A stretch of 64,000 nucleotides of DNA from the NCBI GenBank assembly GCA_964395975.1, contig CAYNBZ010000001.1, forward strand, positions 28,267 through 92,266. The letters run 5' to 3'. Made by a program: the position numbers and the translations under genes. Of this stretch, positions 1-64,000 are shown one piece after another. How positions within the stretch are numbered: the stretch's first letter is position 1; each line of letters opens with the position of its first letter. A model generated the notes under the pieces. It ran no database searches, was not told where the DNA came from, and was given only the letters and a program-made list of their open reading frames with translations. The stretch comes from an uncultured Muribaculaceae bacterium. GTDB taxonomy: Bacteria; Bacteroidota; Bacteroidia; Bacteroidales; Muribaculaceae.

Positions 1-1
1 T

Positions 2-154
2 CGTAAGGTGTGTTTTACCCTTACTCCTGAAATGCTCGAAATGCTTGATGCCGACTATAAACGGATAATCGAACCTGGTGACTTCGTGATAATGGTGGGG
101 TCATCAAGTCGTGATGAGGATTTATTGAGATTGAGGGTTAGCGTAAAAGCATAA
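2..154 (+). CDS. 3' end of a glycoside hydrolase, GH3 (BglX-like beta-glucosidase) C-terminus; 5' part lies outside the window
   Basis: The frame is open from the window edge to TAA at 152-154. The tail ...IIEPGDFVIMVGSSSRDEDLLRLRVSVKA resembles the conserved C-terminal ending of BglX-type GH3 enzymes. It ends 10 nt before the next gene. Confidence 0.5.
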   Translation, partial: RKVCFTLTPEMLEMLDADYKRIIEPGDFVIMVGSSSRDEDLLRLRVSVKA

Positions 155-164
155 AACAGTATCG

Positions 165-1280
165 ATGAATAAATTTTGTTTGTTATATATCCCTATTTTG
201 GCTATTGTTGCAAGTTGCTCGGGAACGAAGACTGCCGAAACCGTGAGTGAAATTATGACTCCGGCTGAAGAGTTGCATGTCCGCCTTGACAGCATTAGCA
301 AAAAGGGTTTTGCCTTTGGAATGCATGATGCCACGGCGTATGGGCATTCATGGGTCGGAGTGGAGGACAGTTGCGATGTATATAGCGTGTGTGGCGACTA
401 TCCCGGAGTGATGAATTGGGATCTTGGACTTATCGAGTATGACAGCGACAAAGATCTTGACGGTGTTCCGTTTGATTTCATTCGCCGTGAAGTGGTCAAA
501 CAGGACAAGCGAGGAGGCATCAGCACATTCAGTTGGCATGTCCGTAATCCGTTGTCGAGAGGTAATTCTTGGAACACTGAAGGAGACTCGGTGGTGTATC
601 AGTGCATTACTGAGGGCAATCCGCTTAACGACACCATAAAGACGTGGATAGGGCGTGCTGCCGATTTCATAGGCTCGTTGCGTGACGATGAGGGTAAGCG
701 CATAGGAGTGGTGTTCCGTCCGTGGCACGAACACACCGGCAATTGGTTCTGGTGGGGACGTGACCATTGCTCGGCTGACGACTACAAGGCACTGTGGCAA
801 TTGACTTATGACATTTTTGTCGAGAAGGGAATTGACAACGTGCTATGGGCCTATTCCCCCGACAAGGATAACGTGACTGATGTCGCAAGCTACATGGAAC
901 GCTATCCGGGTGACAGCATAGTTGACATTCTTGGCGGTGATGTTTACCACTTTGACGGAGAAAAAGGGGTAGAAACTTATATAAATAGAGTAAACTATGT
1001 GATAGGTGCCGCTTGTAAGGTGGCTGAGGAACGTGAAAAACTTGTTGCATTCACCGAAACAGGCAGTGAGGGCATTCCGATGCCTGACTGGTGGACTGAG
1101 GTGTTGCTGAAAAATATAAAGCAATATCCCATTTGCTATATATCTGTGTGGCGCAATGCACACGACAATCCCGATCACTATTTTGCTCCTTACCCGGGAC
1201 ATTCGTCGGTGTCGTCGTTTATCGAGTTTTATAACGATGATAGAACTTTTTTCGCCAAAGATTTAGAAAAAATACAATAA
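165..1280 (+). CDS. GH26 endo-beta-1,4-mannanase, lipoprotein
   Basis: 371-aa ORF. Lipoprotein signal ILAIVASCSG. GH26 acid/base motif RPWHEHTGNWFWWG and nucleophile region AFTETGSEG. Confidence 0.85.
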   Translation: MNKFCLLYIPILAIVASCSGTKTAETVSEIMTPAEELHVRLDSISKKGFAFGMHDATAYGHSWVGVEDSCDVYSVCGDYPGVMNWDLGLIEYDSDKDLDGVPFDFIRREVVKQDKRGGISTFSWHVRNPLSRGNSWNTEGDSVVYQCITEGNPLNDTIKTWIGRAADFIGSLRDDEGKRIGVVFRPWHEHTGNWFWWGRDHCSADDYKALWQLTYDIFVEKGIDNVLWAYSPDKDNVTDVASYMERYPGDSIVDILGGDVYHFDGEKGVETYINRVNYVIGAACKVAEEREKLVAFTETGSEGIPMPDWWTEVLLKNIKQYPICYISVWRNAHDNPDHYFAPYPGHSSVSSFIEFYNDDRTFFAKDLEKIQ

Positions 1281-1296
1281 ACGAAATTAATACAAA

Positions 1297-2475
1297 TTGA
1301 CAGAAATTATGGCAATTTTTGATGAGAGAAAAAACAGAATAGAGCGCGAGTACGAGGCATTGATAAGCCGTAAAAATGAGAAGATTGAAGGCAACGGTAT
1401 TTTCTGCCGTTATAAAAATCCTGTATTGACTGCTCAGATGGCTCCTCCGTTCTGGCGTTACGATTACGATCGCGAAAGCAATCCTTACTTCATGGAACGC
1501 ATCGGCGTGAATACTGTGCTCAACTCCGGGGCAATCAAATGGAATGGCAAATATGTGTTGGTAGTGCGGGTTGAAGGTAGTGATCGCAAGTCGTTTTTTG
1601 CAGTTGCCGAGAGCCCCAATGGTATCGATAACTTCCGATTCCATGACCATCCCATCACGATGCCCGACACCGAAGATCCTGCTGTGAATGTATATGATAT
1701 GCGTCTCACCGCTCATGAAGATGGTTGGATATATGGCTTGTTCTGCGTTGAACGCCACGATCCTGCTTTCCCCAATGACTTAAGTGCCGCGACGGCGGCT
1801 TGCGGTATAGCTCGCACCAAGGATCTGGTTAACTGGGAACGTCTTCCCGACTTGAAGAGCAAAAGTCAACAGCGTAACGTGGTGTTGCATCCTGAGTTTG
1901 TCAATGGCAAGTATGCTCTCTATACACGTCCACAGGACAGCTTTATTGATGCCGGTAGCGGTGGTGGTATCGGCTGGGCATTGATTGATGATATCACAAA
2001 TGCGGTAGTTACCGAAGAGCGAATTATCGACCAGCGCTTCTATCACACCATAAAAGAATCAAAGAACGGAGAAGGTCCGCACCCCATAAAGACATCTAAG
2101 GGGTGGTTGCATCTTGCCCACGGTGTGCGTAATTGTGCTTCGGGACTTCGTTACGTGCTTTATATGTATATGACATCGCTCGAAGAGCCTTGGCGAGAAA
2201 TTGCCACCCCCGGAGGTTACTTGATGGCACCTGTCGGTGATGAGTATGTGGGTGATGTGATGAATGTGTTGTTCTCAAATGGATGGATTGCTGATGAAGA
2301 CGGGACGGTTTATATCTATTATGCTTCATGCGACACCCGTATGCATGTGGCTACATCTACAATTGACCAACTTGTTGACTATTGCATGAATACTCCGGTC
2401 GATGGGTTGACTACCGGAGAATCGGTAAAAACTTTAAACCGATTAATTGATAAAAACCTGAAAATAATAAAGTAA
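1297..2475 (+). CDS. GH130 4-O-beta-D-mannosyl-D-glucose phosphorylase
   Basis: 392-aa ORF. The N-terminal region ([11 protein letters not shown]...[20 protein letters not shown]...[18 protein letters not shown]) is typical of the Bacteroides fragilis BF0772-type GH130 phosphorylase. It sits between the mannanase and symporter genes, as in that operon. Confidence 0.85.
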
Positions 2476-2481
2476 ATAAGA

Positions 2482-2640
2482 AAAGCCCCCCTCAATCCCC
2501 CCCGAGGGGGGACTTGCCAAATATTTGCTGCTATAAAGCAAGCAATAGGCAACAGTGATTGGATACCTAAAGAACCTACGCACAACAGTGAATAACTCTT
2601 TGGCAAGTCCCTCCTTGTGAGGGATTTTTAGGGGGGCTTT
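2482..2640. repeat. MITE/REP-like inverted-repeat element in the GH130-symporter intercistronic gap
   Basis: Outer arms AAAGCCCCCCT (2482-2492) and AGGGGGGCTTT (2630-2640) are complementary. Inner arms GACTTGCCAAA (2511-2521) and TTTGGCAAGTC (2599-2609) are also complementary. Each roughly 40-nt arm carries its own mini-hairpin (C-run/G-run in one, CCCTC..GAGGG in the other). No ORF is present. Confidence 0.7.
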
Positions 2641-2646
2641 CTGTTT

Positions 2647-4077
2647 ATGATACCTTTAAAAGAAAAAATCGGATATGGCTTTGGCGACATGGCTTCCTCG
2701 ATGTTTTGGAAAGTGCTGTCGTATTATTTGCCATTCTTCTATTCCAACATTTTCGGATTAAGCCTTGTTGACAGTGCAATGTTGCTTATCGTCACCCGTA
2801 TATGGGATGCCGTTACCGATCCCGTGATGGGAACTATTGCCGACCGTACTAAGACTCGTTGGGGCAAGTACCGACCTTATTTATTGTGGTTTGCCGCTCC
2901 GTTTGCCATTTGCGGTGTATTGGTCTTTACCACTCCTGAATGGAGTTATGAAGCCAAGCGTGTGTGGGCTTATTTCACATATATATTGATGATGACCGTT
3001 TATACGGGCATCAATGTGCCGTATGGCGCAATGCTCGGTGTGATTACCGATGATTCGCATCAAAAAACGGTGTTCTCGTCCTATCGTATGTTTTTTGCTT
3101 ATGGAGGTAGCTTCATTGCACTTGCATCGTGGGAACCGTTGTCTAATTTTTTTGGTAAGAACGTTTTTGGTTCGGTTGAAATACCTAATGCGGTTGCCGG
3201 CAACCAATGGGCTATGATTTGTATTGCTGTTGTTTGCTTTCTATTGTTCTTATGTTGCTTCGGGCTAACCAAGGAGCGTATAAAGAGCGTGTCAAATGTG
3301 TCGGTTGGCAGCGATATTAAGGGACTTCTTGCCAATGTGCCATGGTGGCTTATGATAGGGATTGCATTGTGTACCAATCTTTTTAACACCGTGCGCGGCT
3401 CTACGGTGGCATATTTCTTTGCCGATGTTGTAGCTCCCGGTGGTGCCGAAGTCAATCTTATGTTGTTCGGCATACAGGTGCTGTTTTATGCGGGGTTGTT
3501 CTTGAGCGTGGGTGAAGTTTCCAATATGATAGGTGTATCGCTCACTGTGTCAATAACTAAGTTCCTCGGCAAGAAAGGTACATTCATCTGGACTAACATT
3601 ATGCTTGTGGTGTTGAGTGTGACGTTTTTCTTTGTGCCACTTAGCCAGACCGGTTTTTGGATAATGTTATTGCTGCAAATTTTGATTTCATTATGTACGG
3701 GTATTATTTCTCCGCTCATTTGGAGTATGTATGCCGATGTTTCGGACTATGCCGAACTCAAATATAGGACAGCTTCTACAGGGCTTATATTCTCATCGTC
3801 TTCGATGGCGCAGAAGTTTGGAAGTGCTTTCGGCGGTGCAGCAGTCATGTGGATATTGGGTAGTTTCGGTTATGTTACCAATCTTGCCCCCGGGCAGGTT
3901 CAACCCGATGAAGCTGTCTCATGCCTTTGGTGGCTGATGAGCTGGATTCCGGCATTGGTGGCAGCATTGGCGGTGGCGGTGGCATTCTTTTATCCGCTTA
4001 ACACCAAGCGCATGAATGAAATAGAAGTACAACTGAAGAAAGCACGCATCGAAAGTGGTGTTGAAGGAGCTAAATAA
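2647..4077 (+). CDS. MFS glycoside-pentoside-hexuronide (GPH):cation symporter, probable mannobiose importer
   Basis: 476-aa polytopic protein. The N-terminal GYGFGDMASSMFW and DAVTDPVMGTIADRTKTRWGKYRPY motifs are characteristic of the GPH family. Operon context supports the call. Confidence 0.85.
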   Translation: MIPLKEKIGYGFGDMASSMFWKVLSYYLPFFYSNIFGLSLVDSAMLLIVTRIWDAVTDPVMGTIADRTKTRWGKYRPYLLWFAAPFAICGVLVFTTPEWSYEAKRVWAYFTYILMMTVYTGINVPYGAMLGVITDDSHQKTVFSSYRMFFAYGGSFIALASWEPLSNFFGKNVFGSVEIPNAVAGNQWAMICIAVVCFLLFLCCFGLTKERIKSVSNVSVGSDIKGLLANVPWWLMIGIALCTNLFNTVRGSTVAYFFADVVAPGGAEVNLMLFGIQVLFYAGLFLSVGEVSNMIGVSLTVSITKFLGKKGTFIWTNIMLVVLSVTFFFVPLSQTGFWIMLLLQILISLCTGIISPLIWSMYADVSDYAELKYRTASTGLIFSSSSMAQKFGSAFGGAAVMWILGSFGYVTNLAPGQVQPDEAVSCLWWLMSWIPALVAALAVAVAFFYPLNTKRMNEIEVQLKKARIESGVEGAK

Positions 4078-4109
4078 AGTTATTACTTTTGTAAAAATTT
4101 TAGGGAACT

Positions 4110-5297
4110 ATGAATGTTGATGTGCAACAATTCCGTGCCGAGCTTCTTGACAATGTGGAAAACAATATCTTGGCATATTGGATTGACAAGATGGTTGACC
4201 CACGTGGAGGCTTTTATGGTCGGCGTGACGGTTATGACAAGCTCGATGCCGATGCCCCTAAAGGAGCTATATTGAACGGTCGCATATTATGGTCGTTTGC
4301 TGCTGCTTATCGTATAACAGGCAAACCGGAATATCTTGAAATGGCACAGCGAGCCAAACGTTATATTATCGATCATTTCTATGATACGGAATATGGTGGG
4401 ATATATTGGTCGCTAAATGCTGATGGTACGCCACTTGACACAAAGAAACAGTTTTATGCAACAGGCTTTGTGATATATGGTCTTAGCGAACTCGTCCGAG
4501 CCTGTGGCGATGAGGAGGCTCTTGATTATGCCTGTCGGTTGTTTCACGATATAGAACTCCATAGCCGAGACCAAGTACAAAGGGGATATGTCGAGGCCTG
4601 TACCCGAGAATGGGGTGAAATTGCCGATATGCGCCTGAGTGACAAAGACGAAAACGAAAAGAAAACAATGAACACCCATTTGCATATAATCGAACCATAT
4701 ACGAATTTGTATCGTGTGTGGAAAGATGATGAATTGAGAGTCGCAATAGCCGACCTTATGGATGTGTTCTTCGATGTGATGGAAGACAAGCATAGCCATC
4801 ATTTGGGATTGTTTTTCGATGAAAACTGGGCGCGCCACGATAATGAACAATCGTTTGGTCACGACATCGAGGCTTCGTGGCTGTTACTTGAAGCTGCACA
4901 GGAGCTTGGCGACAACGACTTGATTGCAAAAGCTCTCTCGCACACTTGGAATATAGCCGAGGCGGCATTGCAAGGAAGGTGTTGCGATGGGTCGATGGTT
5001 TATGAACGCCATGGCAACGGGTCGTATGACAACGACAAGCACTGGTGGGTACAAGCCGAGCAGATAGTCGGATTGGTTTATTTATATAAGTTCCATGGCT
5101 ATGACAAGGCTCTTGAAATGGCTGTGCAGACATGGGAATATGTGAAGAAAAATCTTGTAGATGCCGAGAATGGTGAATGGTATTGGAGCAGGAAGTCGGA
5201 TGGTAGCATCAATCGAAATGAAGACAAAGCCGGTTTTTGGAAATGCCCTTACCATAATAGCCGTATGTGCCTTGAAACTTATACTGTTTTAGGTTAA
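4110..5297 (+). CDS. Cellobiose/mannobiose 2-epimerase (N-acylglucosamine 2-epimerase superfamily)
   Basis: 395 aa with AGE-fold (alpha6/alpha6) family features. Its position matches the epimerase of the B. fragilis mannan pathway operon. Confidence 0.8.
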   Translation: MNVDVQQFRAELLDNVENNILAYWIDKMVDPRGGFYGRRDGYDKLDADAPKGAILNGRILWSFAAAYRITGKPEYLEMAQRAKRYIIDHFYDTEYGGIYWSLNADGTPLDTKKQFYATGFVIYGLSELVRACGDEEALDYACRLFHDIELHSRDQVQRGYVEACTREWGEIADMRLSDKDENEKKTMNTHLHIIEPYTNLYRVWKDDELRVAIADLMDVFFDVMEDKHSHHLGLFFDENWARHDNEQSFGHDIEASWLLLEAAQELGDNDLIAKALSHTWNIAEAALQGRCCDGSMVYERHGNGSYDNDKHWWVQAEQIVGLVYLYKFHGYDKALEMAVQTWEYVKKNLVDAENGEWYWSRKSDGSINRNEDKAGFWKCPYHNSRMCLETYTVLG

Positions 5298-5311
5298 AAA
5301 ATGATAATGTA

Positions 5312-6292
5312 ATGGATAGAACCAAAAATATCAAACCGTTTAAATTTGTTCCATATCTTAAATCTGTGCTTTGGGGTGGGGAACGAATCGCCCGATATAA
5401 GGGTATAGTTACAGACATGCATCAAATAGGCGAAAGTTGGGAACTTTCGGGTGTCGAGGGGCATGAGTCGGTTGTTGCCGATGGTGAAGACAAGGGGATT
5501 ACTTTACCTGAGTTGATACGAAAATACAAGGGTGATCTTGTCGGTGACTCTGTGTATGAGAAGTTTGGCGATAAATTCCCGTTGCTTGTGAAGATTATAG
5601 ATGCCAAGCAAGATTTGTCGCTTCAGGTACATCCCAATGACAATCTTGCACGCGAGCGTCATAACAGTTTCGGAAAAACCGAAATGTGGTATATAATAGA
5701 TGCTGATGAAGGGGCATCTATTTATGCAGGTCTTTCCAAAAACATCTCTCCTGATGATTATAAACGCATGGTAGCCGAAAATACCATTATGGAAGCTGTT
5801 GCACGGCATGATTCTTACGGCGGCGACCTGTTCTTCCTGCCGGCGGGACGTATCCATGCCATTGGTGCGGGAAACTTGCTTGCTGAGATACAGCAAACGT
5901 CTGATATAACATATCGTGTGTATGACTTTGGACGGCTCGATGCCAATGGCAAACCGCGAGAATTGCACACCGAGCTTGCAATGGATGCCATCGACTATAC
6001 GGTGTATGACAATTACAAGTCGGATTATGTGCGTATCGAGGAGGGAGAGACTGAACTCGTGAACTGTAATTACTTTGATGTGCACAAGATAAACGTGACT
6101 TGTGTGTGTGATATCGATTCGAGCCGGTGCGACTCGTTTCGCATCATAATGTGTCTTGAAGGAGCAGTGGAGATTGTGGATAATTTCAACAATGTGACCG
6201 AGATGCACAGGGGAGAAACTATCCTTGTTCCGGCGGCTACATCGTCATTGCGTATCACCGGCAATGCCACATTGATTACGGCTACGGCATAG
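5312..6292 (+). CDS. manA: Mannose-6-phosphate isomerase, class I
   Basis: 326 aa. Cupin-type PMI motifs: GESWELSG, LSLQVHPN, EMWYII, IHAIGAGN. Confidence 0.85.
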   Translation: MDRTKNIKPFKFVPYLKSVLWGGERIARYKGIVTDMHQIGESWELSGVEGHESVVADGEDKGITLPELIRKYKGDLVGDSVYEKFGDKFPLLVKIIDAKQDLSLQVHPNDNLARERHNSFGKTEMWYIIDADEGASIYAGLSKNISPDDYKRMVAENTIMEAVARHDSYGGDLFFLPAGRIHAIGAGNLLAEIQQTSDITYRVYDFGRLDANGKPRELHTELAMDAIDYTVYDNYKSDYVRIEEGETELVNCNYFDVHKINVTCVCDIDSSRCDSFRIIMCLEGAVEIVDNFNNVTEMHRGETILVPAATSSLRITGNATLITATA

Positions 6293-6366
6293 AATTATTT
6301 TTAATGAGCCGGTGTGGTAAATACGCCGGCAGATGGTTAACCAAAGAGGAGGATATATGTATGGCC

Positions 6367-6400
6367 AAGAGGGATACACGTATCCTCTTCTCTGTGTGTT
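6367..6400 (+). terminator. Possible intrinsic terminator after manA
   Basis: AAGAGGGATAC..GTATCCTCTT forms an imperfect hairpin (one bulge) followed by the pyrimidine/U-rich CTCTGTGTGTT. Confidence 0.4.
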
Positions 6401-6449
6401 AATGCCAAAATATTATCGTATTGTTACGGCTGTTGTTGGACAAAAAGTG

Positions 6450-6457
6450 TACCTTTG
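6450..6457 (+). promoter_or_regulatory. Bacteroides-type -7 promoter box (TACCTTTG)
   Basis: Matches TAnnTTTG, 24 nt upstream of the ATG at 6481. Confidence 0.4.
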
Positions 6458-6480
6458 CATAGTAAGGATAATATTAAGTG

Positions 6481-8010
6481 ATGATTAACTTTACGCCGTT
6501 GGTAAGGCCATTGTTTGAGAACCGTATTCGTCAGTCGATAAGATTTATTGACCATGGCGATGTGGTGCAGCGTCAACAACTTTATGAGTTGTTGGGACAA
6601 GCGAGTTTTACTGAGATAGGGCAGAAATATAAGTTTATCGACAGCCTTACTTATAACCAGTTTCGCGAACGTGTGCCGTTGCACAGTTATGAGGATTTGC
6701 GTCCTGCAATCATGCGGATGGTGGCTGGTGAAAAAGATGTGTTGTGGCGTGGAGTTACAACACGTTTTGCGCAATCTTCGGGTACAAGTAACGGAAAGAG
6801 CAAATACATCCCTATCACGGTTGACTCGCTGCAGCGATGCCACTATCAGGGAGCTTTTGATGTAGTGGCTCATTATCTCAATATAAACCAAGACAGCCGC
6901 ATTTTTGCAGGGAAAAGTTTTATCTTGGGTGGAAGTTTTGCCAACGAACTTAAATTGAATCGAGGGGTTAAGGTGGGAGATTTGTCGGCCAATTTGATAG
7001 AAAATATCAATCCCATTGCCAACATCGTGCGTGTGCCGAGTAAACGTATCGCCTTGATGCCTGATTGGGAACAGAAACTTCCTGCGCTCGTGGAAAACAG
7101 CATGAACGAGGATATTACTAACATCTCGGGGGTGCCATCATGGTTTTTAACTGTACTCGAAAATGTATTGCAACGAAAGGGTGTACAGTGCATACATGAC
7201 GTTTGGCCGCATCTTGAGGTCTTTTTTCATGGTGGCATTAGTTTTGAGCCTTACCGTAACAGATATGCACAACTGTGTGATCCTTCACGGATGCACTATC
7301 TTGAAACCTATAATGCATCGGAAGGTTTCTTTGCCGTGCAGACATCTTGGGAAACCAATTCCATGATGCTGTTGCTCGATACAGGGGTGTTTTATGAGTT
7401 TATTCCACTTGAAGATGTTGACAGTGACAATCCACGTGTTTTCCCATTGTGGGAAGTTGAACGTGGTAAAACCTATTCCCTTGTCATTACGGCAAATAAT
7501 GGGTTGTGGCGTTACAAGATAGGTGACACGGTTAAAATAGAGCAGACAGCACCGGTGAAAATAAAAATTACCGGGCGCACATGCCATTTCATTAATGCTT
7601 TTGGTGAAGAATTGATGGTGTTCAATGCCGATGAGGCAATTAAGCGTGCTTGTCACGACACTGCGGCGGCGGTCAGAGATTATACGGCTGCACCCGTGTA
7701 TGCTTCAGAAGGGCGGCGTGGTCATCATCAATGGCTTGTAGAATTTTCCACGCCTCCTTATGATATCAAGAAATTTGCTGAACGGCTTGATGCGCATCTG
7801 AAAGAACTTAACAGCGACTACGAAGCCAAGCGTTATAAGAATATATTTCTCGATGGCCCCGAAATCGTAATGGCATCTAAAGGATTGTTCGAGCGATGGT
7901 TGGGCAAGACCGGCAAATGCGGCGGACAACGGAAAGTGCCACGTTTGAACAACGACAGAGCTCTGATGTCGCAAATGCTCGAAATGAATAATGAAAATAG
8001 TAACATATAA
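6481..8010 (+). CDS. GH3 'auxin-responsive promoter' family protein (plant-GH3-like acyl-adenylate/amido synthetase fold)
   Basis: About 509 aa. Motifs FRERVPLHSYEDLRP and FAQSSGTSNGKSKYIP are typical of the GH3/JAR1-like family. I prefer the ATG at 6481 over the GTG at 6478. Confidence 0.75.
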   Translation: MINFTPLVRPLFENRIRQSIRFIDHGDVVQRQQLYELLGQASFTEIGQKYKFIDSLTYNQFRERVPLHSYEDLRPAIMRMVAGEKDVLWRGVTTRFAQSSGTSNGKSKYIPITVDSLQRCHYQGAFDVVAHYLNINQDSRIFAGKSFILGGSFANELKLNRGVKVGDLSANLIENINPIANIVRVPSKRIALMPDWEQKLPALVENSMNEDITNISGVPSWFLTVLENVLQRKGVQCIHDVWPHLEVFFHGGISFEPYRNRYAQLCDPSRMHYLETYNASEGFFAVQTSWETNSMMLLLDTGVFYEFIPLEDVDSDNPRVFPLWEVERGKTYSLVITANNGLWRYKIGDTVKIEQTAPVKIKITGRTCHFINAFGEELMVFNADEAIKRACHDTAAAVRDYTAAPVYASEGRRGHHQWLVEFSTPPYDIKKFAERLDAHLKELNSDYEAKRYKNIFLDGPEIVMASKGLFERWLGKTGKCGGQRKVPRLNNDRALMSQMLEMNNENSNI

Positions 8011-8022
8011 AAACATTAGACA

Positions 8023-9414
8023 ATGATTTCCAGATTCTTTTCATTAATTACTTGTTTGTCGGTGGCTTTGGTTGCTTTGGCACAATCACCAAAGTATATA
8101 TTCTATTTCATAGGCGATGGCATGGGTATGGGACATGTTATTACGGCTCAAACCTACAATCGCACGGTGCTTGGCAATGAGGAATTGTTGCCTATGATGC
8201 AATTCCCTGTATCATCGCTTGTAATGACTTATTCGGCAAATAGCAAGATTACCGATTCGGCTGCTGCCGGAACGGCACTCTCGACAGGAAGCAAGACCAA
8301 TAACGACATGATTGGGGAAGCTCCGGACGAAGCCCCTGTTTATAGTATAGCTACTGAATTGCAAAAGTTGGGTTATGGCATAGCAATCGGAACTTCGGTT
8401 CCGCCCGATGATGCTACTCCGGGTGCTTTTTATGCTCATGCCAAATCGCGTAAGATGTATTATGAAATAGGGCTTGACATGGCACATAGTGGCTACGACA
8501 TGTTCGTGGGATCCAAATTGCGCGGACTTAAAGATGGTGCCGGACGTGAAACCGGTCTTATCGATACGCTTCGTGTACACGGATATACCGTGGTTGAAGG
8601 ACGTGAAGCCTTTGAAAAAAATAAGGATAAGGATAAAATAGTGTTGCTCAACAATGACAAGACTCTTGAACATTTTGGTTACACTATCGACAGTATAGAT
8701 GCCAATCTGCATTTGCCTTATATCACTCAGGCTTGCCTTGACCATTTGATGCGTGTGTCACCCGACAAGTTCTTCATGATGATTGAAGGCGGTAATATTG
8801 ATTGGGCGGCTCATGCTAATGACGGCGGCGCAGTGGTGAAAGAAGTGTTGAACTTCAATCAGGCCATAGAGATTGCATATAACTTTTATAAGCAGCATCC
8901 CGATGAAACACTTATTGTGGTCACAGCTGATCACAATACCGGAGGTATGCAAATGGGAGTGAAAAACGGCCCCAAAGAAGTAAATCTGAAAAATATGGAT
9001 TATCAGCGGGTGTCGATAGAAAAATTTCAAATGTATTGTAAGAATCTTATCGATTCAGGCAAGACTGTGGAATGGGACGATATGAAGGCTTATTTACAGG
9101 CAAATCTTGGCTTATATGGCCCGGTTCCTGTTGATGGAAAACATGACAAGGCTATCCGCGACAAGTTTGAAAAGACATTTATCAGCCATGAAAGTTATGA
9201 CACCAAGACTCTTTATACTACATATAATGAATTTGTTTATGAAGTGTTTACCACTCTCGACCACATAAATGGCATTGGATGGACTACATTGAGCCATACA
9301 GGTGACTTTGTGCCGGTGTTTGCAGTTGGTGTCGGTAGTGAGCTTTTTATGAATGTAAATAATAATATCGATATTCCAACAAAGATACGCCGTATTGCAG
9401 GAATCACAAAATAG
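8023..9414 (+). CDS. Alkaline phosphatase (PhoA family), secreted
   Basis: 463 aa with a signal peptide. Motifs: YFIGDGMG, active-site DSAAAGTALSTG, metal-binding DWAAHAND and TADHNTGG. Confidence 0.85.
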   Translation: MISRFFSLITCLSVALVALAQSPKYIFYFIGDGMGMGHVITAQTYNRTVLGNEELLPMMQFPVSSLVMTYSANSKITDSAAAGTALSTGSKTNNDMIGEAPDEAPVYSIATELQKLGYGIAIGTSVPPDDATPGAFYAHAKSRKMYYEIGLDMAHSGYDMFVGSKLRGLKDGAGRETGLIDTLRVHGYTVVEGREAFEKNKDKDKIVLLNNDKTLEHFGYTIDSIDANLHLPYITQACLDHLMRVSPDKFFMMIEGGNIDWAAHANDGGAVVKEVLNFNQAIEIAYNFYKQHPDETLIVVTADHNTGGMQMGVKNGPKEVNLKNMDYQRVSIEKFQMYCKNLIDSGKTVEWDDMKAYLQANLGLYGPVPVDGKHDKAIRDKFEKTFISHESYDTKTLYTTYNEFVYEVFTTLDHINGIGWTTLSHTGDFVPVFAVGVGSELFMNVNNNIDIPTKIRRIAGITK

Positions 9415-9517
9415 GATAGTTCTGTATAATATAGCATTTGCGAGCCGCAATAAATGTGGCAACGTTCTTTGTGCTGTTTTTGACACAGGTTGTAATGTGG
9501 AATTGGCAGATTATGGT

Positions 9518-9525
9518 TAAATTTG
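9518..9525 (+). promoter_or_regulatory. -7 promoter box (TAAATTTG)
   Basis: Matches TAnnTTTG, 26 nt upstream of the rbfA ATG. Confidence 0.45.
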
Positions 9526-9550
9526 CAACACGCTTAATAAAAATGCTTTT

Positions 9551-9952
9551 ATGGAAACTACACGACAATCACGCATAGCACGACTGATTCAAAAGGAATT
9601 GGGTGAAATTTTCCGCCTACAGACGGCAAAATTGGGCAATATCATAATATCGGTATGTTCGGTGAGGGTTTCTCCCGACTTGAGCATTGCGCATGTGTAT
9701 CTGAGTATCTTTCCATCGGCAAAGGCTGCACTGTTGTTGCAAAATATCACCCGTAATGCCAAGACTGTGCGCTATGACTTGGCTCAACGGGTACGTTTCC
9801 AATTACGAAAAACGCCTGAATTGCTTTTCCATCTTGATGATTCGCTCGATTACATAGAGCATATCGACCAGTTACTTGAAGAAGATCGCAAGAAGCATCC
9901 GGGCAGTGCAAGCCGCATTGATGAAGATGGAGAAACAGTAGCAACTGAATGA
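9551..9952 (+). CDS. rbfA: Ribosome-binding factor A
   Basis: 133 aa. N-terminal RIARLIQKELGEIF and the following KH-like region are typical of RbfA. Confidence 0.85.
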   Translation: METTRQSRIARLIQKELGEIFRLQTAKLGNIIISVCSVRVSPDLSIAHVYLSIFPSAKAALLLQNITRNAKTVRYDLAQRVRFQLRKTPELLFHLDDSLDYIEHIDQLLEEDRKKHPGSASRIDEDGETVATE

Positions 9953-11172
9953 ATTTTGTATTTAAAGTAGCTTTACGCTACTTGAAGTCAAAAAAAACGC
10001 ACAGTGCGGTCAACATCATCTCGATAGTGTCGGTGTGCGGGGTGGCAGTCACTACTGCCGCTATGGTGTGTGTACTGTCGGTATTTAATGGATTTTCCGG
10101 ACTTATAGGAGCAAAACTTGCCAAGCTCGACCCTCCGCTTGTGATTACTTCTGCAAAAGGAAAGACAATTGCCAATGCTGATAGTGTAGCTTCAGAGGTA
10201 GTACAAATTGCAGGAGTTGCAATGGCTGTGCCGACCATTACCGAGCATGGGCTTGCAGTGTATGACGATTATCAAATGCCAGTGTTGATAAAAGGTGTGA
10301 CGGATGGGTATAACCGCTTGACCGACATCAACGATGTGATAATCGATGGTGAGTTTATGCTTGATGATGGAGTGGTGCATTATGCTGTGTTGAGTGTCGG
10401 TGTCGCTTTGCAATTAAGAACCCGTCCGGGATTTGTCGAAGGTGTTCGTATCCTTGCTCCTAAACGTATGGGGAACATCAATCTTGCCAATCCTGCCGGA
10501 GCATTTCGCTCTGATACTGTTTTTGTGGCTGGAGTGTATCAAGTGGATCAAAGTGATTATGACCGAGATATGATGATAATACCAATTTCATCGGCACGAT
10601 TCCTGTTTAATTATCAAACCGAGGCTACCGATATTGAAGTGTCGCTTGTTGCCGATGCCGACGAAACTCGTGTTATGAAAGAGATTTCTACACTGTTGGG
10701 TGATGAATTCACTGTAAAAAACCGTTTGATGCAGCAGGCTTATGCTTTCAGAATGGTCAATATTGAAAAGTGGGTTACATTTTTACTGTTGGGGTTCATC
10801 ATGGTGATAGCCACTTTCAATGTCATCAGTACTCTGTCGTTGCTTATAATAGAGAAAGATGAAAGTATTGCCACATTCCGCAATATGGGAGCTACCAATA
10901 AGCAGATAATCCGTATATTTGTCGTTGAAGGATGGCTTGTGTCGCTTACGGGTGCCGTTGCCGGCATTGTTGTTGGGCTTTTGCTGTGTTGGGTGCAACA
11001 AGCATTTGGGTTGATAGAATTGCAAGGAGCAACGGAGATGCTTGTTGTAAAAGAGTATCCTGTGGAAGTGCAACTAACCGATTTGTTTGTGGTTTTTGTT
11101 GCTGTGGCTTTGGTAGGATTGATGACTTCGCTTGTTACGTCGATAGTCATGCGTCGCAAACTCAGTCGCTAA
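9949..11172 (+). CDS. FtsX-like ABC transporter permease (LolE-like)
   Basis: 407 aa with an N-terminal TM helix, a large periplasmic loop and a C-terminal three-TM FtsX domain. Its start overlaps the rbfA stop by 4 nt (ATGA). Confidence 0.8.
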   Translation: MNFVFKVALRYLKSKKTHSAVNIISIVSVCGVAVTTAAMVCVLSVFNGFSGLIGAKLAKLDPPLVITSAKGKTIANADSVASEVVQIAGVAMAVPTITEHGLAVYDDYQMPVLIKGVTDGYNRLTDINDVIIDGEFMLDDGVVHYAVLSVGVALQLRTRPGFVEGVRILAPKRMGNINLANPAGAFRSDTVFVAGVYQVDQSDYDRDMMIIPISSARFLFNYQTEATDIEVSLVADADETRVMKEISTLLGDEFTVKNRLMQQAYAFRMVNIEKWVTFLLLGFIMVIATFNVISTLSLLIIEKDESIATFRNMGATNKQIIRIFVVEGWLVSLTGAVAGIVVGLLLCWVQQAFGLIELQGATEMLVVKEYPVEVQLTDLFVVFVAVALVGLMTSLVTSIVMRRKLSR

Positions 11173-11274
11173 GAGATTTTTATTGATTGTGTACGATTTT
11201 GGTGTCGCATTCGTGGTTGCAATGTCGTTATATTCAGGTGAACGGTGTTATTATTTTACCTGTTCTTGCCGGGT

Positions 11275-12219
11275 TTAGTATGGTTTGCGGTACTTCGATT
11301 CGTTTGCGTCATCGAGTATGCTCAAATAGCTTGTATATCGCGATTGGCTTATCAGGTTCTGATCGACAGCGTTGCGTACGGCGCATCCCGGCTCATGCGT
11401 ATGGGTGCAATTATAGTACCGACAATCGGACGATGCCCGGAATATCTCTGGAAAATAATGTGCCACTTGACCCGAGTTGAAATCGATAGTGCCAAAGCCT
11501 TTGATTCCCGGAGTGTCGATAATATAACCGCTACAGGGTAAAGGGAACATTTCAGAAAATGTGGTGGTGTGCATACCTGTGTGGTGGGATGTGCTGATGT
11601 GACCCACCTTTAGGTTGATACCCGGGATTAGCATGTTGATAATGGTTGATTTCCCAACACCTGAGTTGCCTGAAAATAGAGTTGTCTGTCCCGATGCAAG
11701 TTGCAAGATTCGGTCGATGCCTTCATGTTTGGCATCGTTGGTGGCCGACATCATTATCACGTCATAGCCTATGGTGGTGTACAGATGGCGTAAAGCAACG
11801 GCATATTGAAGTTCTTCGTTGTCAAGCAGGTCTATTTTGTTTATTACAATAACGGACTTGATTCCGTAGGCCTCGGCTGTGGCAAGGAAGCGGTCGATGA
11901 ATGTTGTACTTGTTTCTGGCTCTTTTACGGTAACAATAAGGAAAGCCATATCAATGTTGGCTGCAATGATGTGAGACTCTTTCGACAGGTTGCTTGCTTT
12001 GCGTATTATGTAGTTGCGTCGTTCGTCTATAGCCGTGATGAAAGCTGTGCCATCGGTGGCAGTGGGAGAGATTTCCACATTGTCGCCCACGGCTACGGGA
12101 TTGGTAGTGCGTATTCCTTTCAGGCGGAAATTTCCCTTGATTTTACAATTTATGGTGTCGCCTTGGAGTGTTTTTACAACATACCAACTACCGGTATTTT
12201 TTATAACCAATCCTTTCAT
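11275..12219 (-). CDS. rsgA: Ribosome small-subunit-dependent GTPase A
   Basis: Motifs: [12 protein letters not shown] (G1), NKIDL, zinc-finger region [17 protein letters not shown] prefer the start at [15 protein letters not shown] (12219) over the upstream extension to 12258. Confidence 0.85.
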
Positions 12220-12263
12220 CTTGGTGGCAAAGTTAGTGTAACGTAATTGTAAAAACAAATTTT

Positions 12264-13205
12264 TTACAATTGCGGCTTGATGATTGATGCATTACGGCGA
12301 AGTCCTTCAAGTCGTGTGCGACGTATTGCACTGTGGGCAAAAAGATGGCGAAACCGCGAAGGTGTCATTGTGATAATCTCTTTGATGGTTAGATTCAGAA
12401 ATTCGGCTGATGGGTTGAAATCTGAAATGTCAGTTGGTTGTGCATTTTGATTATGCGGGCAAACGAGTTGGCATGTATCGCATCCGTAAACACGATTGCC
12501 GACCACTTTATCCACCCATTCGGGTAATACACCGCGACGTTCTATAAGTTGGCAAGACAGGCATCGCCGGGCATCGAGTGCTGTTCCCCCTTGCAGCGCG
12601 TTTCCGGGACAGGCTTCTTCGCAACGATGACAATTGCCGCATGAGAGTGTACATTGACTGTCGGGTGGAACATCAAGTGTGGAAACAAGTTCGCCAAGAA
12701 AAAAGAATGAGCCTCGTTTCGGTATGATTAGATTGTTGTTACGCCCGATGAATCCTATCCCGGCTTTGAAAGCCCAATATCGTTCACGGAGTGGTGCTGT
12801 ATCGACGCATGGGCGTGATTTGCAACCTGTTTCCTGCTCAATGAATGAAGCAAGGCGATATAAACGTTCCTTTACTACCTCATGATAATCACGTCCGTAG
12901 GCATATAGCGCAAATTGTGGAGCATCGGCCGGTTGATGGATTTGCGGCAGATAATTTATTGCCGTGCAGATGATTGTTTTAGCTCCATCGAGCAGCAGTC
13001 GAGGGTCGTTACGTTCATTGCAATAACGGGCAGTGTAGTGCATGCAATCGTTATATTTCGCAGCAATCCAGTGTTCATACTGATCCACTGCCCATTGCTC
13101 TACAGGCTCGGCTCGTGCAAAACCACATGCGTCAAAACCGAGTGATAAGGTTTTTAGCCGTATGTGTTCACGTAATTTATGGCTCGATAAGTGGTAGGAA
13201 CTCAT
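12264..13205 (-). CDS. queG: tRNA epoxyqueuosine(34) reductase
   Basis: 313 aa with two ferredoxin-type Cys clusters ([21 protein letters not shown]) and a QueG-like N-terminal region. Confidence 0.85.
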
Positions 13206-13794
13206 AATCTTGTTTCAATAGCCATTCTATGGCACGAGGCAGGGCATATTTCATGTTGGTTTCGGCTTTCAAGGAATCGTGAAATACTATGATTGACCCG
13301 TTACGTGCATATCGTTTCACGTTCCTAAACACCTGTTCGCCCGTGAGTTTGCGGTTGTAGTCGCGTGTCACAAGGTCATACATAACTATGTTGTAATGAT
13401 TTTTTAGCAATCGAGCCGTTCCCCATCGCATTATGCCGTGGGGAGGTCGGAACAGAGTAGAGCCGATTAGTTCTTCGGCCTCTTTGACATTGCGCAAGTA
13501 GGTGCGGGTTGTTACAAGAGAGCTTTGTACATGGCTCATAGTGTGGTTGCCCACGCTGTGTCCCCTGCGCCTGAGTTCTTGAAACAGGTCGGGATTGCGC
13601 AGCACGTTTTCGCCTACGCAGAAAAAAGTTGCTTTTATGCAGTAACGGTCGAGTGTGTCGAGTACCCAAGGTGTGACTTCTGGTATCGGGCCATCGTCAA
13701 ATGTGAGGTACACGGCCTTTTTCTTACGTTTAAGCCGCCAAATAGCTTCGGGGAAAAGCATACGGTATAGTAATGGAGGTCGTTCGATTAACAT
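13177..13794 (-). CDS. Polysaccharide deacetylase (NodB homology, CE4) family protein
   Basis: Motifs: YLTFDDGP, ATFFCVGENV, GHSVGNHTMSH. I prefer the start at MLIERPP (13794). The 3' end overlaps the queG start by 29 nt. Confidence 0.8.
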   Translation of the reverse strand: MLIERPPLLYRMLFPEAIWRLKRKKKAVYLTFDDGPIPEVTPWVLDTLDRYCIKATFFCVGENVLRNPDLFQELRRRGHSVGNHTMSHVQSSLVTTRTYLRNVKEAEELIGSTLFRPPHGIMRWGTARLLKNHYNIVMYDLVTRDYNRKLTGEQVFRNVKRYARNGSIIVFHDSLKAETNMKYALPRAIEWLLKQDYEFLPLIEP

Positions 13795-13881
13795 ATATAT
13801 TTCCTTATGATAATGCCGCACTACGCGGTCATTTGAACGCAAAAGTGCGGCATTACGTGTAACTTTTGATTTTAGTTATTG

Positions 13882-16800
13882 TTATTTTCTTTGCCTGAAT
13901 TGTATTTGTCTGGTAAGATTCATCCCTCTTGCTTCAAGAGCCTTGACCTTGTTCTCAGTCTGTTCGTCGGTGGCAATTACGCTATACCAGTCAAGCAAGT
14001 CCATAACATAATGTTGGTCTATGTACTGGTCGTTGTAAGACAATCGGCGATAGTCGTTAAGATCGAGTGACTGGCAGAATATTGCATATTGAGCATATCG
14101 GTCGATTTCCCTGTCGAGTATGTCGAGAGCCTTTTGTGTGTCGGCTTCGCTTTGGCATTCCTCGCCAATCAAGGCATAAGCCTGTGCAATACGTTGGCCA
14201 ATCTGTATAGAGTATGGCGCAGATGCTTCGGGCAGTTTTTCAACCATCAGGTCAAGCACCTCGCGAGCCTTGTCGTATTTGCCTTCATAGATTAAAGCAA
14301 GGGCAAGGTCGGTAATGGTGGAACGTGTTGTTGTGACCATGCGGCTTACTGTTTCATCGAGGTATAAATGTCCGTCTTTATCTTTGTCGAGTCCGCCCCA
14401 ACGGAATTTGTTGACCACATTGTCATACATTTTGTCGGTGTTGACTGCTATGGCTCCGGAACTATTGTTGGAGCGTATCGGCGTGAGTTGGTAGGCCATA
14501 CCGGTACATTGCAAGTATGGCGACAGACCGAGATAGTAGCTTTCCGGTACTGTCATTGCGAAGTAAACAGGGCGTTTCCATCCTTCATTTATGCTCGATG
14601 ATATTATGTCGAGACTCATCACTTTGCTCGAAGACATCGCCATTTCCCGTGCAGTGTATTGGTCGGCAAGCATGTTGCAACTTATGGATTCATTGATGGC
14701 TGCTGCGTGTTTGGGACTTACGACACCGGCATCTACCACTGCCTGTGAGTCAACAGGGATGTACATCACAGGATATTTTATTTCTGGCAATTGCCATTCA
14801 TTGCTTTTGTTTTCGTTGGAGTAGTATTGCCGCAGAGAAACTTGCACCGGAACAGGCATAGTGTCGGGGTATATGAAATACCCGTACTGCCGACTATTGT
14901 AGGCGAATGTTGAAGCGTCTGCCATCATGGGTAAAGAGGCCGATTCATAGGCCGGCCGGCGCATTTGGTCGATATACCAGTCGGTGGACAAGTAGCTGAG
15001 GTTTACGACACGTACATCGGTACGATATCCTTCCACTTCTTGGCAATACCACAAGGGGAATGTATCATTGTCACCGTTTGTGAATATGATACCATTTTCA
15101 TCGACGCTCGACAGATAGTTCATACCGAAGTCGCGTGTTGTATATCGACCGGAACGGTCGTGGTCGTCCCATGTTTGGCTCACCATCTGCAAAGGAACAA
15201 TAAGCCCTATGATACAGGCTATAATAGCTACTGTAATACTTTTTTTGCTGTTAATCAGTTCATTGGTGTCAGTATCATTGATTGATGATTTTGATGCAAC
15301 GTTATGACCATTCTTCTTTTTACTTAAAAGGAATATCAGGGTTTTCCATAGTCCGGCTACACCCATTCCCACCCAGATGGCAAATGCGTAGAACGAACCG
15401 GCAAAAGAATAATCACGTTCACGTGGCTGATTGGGCGTTTGGTTAAGGTATATCACAATGGCGATACCGGTCATGAAAAACAAGAAGAATATAACCCAAA
15501 ACTGTTCAATACCACGCTTGTCGGTGAAAGCTTGCCACAATAGGCCGATTATGCCGAGTAGCAGTGGTAGGAAATAGAACACATTATGCCCCTTGTTGCC
15601 AGTGGATAGTTCAGACGGCAAAAGCGATTGGTCGCCAAGTCGTGGATTGTCGATAAACGAGATACCGCTCACCCAGTTGCCATGAGTGATCTCTCCTTGG
15701 CCTTGTATGTCGTTCTGCCTGCCGACAAAATTCCACATGAAGTACCGCCAATACATATAATTGAGTTGGTAGTCAATGAAGAATCGCAGGTTTTCGAGCA
15801 TCGTCGGCTTGACTTTCGTTTCGGTTCTTATAGGCTTGCCTTGTTCGTCGATTTGCGTGGTGGCTTCCACTTGTCTTCCTTTCAATCCTACCCAATCGCG
15901 ATATTGTGTGGCATGAGCAGAGCTGTATATGCGTGGGAAGAGCATTTTCATTTCGGGCGAATATTCGTAACTTTCCGAATAACCGATGGCTTTATAACGG
16001 TCGGGTTGGTCGGGTGATGTTTTGACTTCTTTTGCATATAGTGTTTTGCCTCGGTGTGTCACAGGTTTCAGTACATCACTGCCCGGTTGACGTTGGTAAA
16101 CAATAGGAGCATTTAACGTTTGACCATAGAACAGAGGACGGTCGCCATATTGTTCACGGTTAAGGTAGCTGGCAAGGGCAAACACATTATCGGGTGAATT
16201 TTGATCCATAGGCGTTTGTGCCGATGAACGTATCAGAATCAAGGCATACGATGAATAACCGATGAAAATTACAAGTATGCTGAGTACTGTGATTGAGAAT
16301 ATGCGTGCAGGAATGCGGCGGCACCACCTAAACAGGTAGAGCAGCAATGCCACGATAAGCACGAATGGCAGGAACCAGCCATCGCCGATGAATAGCATTC
16401 CCGAAAGGAATACGCTCAGAAAGAACGATAGCTTGATAGCTGTTGGGTTTTTTTGCCGATAAAGTTCATAAAGGCACCAAATAAACACGCCAATTACGGC
16501 AATTGCGTAGATGAGTACACCGGTGTTGAACGGCATCCCTATTACGTTGACACAATACAGTTCGATGTATTGTGCCATTTCGATGAAGCCCGGGACAAGA
16601 CCGTAAAGGATAAGTACAATAATGCCGAACGAAACAAGCAGTGCCAATAATGACCCCTTGACAGATGTATTATTAAATTTCTTGTAATAGAAAACAAGCA
16701 CTATTGCAGGTATGCAAAGCAGGTTGAGCAGATGGACTGCTATTGAAACGCCTATTACGTAGGCTATCAGTATCAGATAACGGTCGCTATGTGGCTCTTC

Positions 16801-17307
16801 GGCACGGTTCTCCCATTTTAGAATGAGCCAAAAGACGAGAGCTGTGCAGAATGATGAGAAGGCATATACCTCGCCTTCAACAGCCGAAAACCAGAATGTA
16901 TCGCTCCATGTATAGACGAGTGAGCCGGCAATTCCACTGCCAAAGATGACAAGCATTTGCACCAAAGAAAAACTTTTGGTATCATCCTTTGCCACAAGCC
17001 TTCTGACGAGATGCGTAATGGTCCAGAATAACAACAGTATGGTGGCTGCACTGAGCAATGCCGACATGGAATTGACACACATTGCCACAGTCGATGGGTC
17101 GCTGCTGAAATTAATGGCAAATCGTGCTGCCAACATGAAAATTGGGTTGCCTGGCGGGTGGCCAACTTCGAGCTTGTAACCTTGTGAAATAAATTCGCCG
17201 CAGTCCCAGAAACTTGCGGTCGGCTCGATGGTCATTAGGTAAGTAGCGGCTGCAATCGCAAACATTAACCATCCGAGAGCATTGTTTAGAATGTTGAAAT
17301 TTTTCAT
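13882..17307 (-). CDS. DUF2723-family giant polytopic membrane protein (GT-C-like glycosyltransferase fold suspected) with a C-terminal TPR-like region
   Basis: The N-terminal LNNALGWLMF...TIEPTASFWDCGEFISQGYKLEVGHPPGNP is the DUF2723 signature, and there are many TM helices. I chose the start at MKNFNIL (17307) because the ORF's TTG at 17340 lies upstream of the predicted transcription start. The ATG at 17328 is an alternative. Confidence 0.75.
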   Translation of the reverse strand: MKNFNILNNALGWLMFAIAAATYLMTIEPTASFWDCGEFISQGYKLEVGHPPGNPIFMLAARFAINFSSDPSTVAMCVNSMSALLSAATILLLFWTITHLVRRLVAKDDTKSFSLVQMLVIFGSGIAGSLVYTWSDTFWFSAVEGEVYAFSSFCTALVFWLILKWENRAEEPHSDRYLILIAYVIGVSIAVHLLNLLCIPAIVLVFYYKKFNNTSVKGSLLALLVSFGIIVLILYGLVPGFIEMAQYIELYCVNVIGMPFNTGVLIYAIAVIGVFIWCLYELYRQKNPTAIKLSFFLSVFLSGMLFIGDGWFLPFVLIVALLLYLFRWCRRIPARIFSITVLSILVIFIGYSSYALILIRSSAQTPMDQNSPDNVFALASYLNREQYGDRPLFYGQTLNAPIVYQRQPGSDVLKPVTHRGKTLYAKEVKTSPDQPDRYKAIGYSESYEYSPEMKMLFPRIYSSAHATQYRDWVGLKGRQVEATTQIDEQGKPIRTETKVKPTMLENLRFFIDYQLNYMYWRYFMWNFVGRQNDIQGQGEITHGNWVSGISFIDNPRLGDQSLLPSELSTGNKGHNVFYFLPLLLGIIGLLWQAFTDKRGIEQFWVIFFLFFMTGIAIVIYLNQTPNQPRERDYSFAGSFYAFAIWVGMGVAGLWKTLIFLLSKKKNGHNVASKSSINDTDTNELINSKKSITVAIIACIIGLIVPLQMVSQTWDDHDRSGRYTTRDFGMNYLSSVDENGIIFTNGDNDTFPLWYCQEVEGYRTDVRVVNLSYLSTDWYIDQMRRPAYESASLPMMADASTFAYNSRQYGYFIYPDTMPVPVQVSLRQYYSNENKSNEWQLPEIKYPVMYIPVDSQAVVDAGVVSPKHAAAINESISCNMLADQYTAREMAMSSSKVMSLDIISSSINEGWKRPVYFAMTVPESYYLGLSPYLQCTGMAYQLTPIRSNNSSGAIAVNTDKMYDNVVNKFRWGGLDKDKDGHLYLDETVSRMVTTTRSTITDLALALIYEGKYDKAREVLDLMVEKLPEASAPYSIQIGQRIAQAYALIGEECQSEADTQKALDILDREIDRYAQYAIFCQSLDLNDYRRLSYNDQYIDQHYVMDLLDWYSVIATDEQTENKVKALEARGMNLTRQIQFRQRK

Positions 17308-17344
17308 TCGCTGTGCGTTATGCTGCATAATTTTATTCAAGTTG

Positions 17345-17352
17345 CAAATATA
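17345..17352 (-). promoter_or_regulatory. -7 promoter box (TATATTTG on minus strand)
   Basis: Matches TAnnTTTG immediately upstream of the DUF2723 gene. Confidence 0.45.
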
Positions 17353-17555
17353 GTGCTTAAAACTTGCACAGAAAGCAGCTTCGTATATATTTTAGGCTTT
17401 TTTACAATACAGAGTATGGTTGGTAGAGACTTACAATGCCAATTGTAGTGGGTAAGCAGAAAAAATCGGCGCATTTTGACATGCGGTTTTGCTGTGCCGT
17501 CGTGTGGCATGATTGTTGTCGTATTAATAGAAGTAACGTTATATATCACCCGATT

Positions 17556-18791
17556 ATGGAAATTTCTGTAAAAGACTTCATGCTCAAGCAACCTAATTAT
17601 CCGGAGGTTGCCGAAAGTGATAAATATTATATGACGCTTGCAGGAAGGTTGGCTAAAATTTGGGATAATTCCCGTCTGTTGATGAACATTGGTGAAGATG
17701 TACGTCGTGACGTGGTGCTTGCCGTAACAGGCTATTTCCAAGACATTATAGCCGATGCCGGAATATGGAGGTCGTTCTCGACGGTCTGCTATAAGTTATA
17801 TGGCTACCCTTTACCATTTTTCGACCGTCCGGATGATTATGTGGACAGTGAGCTTAATCTTGTTGATGTGCAATTTGTTATTTGGTATATTATTGACAGT
17901 GAAAGTGGGATTCACGGCAGGTTGTCGCCATTCGACAAAGATGTGGCAAGACTCGCACAGTTGTTTTATAGTTTGCTTGATGCCGTATATGAAGAAGCTC
18001 CCACTCCTGTAGAGTACAATATGGCGTTTGATGTCGATTTCAAAGACGAACAAGATACTGAAAAGGCATACGACCTGTCTCACTGGCTCTTTTGGAATTG
18101 CTATTTTCTACGTCCGGCAGCAACAAGCACTTTGCAGATGGCAGCAGTACAAGCGCAGGATATAATACAGGCTTATCCGGACAAAGAAGAAGCACAGCAA
18201 CACTTGTTGGAAATGAATCGCCGATTGATGGTCGAAAACACTACAGGACCGTTATCGCTGTCAATTGGAGAGTGGATGGAACTTATAGTTGACGGCAAGA
18301 TGCCGCATTTGGATGAAATTACAGATGTAGTACAGGAAGGCGAGCATCGCTTTTACCGACAACTTATTAGTGCCACGGATGGCAGCCGTATTGCATTTGT
18401 CAAAGGTTATGAGGGGCTTGAACGGTTCGTGAGTGAACGGATGGGTTGGGGTAAGTCCGAGAATGGGCATCTTCCTGGCATGAAGCATTTCGACAATTTT
18501 GTGCTGCTCGGTAATCCACGTCGAGGGTTGTTGATAGCCCACGATGTGGCTCAATATATAAATCATCCTGACAATCCCATGTATGATGCCGAAACAGCAA
18601 AGCGTGAGGCACACCGCATTATAACAGAACGTGGAGTGGCTCCTATCGATCTCATAAAATACCTTTTTGAGAATGATTTACTGCCTGATGCCCGACTACC
18701 TTTCGAAATGGGTTGCGAGCGGTCGTTGTTGCATGAGAATTGGGATTTTCTTGCGCGGTTGTATCTTCAGACACATTATCGTGGCGACTAA
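17556..18791 (+). CDS. Conserved hypothetical cytoplasmic protein (possibly DUF3843-like; family name from memory only)
   Basis: Long ORF with normal composition, no signal peptide and no TM helix. I prefer the start at MEISVKDF (17556). I recognise no catalytic motif. Confidence 0.6.
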   Translation: MEISVKDFMLKQPNYPEVAESDKYYMTLAGRLAKIWDNSRLLMNIGEDVRRDVVLAVTGYFQDIIADAGIWRSFSTVCYKLYGYPLPFFDRPDDYVDSELNLVDVQFVIWYIIDSESGIHGRLSPFDKDVARLAQLFYSLLDAVYEEAPTPVEYNMAFDVDFKDEQDTEKAYDLSHWLFWNCYFLRPAATSTLQMAAVQAQDIIQAYPDKEEAQQHLLEMNRRLMVENTTGPLSLSIGEWMELIVDGKMPHLDEITDVVQEGEHRFYRQLISATDGSRIAFVKGYEGLERFVSERMGWGKSENGHLPGMKHFDNFVLLGNPRRGLLIAHDVAQYINHPDNPMYDAETAKREAHRIITERGVAPIDLIKYLFENDLLPDARLPFEMGCERSLLHENWDFLARLYLQTHYRGD

Positions 18792-18816
18792 GCATTGCTA
18801 TTCTGTGTAAACTGTA

Positions 18817-18824
18817 TAATTTTG
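18817..18824 (+). promoter_or_regulatory. -7 promoter box (TAATTTTG)
   Basis: Matches TAnnTTTG, 44 nt upstream of the ATG at 18868. Confidence 0.4.
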
Positions 18825-18867
18825 TAACCGTAAAAGATAAGTGAAGTTCTGCGTTATAATACGACAA

Positions 18868-20094
18868 ATGACACGGTTTGTACTCAGGATATATGTTTTA
18901 ATATTTACGATGTTGATGTCAGCATCGGTGGATATGTCTGCTTCGAATGATGTCGGAATCGGTGGATATGAGTTGCAGGACAGCAATGTTGTGGCAAGCC
19001 TAATTACGTGTTATCCGGGACCTGATGTATATGAACTTTATGGACATACAATGTTGAGGATGCGGTATAAGAATGTCGATATAGTGTATAACTATGGCAT
19101 TTTTGATTTCGACACACCCAATTTTATTTATCGATTTGTAAAAGGGGATACCGATTATAAGGTTGCAGGATATAATGGTGCATATTTACTTGACGGATAT
19201 CGTTCGCGCAAGGTGGTCGAACAGCAATTGAATCTCACGCCAAGTCAGGCAATGTGCATTTGGGCAGCTCTTGATAACAATGTTCGTCCGGAGAATGCCA
19301 CCTATCGATACAATTATGTATATGATAATTGTGCCACTCGACCAAGGGATATAGTCGAAAGAGTACTTGGCGATAAGTTACATTATGGCGAGATGCACGA
19401 CACATTGACTTTCAGGCAGGAAATGCAGCAGTATAATGCCAATTATGCGTGGCAGCAATTTGGAATAGACCTTGTTCTTGGTCAAGGCATCGATTATAAG
19501 TTGACTTACCGCGAACAGATGTTTGTCCCTATGGTGCTGATGCAGGCGTTTGCCGAGGCTTGTGTGGAGCGTGACGGGCAAATAGAACCGCTTGTATCAA
19601 ATACGGTAGTGCTGAACAACGGCAATGATAGCGGTGACATATTGCCGCCTACGCCGGTGTGGCAGACTCCTATGACAGTGGCGATAGTGTTGCTTGTTAT
19701 CACGATAGCCCTGTCGTGGCGAGATGTGCGTCGTGGCAAGGTGTGCCGGTGTTTCGACAGTTTGCTGTTTGGCATAGTGGGAGTGTGCGGATTGCTTGTG
19801 TTTTTCTTGATATTCATTTCCACCCATGCTGCTACGTCGCCTAATTTCAATGGTTTCTGGTTGCATCCTTTTGCATTTGTTCCTGCAATATTTGTTTGGA
19901 CAAAAAAGACAAAAAAACTGTTATATTTCTATCATTTTGTTAACTTTGCGGTCGTTATTTTGTTACTTATTGTATGGCCGCTGTTGGCACAAGCAGCCAA
20001 TATGGCAGCTTTCCCTTTAATGCTATGTATTGCAACGAGGTCGTTAAGCTACGTGTGGATTAGTAGAGAACAATGCATAAAGCCAAGCAAATAA
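18868..20094 (+). CDS. DUF4105 (Lnb N-terminal periplasmic domain) protein with a C-terminal multi-TM region
   Basis: Signal/anchor sequence, then the CYPGPDVYELYGHTMLRM motif typical of DUF4105, then at least 4 predicted TM helices in the C-terminal third. I prefer the ATG at 18868 over the GTG at 18841. Confidence 0.7.
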   Translation: MTRFVLRIYVLIFTMLMSASVDMSASNDVGIGGYELQDSNVVASLITCYPGPDVYELYGHTMLRMRYKNVDIVYNYGIFDFDTPNFIYRFVKGDTDYKVAGYNGAYLLDGYRSRKVVEQQLNLTPSQAMCIWAALDNNVRPENATYRYNYVYDNCATRPRDIVERVLGDKLHYGEMHDTLTFRQEMQQYNANYAWQQFGIDLVLGQGIDYKLTYREQMFVPMVLMQAFAEACVERDGQIEPLVSNTVVLNNGNDSGDILPPTPVWQTPMTVAIVLLVITIALSWRDVRRGKVCRCFDSLLFGIVGVCGLLVFFLIFISTHAATSPNFNGFWLHPFAFVPAIFVWTKKTKKLLYFYHFVNFAVVILLLIVWPLLAQAANMAAFPLMLCIATRSLSYVWISREQCIKPSK

Positions 20095-21668
20095 ATCGTT
20101 TAATCACATCGATAGTCGCTTCGATGGTGGCACTTACGGCTCTATCTCAAACACAGGGTGAGCGGCCCCATCTTGTCGTGAGCATTGTTATCGATCAGCT
20201 ACGCAGTGACTACATAAATTTGTTGCAGGCGCATTTCGGGGAAGATGGTTTTAAGCGGCTTATGCGTGACGGAGCATTCTTGGAAAATGTGGAATTTGAT
20301 TTGCCGGGCATCGACATTGCTTCTGGTACTGCTTTGCTTATGAGCGGAGCTTATCCCAATGTTAATGGCATACCGAGTGCATTTGTATATGACCGCAAGT
20401 ATGACAAGTCGCAATATGTACTTGCCGACCCCGAGGCGATGGGTAACTTTACCGATGATGCTTATTCGCCTGCCGCTTATAGGGTGTCGACAATTGCCGA
20501 TGAATTGCGTGTGCATAGCAGAGGACTTGGTTATGTGCATTCGATTGCTGCCGATCCGCAACAGGCGATCTTGCTTGCCGGACATGCAGCCAACAGTGCA
20601 TTTTGGATTAACGACATAACCGGCAATTGGGCTTCGACAACATTTTATAAAGATGCGCCGCAGCTGTTGTCGGGGCGTAATTACAGAATGCCATTGTCGG
20701 CTAGGCTCGATACTATGTCGTGGGTGCCGGTAATGCCGCTCGATAATTATCCCGATATCCTTTCGTTCAAAAAATATTACCCATTCAGATATAGATATTC
20801 ATCGTCTGACCGCGATCGTTTCAACAAGTTCAAGAAAAGTGCTCTTGCCAACAGTGAAATTACAGCTGCTGCCATAGAATATTTGAATGTGTTGAAGCTC
20901 GGGAATCGTGGGCAGACCGATATGCTATGCCTCGGTTATACTGTGGCACCATATCAATATACAAACGATGGTGATAATCGGGTTGAAACACAAGATATTT
21001 ATATACGCCTTGACCGAGAACTCGGGCGTTTGTTTTCAGAAATTGACAAAAGTGTAGGTCTGGGCAATGCTATGATTTTTGTGGCATCTACTGGCTATTA
21101 CTGTGACAATGAACGCCCCGATGCGCGTTTTAATATACCTACCGGCGAATTTTATCCCAACCGAGCTGTTTCGTTGCTTAATATGTACTTGATGGCAATT
21201 TATGGTAACGGACAGTGGGTAAAAGGGTATTTCAACGGGCAGGTATTCTTGAATCACGATTTGATAAAGGAGAAAAATTTATCGCTAGGGGAGTTAAGAG
21301 CCAAGTCGAGTGAACTGTTGCGGCAAATGAGCGGAGTGAAGGCGGCCTATACTTTCGAGGAGATACTAAACAATCCTACAACTATCGAGGCCAGAGCGTT
21401 ACATTTTGCAACGGTACCTGCCTATTGTGGCGATGTGGTGATTGAAATAAGTCCCGGATGGCTTGTAATGGATCAAGGCACCAACGCATCGAAACTGGTG
21501 CGTACGAATGCCGTCAATACGCCTGTATTCATCATGGCACCAACGGTAAAGCCGCAGAAAGTGTCGCTGCCGGTTAATGCGACTGTCATCGCGCCAACTG
21601 TTGCAAGTATATTGCGGATACGTTCGCCCAATGCGGCTATGGCTGTGCCACTGAGCCTTGGCTATTGA
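20073..21668 (+). CDS. Alkaline-phosphatase-superfamily (NPP/phosphodiesterase-like) secreted protein, atypical motifs
   Basis: Signal peptide. HLVVSIVIDQLRSDYI resembles the NPP motif (SIDGFRADY), and SGAYPNVNGI resembles TGxYPxxHGI. It overlaps the DUF4105 gene by 22 nt. Confidence 0.65.
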   Translation: MHKAKQINRLITSIVASMVALTALSQTQGERPHLVVSIVIDQLRSDYINLLQAHFGEDGFKRLMRDGAFLENVEFDLPGIDIASGTALLMSGAYPNVNGIPSAFVYDRKYDKSQYVLADPEAMGNFTDDAYSPAAYRVSTIADELRVHSRGLGYVHSIAADPQQAILLAGHAANSAFWINDITGNWASTTFYKDAPQLLSGRNYRMPLSARLDTMSWVPVMPLDNYPDILSFKKYYPFRYRYSSSDRDRFNKFKKSALANSEITAAAIEYLNVLKLGNRGQTDMLCLGYTVAPYQYTNDGDNRVETQDIYIRLDRELGRLFSEIDKSVGLGNAMIFVASTGYYCDNERPDARFNIPTGEFYPNRAVSLLNMYLMAIYGNGQWVKGYFNGQVFLNHDLIKEKNLSLGELRAKSSELLRQMSGVKAAYTFEEILNNPTTIEARALHFATVPAYCGDVVIEISPGWLVMDQGTNASKLVRTNAVNTPVFIMAPTVKPQKVSLPVNATVIAPTVASILRIRSPNAAMAVPLSLGY

Positions 21669-21735
21669 TGTACTGTTTGAAGTTTGCTAATAAAGCTAAT
21701 AGGCTATTATTGTGGTGGATTATAAAAACTATTAT

Positions 21736-21743
21736 TAAATTTG
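21736..21743 (+). promoter_or_regulatory. -7 promoter box (TAAATTTG)
   Basis: Matches TAnnTTTG, about 105 nt upstream of the secA ATG. Confidence 0.4.
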
Positions 21744-21847
21744 CAACCTATTTGGTATCGTATGTTTTTAGTTATACGGGCCATATATGAGGGCATAAGT
21801 CCTAAAATCATTCACTATTAAGAAATAAATATAGAACATTTCATAAA

Positions 21848-24800
21848 ATGGGATTTACCAATTTACTAAAATCTCTTTTCGGAAACAAGTCGCAACGTGA
21901 CTTGAAAGCAATCATGCCTATCGTAAGTAAGATAAAGGCTGTTTATCCGGAAATAGAACAATTATCTAATGATGAATTGCGCCAACGTATAACCGACATA
22001 CGCGGACGTATTAAGGAATATGTTGCTCCACAACGAGAGGAAATCGCCAAGTTGAAAGAGAAAATCGAAACTCTTGAATATGAAAAACGTGAACCGCTAT
22101 GGGAACAGATAGACAAATATGAAAAAGAAATACTCGACCGCACCGAGGATATTCTTAATGAAGTGTTGCCAGAGGTGTTTGCCATAGTCAAGGACACTGC
22201 TCGCCGTTTCGCTCAAAACGAAACCATAGAAGTGACTGCTACCCTCTTCGACCGTGAGCTTGCGGCTCAGGGAAAGGATTTCCTTTATATCGATGGGGAC
22301 AAGGCCATATACAAAAACCATTGGATGGCCGGAGGAAATGAGATAAAGTGGGATATGATACACTATGACGTGCAGCTCATAGGAGGTATCGTTTTGCACC
22401 AAGGCAAAATTGCCGAAATGGCTACTGGCGAGGGTAAGACATTGGTAGCAACATTGCCGGTATTTCTTAATGCATTACCTGGTAACGGTGTACATGTTGT
22501 AACGGTTAACGACTATCTTGCCAAGCGTGACTCGGAATGGATGGGTCCGATATACATGTTCCACGGTATATCGGTCGATTGCATCGACAAGACGCAACCC
22601 AATTCGCCACAACGCCGAAAGGCTTATGATTGCGATATAACTTTTGGCACGAATAACGAGTTTGGTTTTGATTATTTGCGCGATAATATGGCAGTATCGC
22701 CTAACGACCTTGTGCAGCGTTCTCATAATTATGCCATTGTCGATGAGGTTGACTCTGTACTTATCGATGATGCCCGGACTCCGCTTATCATTTCGGGACC
22801 TGTGGCCAAGGGTAATGATCAGATGTTTGAACAATTCCGTCCCAATGTGGAGCGTGTGGTCAATGCCCAGAAAAAACTTGTTACCGATTTGCTCGGACAG
22901 GCAAAAACGCTTATGGCAAGTGATGACAGCGAAAAGGTCAAAGTAGGGACATTGCTACTGTATCGTGCCTATAAGGGGTTGCCCAAGAATGGTGCGTTAA
23001 TCAAGTTTTTGAGTCAAGAGGGGGTAAAGCAGCAAATGCTTAAAACCGAAGCACATTACATGCAAGACAATAGCCGTGAAATGTATATTGTCACCGATCC
23101 GTTATATTTTGTAATCGATGAAAAGAACAATAGCGTACAGCTCACCGACAAGGGTATTGATGTGTTGACAGGTACTACTTCCGACCCAACTTTTTTTGTG
23201 TTACCGGATATTGCTACAGAATTGTCGCAAGTAGAGAATGAGAATCTCAGCGATGAAGAAAAAGTGGCTAAAAAAGACGAACTGATGCAGAATTATGCCG
23301 TTAAAGCCGAACGTGTACACACTGTCAATCAGTTGCTCAAGGCCTATACGCTATTTACTCGCGATGTGGAGTATATTGTGTCGGAAGACGGAAAAGTGAA
23401 AATCGTTGATGAACAGACCGGACGTATAATGGAAGGCCGTCGCTATAGCGACGGATTGCATCAAGCTATTGAAGCTAAGGAAGGTGTCAAGGTGGAGGAT
23501 GCCACCCAGACGTTTGCTACCATTACGTTGCAGAATTACTTCCGAATGTATCACAAACTTGCCGGTATGACTGGTACGGCTGAAACCGAGGCCGGAGAAT
23601 TCTGGGATATTTACAAGCTTGATGTAGTTACGATTCCCACAAACAAACCGGTGCAGCGTAATGACATGGACGACCGTCTGTATCGAACGAAGAAAGAAAA
23701 ATACAATGCTGTTATAGATGAGATTGTTGCGATGGTGAAAGCAGGACGTCCGGTGCTTGTAGGCACTACATCGGTCGAGATTTCAGAACTGCTTAGCCGA
23801 ATGCTTACCATGCGCCGTATTCAGCATAACGTGCTTAATGCGAAGTTGCACCAACGCGAAGCAGAGATAGTTGCACAGGCAGGGCAGAAAGCCGTGGTGA
23901 CCATAGCTACCAATATGGCGGGTCGTGGTACCGACATCAAGCTTGCTCCGGAGGTGCGTGCCGCAGGCGGTCTTGCCATCATAGGTACAGAACGGCATGA
24001 ATCGCGGCGTGTCGACAGGCAGTTGCGTGGTCGATCTGGCCGTCAGGGTGACCCGGGGTCATCGGTATTCTTCGTGTCATTTGAAGATACAGTAATGCGC
24101 TTGTTTGCAGGTGATAACGTTGCCAAGATGATTGACCGGTTTGGTGGCTTGGCAGAAGGAGAACCTCTTGAATCTCCTATGTTGTCGAAAGTGGTGGAAC
24201 GTGCCCAAAAACGTGTCGAAGAAAATAATTTCGGTATCCGTAAGCACTTGCTTGAATATGACGATGTGATGAACACTCAGCGTAACGTTATATATACACG
24301 TCGTTATCATGCTTTGATGGGCGAACGTATAGGTCTTGACATCGTAAATATGATCAGGGAGAACATTGAGGTCATAGTGGGTGATCACAGCGCACAGGAC
24401 GATTATCCCGACTTGCGTATGAAAGTGATGACTAACTATGCTGTAGAGACTCCATTTAGTGAAAAGGAATTCTTGAAAATGGAGCCAAATGAAATGGTGG
24501 AAAAGATATATAATGAGGTAATTGCTACATTCCGTCGTAAGAGCGACCGTATGGCCGAAGTAGCATTCCCTATCATAAAGATGATTGTGGAGCAACATGC
24601 CGATGCTAAGGATAAAATGATGCGAGTACCTGTTTCTGACGGCCGTCACACATTTGGCATACCTGTTAATCTTGGTGAGGCATACAATACCGAGGGTAAG
24701 AGCATTGCCAAGGCATGGCAGAAGGCAATCCTCTTGATGACCATCGATGAGGCTTGGAAAGAGCATTTGCGTGAACTCGATCAGTTGCGTCAGTCAGTGC

Positions 24801-25228
24801 AGAATGCAAGCTACGAGCAAAAAGACCCGCTGTTGATTTACAAGATAGAGTCGTTTAATCTTTTTGCAACGATGCTCAATAATATGAACACCAAGGCAAT
24901 TTCAATATTGATGAGGGGCTTTATCCCTGTTCAGCAGCAACCGCAGCCATCGACCGGAATGCCGTCTAATGTGTCGGTATCGGGTAACTTCGCACAAGCT
25001 GCTATGCCGCAAGCTCCGGCAATGCGCAATGAGGGTCGTCGTCCTCGATATACCGAGAGTAAGGAGGCTTATCCCGGGGCTGATGCTCAACATCGGGCTG
25101 CAAGTCAACCGCAGGGTCAGCAGCAACGCCGTACTCCTATTGTAAAAACGGGACCTAAAATCGGGCGTAATGACCCATGTCCTTGCGGAAGTGGGAAAAA
25201 ATACAAAGACTGTCATGGTCGAAATTGA
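21848..25228 (+). CDS. secA: Preprotein translocase ATPase SecA
   Basis: 1126 aa. Walker [19 protein letters not shown]-like [22 protein letters not shown]-terminal zinc finger [14 protein letters not shown]. Confidence 0.95.
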
Positions 25229-25318
25229 CCGTTATAGTTCAAACTGATAAATGCTGATTGCTGCATCAAGGGTATATCTTTGGATGCAGCAGTTGGGGAG
25301 GTAAATAGAATAAAATCA

Positions 25319-25360
25319 GCCAACTAATTCGCAACACTTTGTGTATGAATTAGTTGGCTA
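25319..25360. terminator. Bidirectional intrinsic terminator between secA and the convergent sensor kinase gene
   Basis: Perfect 13-bp stem AGCCAACTAATTC / GAATTAGTTGGCT with a 16-nt loop, flanked by A-rich (left) and T-rich (right) tracts. Confidence 0.55.
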
Positions 25361-25459
25361 ATTTTATACTATTTGCTGAATGTCCCTATGTGTATAAGCT
25401 TGAATGATTGCAGACTCTTCACAATGTGATAGAAAGAATCGTTTTTTATGGGTTGAGGT

Positions 25460-27751
25460 TTAGAATTGTCCCATGATGTGCTTGTGGCAAAGTTCCAGCA
25501 GTGAATTACGATTTACCGGCTTTATAAGATAATCGGTGGCTCCTGCCGTTATTGCATCTTCAATCTCTGATTTTGAACCTGATGGCAGGACTGCTACAAT
25601 TGGAGTCATTGCCGAGAATGAGTGGATTCTCTGAATGGCTTTCAATCCGTTGTCCGATGAAATATTCACACCGGCTAACACCATGTCTATATTTTTGTTC
25701 CGGCAGGCAGTAATGGCTTCATCGGCAGTTCGGACATGGATGAGCTGTAATTTGCTGCCAAGTCGTTCTAATAGCACTTTGAGGTATAAGAATGAAGTGC
25801 TTTCGGCTTCTACAATCAGTACAGTAGGGTAGTTGGGATTGGCTATTACTGCTCCAGAAACCGGTGAGTTGTCGGTAATTTTCAGAGGTAGCCTTAATGT
25901 GAAAGTAGACCCAACACCTTGTTCCGATTTGAATGTGAGCGAGCCTTGCAGGAGTTGGGCGTTGCGTTGGGCGATTGTAAGCCCAAGTCCCATTTTTTCG
26001 TGCAGGTTCATTATGTCGTTTTGCCGGTTGTCGAAAATCTGTGTTAGCAGCATTTGTCGCCGTTTAGGAATTCCTATGCCGGTATCGTTGACCGATATGA
26101 GTATATTGTGCTTATCATCGGCAATGCGGTAGCCAAAGGTTATTTTCCCTTGTGCCGTGTATTTTAGAGAGTTGTCGAGCAAGTGGTAAATAATTTTGGA
26201 AATGCGTTCACGGTCGCTGATGATATGGCTTTCCTCATCTTTTAGTGGTAAAACGAGGTTGATGTTTACGGCGCGTTCACTTACGATAATTTTGAAATCA
26301 TCGTATATGACCTTGAGCAAGTCGTTTATACACACATCGCCTATATTCAGCTGTGCGCCTTTTGAGTATGAGTTTGAGAAATCGGCAATATCATCGATGG
26401 CTTGCTTGATTTTTAATGCCGAGTGGCTGATTATTTTCCCATATCCTATGATTTCTTGTTGTTTCAACCCGGGGGTTGATATAATCTCGGTAAAATCGTC
26501 GATAGTGTTGAGAGGAGCTTTCAGTTCACGGGCAAGATTCTCTATGAAAGCCCCGCGATAAGCATTTAAGCGGTCGGTTTCTTCTTTTGAGCGTATGAGT
26601 TCTTCGTTGAGGGCGTTTACTGTTTGGTTGGTGATTTTCAAGTACCGTTTTAGCTTCCGGTTACGGATGGTTGAAATTATGATAAATATTATCACTATTA
26701 TTGTCGCCACAATTGTTGCAAACGTATATGGCCAAAAGTCGCTTCTTGATGAGAATATGCTTGGCGGCTCGTTAATGATGCGGCTTTTATCGGGCAATGC
26801 CGACGGGTCAATGCCGAATCGCATCAATTGATTGTAGTCGAATATGTATTGCAACCGGCTTTGGTCATTGATGTGTATTGACTTAATACTGTCCCCTGTT
26901 AGTAATTGTGCTACCATCAGGCCTGCAGCTTGCCCTTGCTCACGCTGTGACACCATCTGTCCACCAAATACCCCATCTCCTAGGCCGTGGGACCATAGGT
27001 GGAATAGGGGCGATTGAAGGTTGGATGTGATTAGATTCAAGCTTTCGTAAAACCTTTTTGTATTGCCGTCGCAATCGGTGTATGCTGAAAGCAACAATAC
27101 TGGCACATTGGCCGGTATTATGCGTAATGTGTCGGCTAATTGGGCGAATGTTATTCTACTTAAGTCAATTATTTCGTGTTCACTCCACATCAAAGTTGCC
27201 ACAGAAGCAAAAGTCCTTGAATCGGTACGACCCGTAAGGGATCCATCGGAGATCGCTATTGCGCGTGGAGAGTCGGGGAATAATTCACTCATGAGCCGTA
27301 TTGTACCTCTCAGTCCAAGTGATTCTATCACACCGGTCATCCTTGGGTTGTCTTCTTGATCAAGTGCGGCGCGTTCGTTATTGACCCCAAGGAAAACTAT
27401 AGGTATATCGGCAAATAAACTGTCTTGTTCGTTGAGAGCGAATGTGAAAGCGTTGTCATCGGCTACTACAACCACATCATACTGAGGCAACAATGAAAGT
27501 TTGTAATTAAGGCGTTGCTTGAACGATACTATGTTGTCGTGTTGAGGAAACCGCTTGCAATCCATCTCTTCAATGTCGATGGTTATTGTATCGCTGTTGA
27601 GTACGGAGTGCAGACCGTCGATTTGTAACTCTACTGTGGGAAAAGAGGTGTCGTATGATGTTATGAATAAAATGTATCTTTGCCTTGAAACCATTTGCAA
27701 GTTGCATATTACAAGCAAGATAGCGGTTAAAATGTATTTCAGTATCGGCAT
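25460..27751 (-). CDS. Hybrid sensor kinase-like protein (periplasmic solute-binding-like domain, TM, DHp, HATPase_c, receiver) with degenerate phospho-acceptor sites
   Basis: 763 aa. N box LLDNSLKYT, G1 VNDTGIGIP and G2 GLGLTIA are present. The H-box reads FIENLARELKAPLNTI, with Arg where His is expected. The receiver reads VLIVEAES...IDMVLAGVNISSDNG...YLIKPV, with no Asp at the acceptor position. Confidence 0.8.
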   Translation of the reverse strand: MPILKYILTAILLVICNLQMVSRQRYILFITSYDTSFPTVELQIDGLHSVLNSDTITIDIEEMDCKRFPQHDNIVSFKQRLNYKLSLLPQYDVVVVADDNAFTFALNEQDSLFADIPIVFLGVNNERAALDQEDNPRMTGVIESLGLRGTIRLMSELFPDSPRAIAISDGSLTGRTDSRTFASVATLMWSEHEIIDLSRITFAQLADTLRIIPANVPVLLLSAYTDCDGNTKRFYESLNLITSNLQSPLFHLWSHGLGDGVFGGQMVSQREQGQAAGLMVAQLLTGDSIKSIHINDQSRLQYIFDYNQLMRFGIDPSALPDKSRIINEPPSIFSSRSDFWPYTFATIVATIIVIIFIIISTIRNRKLKRYLKITNQTVNALNEELIRSKEETDRLNAYRGAFIENLARELKAPLNTIDDFTEIISTPGLKQQEIIGYGKIISHSALKIKQAIDDIADFSNSYSKGAQLNIGDVCINDLLKVIYDDFKIIVSERAVNINLVLPLKDEESHIISDRERISKIIYHLLDNSLKYTAQGKITFGYRIADDKHNILISVNDTGIGIPKRRQMLLTQIFDNRQNDIMNLHEKMGLGLTIAQRNAQLLQGSLTFKSEQGVGSTFTLRLPLKITDNSPVSGAVIANPNYPTVLIVEAESTSFLYLKVLLERLGSKLQLIHVRTADEAITACRNKNIDMVLAGVNISSDNGLKAIQRIHSFSAMTPIVAVLPSGSKSEIEDAITAGATDYLIKPVNRNSLLELCHKHIMGQF

Positions 27752-27858
27752 ATCAAACGTAAAAATGGGTTAGTTTTGTAGTTCCAAATCACGGATGTTG
27801 CATCCTTTTGTATGCTTCGATACAAAAATATAAAACAAGCCAAGTAAATGCAAATTTT

Positions 27859-28896
27859 TTACAACGTCACTTCTCCACAAAGTGAGTAGCTTAGGTATTT
27901 CTTTACATTCTCGGGAGGTAGTCCCATACCGAACAGATACATCATTTTGGTGATTGCCGCTTCGCTGGTGATGTCGTGGCCGCTTATTACGCCAGCTCGT
28001 GTCAGTTTGTTGCCCGTGTCGTAAAGTGTGGTGTGTACACCGCCATTTACGCACTGTGTAACATTCAGTATTACGATACCACGTTCCACGGCTTCGTGGA
28101 TGGCATTGATGAACCAAGTATCTTCCGGTCCATTGCCGGCACCGAATGTTTTCAGCACTATTCCTTTTATTTCTGGGGTGTTGAGCAGGTGTCTTAGTGT
28201 GCTTTCTTTCATGCCGGGGTTTAGGTCTATGAACATCACATTTGGATCCATGTTGTATCTGACTTTGAGCGGACGGCGGGATGGCACTCGGTATAGCACT
28301 TCTTCATTGAAATTTATTCCAAGTCCTATTTTTGCCAATGCAGGGTAATTGTTGCTTTTGAATGCGTTGAAGTTGTCGGCACTCATCTTTGTGCTTCGGT
28401 TGCCGCGCCACAAATAATTTTCGAACAGTATGGCCACTTCTCTTACCATCGGTTCTCCGTCCTTATCGCGTGCTGCTGCCACTTGCAGAGCTGTGATTAG
28501 ATTTTCCTCTCCATCGGTGCGAACTTCACCTATCGGAAGTTGTGAGCCGGTGATTATGACCGGCTTATGCAGGTTTTCGAGCATAAAACTGAGTGCTGAG
28601 GCCGTGAAAGCCATGGTGTCGGTTCCATGCAACACAACAAATCCATCGACTGCATCATAGTTGTCTTCTATTGCTGCGGCGATGTCGCTCCAATGCAAAG
28701 GCGACATATTGGCACTGTCGATGGGGGGATTAAATTGTATATTGGCTATGTCATAATCGAGTTTCTTAATTTTTGGCACATTATCGATGAGATGTGTAAA
28801 ATCGAAAGGCTGTAAAGCCTTTGTCAAAGGGTTTTCAATCATTCCGATGGTGCCACCCGTATAGATTATCAGTATCTTAGGCCGTTTCCCCTCCAT
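27859..28896 (-). CDS. ansA: L-asparaginase, type I (cytoplasmic)
   Basis: Motifs: ILIIYTGGTIGM (nucleophile Thr), VVLHGTDTM. I prefer the start at MEGKRPK (28896), which fits the promoter box at 28917-28924. Confidence 0.85.
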   Translation of the reverse strand: MEGKRPKILIIYTGGTIGMIENPLTKALQPFDFTHLIDNVPKIKKLDYDIANIQFNPPIDSANMSPLHWSDIAAAIEDNYDAVDGFVVLHGTDTMAFTASALSFMLENLHKPVIITGSQLPIGEVRTDGEENLITALQVAAARDKDGEPMVREVAILFENYLWRGNRSTKMSADNFNAFKSNNYPALAKIGLGINFNEEVLYRVPSRRPLKVRYNMDPNVMFIDLNPGMKESTLRHLLNTPEIKGIVLKTFGAGNGPEDTWFINAIHEAVERGIVILNVTQCVNGGVHTTLYDTGNKLTRAGVISGHDITSEAAITKMMYLFGMGLPPENVKKYLSYSLCGEVTL

Positions 28897-28916
28897 ATCG
28901 ATTTTGAATTTTTGTG

Positions 28917-28924
28917 CAAAAATA
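28917..28924 (-). promoter_or_regulatory. -7 promoter box (TATTTTTG on minus strand) for ansA
   Basis: Matches TAnnTTTG, 20 nt upstream of the ATG at 28896. Confidence 0.45.
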
Positions 28925-28930
28925 GGTATA

Positions 28931-28960
28931 ATTGTCGCATATTTGAAATTATGCGACAAT
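28931..28960 (-). terminator. Hairpin immediately after the stop of the FMN-enzyme gene (terminator or operator)
   Basis: Perfect 11-bp inverted repeat ATTGTCGCATA-N8-TATGCGACAAT, followed on the minus strand by a U-rich stretch. Confidence 0.5.
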
Positions 28961-29986
28961 TTATAACTTGCTCACTACGCAGTCGCGAGTAATTTCGGCA
29001 ATGCTTGTCACACCACACATTTCCATTGTGTCTTGCAGTTCATCGGCGATTTTCTGTATGTAGCATTTCACACCCTCTTCGGCTCCGCCAAATGCCGCCA
29101 CCACCATAGGGCGACATATCAGTACGCCATCTGCACCGAGAGCCAAAGCTTTGAACACATCGACACCTGAGCGTATTCCACCATCAACAAGCACTTTGCA
29201 CCGACCATTTATCGCACTGGCTATATCTTCAAGTACTTCGGCAGTGGACTGGCATTGGTCGAGAACACGTCCTCCGTGATTTGATACCACGATGGCTGTT
29301 GCGCCGGCTTCAATGGCTTTTTCTGCTCCGCGCACTGTCATTATGCCTTTTACGATGAAAGGCCGTCCTGCTATTTGGATGATTTTTCTCAGTTCGTTCA
29401 CGTTTTTGTTGCCTGCCGGCGGGTTGCTGTTGCGCAAGAATGGCAATCCTGCTGCATCGATGTCCATTGCTATGGCCATAGCGTTGCAGTCGATGGCATA
29501 TTGAATTTTTCTTTTTATGGTTTCGGAATCCCACGGTTTGATTGTTGGTATGCCCGTACCACCCATTTTTCCTATCGATTCACAGGCCATGGGGACTACC
29601 TGCTCAAGCACACCGTCACCGGTAAATGCGGCGATACCTGCTTCTGCACAAGCTTTCACCATGATTTCATTGTATTGTTGGTCGTTGTATTTTTCACCGA
29701 AATGGATGTTCACCGCACCTACCGGCGCGGCAAAAAAAGGATAACGGAATTTTCTCCCAAACATCTCTATGCTCATATCAACGTCACGTTTTGTACAGAT
29801 AGTATCCATCTTTACCCGCACCTGTCGCCAAGAGTCATAATTGCGCATAGCAGTGTCGCCTATGCCTTTTGCTCCGGGACCGGGTATCATGTTGCGACAG
29901 GCACGTCCGTTACATTCATCACACGCTTTGCACAGTTTCCCACCGAGTGCAGTGCGAGCATTTTTGATTATTTCATAGTGTGTCAT
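28961..29986 (-). CDS. FMN-dependent alpha-hydroxy-acid dehydrogenase/oxidase family protein with an N-terminal Cys cluster
   Basis: 341 aa. TIM-barrel FMN motifs (VSNHGGRVLD, DGGIRSGVDVFKALALGA). The N-terminal CKACDECNGRAC follows a CxxCxxCxxxxC pattern. Confidence 0.75.
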   Translation of the reverse strand: MTHYEIIKNARTALGGKLCKACDECNGRACRNMIPGPGAKGIGDTAMRNYDSWRQVRVKMDTICTKRDVDMSIEMFGRKFRYPFFAAPVGAVNIHFGEKYNDQQYNEIMVKACAEAGIAAFTGDGVLEQVVPMACESIGKMGGTGIPTIKPWDSETIKRKIQYAIDCNAMAIAMDIDAAGLPFLRNSNPPAGNKNVNELRKIIQIAGRPFIVKGIMTVRGAEKAIEAGATAIVVSNHGGRVLDQCQSTAEVLEDIASAINGRCKVLVDGGIRSGVDVFKALALGADGVLICRPMVVAAFGGAEEGVKCYIQKIADELQDTMEMCGVTSIAEITRDCVVSKL

Positions 29987-30010
29987 GATATGGTTCTCCC
30001 AAAATTAAAA

Positions 30011-30050
30011 GATGTGCATAATGCCCACACAGTGAGGCAACATGCACATC
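30011..30050 (-). terminator. Possible terminator after tyrS
   Basis: 9-bp stem GATGTGCAT / ATGCACATC with a 22-nt loop, followed on the minus strand by TTTTAATTTTG. That tract also contains a TAATTTTG -7-like box at 30000-30007. Confidence 0.4.
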
Positions 30051-30077
30051 ACGACAACCTGTGGTGTTGCTCTGCTT

Positions 30078-31370
30078 TTATTTTGCTATAATCAGATAGT
30101 AGTTTTTCTTTCCTCGTTGAACGAGGATGTATTTGCCGTTGAGTAATATTGAACTGTCGGCAGTTACGGTCGCATCAGCAATTTTTTCTTTGTTGACCGA
30201 TATGCCTCCACTTTGAATCAGTTTGCGCATTTCGCCTTTTGACTGGAATATGGGTGCATGGGTCGTAAATAATTCCACAAGTGGAACGCCGGTAGAAATC
30301 ACATTGGCAGGGACTTCAAATGTGGGCACGCCTTCGAATATCGATAATAGCGTATCTTCATCTATACGATGAAGAATGTCACCGGTGTTGTTGGAAAACA
30401 GTATCTTAGATGCTTCCAATGCCATTTCGTAGTCCTGTTGAGAGTGTACCATTATTGTGATTTCGCGGGCAAGACGCTTTTGCAATGGGCGTTGCCCCGG
30501 GTCTTGTGCCTGTGATGCTTCCAGTGCTTCGATTTCCTCTTTTGTTAGGTCTGTGAATATTTTGATATACTTTGCTGCGTCGGCATCGCTAACATTGAGC
30601 CAGAACTGGTAGAACTTGTATGGCGATGTGCGTTTGGGGTCTAGCCAGACATTGCCCGATTCGGTTTTGCCAAATTTGCCACCATCAGCTTTCGTTATGA
30701 GCGGACACGTAAGTGCGTATGCCTCACCGCCATTAATGCGACGTATTAATTCGGTGCCGGTGGTCATGTTGCCCCATTGGTCGGAACCGCCCATTTGCAA
30801 TTTGCACCCCATAGTTTCGTACAGATGCAGGAAGTCGTAGCCTTGAAGCAGCTGGTATGAAAATTCGGTAAATGACATGCCGTGCTGGGTGTCGCTGCCA
30901 AGACGCTTTTTTACAGAATCTTTGGCCATCATATAGTTGACTGTGATGTGCTTTCCTATGTCGCGAATGAAATTTAGGAAGCCATAATCCTTCATCCAAT
31001 CATAGTTGTTGACAAGGATGGCATGGTTGAGAGCATCGCTGTCAAAATCGAGGAACTTGGCGAGTTGTCGTTTAATGCACTCTTGATTGTGGCGTAAAGT
31101 GGTCTCATCGATAAGTACACGTTCCTGTGACTTCATCGATGGGTCACCTATCATACCCGTTGCCCCACCCACGAGGGCGATAGGCCGGTGTCCTGCACGT
31201 TGCAGGTGCTTGAGCATCATTACCCCCACCAAGTGACCGATATGCAATGAGTCGGCAGTAGGGTCTATACCCAAGTATGCCGTAGTCATTTCTTTGTTGA
31301 GTTGTTCTTCAGTACCCGGCATCATGTTGTTAATCATGCCGCGCCATTTCAATTCTTCAATAAAATTCAT
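30078..31370 (-). CDS. tyrS: Tyrosine--tRNA ligase
   Basis: 430 aa. HIGH motif (SLHIGHLV), KMSKS-type KFGKT, C-terminal S4-like domain. Confidence 0.95.
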
Positions 31371-31401
31371 CGAATGGGTCTGTTTAATTCATTTTATACA
31401 G

Positions 31402-31409
31402 CAAAGATA
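31402..31409 (-). promoter_or_regulatory. -7 promoter box (TATCTTTG on minus strand) for tyrS
   Basis: Matches TAnnTTTG, 31 nt upstream of the tyrS ATG. Confidence 0.45.
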
Positions 31410-31601
31410 ATGCAAGTTGAGGGCATAAGCAAATCATAACAGCATGATTCAGGATGGCATTGGTTTTTTGAAAATTATGAGGTGTCATGAGTGAAGAGTT
31501 TTCCCCGGAAATTAGCACCGATTGCTTGCTTTTATGATGGCATGGCGAAGTCGAGCCTGTGATTTAAAAATTTATTATCCGATGGATATAAAATTTATTT
31601 G

Positions 31602-31609
31602 TACTTTTG
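31602..31609 (+). promoter_or_regulatory. -7 promoter box (TACTTTTG) for pepT
   Basis: Matches TAnnTTTG, 88 nt upstream of the pepT ATG. Confidence 0.4.
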
Positions 31610-31696
31610 TATGAAATAACCTTTACGGCTATTGTGTTTCAAAATTAAGGTGTGGCTAATCTTTGCCATTCAAATAAAAACTTGATGACTTAACCA

Positions 31697-32932
31697 ATGA
31701 TGACTGTTGTAGAACGTTTTTTGCAGTATGTGAAGTTCGATACACAAAGCGACGAACTCACCAACCTCACTCCATCTACCCCGGGGCAGATGATATTTGC
31801 CCAATACTTGGAAAAAGAATTGAAACAACTTGGGCTGTCAGATATCTCGCTAGATGATAACGGTTACCTGATGGCTACATTGCCGTCTAACTGTGGCAAT
31901 CAGGTCCCTACTGTTGGATTTATAGCACACCTTGACACTTCGCCCGATATGTCGGGACACCATGTGTCGCCTCGTATCGTAGAAAAATATGATGGTGACG
32001 ACATAGTGCTTAATGCAGAGAAAAATATTGTGCTGTCACCGACACAATTTCCTGAACTTGAAGATTATAAAGGACAAGATTTGATAGTAACCGACGGAAA
32101 TACTTTGCTTGGTGCTGATGACAAGGCCGGTATCGCTGAAATTATTTCAGCGGTGGATTATCTGAAATCGCATCCCGAAATCAAGCATGGTGATATACGT
32201 ATTGCATTCAATCCAGATGAGGAGATAGGGCAAGGTGCGCATAAATTTGATGTGCAACGATTTGGTGCCGACTGGGCATATACGATGGATGGCGGTGCCA
32301 TAGGTGAATTGGAATATGAAAACTTCAATGCTGCAGTGGCAAAAGTCACGTTCAAGGGGCGCAATGTACATCCCGGGTATGCCAAGCACAAAATGATAAA
32401 CTCTATACGTATTGCAAACCAGTTTGCCATGATGTTGCCTCGCTGGGAAACGCCCGAGCATACCGAGGGATATGAAGGATTCTATCACTTGGTGGGGATA
32501 GAAGGTAATGTAGAGCAATCGGTGTTGACGTATATAATCAGGGATCACGATCGCGACCGCTTTGAACGCCGTAAAAAAGAACTTGAACATATCACTCGCA
32601 AGATAAATAATGAATTTCCCGGTTGTGCCTCTATCGACATAAAAGACCAGTATTATAACATGCTTGAAAAAATCAAGCCTGTGATGCATATTATCGATAT
32701 TGCAAAAATTGCAATGGAACGTGCAGGAGTGAAACCTGTGGTGCAACCGATACGTGGTGGAACTGATGGAGCGCAATTGTCGTTTAAGGGGTTGCCATGT
32801 CCTAATATTTTTGCCGGTGGGTTGAATTTCCACGGGCGTTATGAGTTCGTGCCTATACAATCGATGGAAAAGGCTGCCGCCACTATCGTGGAAATATGCA
32901 AGATAGTCGCTGAGGAGCCGGAAAAGGAGTGA
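31697..32932 (+). CDS. pepT: Peptidase T (tripeptide aminopeptidase, M20B)
   Basis: 411 aa. N-terminal [37 protein letters not shown], and a PepT-typical C-terminus [21 protein letters not shown]. Confidence 0.9.
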
Positions 32933-32941
32933 AACATATAT

Positions 32942-33967
32942 ATGCCTGGCTCATTTGACATAAGACGTGAACGCATTGAGAGCGACAAAGACTTTGAGCG
33001 AGCTTTGCGCCCTATGGTATTCGACGACTTCAACGGGCAGGACAAGGTAATTGAAAACTTGCGCGTATTCGTGGCGGCGGCAAAGTTACGGGGTGAAGCT
33101 CTTGACCATATTCTGCTGCACGGGCCTCCGGGACTTGGAAAGACTACATTGTCGAATATCATCGCTAACGAGCTTGGTGTGGGATTCAAGGTTACTTCGG
33201 GTCCAGTGCTCGACAAACCGGGAGACTTGGCCGGCATCCTGACATCGCTTGAAGAAAACGATGTGCTGTTTATCGATGAGATACATCGTTTAAGCCCCAT
33301 AGTAGAGGAATATCTTTACTCTGCTATGGAAGATTACCGCATTGATATAATGATAGACAAGGGGCCGGGAGCTAGATCGGTGCAATTAACACTTTCGCCG
33401 TTTACACTTATAGGCGCAACTACTCGCAGTGGATTGTTGACTGCACCACTCAGAGCGAGATTTGGTATTAATTGTCATTTGGAATATTACGACCACTCGG
33501 TATTACAGGGTATTGTCGAACGGTCGGCAAAATTGCTCGGTATGCCAATCACCAATGATGCTGCGCGAGAGATTGCATTGCGCAGCCGTGGAACACCGCG
33601 CATAGCCAATGCGTTGTTGCGGAGGGTGCGGGATTTTGCGCAAGTAAAGGGTGACGGGTCTATCGATAGCAAGATTGCACGTTTTTCCCTTGAAGCCCTA
33701 AATATCGACCAATACGGGCTCGATGAAATCGATAACAAGATATTGACTACCATAATCGACAAGTTTAAGGGTGGGCCTGTGGGGCTGACCACTATTGCTA
33801 CAGCTCTTGGCGAAGATCCGGGTACAATCGAAGAAGTGTATGAGCCTTTTTTGATAAAAGAAGGGTTTGTAAAACGCACTCCGCGTGGGCGTGAAGTGAC
33901 TGACCTTGCTTATAATCATCTTGGTCGCAGTCGTCTTGCTGCCCAATCATCCCTTTTCGGACAATAG
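32942..33967 (+). CDS. ruvB: Holliday junction branch-migration helicase RuvB
   Basis: 341 aa. Walker [14 protein letters not shown], Walker [11 protein letters not shown], sensor [16 protein letters not shown]. Confidence 0.95.
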
Positions 33968-34009
33968 CAGCAGGGGCATTGTTGGTGTGGTTTTGAGCAT
34001 GAAGGCATT

Positions 34010-34041
34010 GTGTGGGAAGGTGTTATATGTTTTCCACACAC
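34010..34041 (+). terminator. Possible terminator after ruvB
   Basis: GTGTGGGAA..TTCCACAC forms an imperfect hairpin, followed by AT-rich sequence. Confidence 0.35.
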
Positions 34042-34103
34042 TATATTATTAGTGTCTGTAATTTTATAATATCAGTAAGGTACTGAACTATATGTGAAAA
34101 ATA

Positions 34104-34140
34104 AGAAAGCATATCGTATGACAAAACAATATGCTTTTCT
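34104..34140 (-). terminator. Intrinsic terminator downstream of tRNA-Gln
   Basis: AGAAAGCATAT / ATATGCTTTTCT hairpin, followed on the minus strand by TATTTTTC. Confidence 0.5.
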
Positions 34141-34145
34141 ATACG

Positions 34146-34216
34146 TTGTCTTACGAGGATTCGAACCTCGACAGGCAGAACCAAAAACTGCAGTGCTACC
34201 ATTACACCATAAGACA
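34146..34216 (-). tRNA. tRNA-Gln (anticodon UUG)
   Basis: The minus-strand sequence TGTCTTATGGTGTAATGGTAGCACTGCAGTTTTTGGTTCTGCCTGTCGAGGTTCGAATCCTCGTAAGACAA folds by hand into a cloverleaf. It has a 7-bp acceptor stem, T-arm CGAGG-TTCGAAT-CCTCG and anticodon loop TTTTGGT. CCA is not encoded. Confidence 0.8.
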
Positions 34217-34253
34217 ATCCTTTCAACCAAGACTCTTCGTCCTAATTGCGGTG

Positions 34254-34261
34254 CAAAGTTA
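34254..34261 (-). promoter_or_regulatory. -7 promoter box (TAACTTTG on minus strand) for tRNA-Gln
   Basis: Matches TAnnTTTG, about 38 nt upstream of the tRNA 5' end. Confidence 0.45.
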
Positions 34262-34344
34262 AGCCAAATTATGTAATACTGCAAGTTTTTTTGTTCCTTT
34301 TTTAATTAGTGAGTAATTTTCTCACAGTATTGGCGTTATTGTTG

Positions 34345-34352
34345 TAACTTTG
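34345..34352 (+). promoter_or_regulatory. -7 promoter box (TAACTTTG) for the MATE gene
   Basis: Matches TAnnTTTG, 26 nt upstream of the ATG at 34378. Confidence 0.45.
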
Positions 34353-34377
34353 TGGCGACAAGAGGAGAATATAGATT

Positions 34378-35799
34378 ATGGGAAACTTTGGGAAATCAGA
34401 TAGGTTATATGAATTGCAAAATCTCCAGGTAAGCAAATCAGATAGGTTATATGAATTGCAAAATCTCCCGATAAGCAAATTGTTGTGGAAATACAGCATG
34501 CCTGCCATAGTGGGTATTGTGGTGATGTCGTTGTATAACATAATCGACCGTATTTTCATTGGGCAAGGTGTGGGGCCGGATGCTATTGCAGGGCTTGCCA
34601 TTACATTCCCTGTAATGAATCTTGCCACTGCGCTCGGGATGCTTATCGGAGCAGGTAGTGCAGCAAGGGTCTCAATTGTTCTCGGACAGGGGGATAAACC
34701 TATGGCATTCAAAATATTGGGAAATAGCATTGTCATGACCATAACGCTTGGTATTAGTTATATTACTGTTTTTGCCATTTTTATGGACGACATATTGCGC
34801 TTGTTTGGAGCCAGTGAAAGGACATTGCCATACGCCCACGATTTTATGATGTACATCCTTCCGGGATTGTTGCTTATGAATATGTGTTATTCCTATAACA
34901 ATTTAATGCGCGCATCGGGATATCCGACACGGGCAATGGTGACAATGTTCATCGGAGCGGGGTTAAATGTCATGCTTGCTCCGCTATTCATTTTTATTTT
35001 CGGGTGGGGTATAAAAGGAGCTGCCATTGCTTCCGACATATCTATGGCGGTTTCGGCTGCTTTTGTAATGTCACATTTTATGTCGAAAAAGAGCGAGATA
35101 CATTTTAAACAAGGTATATACCGGCTTGAAAAGTCAATACTTTTATCGATTGTGTCGATAGGTGCAGCTCCGTTTTTAATTAACTGTGCAGGTTGTGTCA
35201 TAAATGCAATTGTTAACAATACTCTTTTCAAGTATGGTGGTGACTCAGCCGTGGCAGCTATGGGGATATTTACAACATATTCGCAATTACTGATAGTGGT
35301 GGTTATAGGCATTTGTCAAGGTATGCAGCCAATAATCGGATTTAATTATGGTGCGCGATGTTTCGACCGTTTGCGTCGCACTTATTTTCTTGCCGTCAGT
35401 GCTTCATCCATCGTTTGTGTGTTGGGGACGATTCTGTCGCTCAGTTGCCCTCAATATATAGCCAGGGCATTTACAACCGATACTGACTTGATAAGTGCGA
35501 TAGTCAAAAGTTTGACAATAACGACAATCATGTTCTGGGGCATTGGGTTTCAGATTGTTTCGACCAATTTTTTCCAGTCGCTTGGTATGGCTAAGAAATC
35601 TATATTTTTAAGTCTTACTCGTCAGATAATCTTTCTCATCCCGTTGCTTGTCATTCTGCCTCCACATTTTGGGCTTAATGGCGTGTGGGCGGCGTTCCCT
35701 ACGGCCGACTCACTTGCAATCTTTATTACTGTTGTGTTGATAATTAATCAATTCCGGACATTAAGAAAGATGGAAATTTCGAGTAGCAATGATGTATGA
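34378..35799 (+). CDS. MATE family efflux transporter
   Basis: 473 aa with 12 predicted TM helices. The N-terminal KLLWKYSMPAIVGIVVMSLYNIIDRIFIG is a typical MATE start. Confidence 0.85.
   Translation: MGNFGKSDRLYELQNLQVSKSDRLYELQNLPISKLLWKYSMPAIVGIVVMSLYNIIDRIFIGQGVGPDAIAGLAITFPVMNLATALGMLIGAGSAARVSIVLGQGDKPMAFKILGNSIVMTITLGISYITVFAIFMDDILRLFGASERTLPYAHDFMMYILPGLLLMNMCYSYNNLMRASGYPTRAMVTMFIGAGLNVMLAPLFIFIFGWGIKGAAIASDISMAVSAAFVMSHFMSKKSEIHFKQGIYRLEKSILLSIVSIGAAPFLINCAGCVINAIVNNTLFKYGGDSAVAAMGIFTTYSQLLIVVVIGICQGMQPIIGFNYGARCFDRLRRTYFLAVSASSIVCVLGTILSLSCPQYIARAFTTDTDLISAIVKSLTITTIMFWGIGFQIVSTNFFQSLGMAKKSIFLSLTRQIIFLIPLLVILPPHFGLNGVWAAFPTADSLAIFITVVLIINQFRTLRKMEISSSNDV
34393..34476 (+). repeat. 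In-frame 42-bp tandem duplication (2 copies, 40/42 identical) at the MATE 5' end
   Basis: AAATCAGATAGGTTATATGAATTGCAAAATCTCC(AGG/CGA)TAAGC occurs twice head to tail. It encodes KSDRLYELQNLQVS followed by KSDRLYELQNLPIS. Confidence 0.9.
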
Positions 35800-35959
35800 A
35801 GAGTGTGAACAATTAAATTATTATTACGTTAGTGGTATTTGCAGCTTTCGCAATGATGCTATAGTAAGAGGCTTTATTGGAATCACAGGTGTGTGTATTT
35901 TGTGTACAATGAACTGTAAGCCATTTCTGAGACAAGAGACAGGAGTGTGGGCATCGTCC

Positions 35960-36547
35960 TTATTCGGCAGAGATGTTGAACGGCGTGATTTCAAAGTAGA
36001 TTTTGTCGTGCCGGTATTGCTGGTTTGGAACGACTATAAAACAATCATATGATCTCATACCGTTTACTATCAGATGCCTTTCTGAAATTTCAGTCAGCTC
36101 TAATGCACTGCGCATAAGCGTGTATTCGTCATATACACAAATGACGCAAAAAGCCGATTGAATGGATGATCCATCACCAGTTGAAACAATTGCTTTCAAC
36201 AATTTTGAGAACCGCCATGCTGCCAATTTCCATATGTCGTGTTCTTTCGGCACTATGCGCAACAGAGCATTTAGGGCATCAAGATTGTAAGGATTGCGGC
36301 ATGCGGTGTCCCATGCCAGCCGAAGTGCATTTTCGATGTCACCGGTTTTTATCATGCTGTCGATTGCCATACGGTTGAAATCGATATCGGAATAGCATTC
36401 ATTCACATAGGCTTGAGCCACATATGCACGAGCTATATCACTTAGTGGTAGTGAATTGTCGAGTCTGTCGAAACGAGCAGTGATGGTTGCCACTTCTGTA
36501 GGCTTTTCACGTGCCCATTTTTCTATTTCATTGCAATCTATGGGCAT
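35960..36547 (-). CDS. Hypothetical protein, last gene of the tonB operon (possibly DUF4919-like; uncertain)
   Basis: 195-aa ORF that starts 16 nt after the tonB stop on the same strand. No signal peptide and no motif I recognise. Confidence 0.55.
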   Translation of the reverse strand: MPIDCNEIEKWAREKPTEVATITARFDRLDNSLPLSDIARAYVAQAYVNECYSDIDFNRMAIDSMIKTGDIENALRLAWDTACRNPYNLDALNALLRIVPKEHDIWKLAAWRFSKLLKAIVSTGDGSSIQSAFCVICVYDEYTLMRSALELTEISERHLIVNGMRSYDCFIVVPNQQYRHDKIYFEITPFNISAE

Positions 36548-36562
36548 ATAAGGATAGTTTTT

Positions 36563-37351
36563 TTACTGAAATTTCCAAGTTATATAACCGATGGCTTCGC
36601 TTATTGTACCTGTAGGCACCTTGAACTGCGATTGCAGCGATGCTTGTTCGCAGCTGCGTCGCACTTCCATGTTGCTTGCTGCAGTACCGTTGCCGTGGTC
36701 GTAGTTGGCCGATATTACTTTCCCTCGGGAGTTTACGCGAACTCTTATCACCACAATTCCCTCAACAGGGCTGCTTGGACTTCCCCAATGTTCAAGTGTG
36801 TATCCAGCCGACAATCCCGATACTCCGGGTGATCCTTGGCTAGAGCCTGTCGGACTGTTGCCATCTGGTTGCCCTGTACTGCCGTGACCTTGATTCGAAG
36901 AATTGTTGAATGCGCCTTGTATGAGTTCGTTAGTGCGTCGTTCGGCTTCTTGCCGTTGCTTGATGCGTTCTTGTTCGGCGAGTTCCTCTTTGGTCGGGCC
37001 GGCTTCTTCTGATTCTTGTTTCACTTGCATGGGGGATTCTTCCGATGTGGACAGAGCCGGTGATGCTGATCGCCCCTCTTTACCGGCATCTATAATATCA
37101 TCTCCAGTATTGACTTGAATTTCATCAGTTGCCGATGTGACAGTGCTGTTGTCAATGGATTCTTGCAGGGCATTCCCGAGCATCACATATTCACCACCGA
37201 AAAAGGTTATATCTTGTCGTGTCGATTCGTTGAGCATCGGGATTACTTGGAAATGCAAGTGTGATAACACAAGAATAAACATGGCCGCAATGTGTAAGAG
37301 CACTGTTGTGGCTAAGGCTATTTTTTTGTTTTTGTTGGGAGCGGCAGCCAT
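36563..37351 (-). CDS. tonB: Energy transducer TonB
   Basis: N-terminal TM anchor, a charged E/Q/S/P-rich linker, and a C-terminal TonB domain (GIVVIRVRVNSRGKVISANY...). Its start overlaps the exbD stop (TAATG). Confidence 0.75.
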   Translation of the reverse strand: MAAAPNKNKKIALATTVLLHIAAMFILVLSHLHFQVIPMLNESTRQDITFFGGEYVMLGNALQESIDNSTVTSATDEIQVNTGDDIIDAGKEGRSASPALSTSEESPMQVKQESEEAGPTKEELAEQERIKQRQEAERRTNELIQGAFNNSSNQGHGSTGQPDGNSPTGSSQGSPGVSGLSAGYTLEHWGSPSSPVEGIVVIRVRVNSRGKVISANYDHGNGTAASNMEVRRSCEQASLQSQFKVPTGTISEAIGYITWKFQ

Positions 37352-37797
37352 TATATGTTTTTTGTTTTGCCCGGTGGGGCATAATTAGGCGATGCCGGTG
37401 TGGTAGCGAGAACAATCTTCAGGTTATTGCGAGCACCTTTGTCGAGCACTTCTACTATCTTGCCGTAAGGAACCGCTGCATCGGCATAAAGGGCGATGAA
37501 TTGCTCGGGGTTGTTTTGCTGTGCAAGGTACAAAAATGTGAGCAGCTGATTTTCGGGTAATGCCTTCGGCTCTTCATCTCCGAACGCTCCATACATCACA
37601 AGGTCTTTGTCAATATATATTCGCGTTCCCGGCTTCAAAGCTGTTTGTTGGCTTGACTGTGGTAGGTCGACTTCGAGAGCTGATGGATAAACAAATGTTG
37701 ATGTCACCATGAAGAATATGAGCAGCAGGAATATTACATCCGTCATTGATGCCATACTGAACATCGACATCATGTCGTGTTGTCTTTTCAGTGCCAT
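37351..37797 (-). CDS. exbD: Biopolymer transport protein ExbD/TolR
   Basis: MTDVIFLLLIFFMVTSTF TM motif plus a periplasmic domain. I prefer the start at MALKRQ (37797). Confidence 0.85.
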   Translation of the reverse strand: MALKRQHDMMSMFSMASMTDVIFLLLIFFMVTSTFVYPSALEVDLPQSSQQTALKPGTRIYIDKDLVMYGAFGDEEPKALPENQLLTFLYLAQQNNPEQFIALYADAAVPYGKIVEVLDKGARNNLKIVLATTPASPNYAPPGKTKNI

Positions 37798-37804
37798 GAC
37801 TTTT

Positions 37805-38539
37805 TTATTTTGTTGCCGGCTCGTTAAGTAAGTCCATGAATTCCATTGTCTTGGCTTCAAGCTGATTCATCACCTTGTTAAGTCTTGACACAAGGAAGTT
37901 GTAGGCAAATAGTGCTATTACACCTACAATCAAACCTGCGACAGTCGTCACCAATGCTTCATATATGCCACTTGCCAATACTGCGATATTGGCATTGTTT
38001 CCCGCGCTTGCCAATGCGAAGAATGCTTTGACCATACCAGTAACAGTTCCGAGGAATCCGAGCATCGGAGCTCCGGCGGCTGTTGTAGCAAGCCAGTTAA
38101 ATCCTTTACCAAGGGCTGTTATTTCCATGTTTCCAGTGTTCTCGATGGCAACAAGCACATCGTTCATCGGGCGTCCTATACGCGAAATGCCTTTCATGAT
38201 GAGCCGAGAATATGGGGTGTCAGTTTTTTTGCATAAATTCATTGCGCTTTCAATTTCACCGTCATGAATATAGTCTTTGATGCGTTTCATGAAGGTGTTG
38301 TCTTCTTTTGCTGCTGTGCTGATGGCAAGAAAACGCTCAATGAATATGTAGATACTGATTATCGACAATATGGCGAGAGGTATCATGATGATACCACCCT
38401 TTAGTGTCAGCTCCCATACCGATAGCTCTTGTGTGTGGTAGCTTTCTATGGCTTGTTGCACTGCTCCGAGTGTGTCTACCGGCATCCAGTCAGCATTTTG
38501 AAGTGTTAGTGCAGCCATGATTGAGTTGAGGATAGGCAT
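37805..38539 (-). CDS. exbB: MotA/TolQ/ExbB proton-channel protein
   Basis: 244 aa with three TM helices and the conserved GAPMLGFLGTVTGM motif. Confidence 0.85.
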   Translation of the reverse strand: MPILNSIMAALTLQNADWMPVDTLGAVQQAIESYHTQELSVWELTLKGGIIMIPLAILSIISIYIFIERFLAISTAAKEDNTFMKRIKDYIHDGEIESAMNLCKKTDTPYSRLIMKGISRIGRPMNDVLVAIENTGNMEITALGKGFNWLATTAAGAPMLGFLGTVTGMVKAFFALASAGNNANIAVLASGIYEALVTTVAGLIVGVIALFAYNFLVSRLNKVMNQLEAKTMEFMDLLNEPATK

Positions 38540-38558
38540 GTTTCAGTGTTGAAGGGGA

Positions 38559-39272
38559 TTATTTTAAACAATTTTTATAAGCAACAATTGTTTTTTCAAG
38601 ACCCATATAGAGGGCATCGGATATGATAGAGTGCCCGATCGATACTTCATTCAAGTATGGCAGACTTTCATAGAAGAATCGCAAGTTTTCCAGATTTAAG
38701 TCGTGCCCGGCATTCACGCCAAGTCCCACTTTGTGGGCTGCTTCAGATGCTGCAACAAATGGAGCCACTGCGGCAGCAGGATCTTTAGGATATTCCTTGG
38801 CATAAGGTTCGGTGTACAATTCTATGCGGTCGGCACCTGTTTTTGCCGCCAGTTTTATGTTTTCGATATCGGTGCCTACGAAAATGCTTGTTCTGATTCC
38901 GGCTTCCTTCAATCGGTCGACAACAGAGGTGAGGAAGTATAGATGGTCGTTGACTATCCATCCAGCTGAAGAAGTTAGTGCATCGGGTGCATCCGGCACA
39001 AGGGTTGCCTGCTCGGGTTTTACTTTGAGCAGTAGGTCGATAAAGTCGTCTGACGGGTATCCTTCAATGTTGAACTCAGTGCGGATTATGGGACGTAGCA
39101 TATACACATCCGACTTGCGAATGTGTCGCTCGTCAGGACGTGGGTGTACGGTTATACCATCAGCTCCGAAACGTTCACAGTCGATTGCCACTTTTTCTAC
39201 ATCAGGGATATTGCCCCCTCTGGCATTTCTCAAAGTGGCCACTTTGTTGATATTAACACTTAAATTTGTCAT
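38559..39272 (-). CDS. pdxJ: Pyridoxine 5'-phosphate synthase
   Basis: 237 aa. Motifs: [41 protein letters not shown]. Confidence 0.9.
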
Positions 39273-39330
39273 TCTCTATTATAATATAATGCACTCTCGA
39301 AAAATTAGTGGCACGATAAAATTTTTATCG

Positions 39331-39338
39331 TATATTTG
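39331..39338 (+). promoter_or_regulatory. -7 promoter-like box (TATATTTG) upstream of nadK
   Basis: Matches TAnnTTTG, 147 nt upstream of the nadK ATG. A second box on the opposite strand (TATTTTTG, 39359-39366) could serve pdxJ. Confidence 0.3.
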
Positions 39339-39484
39339 TAAGTGCATAAAATTCATCGCAAAAATAATATGAAATAATAAGAAAATAAAGCGAAAGATGC
39401 ATATTGTGCCATGCTGTGGTGCCTTTTTGTTTGCAAAAAAACAAGAAAATCCGATTGCTCTTGTACAAATAAATCGAGAACGAG

Positions 39485-40345
39485 ATGAGAATATTGCTTT
39501 TTGGGAATGAATATCAACAACGTTATACCACAGAATTACACCGCCTTATCAAGATGTTGCGTATGCGTAATGCCGACATTGTGGTAGAGCAGGATTTTTT
39601 CGGCTATTTGCGTGAATGCTTGGATATAAGAATCGGTGGCCTTGTTGGTATAGCGGCTTGCGACATGGACGGGGATGTAGCGTTGAGCATAGGCGGCGAT
39701 GGAACATTCTTACGCACAGCACGAGTAATGGCACGAAAGGATGTGCCGGTACTTGGAATTAATACAGGCCATTTGGGTTATCTTGCCGATGCTGGTGTGT
39801 CTGAAATGGAACGTGTGGTAGGCGAGTTGTATGATGGGCAGTACAAAATAGGTCGTAGGACGATGCTCGAGATAATTACGGATTGCAATGTGCATATAAA
39901 CAATCCTCTCGCTTTGAACGAAGTTGCCATTTTACGGCAAGATACATGTTCGATGCTCAAGATGCGTACTTGGGTCAATGGTATTGATCTTACAACATAC
40001 AGGGGCGATGGCTTGGTCGTTTCTACCCCTACGGGTTCAACGGCCTATAATTTGAGTGTCGGAGGCCCATTGATAGAGCCTACGGCTCATGTGATGGTGT
40101 TGTCGCCTATTTCGGCACATTCGCTCACCATGCGTCCGTTGGTATTGCGCGATGATTCGATAATTGCCATCGAAACAGTTTCACGCACTCAGCAATATCT
40201 TGTGAGTCTGGATGGCGAGGTATATTCTTTCCCTTCGGGTGTTGCTGTGACTGTGAAAAAGTCGGATGTGTTTGTGAAAATCATAGAGCCGCTCAATCAT
40301 AATTTTGCCGACACGTTGCGAAAAAAATTGATGTGGGGGCAATAG
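39485..40345 (+). CDS. nadK: NAD+ kinase
   Basis: 286 aa. Motifs: GGDGTFLRTA, NTGHLGYL, STPTGSTAYNLS. Confidence 0.9.
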   Translation: MRILLFGNEYQQRYTTELHRLIKMLRMRNADIVVEQDFFGYLRECLDIRIGGLVGIAACDMDGDVALSIGGDGTFLRTARVMARKDVPVLGINTGHLGYLADAGVSEMERVVGELYDGQYKIGRRTMLEIITDCNVHINNPLALNEVAILRQDTCSMLKMRTWVNGIDLTTYRGDGLVVSTPTGSTAYNLSVGGPLIEPTAHVMVLSPISAHSLTMRPLVLRDDSIIAIETVSRTQQYLVSLDGEVYSFPSGVAVTVKKSDVFVKIIEPLNHNFADTLRKKLMWGQ

Positions 40346-40358
40346 GTGCGGACAAGGA

Positions 40359-41084
40359 ATGGGGAAATATCGTATTGATGACAATGAATTAGGTACTTTG
40401 GTTATATGTACTCGCCGTGGAATGAGGTGTGTCAGATCGTGTGTGAAAAATGGTATTATAGAAATGCATGTGCCGCAAGGATTGAGTTATGTAGAGTTGT
40501 GCAATATCGTTGAGGTCAACCGTAACAGTTTACGACAGATGCTTGAACGAAATCGGACAACTGGATTGCATTACCATGTGGGGCAGAAGATTGACTGCCT
40601 CGGTGGCAGAACTATTATCATCGGAACGCAATCACTGTTACCTCAAAAAATAATTCTTGGCGGTGACATGTCAGCGGTGTTGTGTGTAAATGTGCCGGAG
40701 ACGGCTGATTTTGATGATGACAATACAACAATGTTGATTTCGAGGTGCTTGAGAAACATCGCAAAACGCATTGCATCGGTTGCCGTGCTTAGTTTGGCCG
40801 AAATTGTTGCCGATGAAATAGGTGTAAGGCCGCTTCGTTTTGTGATAGGAGCGGGGCTGCGCAAATTGGGACATTGCACCCAAAGAGGTGAAATACAACT
40901 ATCTTATAATTTGGTGTTTCTGCCCGAGAAGCTGGCGCGGTTTGTAATTTTGCACGAACTTGCACATCTTTCTCACTTTAATCACGGCACTAGATTCCAT
41001 GCATTGCTCGACAGGTATTGCGATGGTAGAGAGCGAGAGTTAAGTATCGAGTTGAAGCAGTTTCAATGGCCAGTACAGTTGTGA
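40359..41084 (+). CDS. YgjP-like (DUF45, M48-related) metal-dependent hydrolase
   Basis: 241 aa with C-terminal VILHELAHLSHFNHGTRFHALL (HExxH...H). Confidence 0.7.
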   Translation: MGKYRIDDNELGTLVICTRRGMRCVRSCVKNGIIEMHVPQGLSYVELCNIVEVNRNSLRQMLERNRTTGLHYHVGQKIDCLGGRTIIIGTQSLLPQKIILGGDMSAVLCVNVPETADFDDDNTTMLISRCLRNIAKRIASVAVLSLAEIVADEIGVRPLRFVIGAGLRKLGHCTQRGEIQLSYNLVFLPEKLARFVILHELAHLSHFNHGTRFHALLDRYCDGRERELSIELKQFQWPVQL

Positions 41085-42352
41085 TGATTGTTGTCGGGTA
41101 TGGCGATATTGGCCAAACCTGTCGTCCATTTGTTGGAATGAGAGGAAACTGCATGTGTCGTAGTGCTGCCTTGCACTGTGAGGCGTACTGTGTTGCGGCC
41201 ATATTTGGTATTTAGACGGTCGGCTGCTTCCATGAGTTTGCGATTTTCCAATGTGTTGATTCTGTCGAACAGGTTGAGTTGTTGGCCTGCATCTTCGATT
41301 ATACCACCGAGCACGATGCCCATACGCTTGTATTTGTATCCGTTCACAAACAGGCGGTCAAGCAACAACAGAGCGACACGCACGATTTCTTGCGTATTGG
41401 CGGTGGCCGTTGACAGTTTTTCGGTATCGGAACAGGAATATTGTGGCAAGTCGGTGCGATGTGGATTGGTACATAAAAACACTGTCACGTTTTTACACAG
41501 GGAGTGGTTATTGCGCAGGCTCATAGCGGTATCAGCAGCATAGTTGCTCAGCAATTCGTGCAACTGCTCAATTTGCGTTATCATGTATGGGAATGTCCGG
41601 CTGTGCATGATCGATTGTTGATGAGCCGAAGGTGTCATTTCTATCGATGGGATGCCGTGTAATTCGCGCCAAGTGCGTACTCCAGTCATGGTCATCATTG
41701 CGCAAACGAGTGATTCGCTTAGGTTTGCAAAGTCATAAGCCGTAACGATGCCCATTTGCTTTAGTTTAGGTACGCTGCGGCGACCTATCCCCCATACATT
41801 TTCGATAGCAATCTTGCGCATAGCTTTTTCCCAAACATCAGGAGTTATGACGCATATACCGTCATAAGCGTCATATCGCTTGGCAAACCATGTTGCAACT
41901 TTTGCCAATGTATAGGTGTTTGAGCATCCGCAACTCACAGGTATGCCGCAGTTATGCGTTATCACTTCGGACACTTGTCTCATGTATTGACGCACAAGCA
42001 GAGGATCTTCTTCGGGTATGCAACCAAAAAACTCATCCACGCTATACTGTAAGAAATCGAGAACCAACTCTTGTTCGATTACGCTTTGCATTATGCGTTT
42101 CGACATTGCACGGTACTTGTATAAGTCGGCTGCAAACATTATTACATCATTGGCTGCAAGCACCTTTTTTACTTTGAAAATTGGGTCGCCACGGTGTAAT
42201 CCAAGCATCTTGGCTTCTTTGGTGAGGGCAAGGATTATCCCCCCGCCTGATTCGTTATTGTTGGAAACAACCACCGGACGGCCTGCAAGTTCAGGTCGGG
42301 TAGCTATTTCTACAGAGGCATAAAACGAATTGCAGTCGATGTGAATTATCAT
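41063..42352 (-). CDS. Y-family DNA polymerase (UmuC/DinB-like)
   Basis: Motifs: MIIHIDCNSFYASVE, catalytic YSVDEFFG, and little-finger-like C-terminal region. I prefer the start at 42352. The 3' end overlaps the convergent DUF45 gene by 22 bp. Confidence 0.8.
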   Translation of the reverse strand: MIIHIDCNSFYASVEIATRPELAGRPVVVSNNNESGGGIILALTKEAKMLGLHRGDPIFKVKKVLAANDVIMFAADLYKYRAMSKRIMQSVIEQELVLDFLQYSVDEFFGCIPEEDPLLVRQYMRQVSEVITHNCGIPVSCGCSNTYTLAKVATWFAKRYDAYDGICVITPDVWEKAMRKIAIENVWGIGRRSVPKLKQMGIVTAYDFANLSESLVCAMMTMTGVRTWRELHGIPSIEMTPSAHQQSIMHSRTFPYMITQIEQLHELLSNYAADTAMSLRNNHSLCKNVTVFLCTNPHRTDLPQYSCSDTEKLSTATANTQEIVRVALLLLDRLFVNGYKYKRMGIVLGGIIEDAGQQLNLFDRINTLENRKLMEAADRLNTKYGRNTVRLTVQGSTTTHAVSSHSNKWTTGLANIAIPDNNHHNCTGH

Positions 42353-42450
42353 GATTGATCGTTCCTCCTTTTTTGTAATCGCAAATTTAGCTTTCCTTTT
42401 GTTAAAACGCAATTTTGGGTGCATACCTCCTGTTATTCTCGGACTAATGA

Positions 42451-42557
42451 TTAATGGGGATGCCTTTAGGCTATTTTACCTGTTAATAGGGAATGAGTTT
42501 TTGACTGCTACTTATTAATGGGGAGAAAGTTTACCTTTTTTTACCAACTAATAGGGA
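42451..42557 (+). repeat. Four phased direct repeats (T/C)TAAT(G/A)GGGA in a divergent promoter region
   Basis: Copies at 42451-42460 (TTAATGGGGA), 42483-42492 (TTAATAGGGA), 42515-42524 (TTAATGGGGA) and 42548-42557 (CTAATAGGGA). Spacing is 32, 32 and 33 bp. The -7 box lies a further 33 bp downstream. Confidence 0.8.
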
Positions 42558-42580
42558 TTGTTTAGGTTTTTTAGTGCTTA

Positions 42581-42588
42581 TACTTTTG
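42581..42588 (+). promoter_or_regulatory. -7 promoter box (TACTTTTG) for the porin-imelysin cluster
   Basis: Matches TAnnTTTG, 36 nt upstream of the ATG at 42624. Confidence 0.45.
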
Positions 42589-42623
42589 CAATAAATTAAT
42601 AAACGAAAAAAATGTAAAAATTA

Positions 42624-43937
42624 ATGAAGGAGAAAGTTTTATTTCTATCGTTGTTGTTGTCCATATCTGCATTGCCGATGATGGCGGCAGATGATTCAAA
42701 CGGAGAAGAGAAGGAACAGACTAAAATAGAGAAAATTATGTCGCGTCTTACCATAGGTGGCTATGGCGAGGCTGTATATAGTCGTAATTTCTTTAGTGAC
42801 AATTATCTGCGTTACAGTTCACCGGCAACTTATAAGGATGATGATGGACATGGACGATTTGACTTGCCGCATGTGGTGTTGATGCTCGGATATGATTTTG
42901 GCAAAGGGTGGACGATGGGCATGGAAATAGAATTTGAGCATGGTGGTACTGAAAGTGCCGTAGAAATAGAAGAAAGCGAAGGTGGTGAATATGAAAGTGA
43001 AATAGAACGAGGCGGAGAAGTGGCTCTTGAGCAGTTTTGGATTCAAAAAGCTATTTTTCCACAACTTAACATAAGGCTCGGTCACATGATTATTCCTGTA
43101 GGAGCTACAAATATGCATCATTTGCCAACGGAGTATTTTGGCGTTTATCGTCCTGAAGGAGAAAATACGATATTGCCATGTACATGGCACGAAACAGGTA
43201 TAAGCATTTGGGGGCGTGCCGGGAATTGGCGGTATGAGGCAATGCTTGTGCCGGGGCTTGATTCTGATCGTTTCAGCCGTAAGAATTGGATACAGAGTGG
43301 GGCAGGAAGTCCTTATGAATTTAAAATAGGCAACGCCGTTGCAGGAGTATTTCGTGTGGATAACTTTTCGGTAAAAGGATTACGCCTTTCATTGAGTGGA
43401 TATGTAGGAAACTCTTTTAGCAACAGTCTGCTGCGTGCCACGTCATCTTCATATGACGGTGTAAAGGGAACTGTTTCAATTGGTTCGTTTGATTTCTGTT
43501 ACGATGATCACAATTTGATAGTTCGCGGATTTGCAACATATGGACATTTGTCTGATTCATATAAGATTACCGTATTTAATAAAAATCGCCGAAGCGATTC
43601 GCCATCACCTAAGCAGGATGTCGCATCTGATACCTATGCCATAGGAGTGGAAGCTGGTTATGACTTCTTTTCCCAAATAAGCAAATTACGGGGCAAGGGG
43701 CAGAAAATGTATGTATTTGCCCGCTATGATGCTTATGACTCTATGTATAAGGTGGAAAGCGGTGTATATAAATATGATTGGTGCGGTCGGCATCGCATAG
43801 CAGCCGGTCTTAATTATTATCCTCTGAAGAACATTGTATTAAAGGGGGAATATTCTATAGGCTTGCTTAAATCTCCTTACAACAATGAACCATCGATTTC
43901 ATTGGGAGTTGCATATTCTGGCTTCTTTGACTTATAA
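42624..43937 (+). CDS. Putative outer-membrane beta-barrel porin
   Basis: 437 aa with a signal peptide. It shows alternating amphipathic strands rich in G/Y/F, LTIGGYGEAVY near the N-terminus, and an aromatic-rich C-terminal strand (VAYSGFF). Confidence 0.55.
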   Translation: MKEKVLFLSLLLSISALPMMAADDSNGEEKEQTKIEKIMSRLTIGGYGEAVYSRNFFSDNYLRYSSPATYKDDDGHGRFDLPHVVLMLGYDFGKGWTMGMEIEFEHGGTESAVEIEESEGGEYESEIERGGEVALEQFWIQKAIFPQLNIRLGHMIIPVGATNMHHLPTEYFGVYRPEGENTILPCTWHETGISIWGRAGNWRYEAMLVPGLDSDRFSRKNWIQSGAGSPYEFKIGNAVAGVFRVDNFSVKGLRLSLSGYVGNSFSNSLLRATSSSYDGVKGTVSIGSFDFCYDDHNLIVRGFATYGHLSDSYKITVFNKNRRSDSPSPKQDVASDTYAIGVEAGYDFFSQISKLRGKGQKMYVFARYDAYDSMYKVESGVYKYDWCGRHRIAAGLNYYPLKNIVLKGEYSIGLLKSPYNNEPSISLGVAYSGFFDL

Positions 43938-43987
43938 TATCGAAAAATGTAAAAACAAGAAATAAACTTAACGAAATGGAAGAGAAA

Positions 43988-45256
43988 ATGAAGAAATTTG
44001 TGAAATTTCCCATGTATATTGCTTTGGGGGCAGCAATGTCTATGAGCATCGTTGCTTGTAGCGATGACGAACCGAATGGTGGTGGTGATGATGATGGTTT
44101 GTCGGCTATGGAACAGGCTTTGCAGCTTGTGATCTATGACTATGTAGACAAGACGGTAATTCCTACTTATTGTGGTATGGCTGATGCAACGATTGACTTG
44201 TACGAAGCTTGCTTGGCAATGCGTGAGGCATATGATGAGGGAACGCTTACGCAGGAGATGGTGCAGACGGCATGTGACCATTGGAACAATGCTCGTCGTT
44301 ATTGGGAGTTGAGTGAGGCTTGGCTGTATGGACCAGCAGCCGACTATAACATCGACCCACACATCGATACTTGGCCGCTCGACCGTACTGCAATGGAGAA
44401 TTTACTTAACAACACGCAGCAAATGGAACAAATGGACGATGATGGCGTATTTATCTCGACATTGGGTGAAAGTTTGCTTGGCTTTCATGCGGTAGAATAT
44501 ATGATTTATGGTCATTATGACAATGGCTTGGGAACAGGTGTGGCTCGCAACATAAGTGAATCGGGTGGTGATGCCTATAGACCATACACTCGACCGGAGT
44601 TGGTATATACAGCGGCAGTAGCTGCAGACCTTCGCAATCAATGCATTCGTCTTGAGGCTGCATGGGCAGGAATCGACAATGTGACATCGGAGAAATACGA
44701 AATCTTGACTGATTTGGAATTAGAACCGACCTATGACTATGGTGAAATGATGCGTAACTCTGGTTCTGCCGGCAGCTTGTGGGTAAACTATTTAAGTGCT
44801 GTGCAAGAACTGATTGTAGGTGCACAAGACATTGCCGATGAAGTGGGTGGTTTGAAAATTGGGAACCCGACGGGACATGGAGCAGAAGATGATCCCGACT
44901 ATATCGAATCGCCTTACAGCTTGAACTCAATAAATGACTTTATCGATAATATCAAGAGTATTCAAAATGCTTATGAAGGGTATCAGATAGGCGTAAACGG
45001 CAATGTCGCTGACGATTATATTCAACCTGTCGATAACTCGTTGAGCGACTATGTGGCTACACTTGATGCTGACTTGGATACGCAAGTGCGGGAAACCATC
45101 CAGGCAGCCATTGATGCCATTAGTCAAATGCAGGAGCCGTTTGCCCAAACTGCACGTGACTCTGCTTATGATGCAATTAATCAAGCTGCTATCGATGCCT
45201 GCAATGATGTAAGTGATGTATTGGATGAAGTATTGAACTTGTTGTCAGCGCAATAG
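43988..45256 (+). CDS. Imelysin (peptidase M75 / EfeO-IrpA-like) family lipoprotein
   Basis: Lipobox IVACSDD and HxxE motif GFHAVEY. It is acidic and helical, sits next to a DUF1111 di-haem protein, and I prefer the start at MKKFVKF. Confidence 0.75.
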   Translation: MKKFVKFPMYIALGAAMSMSIVACSDDEPNGGGDDDGLSAMEQALQLVIYDYVDKTVIPTYCGMADATIDLYEACLAMREAYDEGTLTQEMVQTACDHWNNARRYWELSEAWLYGPAADYNIDPHIDTWPLDRTAMENLLNNTQQMEQMDDDGVFISTLGESLLGFHAVEYMIYGHYDNGLGTGVARNISESGGDAYRPYTRPELVYTAAVAADLRNQCIRLEAAWAGIDNVTSEKYEILTDLELEPTYDYGEMMRNSGSAGSLWVNYLSAVQELIVGAQDIADEVGGLKIGNPTGHGAEDDPDYIESPYSLNSINDFIDNIKSIQNAYEGYQIGVNGNVADDYIQPVDNSLSDYVATLDADLDTQVRETIQAAIDAISQMQEPFAQTARDSAYDAINQAAIDACNDVSDVLDEVLNLLSAQ

Positions 45257-45284
45257 AACGGCTTTGTTGAACGGATAAAGAACG

Positions 45285-45320
45285 GTTACACTCCAACGAG
45301 AGGGTGTAACTGTTTCTTTG
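45285..45320 (+). terminator. Intrinsic terminator/attenuator after the imelysin gene
   Basis: 9-bp stem GTTACACTC / GGGTGTAAC (includes one G-U pair), followed by TGTTTCTTTG. Confidence 0.55.
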
Positions 45321-45367
45321 CCTTTAGAAAATATGAATTTTATAGAATAATTAATAAAATTTATCAT

Positions 45368-47029
45368 ATGAAAAAATATAGGTATTTATTGACTGCAACT
45401 ATTTGTTTTGCAGGACTTGTGGCTTGTAGTGATGATATTTCTGATAGCTCGCAGGATAGCGGAGATGATGCCACGACCGAACTCCCTGATTGGTATTACA
45501 CAGGTGGCGTGTTGGGAACAACCTCTCTGAACAATATTACCACGGCTTTTGAGCAGCCAACGCCTGTTGCTGAGGGTGCTGAATTTTTTAATTCATTTAA
45601 ACGGGGAGAGCAACTGTTTGAAAAAGCATTTAACAGTGAATCCAATGGAGTGCGCAGTGGCCTCGGTCCACTTTATATACGCACTTCGTGCCAGCATTGT
45701 CATCCGGGTTACGGACATGGAAAAAGCCAATCGGCTGGCTCATTCAATACAACAGATATCGGTAATGGCTACTTACTGGTGGTTTATGATCCAGAAACCA
45801 ATTCTTATGTATCGTGGCTGTCAGGTATGCCTCAAACTAAAGCAGTGGCTCCATTCAAAGCTCCGCTTGATGAATCGCAAATCATGATTTCGTGGACAGA
45901 ATATACCGACATATGGGGAAACTGCTTCCCTGATGGTGAAACATATTCATTACGCTACCCTACAGTGACAATTCCGAAGGAAGCTATTTATGTTGCCAAC
46001 AGGGGGTATGATGTGGGAAATTATGAGGTTCGCCTTGAGTCAACTATCGGTATATATGGCACAGGGCTGCTTGATGCTATAACCGATGAGGATTTAAAAG
46101 CACAATATGCAGAAGAAGAAAACGATGGCTACTTGAAAAACGGGCTTAATCCCAACATATTTGCCGGTGGCGAATGGGTTGGGCAATATTCTAACACTTC
46201 GCAAGGCGGCGATGGCACAAAATATCCTTACCGCTTCACTTATGCTTTAAGTCGTGGACCTTTGCAAGATGGTCCCGGTGCAAACGCATTTTGGAATATA
46301 ACTAATGTAACTCGCAGCGATCGTCGTTTCCACTACCTTGATGGTGCAGGAAGTTATGCAACATATGCATCGCAAGATCCTGACATTCAAGATGGATTCC
46401 CTGATTACATTGCACAAATTTCCAATGCAGAGGAACATCCCGAATGGTTTACCGATAATGTTGAGGATAATATTTACAATTATCTGACTTCTACAGATTT
46501 GCCGATAGAAATTTCTGACGAAGACTATATAGATCTCATGGTTTGGCATCGTGGTCTTGCCGTGCCGGCAGCCCGAAATGTCGATGACGAAGATGTCTTA
46601 CTCGGCAAAGAATTATTTGAAGAAATCGGTTGCTCTTATTGTCACCGTCCGACATGGACCACAGGCAGTGATGAAATACGCGATCCCGCTCGTTTCTTCG
46701 TTGGAGAAACGGCAGATGAACTGCCCCGATACCCATATCAAAAAATATGGCCTTACACCGATATGATACAACATAAATTACATATGGTCAATGATATCCG
46801 CACAGGTTGGTGTCGTACCACTCCATTATGGGGACGTGGTTTACACCAACGTTGTACAGGTGCAGAATATGCCGACCGCCTGCATGACTGTCGAGCTCGT
46901 ACTACGTTGGAAGCCATCATGTGGCATGGTACAAGTACTGAAAGCGATGCTTACGAAACTGTTGAGAAATTTCGTGAATTGTCGAAGGAAGAACGTGATG
47001 CTGTGGTCAAATTCCTTGATTCAATATAA
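45368..47029 (+). CDS. Di-haem cytochrome c peroxidase-like protein (DUF1111, 'thiol oxidoreductase') lipoprotein
   Basis: 553 aa. Lipobox LVACSDD and two CxxCH haem-binding motifs (CQHCH, CSYCH). Confidence 0.8.
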   Translation: MKKYRYLLTATICFAGLVACSDDISDSSQDSGDDATTELPDWYYTGGVLGTTSLNNITTAFEQPTPVAEGAEFFNSFKRGEQLFEKAFNSESNGVRSGLGPLYIRTSCQHCHPGYGHGKSQSAGSFNTTDIGNGYLLVVYDPETNSYVSWLSGMPQTKAVAPFKAPLDESQIMISWTEYTDIWGNCFPDGETYSLRYPTVTIPKEAIYVANRGYDVGNYEVRLESTIGIYGTGLLDAITDEDLKAQYAEEENDGYLKNGLNPNIFAGGEWVGQYSNTSQGGDGTKYPYRFTYALSRGPLQDGPGANAFWNITNVTRSDRRFHYLDGAGSYATYASQDPDIQDGFPDYIAQISNAEEHPEWFTDNVEDNIYNYLTSTDLPIEISDEDYIDLMVWHRGLAVPAARNVDDEDVLLGKELFEEIGCSYCHRPTWTTGSDEIRDPARFFVGETADELPRYPYQKIWPYTDMIQHKLHMVNDIRTGWCRTTPLWGRGLHQRCTGAEYADRLHDCRARTTLEAIMWHGTSTESDAYETVEKFRELSKEERDAVVKFLDSI

Positions 47030-47049
47030 TCGGAAAAAGATTTATGGAT

Positions 47050-47080
47050 GCAGAGGGTGTGGTATTCTTACACCCTCTGC
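47050..47080 (+). terminator. Intrinsic terminator after the DUF1111 gene
   Basis: Perfect 11-bp stem GCAGAGGGTGT / ACACCCTCTGC with a 9-nt loop, followed by ATTCGTT. Confidence 0.6.
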
Positions 47081-47144
47081 ATTCGTTACTTCGAGTCATT
47101 TAATGGTAAATTTACAATCACGATAAATTTTGTTATTTTTATCG

Positions 47145-47152
47145 TATTTTTG
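47145..47152 (+). promoter_or_regulatory. -7 promoter box (TATTTTTG) upstream of ccsBA
   Basis: Matches TAnnTTTG, about 128 nt upstream of the ATG at 47280. Confidence 0.35.
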
Positions 47153-47279
47153 TCGGCGGTGGCGTGTATGGCTTTTTATTGTAATTAGTTTCGTTGTTCT
47201 CTATGTATCAAGTAATAGAGTAGCGTCCTGCTGTTTGCGTATGTTGAATCTGGATTCAGAATAAGTTAAAATTACTATA

Positions 47280-49496
47280 ATGACAAAAAAAACAAAGCTG
47301 TTCCGTAACTTGAGTTTTGGGCTCGCAGTATTGACAATAGTGGTGCTTGTTTGTGCCTCGGTGTTGGAAACCGTTTGTGGAACGAATCACATTTACGGAT
47401 CCCCGCTTTTTGTTGCATTGTGGACGGCTTTAGCCGTTTTTTCAATAGTATATATCATTATTCGTAAGATGCAACGGCGAAAAATTATACTTCTGCTGCA
47501 TCTGTCGTTTGTCGTTATCCTTGCGGGAGCTTTTATTACGCATGTATGGGGAGTGCAGGGCTCGATTCATTTACGACAAGGGGAAATGCCTGTATGTCAG
47601 TTTATTACTAATGATGGCATAAACGGAGTACTTCCATTTGAAATATCGCTGAACAGTTTCGAACTTGTGTATTACCAGGGAACTTTTGCCCCGATGGATT
47701 ATGTAAGTTCTGTGTTGATACATGATGGCGATGGTATGCATGAGGGTGTGGTATCGATGAACAATATATACGACTATAAAGGGTATCGTTTTTATCAATC
47801 GACTTATGACTATGATAGACATGGTAGTACCCTTTCGATTTATTACGACCCGTATGGTATAGCTGTAACTTACATAGGTTATGTGTTGTTGATATTGTCG
47901 GTGCTGTTGTTTTTTTTCGATCCTAAAAGCTATTTTCGGCAATTACTGAATCATCCTTTATTACGGAAATCTGTTATGGCATCACTGTTGGCAGTTATGG
48001 CATTTCCGTCTTTTGCCAGCGATACCCCCAAGACATTACCTCGGTCTACAGCTGTAGAATTTGGCAATATGTATGTTTATTATAATGATCGTGTTTGCCC
48101 AATGCAGACACTCGCACGAGATTTTACAGTTAAATTGTATGGGAAATCAACATATAAGGGGATGACTGCCGAACAAGTGCTTACAGGGTGGTTTTTTTAT
48201 TATGACGATTGGAAAACCGAACCTATAATTTATGTGAAAAGCAAGGAAGTCCGACAGTTGCTTGGCATTGAAGGAAAATACGCGCGGCTTGTCGACTTTT
48301 TCGACAATAATGGGTATAAACTGGATTATTCACGGCATCAGGAAACTGGTACATGGGATATGCGTGGCGTGAGAGAAGCTGACGAGAAGTTCAATCTTAT
48401 AAGCATGGTAAGCACCGGAAATGCTTTGAAGATGTATCCCTATCGAGAAAACGACAGTTTGCAACTTGTGTGGTATTCCATATCTGAGAGGCTTCCGGCC
48501 TCAATGCCTCACGAACAATGGGCGTTTGTGCGTTATAGTATGAATTATATAGCAGAGCAAGTGGCAAAAAAAGATTTTGACGGGGTCAATACGCTTATTG
48601 TAAAAACTCGGAAATATCAAGAACGCGAAGCTGCCGGTTTTTTGCCGGACAACACTCGCTTCCGCGCAGAGAAGTTATATAATGCGTTTGATTATACCCG
48701 TCCGGTGGCAATGGTATGTCTCATGGTGGGAATCTTATCATTTTTCTTTTATTGTTGGCGCATGTTACGTGGACGAACAGGTCGTTCGTGGTTGGATGTT
48801 GTACTGTTGGCTCTGATAGCAGTGTTGTTGTTTTACATAGTTACCGTAATGACATTGCGGGGCATTACGGCGGGGCATTTTCCTGCTACCAATGGATTTG
48901 AAACTATGCAACTGATGGCTGCTTGCGTATTGGTAATATCGATTTTGTCTTACCGCAGGTTTGAGGCTGCTCTTTCATTTGGATTTATATTGTGTGGGCT
49001 TGCCATGCTTGTGGCTATGATGGGAGAGTCCAATCCATCGGTTACTCCATTGCTCCCTGTGCTTTCATCGCCTTTGCTCAGCATTCATGTTATGACAATT
49101 ATGATATCATACTCGTTATTTGGTTTTGCTATGCTTAATGGAATTGTTGCGATAATTATCAGGTATTCGGGTCGGGCATGTTTTGAGCAAGTTGAGCGAT
49201 TGCAAGTAATCAGTCAACTGATATTGTATCCTGCTGTTTTTTTGCTTGCCATTGGTATTTTCATAGGAGCTGTTTGGGCCAATGTGTCATGGGGACGTTA
49301 TTGGGGATGGGATCCCAAAGAAACGTGGGCATTGATAACACTGCTTGTTTATGCAGCAGCGTTGCATTTGAAATCGCTACCAGCCATGCGTCGTCCTATG
49401 TTTTTCCATTGGTTTACGGTAATAGCATTCTTTTGCGTATTAATTACTTATTTCGGTGCTAATTTTATTATGAAGGGGCTACATAGTTATGCTTGA
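47280..49496 (+). CDS. ccsA: System II cytochrome c biogenesis protein, fused ResB/CcsB-CcsA (CcsBA)
   Basis: 738 aa with N-terminal TM helices, a large periplasmic ResB-like region and a C-terminal CcsA domain carrying the tryptophan-rich WWD motif WGRYWGWDPKETWA. Confidence 0.8.
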   Translation: MTKKTKLFRNLSFGLAVLTIVVLVCASVLETVCGTNHIYGSPLFVALWTALAVFSIVYIIIRKMQRRKIILLLHLSFVVILAGAFITHVWGVQGSIHLRQGEMPVCQFITNDGINGVLPFEISLNSFELVYYQGTFAPMDYVSSVLIHDGDGMHEGVVSMNNIYDYKGYRFYQSTYDYDRHGSTLSIYYDPYGIAVTYIGYVLLILSVLLFFFDPKSYFRQLLNHPLLRKSVMASLLAVMAFPSFASDTPKTLPRSTAVEFGNMYVYYNDRVCPMQTLARDFTVKLYGKSTYKGMTAEQVLTGWFFYYDDWKTEPIIYVKSKEVRQLLGIEGKYARLVDFFDNNGYKLDYSRHQETGTWDMRGVREADEKFNLISMVSTGNALKMYPYRENDSLQLVWYSISERLPASMPHEQWAFVRYSMNYIAEQVAKKDFDGVNTLIVKTRKYQEREAAGFLPDNTRFRAEKLYNAFDYTRPVAMVCLMVGILSFFFYCWRMLRGRTGRSWLDVVLLALIAVLLFYIVTVMTLRGITAGHFPATNGFETMQLMAACVLVISILSYRRFEAALSFGFILCGLAMLVAMMGESNPSVTPLLPVLSSPLLSIHVMTIMISYSLFGFAMLNGIVAIIIRYSGRACFEQVERLQVISQLILYPAVFLLAIGIFIGAVWANVSWGRYWGWDPKETWALITLLVYAAALHLKSLPAMRRPMFFHWFTVIAFFCVLITYFGANFIMKGLHSYA

Positions 49497-49559
49497 TTTT
49501 GCATATTCGTTGTTGTGCAGATATGTTCCTTTTGGCAGATAAAGTTGTTTTTTTTGAAA

Positions 49560-49613
49560 ATAGGGTGTTAAAATTGTTATATAGGGTGATGTATTAAACG
49601 GATAAACCCTATA
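49560..49613. promoter_or_regulatory. Three copies of ATAGGGT flanking or overlapping the promoter of the sulfonation operon
   Basis: ATAGGGTG occurs at 49560-49567 and 49581-49588 (21-bp spacing). An inverted copy ACCCTATA lies at 49606-49613. Copies 2 and 3 form TATAGGGT-N18-ACCCTATA, whose right arm overlaps the -7 box. Confidence 0.6.
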
Positions 49614-49617
49614 TTTG
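49610..49617 (+). promoter_or_regulatory. -7 promoter box (TATATTTG) for the transporter-cysCDN-sulfotransferase operon
   Basis: Matches TAnnTTTG, 152 nt upstream of the ATG at 49769. Confidence 0.45.
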
Positions 49618-49632
49618 CAAATCATAACAACT

Positions 49633-49661
49633 AGATAAGCCAATTAACAATTGGCTTATCT
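49633..49661 (+). promoter_or_regulatory. Perfect 13-bp inverted repeat at the 5' end of the operon leader (operator or 5' stem-loop)
   Basis: AGATAAGCCAATT-AAC-AATTGGCTTATCT starts about 10 nt after the predicted transcription start. Confidence 0.7.
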
Positions 49662-49768
49662 TCTTAAATTATGCTTAAAGTAGTTTGTTTTTTGTTGCGC
49701 CTTGATGTGTCCGAGCGTGAAAGTCGTTGGTTATATGGAGGGAAAGCTATAAAAAGATAAAGTTTGGT

Positions 49769-51331
49769 ATGAATTTAGACATAGCATTAGTCTTGGTAGC
49801 TCTTGTGGCAATGCTTGCAGCATTGGTTGCCGACAAACAACGACCGGGGATGATATTGTTTTCGGTAGTAGTATTCTTTTTGTGTTGCGGTATTATTTCT
49901 CCTCGAGAACTTTTAGAAGGTTTCAGTAACAAAGGAATGATAACAGTGGCACTGCTCTATCTGGTTAGCGAGGGAATCAGACAATCGGGAGCGTTAAGCC
50001 AAATGATAAAGAAAATTTTGCCGCAAGGTAATGCAACGGTTTTCAAGGCGCAATTGCGCATGTTGCCGGCCATTGGTTGCATTTCGGCTTTCCTTAACAA
50101 TACGCCAGTAGTGGTGATCTTTGCTCCTATTATAAAAAGGTGGGCAAAGTCGGTTAACTTGCCTGCGACAAAATTTTTGATACCGCTTTCTTATGTGACA
50201 ATTCTCGGAGGCTTGTGTACACTTATAGGCACATCCACCAACCTTGTAGTGCATGGCATGATGATAGATGCCGGTTACAAGGGAATGTCGATGTTTGAAT
50301 TGACTTGTATTGGTGTCCCGATTACCGTAGTCGGCATTGCTTACATACTTTTTGCGTCTAAACGACTATTGCCTGAAGAACGCCGAAGTGCCGAAATTGT
50401 GGAAGAAGAGGAGGAAAAGACTGAAAATTTACATCCTGTGGAAGTAGTGTTGGGAGCTCGTTTCCCTGGAATCAATAAGACACTTAAAGAATTTGATTTC
50501 AAACGTCATTATGGGGCAGAGGTCAAAGAAATAAAACGCTATGGCGAAGCCATCACTAAACGTGTTGATAGAGTGCGTTTGTGTGAAGGTGATACGCTTG
50601 TTATTCTTGCCGATGATTCATTTGTCGAAGCGTGGGGGGAGTCGTCGGTGTTCCTTATGATTGCCAATGGCAAAGATGCCACACCACAGCCAAAGCGAAG
50701 CAAGCGTACATTTGCATTAGTGTTGGTTATACTTATGATTGTAGGGGCTACGATCGGTGAATTGCCGGTGACACAAGAAATGTTCCCTAATATAAAGCTT
50801 GACATGTTCTTCTTTGCTGCGGTAACAACTGTCATCATGGCATGGACCAATATTTTCCCGGCCCGAAAATATACCAAGTTTATATCATGGGACATATTGA
50901 TAACCATAGCTTGTGCATTTGCCATAAGCAAGGCTATGACCAATTCGGGACTTGCCGACATGATTGCCAACTTTATCATTACCGTGAGCTATAGCTTTGG
51001 ACCGTATGTGTTGCTTGCAATATTGTATTTGATAACGAATATAATCACCGAACTCATAACCAATAATGCAGCTGCTGCACTTGCTTTTCCACTTGCATTG
51101 TCGCTTGCCAGCCAACTTGGAGTGGATCCTATGCCATTTTTTATGGTAATTTGTGTTGCGGCGACGGCAAGTTTTTCCACACCGATAGGCTATCAAACCA
51201 ATCTTATTGTACAAGGTATTGGAAATTATAAATTTACGGATTTTGTGAAAGTGGGTTTGCCTCTCAACATAATTTGTTTCTTGATTTCAATATTCCTGAT
51301 ACCTCAGATATGGCCTTTTGAACTTAATTAG
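49769..51331 (+). CDS. SLC13/DASS-type anion permease with an internal TrkA-C domain (probable sulfate transporter)
   Basis: About 520 aa. Two polytopic halves are separated by a cytoplasmic RCK_C-like segment (VEVVLGARFPGINKTLKEF...GDTLVILAD). It is the first gene of the cysCDN cluster. I prefer the ATG at 49769. Confidence 0.75.
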   Translation: MNLDIALVLVALVAMLAALVADKQRPGMILFSVVVFFLCCGIISPRELLEGFSNKGMITVALLYLVSEGIRQSGALSQMIKKILPQGNATVFKAQLRMLPAIGCISAFLNNTPVVVIFAPIIKRWAKSVNLPATKFLIPLSYVTILGGLCTLIGTSTNLVVHGMMIDAGYKGMSMFELTCIGVPITVVGIAYILFASKRLLPEERRSAEIVEEEEEKTENLHPVEVVLGARFPGINKTLKEFDFKRHYGAEVKEIKRYGEAITKRVDRVRLCEGDTLVILADDSFVEAWGESSVFLMIANGKDATPQPKRSKRTFALVLVILMIVGATIGELPVTQEMFPNIKLDMFFFAAVTTVIMAWTNIFPARKYTKFISWDILITIACAFAISKAMTNSGLADMIANFIITVSYSFGPYVLLAILYLITNIITELITNNAAAALAFPLALSLASQLGVDPMPFFMVICVAATASFSTPIGYQTNLIVQGIGNYKFTDFVKVGLPLNIICFLISIFLIPQIWPFELN

Positions 51332-51337
51332 ACTATA

Positions 51338-51943
51338 ATGGAAGATAAAAACATATATCCTGTGTTCGACAAGATGCTTCAGCGTTCCGACAAAGAAACA
51401 TTGTTGGGACAACGAGGATTAATGGTGTGGTTTACAGGTCTTAGTGGCTCGGGAAAGAGTACGATAGCAATAGTACTCGAACGCGAATTGCAGAGCCGTG
51501 GCATATTGTGTCGTCTGCTTGATGGCGATAATATACGTACCGGCATTAACAACAACCTTGGATTTAGCGAAAACGACCGTATGGAAAATATTCGCCGTAT
51601 TGCCGAGGTGGCAAAATTATTTGTAGATACTGGCATAGTCACTTTGGCCGCGTTTATCAGTCCGTTGAAATCAATGCGCCGTATGGCTGCCGATATTATA
51701 GGGAAAGATGATTTTGTTGAAATATACGTTAGTACTCCTATCGAGGAATGTGAACGGCGTGATGTGAAAGGACTATATGCTAAGGCACGTCGTGGCGAAA
51801 TCAAGGATTTCACCGGAATTTCTGCTCCTTTCGAAGCTCCTGAAGATCCCACGCTTGTCCTTGATACTTCTCGTTTATCGTTGCAGCAGTCGGTTGAGGC
51901 TGTATTGCAACTTGTGTTACCAAAGATATATAAGAAATATTAG
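51338..51943 (+). CDS. cysC: Adenylyl-sulfate (APS) kinase
   Basis: 201 aa. P-loop WFTGLSGSGKSTIA and LDGDNIR motif. Confidence 0.9.
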   Translation: MEDKNIYPVFDKMLQRSDKETLLGQRGLMVWFTGLSGSGKSTIAIVLERELQSRGILCRLLDGDNIRTGINNNLGFSENDRMENIRRIAEVAKLFVDTGIVTLAAFISPLKSMRRMAADIIGKDDFVEIYVSTPIEECERRDVKGLYAKARRGEIKDFTGISAPFEAPEDPTLVLDTSRLSLQQSVEAVLQLVLPKIYKKY

Positions 51944-51949
51944 CTATAG

Positions 51950-52861
51950 ATGGAAGAAAATTATAAGCTGAGCCACTTGAAAGAACTTGAGGCCGAATCG
52001 ATCCACATAATACGTGAAGTAGCAGCCGAATTTGAAAATCCGGTGATGCTATATAGTATCGGCAAGGATTCGTCTGTCATGGTGCGCCTTGCCGAAAAAG
52101 CATTTTATCCGGGTAAGGTTCCGTTTCCGTTAATGCATATTGATTCGAAATGGAAATTCAAAGAAATGATACAGTTTCGTGACGAGTATGCCAAGAAATA
52201 TGGTTGGAATCTTATCGTTGAGAGTAATATGGAAGCTTTTAAGGCCGGTGTGGGGCCATTTACTCATGGCAGCAAGGTACATACCGACTTGATGAAGACT
52301 CAAGCTTTGTTACATGCTCTTGACAAATATAAATTTGATGCTGCATTTGGCGGTGCACGGCGCGATGAAGAGAAATCCCGCGCCAAGGAGCGTATTTTCT
52401 CGTTTCGCGATCGTTTCCATCAATGGGATCCGAAAAATCAGCGTCCTGAGTTGTGGAACATATACAACACACGTGTACATAAGGGAGAGAGTATAAGGGT
52501 GTTCCCCCTTAGCAATTGGACCGAACTTGATGTGTGGCAATATATAAGATTAGAAAATATTCCCATAGTGCCGTTATATTTTGCTAAAGAACGTCCGGTA
52601 GTAGAAATTGATGGCAATCTTATTATGGCCGATGACGACCGTTTGCCGGAAAAATATCGCAATAAGATACAAATGCGTATGGTGCGATTTCGCACGCTTG
52701 GTTGTTGGCCGTTGACAGGAGCTGTCGAAAGCAATGCCGATACCATTGAGAAAATCGTTGAAGAGATGATGACTACCACCAAGAGCGAGCGTACCACGCG
52801 CGTCATCGACTTTGATCAAGAGGCAAGTATGGAGCAAAAAAAACGGGAGGGGTATTTTTAA
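51950..52861 (+). CDS. cysD: Sulfate adenylyltransferase subunit 2
   Basis: 303 aa. PAPS-reductase-fold motif YSIGKDSSV and a CysD-typical C-terminus (...[10 protein letters not shown]). Confidence 0.9.
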
Positions 52862-52870
52862 GCAACTACG

Positions 52871-54328
52871 ATGATGGAAAAATTAGACATAAAAGCATTC
52901 CTTGACAAAGATGAACGGAAAGATTTGTTGAGATTTCTTACAGCCGGCTCGGTCGATGATGGTAAATCAACGTTGATAGGCCATTTGCTTTATGACAGCA
53001 AGAAGATTTATGAAGACCAGCTCGATGCACTCAAGCGCGACAGCAAGCGTATTGGCAATGCCGGTGACCATATTGATTATGCTTTGTTGCTCGATGGGTT
53101 GAAGGCTGAACGCGAGCAGGGTATCACCATTGATGTGGCGTATAGGTATTTCTCTACCAATAATCGTAAGTTTATCATAGCTGACACACCGGGACATGAA
53201 CAATATACTCGCAACATGATTACCGGTGGCTCTACTGCTAACCTTGCTGTAATACTTGTTGATGCCCGTCTTGGCGTGATCACACAGACTCGCCGCCACA
53301 CATTCCTTGTGTCACTGCTTGGTATAAAGCACGTGGCGTTGGCGGTAAACAAGATGGACTTAGTTGGCTTCTCCGAAGATCGTTTTAATGAGATTGTTAC
53401 CGATTACATGAAATTTATTGAGCCGCTTGGTATCCCGGATGTAACGTGCATACCGTTGTCTGCACTTGAAGGCGACAACGTGGTGGAGAAGTCGGTTCGC
53501 ACTCCATGGTATGATGGAAAGACGCTCCTTGATTACCTTGAGACAGTGCATATAGATAACGATCACAATTTTTCAGACTTCCGATATCCGGTGCAATATG
53601 TATTGCGCCCGAATCTAGATTTCCGTGGTTTCTGTGCGAAGGTTGCTTCGGGTATTGTTTGTAAGGGTGATGAAGTTGTCGCTCTGCCGTCGGGAAAACG
53701 TTCTCGGGTAAAAAGCATAGTGACTTATGACGGAGAACTTGACCGTGCATTCCCACCACAGTCGGTTACACTCACTTTGGAAGATGAGATAGACGTGTCG
53801 CGTGGCGACATGCTTGTATGTCCCGATAATATGCCGTATGTTGGTCGAAATTTCGAGGCAATGCTTGTATGGATGGACGAAGAGGTTATGGATAACAGCA
53901 AATCATTCTTTATCAAGCATACAACCAACACAAGTCGTGCGCATATCGACAGCATCAAATATAAGGTTGATGTAAACACCATGGAACATTTATCGATAGA
54001 AAACGGCAAGCTCACCAAGGAAACGTTGCCCATGCAACTTAACCAGATAGCTCGTGTGGTTATAACCACTGCCCGTGAATTGTTCTTCGATCCATTCAAT
54101 AAAAACAAGGCTACAGGCTCGTTTATCCTCATCGATCCCATAAGTAACAACACTTGTGCCGTAGGTATGATTATCGACCGTATTGATGATAAAGACATGC
54201 TCAGTGATGCCAGTCTGCCTATACTCGACTTGCCAAAAATCGGCATAAATTCTGAGCATTACGATGCAGTTGAACGTGTTGTTAAAGAATTGTATCGTCA
54301 GGGCGTTGAAGTGAAGATTATTAAATAA
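52871..54328 (+). CDS. cysN: Sulfate adenylyltransferase subunit 1 (GTPase)
   Basis: 485 aa. G1 [13 protein letters not shown]3 DTPGHEQY, G4 NKMD. It is not fused to an APS kinase. Confidence 0.9.
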
Positions 54329-54342
54329 ACGACTTATCATAC

Positions 54343-55455
54343 ATGGGATTATTGGATTTTAACAAATTGCCTGTAAACACGTTGGTTGGTGCCGACTGGG
54401 ATACCTTTAAGAAGATTACCGCAGGACGTGAGATTGGAACCGGATATGTAACCAAATATATGCTTACGAAAGGGGTATGTCGGTTGATGTCGATGTTTTC
54501 GTCCATACAAGAAGGCAAATATGCACGTCAGTTGCAGCCTATGCCTATGCTTTACGACCCTGTGTTTATTCTTGGGCATTGGCGTAGTGGAACGACGTTT
54601 GTTCACAATGTTCTTGCTTGTGACAAACACTTTGGGTATTGTACCACTTATCAGACTGTATTTCCGCATTTGATTATGTGGGGACAACCGTTTTTCAAGA
54701 AGGCGATGAGTTGGCTCATGCCCGACCATCGTCCTACCGATAACATGGAACTTGCCGTTGACCTGCCCCAAGAAGAAGAGTTTGCCCTCTCCAATATGTC
54801 ATCGTGTAATTATTACAATTTTTGGTATTTCCCTCAGGCCATGCAGGAATATGCCGAGAAGTATTTGCTCATGAATGACATTTCGGACGAAGAATTGCAG
54901 GAATTTGAGTCGGTGTTTACCAAATTGATAAAAATATCGCTGTGGAATACCAATGGGACGCAATTCTTGAGTAAAAATCCACCTCATACGGGGCGCGTGC
55001 GCGAACTTGTTAAGATGTATCCCAATGCGAAATTTATTTATTTGATGCGGAATCCATATACGGTATTTGAAAGCACTCGTAGCTTTTTTAATAATACCAT
55101 TAAGCCACTCCAATTGCAGTCTATAAGCAGTGAAGAACTTGAGCATAACATATTATCAATATATGCCAAGTTATATCATAAGTATGAAGCCGATAAAGAT
55201 TGCATACCTGCAGGGAATCTGATTGAAGTTAAATTTGAGGATTTTGAAGCGGATGCAATGGGTATGACTGAAAAAATATACAGGACACTCGATATTCCAG
55301 GATTTGATGTTGCTCGACCTGCTATTGAAAATTATGTCAGTAGCAAGAAGGGGTATAAGAAAAACAAGTACAAATATGACGACCGTACGGTACAATTAGT
55401 TCATGACAATTGGGGATTTGCACTTAACGACTGGAATTATCATCTTGATGAATGA
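54343..55455 (+). CDS. PAPS-dependent sulfotransferase family protein (cytoplasmic)
   Basis: 370 aa. 5'-phosphosulfate-binding loop GHWRSGTTFVHN and a 3'-phosphate-binding-like motif YLMRNPYTVFES. No signal peptide. It starts 14 nt after cysN. Confidence 0.8.
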   Translation: MGLLDFNKLPVNTLVGADWDTFKKITAGREIGTGYVTKYMLTKGVCRLMSMFSSIQEGKYARQLQPMPMLYDPVFILGHWRSGTTFVHNVLACDKHFGYCTTYQTVFPHLIMWGQPFFKKAMSWLMPDHRPTDNMELAVDLPQEEEFALSNMSSCNYYNFWYFPQAMQEYAEKYLLMNDISDEELQEFESVFTKLIKISLWNTNGTQFLSKNPPHTGRVRELVKMYPNAKFIYLMRNPYTVFESTRSFFNNTIKPLQLQSISSEELEHNILSIYAKLYHKYEADKDCIPAGNLIEVKFEDFEADAMGMTEKIYRTLDIPGFDVARPAIENYVSSKKGYKKNKYKYDDRTVQLVHDNWGFALNDWNYHLDE

Positions 55456-55492
55456 TTTATTGTGGTAGTAACCGCTATTGTTAAATTTGAAT

Positions 55493-56446
55493 ATGAAAGC
55501 AATAAAGTTTTTTATAGTTGCTTCGGCTTTGTGGCTTTGCGGCGAAGCAGCGGCTCAGCCGGGTGTTTATATGGTCAACTATGGCGATATGGATCATTGG
55601 ATTGACCGCCAAATTAAAGAATCGGGAATTATCGGCGGTGAAACGAAACACGTATGGGCAATCGGTCCCACAATGACTATTGAGGGGGATGAGGCTTATG
55701 TCAATAAAGGAGGCTCGCCATGGGGATCGTCTAATGTAATGGCCAAAGTGGCCGGTATTACCAAAACCAATACATCGGTTTTCCCTGAAGAGCGTGGCGA
55801 TGGTTATTGTGTCCGTCTTGAAACTCGTATGGAAAAAGTGAAAGTACTCGGACTTATTAATATGGAGGTGCTTGCTGCCGGCTCGATATTCCTTGGTAAC
55901 GTGCATGAGCCAATTAGAGGGACTAAAAATCCGCAGAAAATGCTTAATTCCGGCATACCGTTCACCAAGCGTCCCGTTGCTATCATGTTTGACTATAAAG
56001 TGCAAATGTCATCTCGGACCAATCGTATAAAAGCAACCGGCTTTGGAAGCAAAAAAGAAGTTGAAGGGCGTGATTTGCATGAGGTGAATCTGTTCCTGCA
56101 AAAACGTTGGGAAGACGAAGATGGAAATATTTATGCCAAACGCATAGGTACGATGGTGGTGCGCTTCGATGAAGATTGCGATTGGCAAAATAATGCTTCA
56201 TTTACAATTCATTATGGCGATATTACAAATGAGCCGTTTTACGATGAAAGTATGATGGGTCTTACAGATTTGCGTTATGCCGTCAATAGCAAGGGGGAAA
56301 GCGTTCCGATTCAAGAAATAGGTTGGGGTGATACTGATGATGAACCCACACACCTTCAAGTACAATTTACAGCCAGTCATGGTGGAGCCTACATTGGTTC
56401 TCCCGGCAATATTTTGTGGATTGATAATGTTAAGTTGGTGTATTAG
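55493..56446 (+). CDS. Secreted protein, probably PCMD (putative carbohydrate metabolism domain) family
   Basis: Signal peptide ending AAAQ. SPWGSSNVM, AAGSIFLGN, GIPFTKRPVAIMFDYKV and the C-terminal GSPGNILWIDNVKLVY resemble PCMD-domain proteins as I remember them. I prefer the ATG at 55493 over the TTG at 55478. Confidence 0.5.
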   Translation: MKAIKFFIVASALWLCGEAAAQPGVYMVNYGDMDHWIDRQIKESGIIGGETKHVWAIGPTMTIEGDEAYVNKGGSPWGSSNVMAKVAGITKTNTSVFPEERGDGYCVRLETRMEKVKVLGLINMEVLAAGSIFLGNVHEPIRGTKNPQKMLNSGIPFTKRPVAIMFDYKVQMSSRTNRIKATGFGSKKEVEGRDLHEVNLFLQKRWEDEDGNIYAKRIGTMVVRFDEDCDWQNNASFTIHYGDITNEPFYDESMMGLTDLRYAVNSKGESVPIQEIGWGDTDDEPTHLQVQFTASHGGAYIGSPGNILWIDNVKLVY

Positions 56447-56478
56447 TATTACAGAACATAGCATAATTGAAAAAAACT

Positions 56479-56517
56479 AGGGTGACCCTTCATGTCATTA
56501 TTGACTTTTGGGTCACC
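56479..56517. terminator. Bidirectional terminator between the sulfonation operon and the convergent GH2 gene
   Basis: 9-bp stem GGGTGACCC / GGGTCACCC, flanked by AAAAAA (left) and GCGTTTTTTC (right). Confidence 0.6.
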
Positions 56518-56544
56518 CGCGTTTTTTCAATAAGTAAAGTACAA

Positions 56545-59043
56545 TTATTCGCTGATAATGTCTATTGTACCTTTCTTTAGACCTTTGGCTGTAGCTTCAA
56601 GGGTTATTTTACCCGGAGTTTCGGTTGATGATACTATCGCTGTCATCATGCCGCTGAATACGTGCATGTGTGGTGCTTGAAACGATTCAAGTGATGCTGG
56701 ATCGCCATTGGCACCGGCACGATAGAACCCTGCACCTTTCACCTTAAACGAGATTTCGTTATCGGCAAGAGGGCATAGGTTGCCATCTTTGTCAACGACT
56801 TTTACGGTTACAAATGACAGATCTTTCCCGTCGGCCTTTATTTGTTGACGGTCTGCTTCAAGCACGATGTGATGCGGCTTGCCGGCAGTGTGCATTTCTG
56901 TTTCGGCAACTGCATTACCATCGTTGTCATAGGCTACTACTTTCACAGTGCCGGGCTCATACTTTGTATCCATCCACATGAGGCGGTAACGTTGTTGACG
57001 CAAGAAACGGTCAGATCCAACAGTGTCTTCGCTGTTTTCAACCTTTATTGATAGGTCTTTGGTTCGTTTCCCTTGGCTTTTGCCGTTTATAAATACTTCG
57101 GCTGTTGGATAATTGGTATAAACGAATATTGGTGTTACTTCCCCTTCACGGCCTTCCCAGTTCCAATGCGGTAGTACATGGAGAGTTTCGGCATCCTTGT
57201 TCCAATGGCTGCGATATAGATAATATCTGTCTTTTGGCAGTCCTGCAAGGTCAATGATTCCGAAAAGTGATGAGTGGCTTGGCCAATCGCTATAATATGG
57301 AGTAGGTTCGCCGAGATAGTCAAAGCCCGTCCATACGAACTCTCCTATGCAATAAGGAAGGTCTTCGTGTTGGATGAAGTCGTCTTCCGGAAGATTTGAC
57401 CAACTGCAATGTTCAACATCGTAGGATGATGACTGATGGTCGGGATATTTCTGCATCGACTGGCGGACAACAGGAAATTTGTAAATTCCACGGGAGCTTA
57501 CTGTAGAGGCAGTTTCGCTACCGAGTATAATTTCTTGTGGCAGTTTGTCATAGTTTTGTTGATACTTGTGCGGACGGTAGTTGAATCCTGCCACATCCAT
57601 GGTAGCCGCTATATTGTTGTTGACAACGGCATCTACATTGTCCATACCTTGTGTTACCGGTCGCGTGGGGTCTTCACGATGACAAATGTCTTGCAGGAAA
57701 CGAGACAATTTGCTTCCTAAGTTTCCCGGCCACTGATCGGGAACTTCATTGCCCACACACCACATTACGATACTTGGGTTATTGCGGAACTGATGCAAGA
57801 GATTAACCACATCTTTCTCGGCCCATTCATCAAAGAATTTATGGTATCCATTTTCCATTTTCGGCGTTTTCCATTCATCGAAGGTTTCAGCCATTACCAT
57901 AAAGCCCATTTCATCACAAGCGCGTACAAGTTCTGGAGCCGGCATATTGTGTGAAGTGCGGATGGCATTACAGCCCATGTCTTTCAGTATCCTTAACTGC
58001 CGGCGTATTCCTGCGTCATTGACGATTGCTCCCAACGGTCCAAGGTCGTGGTGGTTGCACACGCCTTTGAATACGGTGCGTTCGCCATTGAGGTAGAATC
58101 CCTTGCCGGGTATAATCTCAATTGTACGGACACCGAATGTGGAGGCATATTCGTCTTTTAAAATATTGCCTTCATAAATTTTTGATTCTGCCGAATAAAG
58201 GGTAGGAGTTTCGGGCGACCATAACGATGGATTGTCGATGATGAAGTCTTGTTCAAAGTTATTACCGTCATAGTTAGAGCCTTGTTTTTCAGCCGAAGCA
58301 ACTATGTTGCCAGATGCATCTTTCAGCTCGGTGACTATGCGGTAGTTGGAAATGCTTTTGCCTTCGGGCATTTCTAAATTAGTTGTTAGGTGTACTTTCG
58401 CAAACTCGTTGTTTACCTCCGGTGTGGTAAGATGTGTCCCCCATACAGGCACATGGGCATCTTCATTGATAATCAGGTGTACGTTGCGGTAAAGGCCGGC
58501 ACCCGGATACCAACGTGATGATTCAACCTCATTTTCAAGGCGTACTGCCAATGTATTGACACCATCCGACTTTAAATAAGGGGTAACATCAAAATGAAAA
58601 GAATTATATCCGTATGGCCAATACCCGACTTCGTGTCCATTAAGCCATACACGGGCATGGCTCATGGCTCCGTCGAAGACGAGGGTTGCCCTTTTGCTTG
58701 AAGAAAACTCTGGCGTTTCAAATTCAAGGCGATACCAGCCTACACCAATAAATGGCAGACCGCCGGTGCGCCCCGCATGTTCTATTGCTTCTGTCTGTCC
58801 ATCTTGTGAGATGGCCATGTTCTGCTTGTCATTGTCAATGCTGAAAGGTCCATATATGGCCCAATCATGCGGAACCACTACTGACTGCCACTTCGCATCG
58901 TCGAAAGTTTCGTTACTGAAGTCTTGCTGATCTTCTCGGGTGAATTTCCACCCTTTCTCGAATGTCCGTTGAACTCGCACTTGTGCCACAATTCCTTGGG
59001 TTACGAATGCAAATAAAACGGCTAATAAACAGAATGTTCGCAT
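56545..59043 (-). CDS. Glycoside hydrolase family 2 (beta-galactosidase-like), secreted
   Basis: 832 aa with a signal peptide. Sugar-binding N-domain (WKF..., VVPHDW), TIM-barrel motifs NAIRTSHNMP and NNPSIVMWCVGNEV, and C-terminal Ig-like domains. Confidence 0.85.
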   Translation of the reverse strand: MRTFCLLAVLFAFVTQGIVAQVRVQRTFEKGWKFTREDQQDFSNETFDDAKWQSVVVPHDWAIYGPFSIDNDKQNMAISQDGQTEAIEHAGRTGGLPFIGVGWYRLEFETPEFSSSKRATLVFDGAMSHARVWLNGHEVGYWPYGYNSFHFDVTPYLKSDGVNTLAVRLENEVESSRWYPGAGLYRNVHLIINEDAHVPVWGTHLTTPEVNNEFAKVHLTTNLEMPEGKSISNYRIVTELKDASGNIVASAEKQGSNYDGNNFEQDFIIDNPSLWSPETPTLYSAESKIYEGNILKDEYASTFGVRTIEIIPGKGFYLNGERTVFKGVCNHHDLGPLGAIVNDAGIRRQLRILKDMGCNAIRTSHNMPAPELVRACDEMGFMVMAETFDEWKTPKMENGYHKFFDEWAEKDVVNLLHQFRNNPSIVMWCVGNEVPDQWPGNLGSKLSRFLQDICHREDPTRPVTQGMDNVDAVVNNNIAATMDVAGFNYRPHKYQQNYDKLPQEIILGSETASTVSSRGIYKFPVVRQSMQKYPDHQSSSYDVEHCSWSNLPEDDFIQHEDLPYCIGEFVWTGFDYLGEPTPYYSDWPSHSSLFGIIDLAGLPKDRYYLYRSHWNKDAETLHVLPHWNWEGREGEVTPIFVYTNYPTAEVFINGKSQGKRTKDLSIKVENSEDTVGSDRFLRQQRYRLMWMDTKYEPGTVKVVAYDNDGNAVAETEMHTAGKPHHIVLEADRQQIKADGKDLSFVTVKVVDKDGNLCPLADNEISFKVKGAGFYRAGANGDPASLESFQAPHMHVFSGMMTAIVSSTETPGKITLEATAKGLKKGTIDIISE

Positions 59044-59400
59044 AATATATAAATATTTTTAAATGATGTTTATAAACTTAGGTAGTTTGATTGATGATGG
59101 ACAGCATATTGCTTTAATAACATAGATATATTAACAAAAGAGGTAAATATGGCATTATGAAAGCTATTTAAAAAAAAGATTATCGCCTTTTTCCTAGAGG
59201 CTAAAGATACAAAATTTTATTGTAAGACTTATGTTTTTCGCAAATAAATTGATATATGAAAAATAATCAGAAAGATTGGCATTCCTGTTTATGTATGAAG
59301 TCGTTGAGTGTGGGCAAGATGGGAGAGTGGATGTTGTGCAGATTTGACAATTTTGCCAACTGAATGGAATCCGTTATGTGGTCATCTCTTTAAAAGGATA

Positions 59401-60642
59401 TCATTTAAGCAAGAGTGTGGCATCACCGTAACTGAGGAAACGGAAATCATGCCTGAGCGCGTAATCATAAATCGTGCGCCAATCGCCATCGACGAACGCA
59501 GATACAAGAAGTAGCAGCGTTGATTGCGGTTGGTGGAAATTGGTAATCATTCCATCGATAATGTGGAAACGGAATCCAGGGGCTATCATGATTTGTGTGC
59601 TGCCGATGTAATTGTCGGCATGATGTCGGTCAAGATAATCGATGATGGCTTGTAAGGCAACACGCATATCAGGTTCGTTGACTGAGTCGATAGTGTATGG
59701 CAGCCATTGGCTTATGCATAGTTCTCCCTCTTCGGCATTGGGATTGTTCAATAGCGTAAGTCCTATGTAGTATAAGCTTTCGAGGGTACGTACAGATGTT
59801 GTGCCTACGGCAATTACCGGATTCTTACCTGCGTTTCTGATAAGGTCGGTAAGCAATGACCGTGGAACTGAAATAAACTCGGTGTGCATTTGATGGCCGC
59901 CAATTGTTTCGGATTTTACAGGTTGAAATGTCCCTGCACCTACATGCAGTGTGAGTTCACGCCGTTGTATCCCTCTGCGGTCGCACTCGCCAAGTATACT
60001 ATCGGTGAAGTGCAGACCCGCCGTAGGGGCAGCTACGCTTCCGTCGATGTGTGAGTAAACTGTTTGGTAATTCTCATTGTCGCTTGGTTCGGTAGCACGG
60101 TTTAGATAGGGAGGTATTGGAATCTCCCCAACGGCACATAGTATTGATGCAAATGTTATATTATCGTTATCCCATGAAAACTCTACAATGAATGCATTGC
60201 CTTGCCTTTCTTTGCGCATTGCGGTGAGTGTTACTTGTTGGGCATCAATATGCAAATCCATGTGCAGGTGGTCGTTTTTCCATCGTCGAGCATTTCCAAT
60301 GAAGCAAATCCATGAGCATCCGCTTGTGGATGCAAAGACTTGTGCATAGTCACGTGGGTTATACGGTTCAAGGCAAAACACTTCGATCCATGCACCGCCA
60401 TTCGGCTTGCGAAAGCGAAGTCGAGCATTAATCACACGAGTGTTGTTATATATGAGTATTGCACCTTGTGGCAGCAGTTGAGGAATCTCATAGAAACGGT
60501 ATTCTCCTTTGATTGCATGTTTGCTGTAACATAGTAGTTTACATTGTTCACGGTCGTCCAATGGGTATTTGGCAATACGTTCATCTGGAAGCGGATAATT
60601 GAAATCCTCTATGCGCAGGTTGCGAATTTCATCGATTGTCAT
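59401..60642 (-). CDS. queA: S-adenosylmethionine:tRNA ribosyltransferase-isomerase (long form)
   Basis: Motifs: FNYPLPDERIAKYP, PIPPYL, APTAGLHFT, VGAGTF, AVGTTSVRTLES, ITNFHQPQSTLLLL, FLSYGDATLL. I prefer the start at MTIDEI (60642). Confidence 0.85.
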   Translation of the reverse strand: MTIDEIRNLRIEDFNYPLPDERIAKYPLDDREQCKLLCYSKHAIKGEYRFYEIPQLLPQGAILIYNNTRVINARLRFRKPNGGAWIEVFCLEPYNPRDYAQVFASTSGCSWICFIGNARRWKNDHLHMDLHIDAQQVTLTAMRKERQGNAFIVEFSWDNDNITFASILCAVGEIPIPPYLNRATEPSDNENYQTVYSHIDGSVAAPTAGLHFTDSILGECDRRGIQRRELTLHVGAGTFQPVKSETIGGHQMHTEFISVPRSLLTDLIRNAGKNPVIAVGTTSVRTLESLYYIGLTLLNNPNAEEGELCISQWLPYTIDSVNEPDMRVALQAIIDYLDRHHADNYIGSTQIMIAPGFRFHIIDGMITNFHQPQSTLLLLVSAFVDGDWRTIYDYALRHDFRFLSYGDATLLLK

Positions 60643-60725
60643 GTTATTCCTTGCCATGGGTTGATACAAAAACTCTTGCATTGCACCCACCGTTATGAGA
60701 AGGGGAGCGATGCAAGAGCTTGGAG

Positions 60726-60797
60726 AGGTCCCTAGCGGATTCGAACCGCTGTAGACGGTTTTGCAGACCGTTGACTAAACCACTCATCCAAGGAACC
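60726..60797 (-). tRNA. tRNA-Cys (anticodon GCA)
   Basis: The minus-strand sequence GGTTCCTTGGATGAGTGGTTTAGTCAACGGTCTGCAAAACCGTCTACAGCGGTTCGAATCCGCTAGGGACCT folds by hand into a cloverleaf. It has acceptor GGTTCCT/AGGGACC, anticodon arm ACGGT-CTGCAAA-ACCGT and T-arm AGCGG-TTCGAAT-CCGCT. Confidence 0.85.
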
Positions 60798-60816
60798 GAT
60801 TGATTTTTTAGTGTTG

Positions 60817-60824
60817 CAAAGATA
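60817..60824 (-). promoter_or_regulatory. -7 promoter box (TATCTTTG on minus strand) for tRNA-Cys
   Basis: Matches TAnnTTTG, about 20 nt upstream of the tRNA 5' end. Confidence 0.45.
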
Positions 60825-61085
60825 GGACAAATTCTGCACATACGCAATATCTGCTTCAATTTTGTGAATTTTTGAGATTTAAATCATCAAAATAGGTTGA
60901 GGGTATTGGCGGCAGAATAGATAAAAATACAACTCAAATAAAAATCAAATGCTTTTTTAACTCATGCTTGCACAATGCCTTAAAGTTCAATTGCGAAGAT
61001 AACGCAACAAATTATGGTGGGAAGTTTGTCAGCTTTGGCTATTATAACCTCCATGTCGTTCTTTTTGTCGGCCTTGTATGGCAGG

Positions 61086-61901
61086 TTACCATGAGCCGCC
61101 AGCACCACCTCCGCCAAAACTGCCGCCTCCGAAACCACCAAAGCCTCCGTTTCCAAATCTGCCACCCGAGGAACCTCTTCTACCGATACCACCAATTGGG
61201 AAACCGAAGAAAATACCACCTGGTCCGAATGTGCCGCTGCCACCAGAGTGGCCGTGGCTATTGTCATTACCACCGGATTTACGTGTCAACAATACGACAA
61301 TAAAGAACAGTAGCATTCCAAATAATATGACTATGAGTCCGGTGGTAAGGCCTCCGTCGTTGTCTTTATATCGTTCTTTGCTATATTCCCCGGCTACGAT
61401 GGGACATACAATTTTCACTGCTGCTGCAATGCCACTGAAATAGTCATTTTGCTTGAAGTGTGGTATCATTTCGCGTTCCACTATCATCTTGCACATGGCA
61501 TCGGGCAATGCTCCCTCAAGGCCGTAACCTGTTGCAATGAACGCTTGTCCGCGTGATATAGTGGTTTTGGGTTTGACAAGGATGACTACGCCATTGTTGT
61601 CATTGGCGTTACCCACTCCCCACTGCTCGCCTATCTCATAGGCCATTTCGGCTGGCTCAAGACCTCCAAGGTCTGCTATTGTTACGATGACCACTTGGTT
61701 GCTTGTCCTGCGGTCAAATCGGGTGAGTGAGTCTTCAAGAAATTTTATCTGTTGGGTCGACAGTACTCCTGCAAGGTCGTTGACAAGGCGTGGCGGGTTG
61801 GGGCGCTGCGGTACTTGTGCCATTGCTGTCACAGTCACACATAGCATTATGCTTAATATGATGAAAGCAGCTTTAATTTTCGTTATAAGAAATTTCATCA
61901 C
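61086..61901 (-). CDS. TPM-domain (YgcG-like) membrane protein with a Gly-rich C-terminal tail
   Basis: 271 aa. Signal peptide, TPM domain (VNDLAGVLS...), a TM helix, and a G-rich tail (GGFGGFGGGSFGGGGAGGSW). Confidence 0.75.
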   Translation of the reverse strand: MMKFLITKIKAAFIILSIMLCVTVTAMAQVPQRPNPPRLVNDLAGVLSTQQIKFLEDSLTRFDRRTSNQVVIVTIADLGGLEPAEMAYEIGEQWGVGNANDNNGVVILVKPKTTISRGQAFIATGYGLEGALPDAMCKMIVEREMIPHFKQNDYFSGIAAAVKIVCPIVAGEYSKERYKDNDGGLTTGLIVILFGMLLFFIVVLLTRKSGGNDNSHGHSGGSGTFGPGGIFFGFPIGGIGRRGSSGGRFGNGGFGGFGGGSFGGGGAGGSW

Positions 61902-62316
61902 TTTGCTCGTTTATGTCATCTTCGGTCCAAGGGAAAAATGCAGATAGGTTGTTGCCAATCTGTTCTATCACTTTGCATAGTCCACCAACGGGATCGTTAT
62001 GTCGTAGGTGGTTTCTGAGAATTTCTTTCTCTTCGTTCCAAAAATCGTTGCCCACTCGTTCGGTTATACCTTTATCGCCAATAATGGCAAACATATGAGA
62101 ATTGTAAGCCACATACACCAACACCGCATTTCGCTGCCGTGTTTCGTACATCTTCAGTTCATTGAATACTTCCACGGCTCGCCTATAAGGGGCGCCAGAC
62201 TTACAGTGAGGCTCGATGTGGACGCGAATCTCTCCCGAAGTACATTTCTCAGCTGCACTTATAGCTTTCACCACTTTTGTTTGCCCGTCTTTTGGGATAA
62301 AGTCCTTAAGAGACAT
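61873..62316 (-). CDS. TPM-domain protein (TLP18.3/Psb32/MOLO-1 phosphatase-like)
   Basis: 147 aa. AISAAEKCTSGEIRVHIE is typical of short cytoplasmic TPM proteins. It overlaps the downstream TPM gene by 29 nt. Confidence 0.7.
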   Translation of the reverse strand: MSLKDFIPKDGQTKVVKAISAAEKCTSGEIRVHIEPHCKSGAPYRRAVEVFNELKMYETRQRNAVLVYVAYNSHMFAIIGDKGITERVGNDFWNEEKEILRNHLRHNDPVGGLCKVIEQIGNNLSAFFPWTEDDINEQSDEISYNEN

Positions 62317-62345
62317 AATTTTAAAATTGTGCTTTTGGTCGTTTG

Positions 62346-62939
62346 TCAGAATTCCACTACAGGAACCTTTTCGGCACTATCGGTTGCTTCGAAGTAAGGT
62401 TTCGAGTCAAATCCAAAAATCATAGCCGCAATGTTGCCTGGAAACTTGCGTACCGACACGTTGTATTCTCTCACTGTGTCGTTGAATTTTTTGCGCTCAA
62501 CAGCGATGCGATTTTCTGTCCCCTCAAGCTGGGCTTGCAATTGCAGAAAGTTTTCGTTGGCTTTAAGGTCCGGGTAGTTTTCCGACACAGCAAGTAATCG
62601 TCCTATTGCGGCACCGAGTTCTCCTTGAGCATCTTGAAACTTGTGCAGCGAAGCCGCATCGAGGTTGTCTGGGGCCACAGTGATTTGTGTAGCCTTTGCT
62701 CGTGCATTTATTACATTCTCAAGCGTTTCCTGTTCGTGTGTGGCATATCCTTTCACAGTGGCCACAAGATTGGGTATTAGGTCGGCCCTGCGTTGATACA
62801 CATTTTCTACTTGCGACCAAGCATTGGTTACACCTTCTTCTTTCTCAATGAACGAATTGCGAGTTCCCACAGCCCATAAGCCGATGACGACCACGATGAC
62901 TACCAATACGATAGCAGTAATTAAGCATCCTTTCTTCAT
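62346..62939 (-). CDS. lemA: LemA family protein
   Basis: 197 aa with an N-terminal TM helix. WSQVENVYQRRADLIPNLV and YPDLKANENFLQLQ are LemA signatures. Confidence 0.85.
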   Translation of the reverse strand: MKKGCLITAIVLVVIVVVIGLWAVGTRNSFIEKEEGVTNAWSQVENVYQRRADLIPNLVATVKGYATHEQETLENVINARAKATQITVAPDNLDAASLHKFQDAQGELGAAIGRLLAVSENYPDLKANENFLQLQAQLEGTENRIAVERKKFNDTVREYNVSVRKFPGNIAAMIFGFDSKPYFEATDSAEKVPVVEF

Positions 62940-63152
62940 ATTTTCGAGATATTCTATAAATGTTTAGCAATTGATTCCAGCAAATATCATGCCTTAATCA
63001 GATGGCAGCTTTGCTTAATATTTTTCAAAAATAGCCCTGTACACCGAATTTTGCAAATGCCGATGAATGGTTTTTCACGATAGCCTGAAATATGCGTTTG
63101 GGGAACCTCGTGTCCGGATGGAGGGTGAATGTGAAATCTCGGAACAGTTTCT

Positions 63153-63160
63153 TATTTTTG
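63153..63160 (+). promoter_or_regulatory. -7 promoter box (TATTTTTG)
   Basis: Matches TAnnTTTG, 21 nt upstream of the ATG at 63181. Confidence 0.45.
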
Positions 63161-63180
63161 TAGATGAAACCAAGAATTGT

Positions 63181-63885
63181 ATGACGAAAAAGATAAACAT
63201 ATTGCTTTGTGACAAATTTACTGGTTTGTTGCCCGATTACATACCATCGTATGTGTGGATGTTCACAAGGCTTTTCGATGCCATGGGGTGCGGTGTGACC
63301 TATGCCGTTTATCCAGTTATGGAAGATTGTTTGCCGAGGAGTATCAATCAAGGTGAGATATATCTGATAACGGGGTGTAATCTCAGCGCATACGATGATG
63401 TGACATGGATAAAGAATTTACTCGACTGGATAATGAATGCCTGTTCGGCAAATGCCTTGATTGTGGGAATATGCTTTGGTCATCAAGCCATAGCTCAGGC
63501 ATTGGGAGGCAAGGTGGAACAGGCAACTGTGGGATGGGGCATTGGTATCAGGGAGTCGAATGTCGTGGATGAGGCGGCATTGGCATATTTTCCCGATGGT
63601 CGTATGCGGCTGCTCTATAATCATCACGACCAAGTTACACGGCTGCCAAATGGTGCGGTATTGACTGCCACGAGCAACTTCTGCCCGATAGAAAGTTTTC
63701 GTATGGGCAAAAATGTCCTTGCCTTTCAGGGTCATCCCGAGTATATACCGAAATATGAAGAACATTTATTAAATAATTTTGCGGATGAAGAACCGATTGC
63801 TGTAAAAGAAACTGCGTTGCAATCACTATCGTCAATGCAGCATCAAGGTTCGGTTGTAGCACGTTGGATTCTCGACATGGCATGA
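63181..63885 (+). CDS. Class I glutamine amidotransferase-like protein (GATase1)
   Basis: Catalytic-triad motifs GICFGHQ (Cys) and QGHPEY (His). I prefer the start at MTKKINILL (63181), which fits the promoter box. Confidence 0.75.
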   Translation: MTKKINILLCDKFTGLLPDYIPSYVWMFTRLFDAMGCGVTYAVYPVMEDCLPRSINQGEIYLITGCNLSAYDDVTWIKNLLDWIMNACSANALIVGICFGHQAIAQALGGKVEQATVGWGIGIRESNVVDEAALAYFPDGRMRLLYNHHDQVTRLPNGAVLTATSNFCPIESFRMGKNVLAFQGHPEYIPKYEEHLLNNFADEEPIAVKETALQSLSSMQHQGSVVARWILDMA

Positions 63886-64000
63886 ATATCCCCATATGGA
63901 CTATTTATGCGTAATAAAAGACTACTTTTTATCCATTAAAAGTATGTCTGAATGCGTAATTTTGCATTCCACTACTATCTACTCTGCTTTTTATGAGCGG

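What the first reader, a model, noticed from the sequence alone, without database searches (positions are those of the whole stretch)
49769..56446. Dedicated sulfonation locus: anion transporter, cysC, cysD, cysN, cytoplasmic sulfotransferase and a secreted PCMD-like protein
Six co-directional genes are separated by only 6-37 nt and bracketed by a promoter box and a bidirectional terminator.

The first four encode sulfate import and the complete PAPS-synthesis route. The fifth carries canonical PAPS-binding motifs (WRSGTT loop, RNPYTVFES).

The window contains no PAPS/APS reductase (cysH) and no sulfite reductase. PAPS is therefore more likely used here as a sulfate donor than for assimilation.

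From memory, this architecture matches the Bacteroides thetaiotaomicron locus around BT0412-BT0416, which was reported to sulfonate cholesterol and related steroidal metabolites. I cannot verify orthology here.

The acceptor substrate cannot be read from the sequence. No PAP phosphatase (cysQ) is present in the cluster. The sixth gene, a secreted protein, is not explained by the known pathway.
Basis: partly seen in the sequence, partly recalled or inferred. Interest (0 to 1): 0.7.

Follow-up and report, generated by a model that had tools for sequence, protein, structure and literature searches.

The report
Known gut-bacterial steroid sulfonation operon
This is a Muribaculaceae-type copy of the already published Bacteroides gene cluster that makes the sulfate donor PAPS and uses it to sulfonate cholesterol-like steroids; it is real and correctly read, but not new, apart from a conserved secreted sixth gene whose role is still unknown.

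Summary
Six co-directional genes (49769-56446) are separated by 6, 6, 9, 14 and 37 nt. They encode an SLC13/CitMHS-type anion permease, CysC, CysD, CysN, a cytoplasmic Sulfotransfer_3 enzyme and a secreted PCMD-domain protein. A conserved Bacteroidetes-type promoter box lies upstream and a strong two-way terminator hairpin lies downstream.

This is the counterpart of the B. thetaiotaomicron BT_0412-BT_0416 cluster, whose sulfotransferase BT_0416 (BtSULT) sulfonates cholesterol. The same gene order occurs in 60 of 67 species-level loci. The sulfotransferase is 73-78% identical to those of Bacteroides and Phocaeicola, genera with species reported to make cholesterol sulfate. The published BT_0416 cloning primers map to the exact ends of this orthogroup's ORF.

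No cysH, sulfite reductase or cysQ is in the 64-kb window.

Two small additions:
- The cysQ gene that precedes the transporter in Bacteroidaceae (50 of 59 loci) is missing in this Muribaculaceae-type variant.
- The sixth gene belongs to the cassette (61 of 79 loci; 72 of 72 in the reverse test). It has a carbohydrate-binding-module-like β-sandwich fold and is dispensable for the chemistry.

Verdict: a new member of a known kind, of low to moderate interest.

The parts
49530..49620 (+). Conserved promoter region: upstream blocks ATAAAGTTGT (about 49539-49548) and TGTTAAAATT (about 49566-49575), and the -7 box TATATTTG (49610-49617)
   Evidence: Sequence. The box and both blocks are conserved in all 9 Muribaculaceae-type loci aligned. 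Promoter function is inferred; the TAnnTTTG consensus comes from my own knowledge.
49633..49661 (+). Perfect 13-bp inverted repeat with a 3-nt loop in the roughly 150-nt leader; found only in this window
   Evidence: None of the 8 related loci has this palindrome. No Rfam match. Role unknown.
49769..51331 (+). Anion permease of the ion-transporter superfamily (CitMHS/SLC13-like) with about 10 or more hydrophobic segments and a central hydrophilic insert; counterpart of BT_0412, the proposed sulfate importer
   Evidence: Pfam CitMHS 1.1e-60 and Na_sulph_symp 1.2e-14. DASS 99 bits, below its 198.6 cut-off. 65-75% identical to the first gene of the Bacteroidaceae clusters (71-75% in most) and 84-87% to Muribaculaceae ones. 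The insert gives only a sub-threshold TrkA_C match (18.3 bits against 27). Sulfate as substrate is the proposal of Le et al., not shown.
51338..51943 (+). cysC, APS kinase (P-loop GLSGSGKST)
   Evidence: APS_kinase 1.4e-64. NCBIfam adenylyl-sulfate kinase, 247.6 bits against a cut-off of 163.
51950..52861 (+). cysD, small subunit of sulfate adenylyltransferase
   Evidence: NCBIfam CysD equivalog, 508 bits against a cut-off of 413. 88-97% identical across loci.
52871..54328 (+). cysN, GTPase subunit of sulfate adenylyltransferase ([14 protein letters not shown] and NKMD motifs visible)
   Evidence: NCBIfam CysN equivalog, 694 bits against a cut-off of 590. Sequence.
54343..55455 (+). Cytoplasmic PAPS-dependent sulfotransferase, ortholog of BtSULT/BT_0416. 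Motifs: GHWRSGTT 78-85 (5'-phosphosulfate-binding loop), KNPPH 211-215, RNPYTVFES 236-244 (3'-phosphate-binding motif)
   Evidence: Sulfotransfer_3 9.7e-41. Motifs do not vary in 75 orthologs. 73-85% identity to 80 species-level loci. Primer anchoring to BT_0416. 75.9% identity over the full length to L160, the locus closest to the B. thetaiotaomicron primers. Weak PDB match to mycobacterial Stf1, 2zq5, 3.2e-07.
55493..56446 (+). Secreted PCMD-domain protein (alternative TTG start at 55478): signal peptide, a small N-terminal β domain and a C-terminal β-sandwich; function unknown; a conserved last gene of the cassette
   Evidence: PF13201 1.5e-23. Directly downstream of the sulfotransferase in 61 of 79 loci. 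Reverse test 72 of 72. AlphaFold2 model pLDDT 91.9. Foldseek finds 3hbz, 4jrl and 4het, then carbohydrate-binding modules.
56466..56530 (.). Two-way intrinsic-terminator-like hairpin between the convergent PCMD and GH2 genes: 9-bp G+C-rich stem at 56480-56488 and 56510-56518, with an A7 run before it and a T6 run after it
   Evidence: z = -5.9 on the + strand, -4.6 on the - strand; 0 of 200 shuffles as stable.

Best explanation
The locus is a six-gene operon that activates sulfate and spends it on sulfonation, not on cysteine synthesis.

Proposed steps:
1. Transcription starts at a Bacteroidetes-type promoter near 49610, runs through a leader of about 150 nt and stops at the hairpin near 56500.
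2. The SLC13/CitMHS-type permease brings in sulfate (inferred).
3. CysD and CysN make APS from sulfate and ATP, driven by GTP hydrolysis. CysC phosphorylates APS to PAPS. These functions follow from family membership.
4. The cytoplasmic Sulfotransfer_3 enzyme, an ortholog of B. thetaiotaomicron BtSULT/BT_0416, transfers the sulfo group from PAPS to the 3-hydroxyl of cholesterol-like steroids with a flat A/B ring system. The products are steroid sulfates and PAP. The activity is shown for the Bacteroides ortholog and inferred here.
5. PAP must be removed by a phosphatase encoded elsewhere. The cysQ gene that heads the Bacteroidaceae version of the cluster is absent from this Muribaculaceae-type version.
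6. The sixth gene encodes a secreted, non-enzyme-like β-sandwich protein. It is probably co-transcribed and is most likely an accessory binding protein. It is not needed for the chemistry.
For: - Gene identities.
- Tight spacing.
- Conserved promoter. Terminator.
- Gene order conserved in 60 of 67 loci across Bacteroides, Mediterranea, Phocaeicola and Muribaculaceae.
- Sulfotransferase 73-78% identical to those of Bacteroides and Phocaeicola, genera with species reported to make cholesterol sulfate (B. caccae, B. uniformis, B. vulgatus, B. thetaiotaomicron).
- BT_0416 cloning primers map to the ends of this orthogroup's ORF.
- BT_0416 alone sulfonates cholesterol in E. coli and in vitro, and its deletion abolishes the activity.
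- BtSULT substrate range (cholesterol, DHEA, pregnenolone, calcifediol, isoalloLCA).
- Labelled sulfate enters cholesterol sulfate in B. thetaiotaomicron.
- PAPS-binding motifs do not vary.
- No cysH, sulfite reductase or cysQ in the window.
- B. thetaiotaomicron is reported to lack enzymes for reductive use of APS or PAPS.
Against: - No activity data exist for this ortholog. At about 76% identity the acceptor preference could differ.
- BT_0416 itself was not compared over its full length. Only its 13 N-terminal and 11 C-terminal residues were available, through the primers.
- The rest of the source genome could not be searched, so a distant cysH/cysIJ set cannot be excluded.
- Sulfate as the permease's substrate is a proposal only.
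- Co-transcription of all six genes is inferred from spacing and from the lack of an internal terminator. It was not measured. Le et al. saw Bt_0412 and Bt_0416 respond differently to lactose, so internal regulation is possible.
Confidence: 0.85

Rival explanations
1. The operon is the first half of assimilatory sulfate reduction. PAPS is made for reduction to sulfite and sulfide and then for cysteine synthesis. The sulfotransferase is a passenger.
For: cysD, cysN and cysC are the standard first steps of assimilation. The rest of the genome could not be inspected.
Against: No PAPS/APS reductase or sulfite reductase is in the 64-kb window. In 60 of 67 loci the cys genes are fixed next to the sulfotransferase. 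B. thetaiotaomicron, with the same cluster, is reported to encode no enzymes for further reductive use of APS or PAPS.
Confidence: 0.04
2. In this lineage the sulfotransferase's natural acceptor is not a host or dietary steroid. It could be a bacterial lipid, a glycan or a glycolipid. The carbohydrate-binding-module-like sixth protein would point to a carbohydrate link.
For: The sixth protein has a PCMD/carbohydrate-binding-module-like β-sandwich fold. More distant paralogs sit in glycan contexts: SusC/SusD with GH3, and GH5 with GT4. Other gut bacterial Sulfotransfer_3 enzymes act on non-steroids, for example ErSULT on hydroxy fatty acids. The acceptor pocket cannot be read from the sequence.
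Against: The enzyme belongs to the same tight orthogroup (at least 72% identity, same length, same cassette) as those of species shown to sulfonate cholesterol. P. vulgatus lacks the sixth gene at this locus (L078) yet makes cholesterol sulfate. So the sixth gene does not define the acceptor.
Confidence: 0.09
3. The cluster mainly makes APS or PAPS for release and cross-feeding to sulfite-reducing neighbours such as Bilophila.
For: Proposed for B. thetaiotaomicron in PMC11610557.
Against: That is a hypothesis in the cited paper, and no export of these nucleotides is shown in the passages I read. The sulfotransferase fixed in the operon gives an internal consumer. No nucleotide exporter is evident in the cassette.
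Confidence: 0.02

Closest known systems
Bacteroides thetaiotaomicron BT_0411/0412-BT_0416 steroid sulfonation cluster (BtSULT; Le et al. 2022, PMC9417993; Yao et al. 2022, Nat Microbiol 7:1404, cited but not held in the library)
   Same: Same gene order: transporter, cysC, cysD, cysN, sulfotransferase. The sulfotransferase is about 76% identical to close B. thetaiotaomicron relatives, has about the same length (370 against 368 aa) and the same invariant PAPS-binding motifs. There is no reductive branch nearby. In the loci closest to the B. thetaiotaomicron primers (L160, L056, L052) a PCMD gene also follows the sulfotransferase.
   Different: There is no cysQ (BT_0411-like) gene ahead of the transporter, so the promoter sits directly before the transporter. 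The host is a Muribaculaceae-type organism rather than Bacteroidaceae. The flanking genes are unrelated. Activity is untested.
Human cytosolic hydroxysteroid sulfotransferases SULT2A1 and SULT2B1b
   Same: Same reaction (PAPS plus a 3-hydroxysteroid gives a steroid sulfate plus PAP). The 5'-phosphosulfate-binding loop and the RNP...S 3'-phosphate motif look analogous; the motif comparison is from my own knowledge.
   Different: A different Pfam family scores best: Sulfotransfer_3 at 9.7e-41 against Sulfotransfer_1 at 2.9e-07. The bacterial protein is about 370 aa and is reported not to superimpose fully on the human enzymes. It is encoded with its own PAPS-synthesis genes.
Mycobacterial Stf1-type sulfotransferases (PDB 2zq5, 2z6v)
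   Same: The closest solved structures by sequence. They share the GxxRxGTT loop and the KNPxH segment.
   Different: Similarity is weak (E = 3.2e-07 over about 140 residues). They are not orthologs, and the entries are deposited as uncharacterised proteins.
PCMD-domain structural-genomics proteins BT_2081 (3hbz), BACOVA_00087 (4jrl) and BT3745 (4het)
   Same: The sixth protein shares their fold (Foldseek E from 1.9e-08 to 2.4e-07, probability 1.0) and their Pfam family.
   Different: Only 15-18% identical, with TM-scores of 0.42-0.47. Those proteins are 340-348 residues long in the structures, against 317 aa for the full precursor here. None of them has a known function.

Membership tests
BtSULT (BT_0416) steroid-sulfonation gene cluster | The sulfotransferase is orthologous to BT_0416 | tested here: met
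   73-78% identity over the full length to the single-copy cluster gene in B. ovatus, B. finegoldii, B. fragilis and P. vulgatus. The BT_0416 primer sites lie at the exact ORF ends in this orthogroup. 75.9% identity to L160, the locus closest to the primers. Caveat: full-length BT_0416 was not available.
BtSULT (BT_0416) steroid-sulfonation gene cluster | cysC, cysD and cysN lie immediately upstream on the same strand | tested here: met
   (gaps of 6-14 nt). The same holds in 60 of 67 loci.
BtSULT (BT_0416) steroid-sulfonation gene cluster | A BT_0412-type permease is the gene upstream of cysC | tested here: met
   65-75% identity to the corresponding gene of the Bacteroidaceae loci, 71-75% in most. 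CitMHS/Na_sulph_symp families.
BtSULT (BT_0416) steroid-sulfonation gene cluster | A cysQ-type PAP phosphatase (BT_0411 position) heads the cluster | tested here: not met
   Present in 50 of 59 loci, all Bacteroidaceae-type. Absent in the window and in L001-L007 and L009. No copy anywhere in the window. This gene is peripheral to the published core (BT_0413-BT_0416), so I treat its absence as a variant, not as an exclusion.
BtSULT (BT_0416) steroid-sulfonation gene cluster | PAPS-dependent sulfonation of cholesterol and of 5α or 5-ene steroids | not testable with these tools
   Shown only for BT_0416 and for whole cells of several Bacteroides species.
PAPS-dependent sulfotransferases (Pfam Sulfotransfer_3, PF13469) | Profile match above the gathering score, plus the 5'-phosphosulfate and 3'-phosphate binding motifs | tested here: met
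   140.8 bits against a cut-off of 27. GHWRSGTT and RNPYTVFES do not vary in 75 orthologs.
Assimilatory sulfate reduction (cys regulon) | PAPS/APS reductase (cysH) and sulfite reductase (cysIJ or sir) are present and linked | tested here: not met
   None among the ORFs scanned in the 64-kb window. The whole genome could not be tested.
PCMD domain family (PF13201) | Profile match above the gathering score and the family's β-sandwich fold | tested here: met
   84.2 bits against a cut-off of 28. Foldseek probability 1.0 to 3hbz, 4jrl and 4het. Membership gives no function, because the family is uncharacterised.

The most novel reading that the evidence does not exclude
The secreted PCMD-type β-sandwich protein is a working accessory of bacterial steroid sulfonation. 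It could be a periplasmic or surface binding protein that captures hydrophobic sterols for the cytoplasmic sulfotransferase, or that handles the sulfated product.

What does not exclude this reading:
- The gene is locked to the sulfotransferase in Bacteroides, Mediterranea and Muribaculaceae.
- The pairing persists down to about 50% protein identity.
- The papers I could read do not mention the gene.
Probability: 0.3. Interest if true: 0.55.

Novelty: new member of a known kind. Interest (0 to 1): 0.3.

Why it matters
Bacterial steroid sulfonation changes host cholesterol and cholesterol-sulfate levels and alters the immune activity of bile-acid derivatives. This locus shows that the complete cassette also occurs in Muribaculaceae-type genomes, a family often dominant in rodent guts. 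The papers I could read attribute the activity to Bacteroides and Parabacteroides.

If the ortholog is active, Muribaculaceae should be counted as cholesterol-sulfate producers in mouse studies.

The conserved sixth gene gives a concrete, cheap knockout target for asking how a cytoplasmic enzyme gets access to an extracellular, water-insoluble sterol.

Otherwise the finding adds no new principle.

Tried and rejected
- **Sigma-70 promoter scan.** Uninformative: 30 sites against 20.1 ± 4.9 expected. Bacteroidetes use a different consensus, so I used conservation of the TAnnTTTG box instead.
- **Consensus terminator scan.** It missed the real hairpin because of its loop limit. Folding recovered it.
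- **Rfam on 45000-60000.** No match at E ≤ 1, so the long leader is not a known riboswitch.
- **Leader palindrome (49633-49661).** Not conserved in relatives, so I did not treat it as a system feature.
- **First AlphaFold2 run of the sixth protein.** It used only close orthologs and failed (pLDDT 52.7), so I discarded it. A more diverse alignment gave pLDDT 91.9.
- **Idea that this PCMD subfamily travels with steroid-modifying enzymes.** Two paralogs sit next to SDR-superfamily genes, one with a sub-threshold 3β-HSD match. The other four paralog contexts showed topoisomerase, acyltransferase, GH5 with GT4, and S41 peptidase neighbours. I rejected the idea as unsupported.
- **Full BT_0416 sequence.** Yao et al. 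2022 is not held. Supplements of PMC10932419 lack it. Cluster look-ups returned no B. thetaiotaomicron name. No fetched locus matches both primers within 1 mismatch. Only the termini were recovered.
- **Source organism.** Not recovered. The window's proteins occur on an unnamed NCBI contig of 112,937 bp and in Logan runs SRR7039256 and SRR7039257. 'Muribaculaceae-type' rests on the nearest loci.
- **TrkA_C domain in the permease insert.** Below threshold, so not claimed.

Full report
**1. The observation**

Profile searches give these identities:

| Coordinates | Product | Evidence |
|---|---|---|
| 49769-51331 | Ion-transporter-superfamily permease | CitMHS 1.1e-60; Na_sulph_symp 1.2e-14; the DASS model scores below its cut-off |
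| 51338-51943 | APS kinase (CysC) | APS_kinase 1.4e-64 |
| 51950-52861 | CysD | 508 bits, above cut-off |
| 52871-54328 | CysN | 694 bits, above cut-off |
| 54343-55455 | Sulfotransferase | Sulfotransfer_3 9.7e-41 |
| 55493-56446 (or TTG at 55478) | PCMD-domain protein | PF13201 1.5e-23 |

- The gaps between genes are 6, 6, 9, 14 and 37 nt.
- The sulfotransferase has no hydrophobic segment. The sixth protein starts with a signal-peptide-like sequence ending AAA|Q, with no conserved lipobox cysteine among orthologs.
- Upstream, TATATTTG at 49610-49617 fits the Bacteroidetes -7 box (consensus from my own knowledge). The box and two upstream blocks are conserved in all nine Muribaculaceae-type loci aligned.
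- Downstream, between the convergent PCMD and GH2 genes, a 9-bp G+C-rich stem lies between an A7 run and a T6 run. It folds far better than shuffled sequence on both strands (z = -5.9 and -4.6).

**2. What the window lacks**

- I scanned 46 large, mostly non-overlapping ORFs against Pfam. They were taken from the 61 ORFs of at least 150 aa and cover nearly all of the window.
- CysD is the only PAPS_reduct-family protein. There is no sulfite reductase and no inositol-monophosphatase/CysQ.
- A tblastn search with a Bacteroides CysQ-like protein finds nothing (best E = 1.9).
- The neighbours are unrelated to sulfur. Upstream are an imelysin, a di-haem DHOR protein and a ResB/CcsB cytochrome c biogenesis fusion. 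Downstream, on the other strand, are a GH2 glycosidase and queA.

**3. Relatives**

- A scan of one genome per species returned 80 loci whose sulfotransferase is 72-85% identical over its full length.
- The closest (80-85%) come mostly from Muribaculaceae MAGs, and one is labelled Prevotellaceae (L001-L007, L009). Bacteroides, Phocaeicola and Mediterranea sit at 73-78%.
- In 60 of 67 loci with enough upstream DNA, the transporter, cysC, cysD and cysN precede the sulfotransferase in the same order and on the same strand.
- More than half of the sulfotransferase's residues do not vary across 75 orthologs. These include GHWRSGTT (78-85), KNPPH (211-215) and RNPYTVFES (236-244).
- The flanks of the cassette differ between genomes, even among the closest relatives. 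The six genes therefore behave as one discrete unit.

**4. Link to the published system**

- Le et al. 2022 show that BT_0416 converts cholesterol to cholesterol-3-sulfate in E. coli and in vitro, and that its deletion abolishes the activity.
- They also report that Bt_0411-Bt_0415 are putative PAPS-synthesis genes, with BT_0412 proposed as the sulfate importer, and that B. ovatus and B. fragilis carry identical clusters.
- A 2026 paper from the group that named BtSULT lists its substrates as steroids with a flat A/B ring system (cholesterol, DHEA, calcifediol, pregnenolone, isoalloLCA). It also shows that labelled sulfate enters cholesterol sulfate in B. thetaiotaomicron.
- I could not obtain the full BT_0416 sequence. 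The cloning primers in Le et al.'s Supplementary Table 1 encode its termini: GLLEFNKLPINTL and DFALKQWNYNL-stop.
- Both primer sites lie at the exact ends of the orthogroup's ORF, 1104 nt apart, with 2+2 mismatches in L160 and 3+3 in L056 and L052.
- The window's protein is 75.9% identical (85% similar) to the L160 protein over all 370 residues.

Orthology to BT_0416 is therefore well supported, though it was not shown by a direct full-length comparison.

**5. Donor use, not assimilation**

The window holds no reductive genes. B. thetaiotaomicron, which carries the same cluster, is reported to encode no enzymes for further reductive use of APS or PAPS. The cys genes are fixed next to the sulfotransferase across families. 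Whether the source genome has cysH elsewhere could not be tested.

**6. Two differences from the archetype**

*cysQ.* In 50 of 59 loci with enough upstream DNA, all Bacteroidaceae-type, an Inositol_P-family cysQ-like gene sits directly ahead of the transporter. The window and the eight Muribaculaceae-type loci lack it, and their conserved promoter sits directly before the transporter. PAP must then be cleared by an enzyme encoded elsewhere (inference).

*The sixth gene.*
- A PCMD gene follows the sulfotransferase in 61 of 79 loci.
- In the reverse test, 72 of 72 PCMD-anchored metagenome contigs with enough upstream DNA have the sulfotransferase directly upstream, with gaps mostly of 21-55 nt. 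Many of those contigs probably come from the same few species.
- The pairing persists in relatives only 59% and 50% identical.
- Paralogs at 39-52% identity sit in unrelated contexts.
- The subfamily is small: 520 representatives at E ≤ 0.001 among 1.84 billion proteins.
- A confident AlphaFold2 model (pLDDT 91.9) matches only the uncharacterised PCMD structural-genomics proteins and, more weakly, carbohydrate-binding-module β-sandwiches. No enzyme fold appears.
- The gene is not needed for the chemistry. BT_0416 alone works in E. coli. P. vulgatus, whose locus lacks the gene (L078), still makes cholesterol sulfate.
- No paper in the library discusses this gene.

**7. Mechanism, with its status**

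- *From family membership:* sulfate is converted to APS by CysDN and then to PAPS by CysC.
- *Shown for orthologs, inferred here:* PAPS plus a 3-hydroxysteroid gives a steroid sulfate plus PAP.
- *Inferred only:* sulfate import by the permease; a single transcript from about 49620 to about 56520; PAP removal by a distant phosphatase; an accessory binding role for the secreted β-sandwich protein.

**8. Verdict**

The system was published in 2022 and is described as widespread in gut Bacteroidota.

What is added here:
- a Muribaculaceae-type, cysQ-less variant;
- evidence that a secreted PCMD protein is a conserved but dispensable sixth member of the cassette.

I class it as a new member of a known kind, with interest 0.3.

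Noticed in passing
window 49633-49661: A perfect 13-bp inverted repeat (AGATAAGCCAATT-AAC-AATTGGCTTATCT) lies in the operon leader just after the promoter box. None of the 8 closest loci has this palindrome, though six of them (L001-L006) share a partly similar CAAATGTTAAC element at the same place. It could be an operator or an RNA hairpin.
   Followed up: partly
window 49536-49575: Two sequence blocks (ATAAAGTTGT and TGTTAAAATT) 35-75 nt upstream of the -7 box are conserved across all nine Muribaculaceae-type loci, although the flanking genes differ. They are candidate binding sites for a regulator of the sulfonation operon.
   Followed up: partly
L165-L167, 7001-8865 (each locus): A 52%-identical paralog of the sixth protein is very common (listed in 246 index blocks). 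It has no sulfotransferase nearby and is followed 36 nt later by a 290-aa short-chain dehydrogenase. A 44% paralog (L163) follows a 425-aa protein with a sub-threshold 3β-HSD match. Four other paralog contexts do not repeat the pattern.
   Followed up: partly
L013, L021, L026, L033, L061 (around each sulfotransferase match): In some Prevotella, Alloprevotella and unclassified Bacteroidales loci, and in one contig labelled Lachnospiraceae, the sulfotransferase ortholog (72-74% identity) stands without the adjacent PAPS-synthesis genes. In L023, L028 and L032 the cassette is broken up or partial.
   Followed up: no
window 165-6292: A β-mannan utilisation gene set: GH26 mannanase, GH130 mannoside phosphorylase, an MFS_2 sugar transporter, an N-acylglucosamine 2-epimerase-family protein and a type I phosphomannose isomerase.
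   Followed up: no
window 42624-49496: Four co-directional genes lie directly upstream of the sulfonation operon: a 437-aa protein with no Pfam match, an imelysin (Peptidase_M75), a di-haem DHOR-family protein and a 738-aa ResB/CcsB fusion for cytochrome c biogenesis. None of them neighbours the cassette in any related locus.
   Followed up: no
window 6478-8010 and 13882-17340: A bacterial member of the GH3 family (all three GH3 domains match) and a 1152-aa protein with a TMEM260-like O-mannosyltransferase domain. Both families are better known from eukaryotes.
   Followed up: no
window 49769-56446 compared with L001-L080: Cassette proteins are unusually conserved between Muribaculaceae-type and Bacteroidaceae loci (CysD 88-97%, CysN 75-85%, sulfotransferase 73-78%), while the flanks are unrelated. 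This could mean strong purifying selection or lateral spread of the cassette among gut Bacteroidales. I could not make a comparison with housekeeping genes.
   Followed up: no
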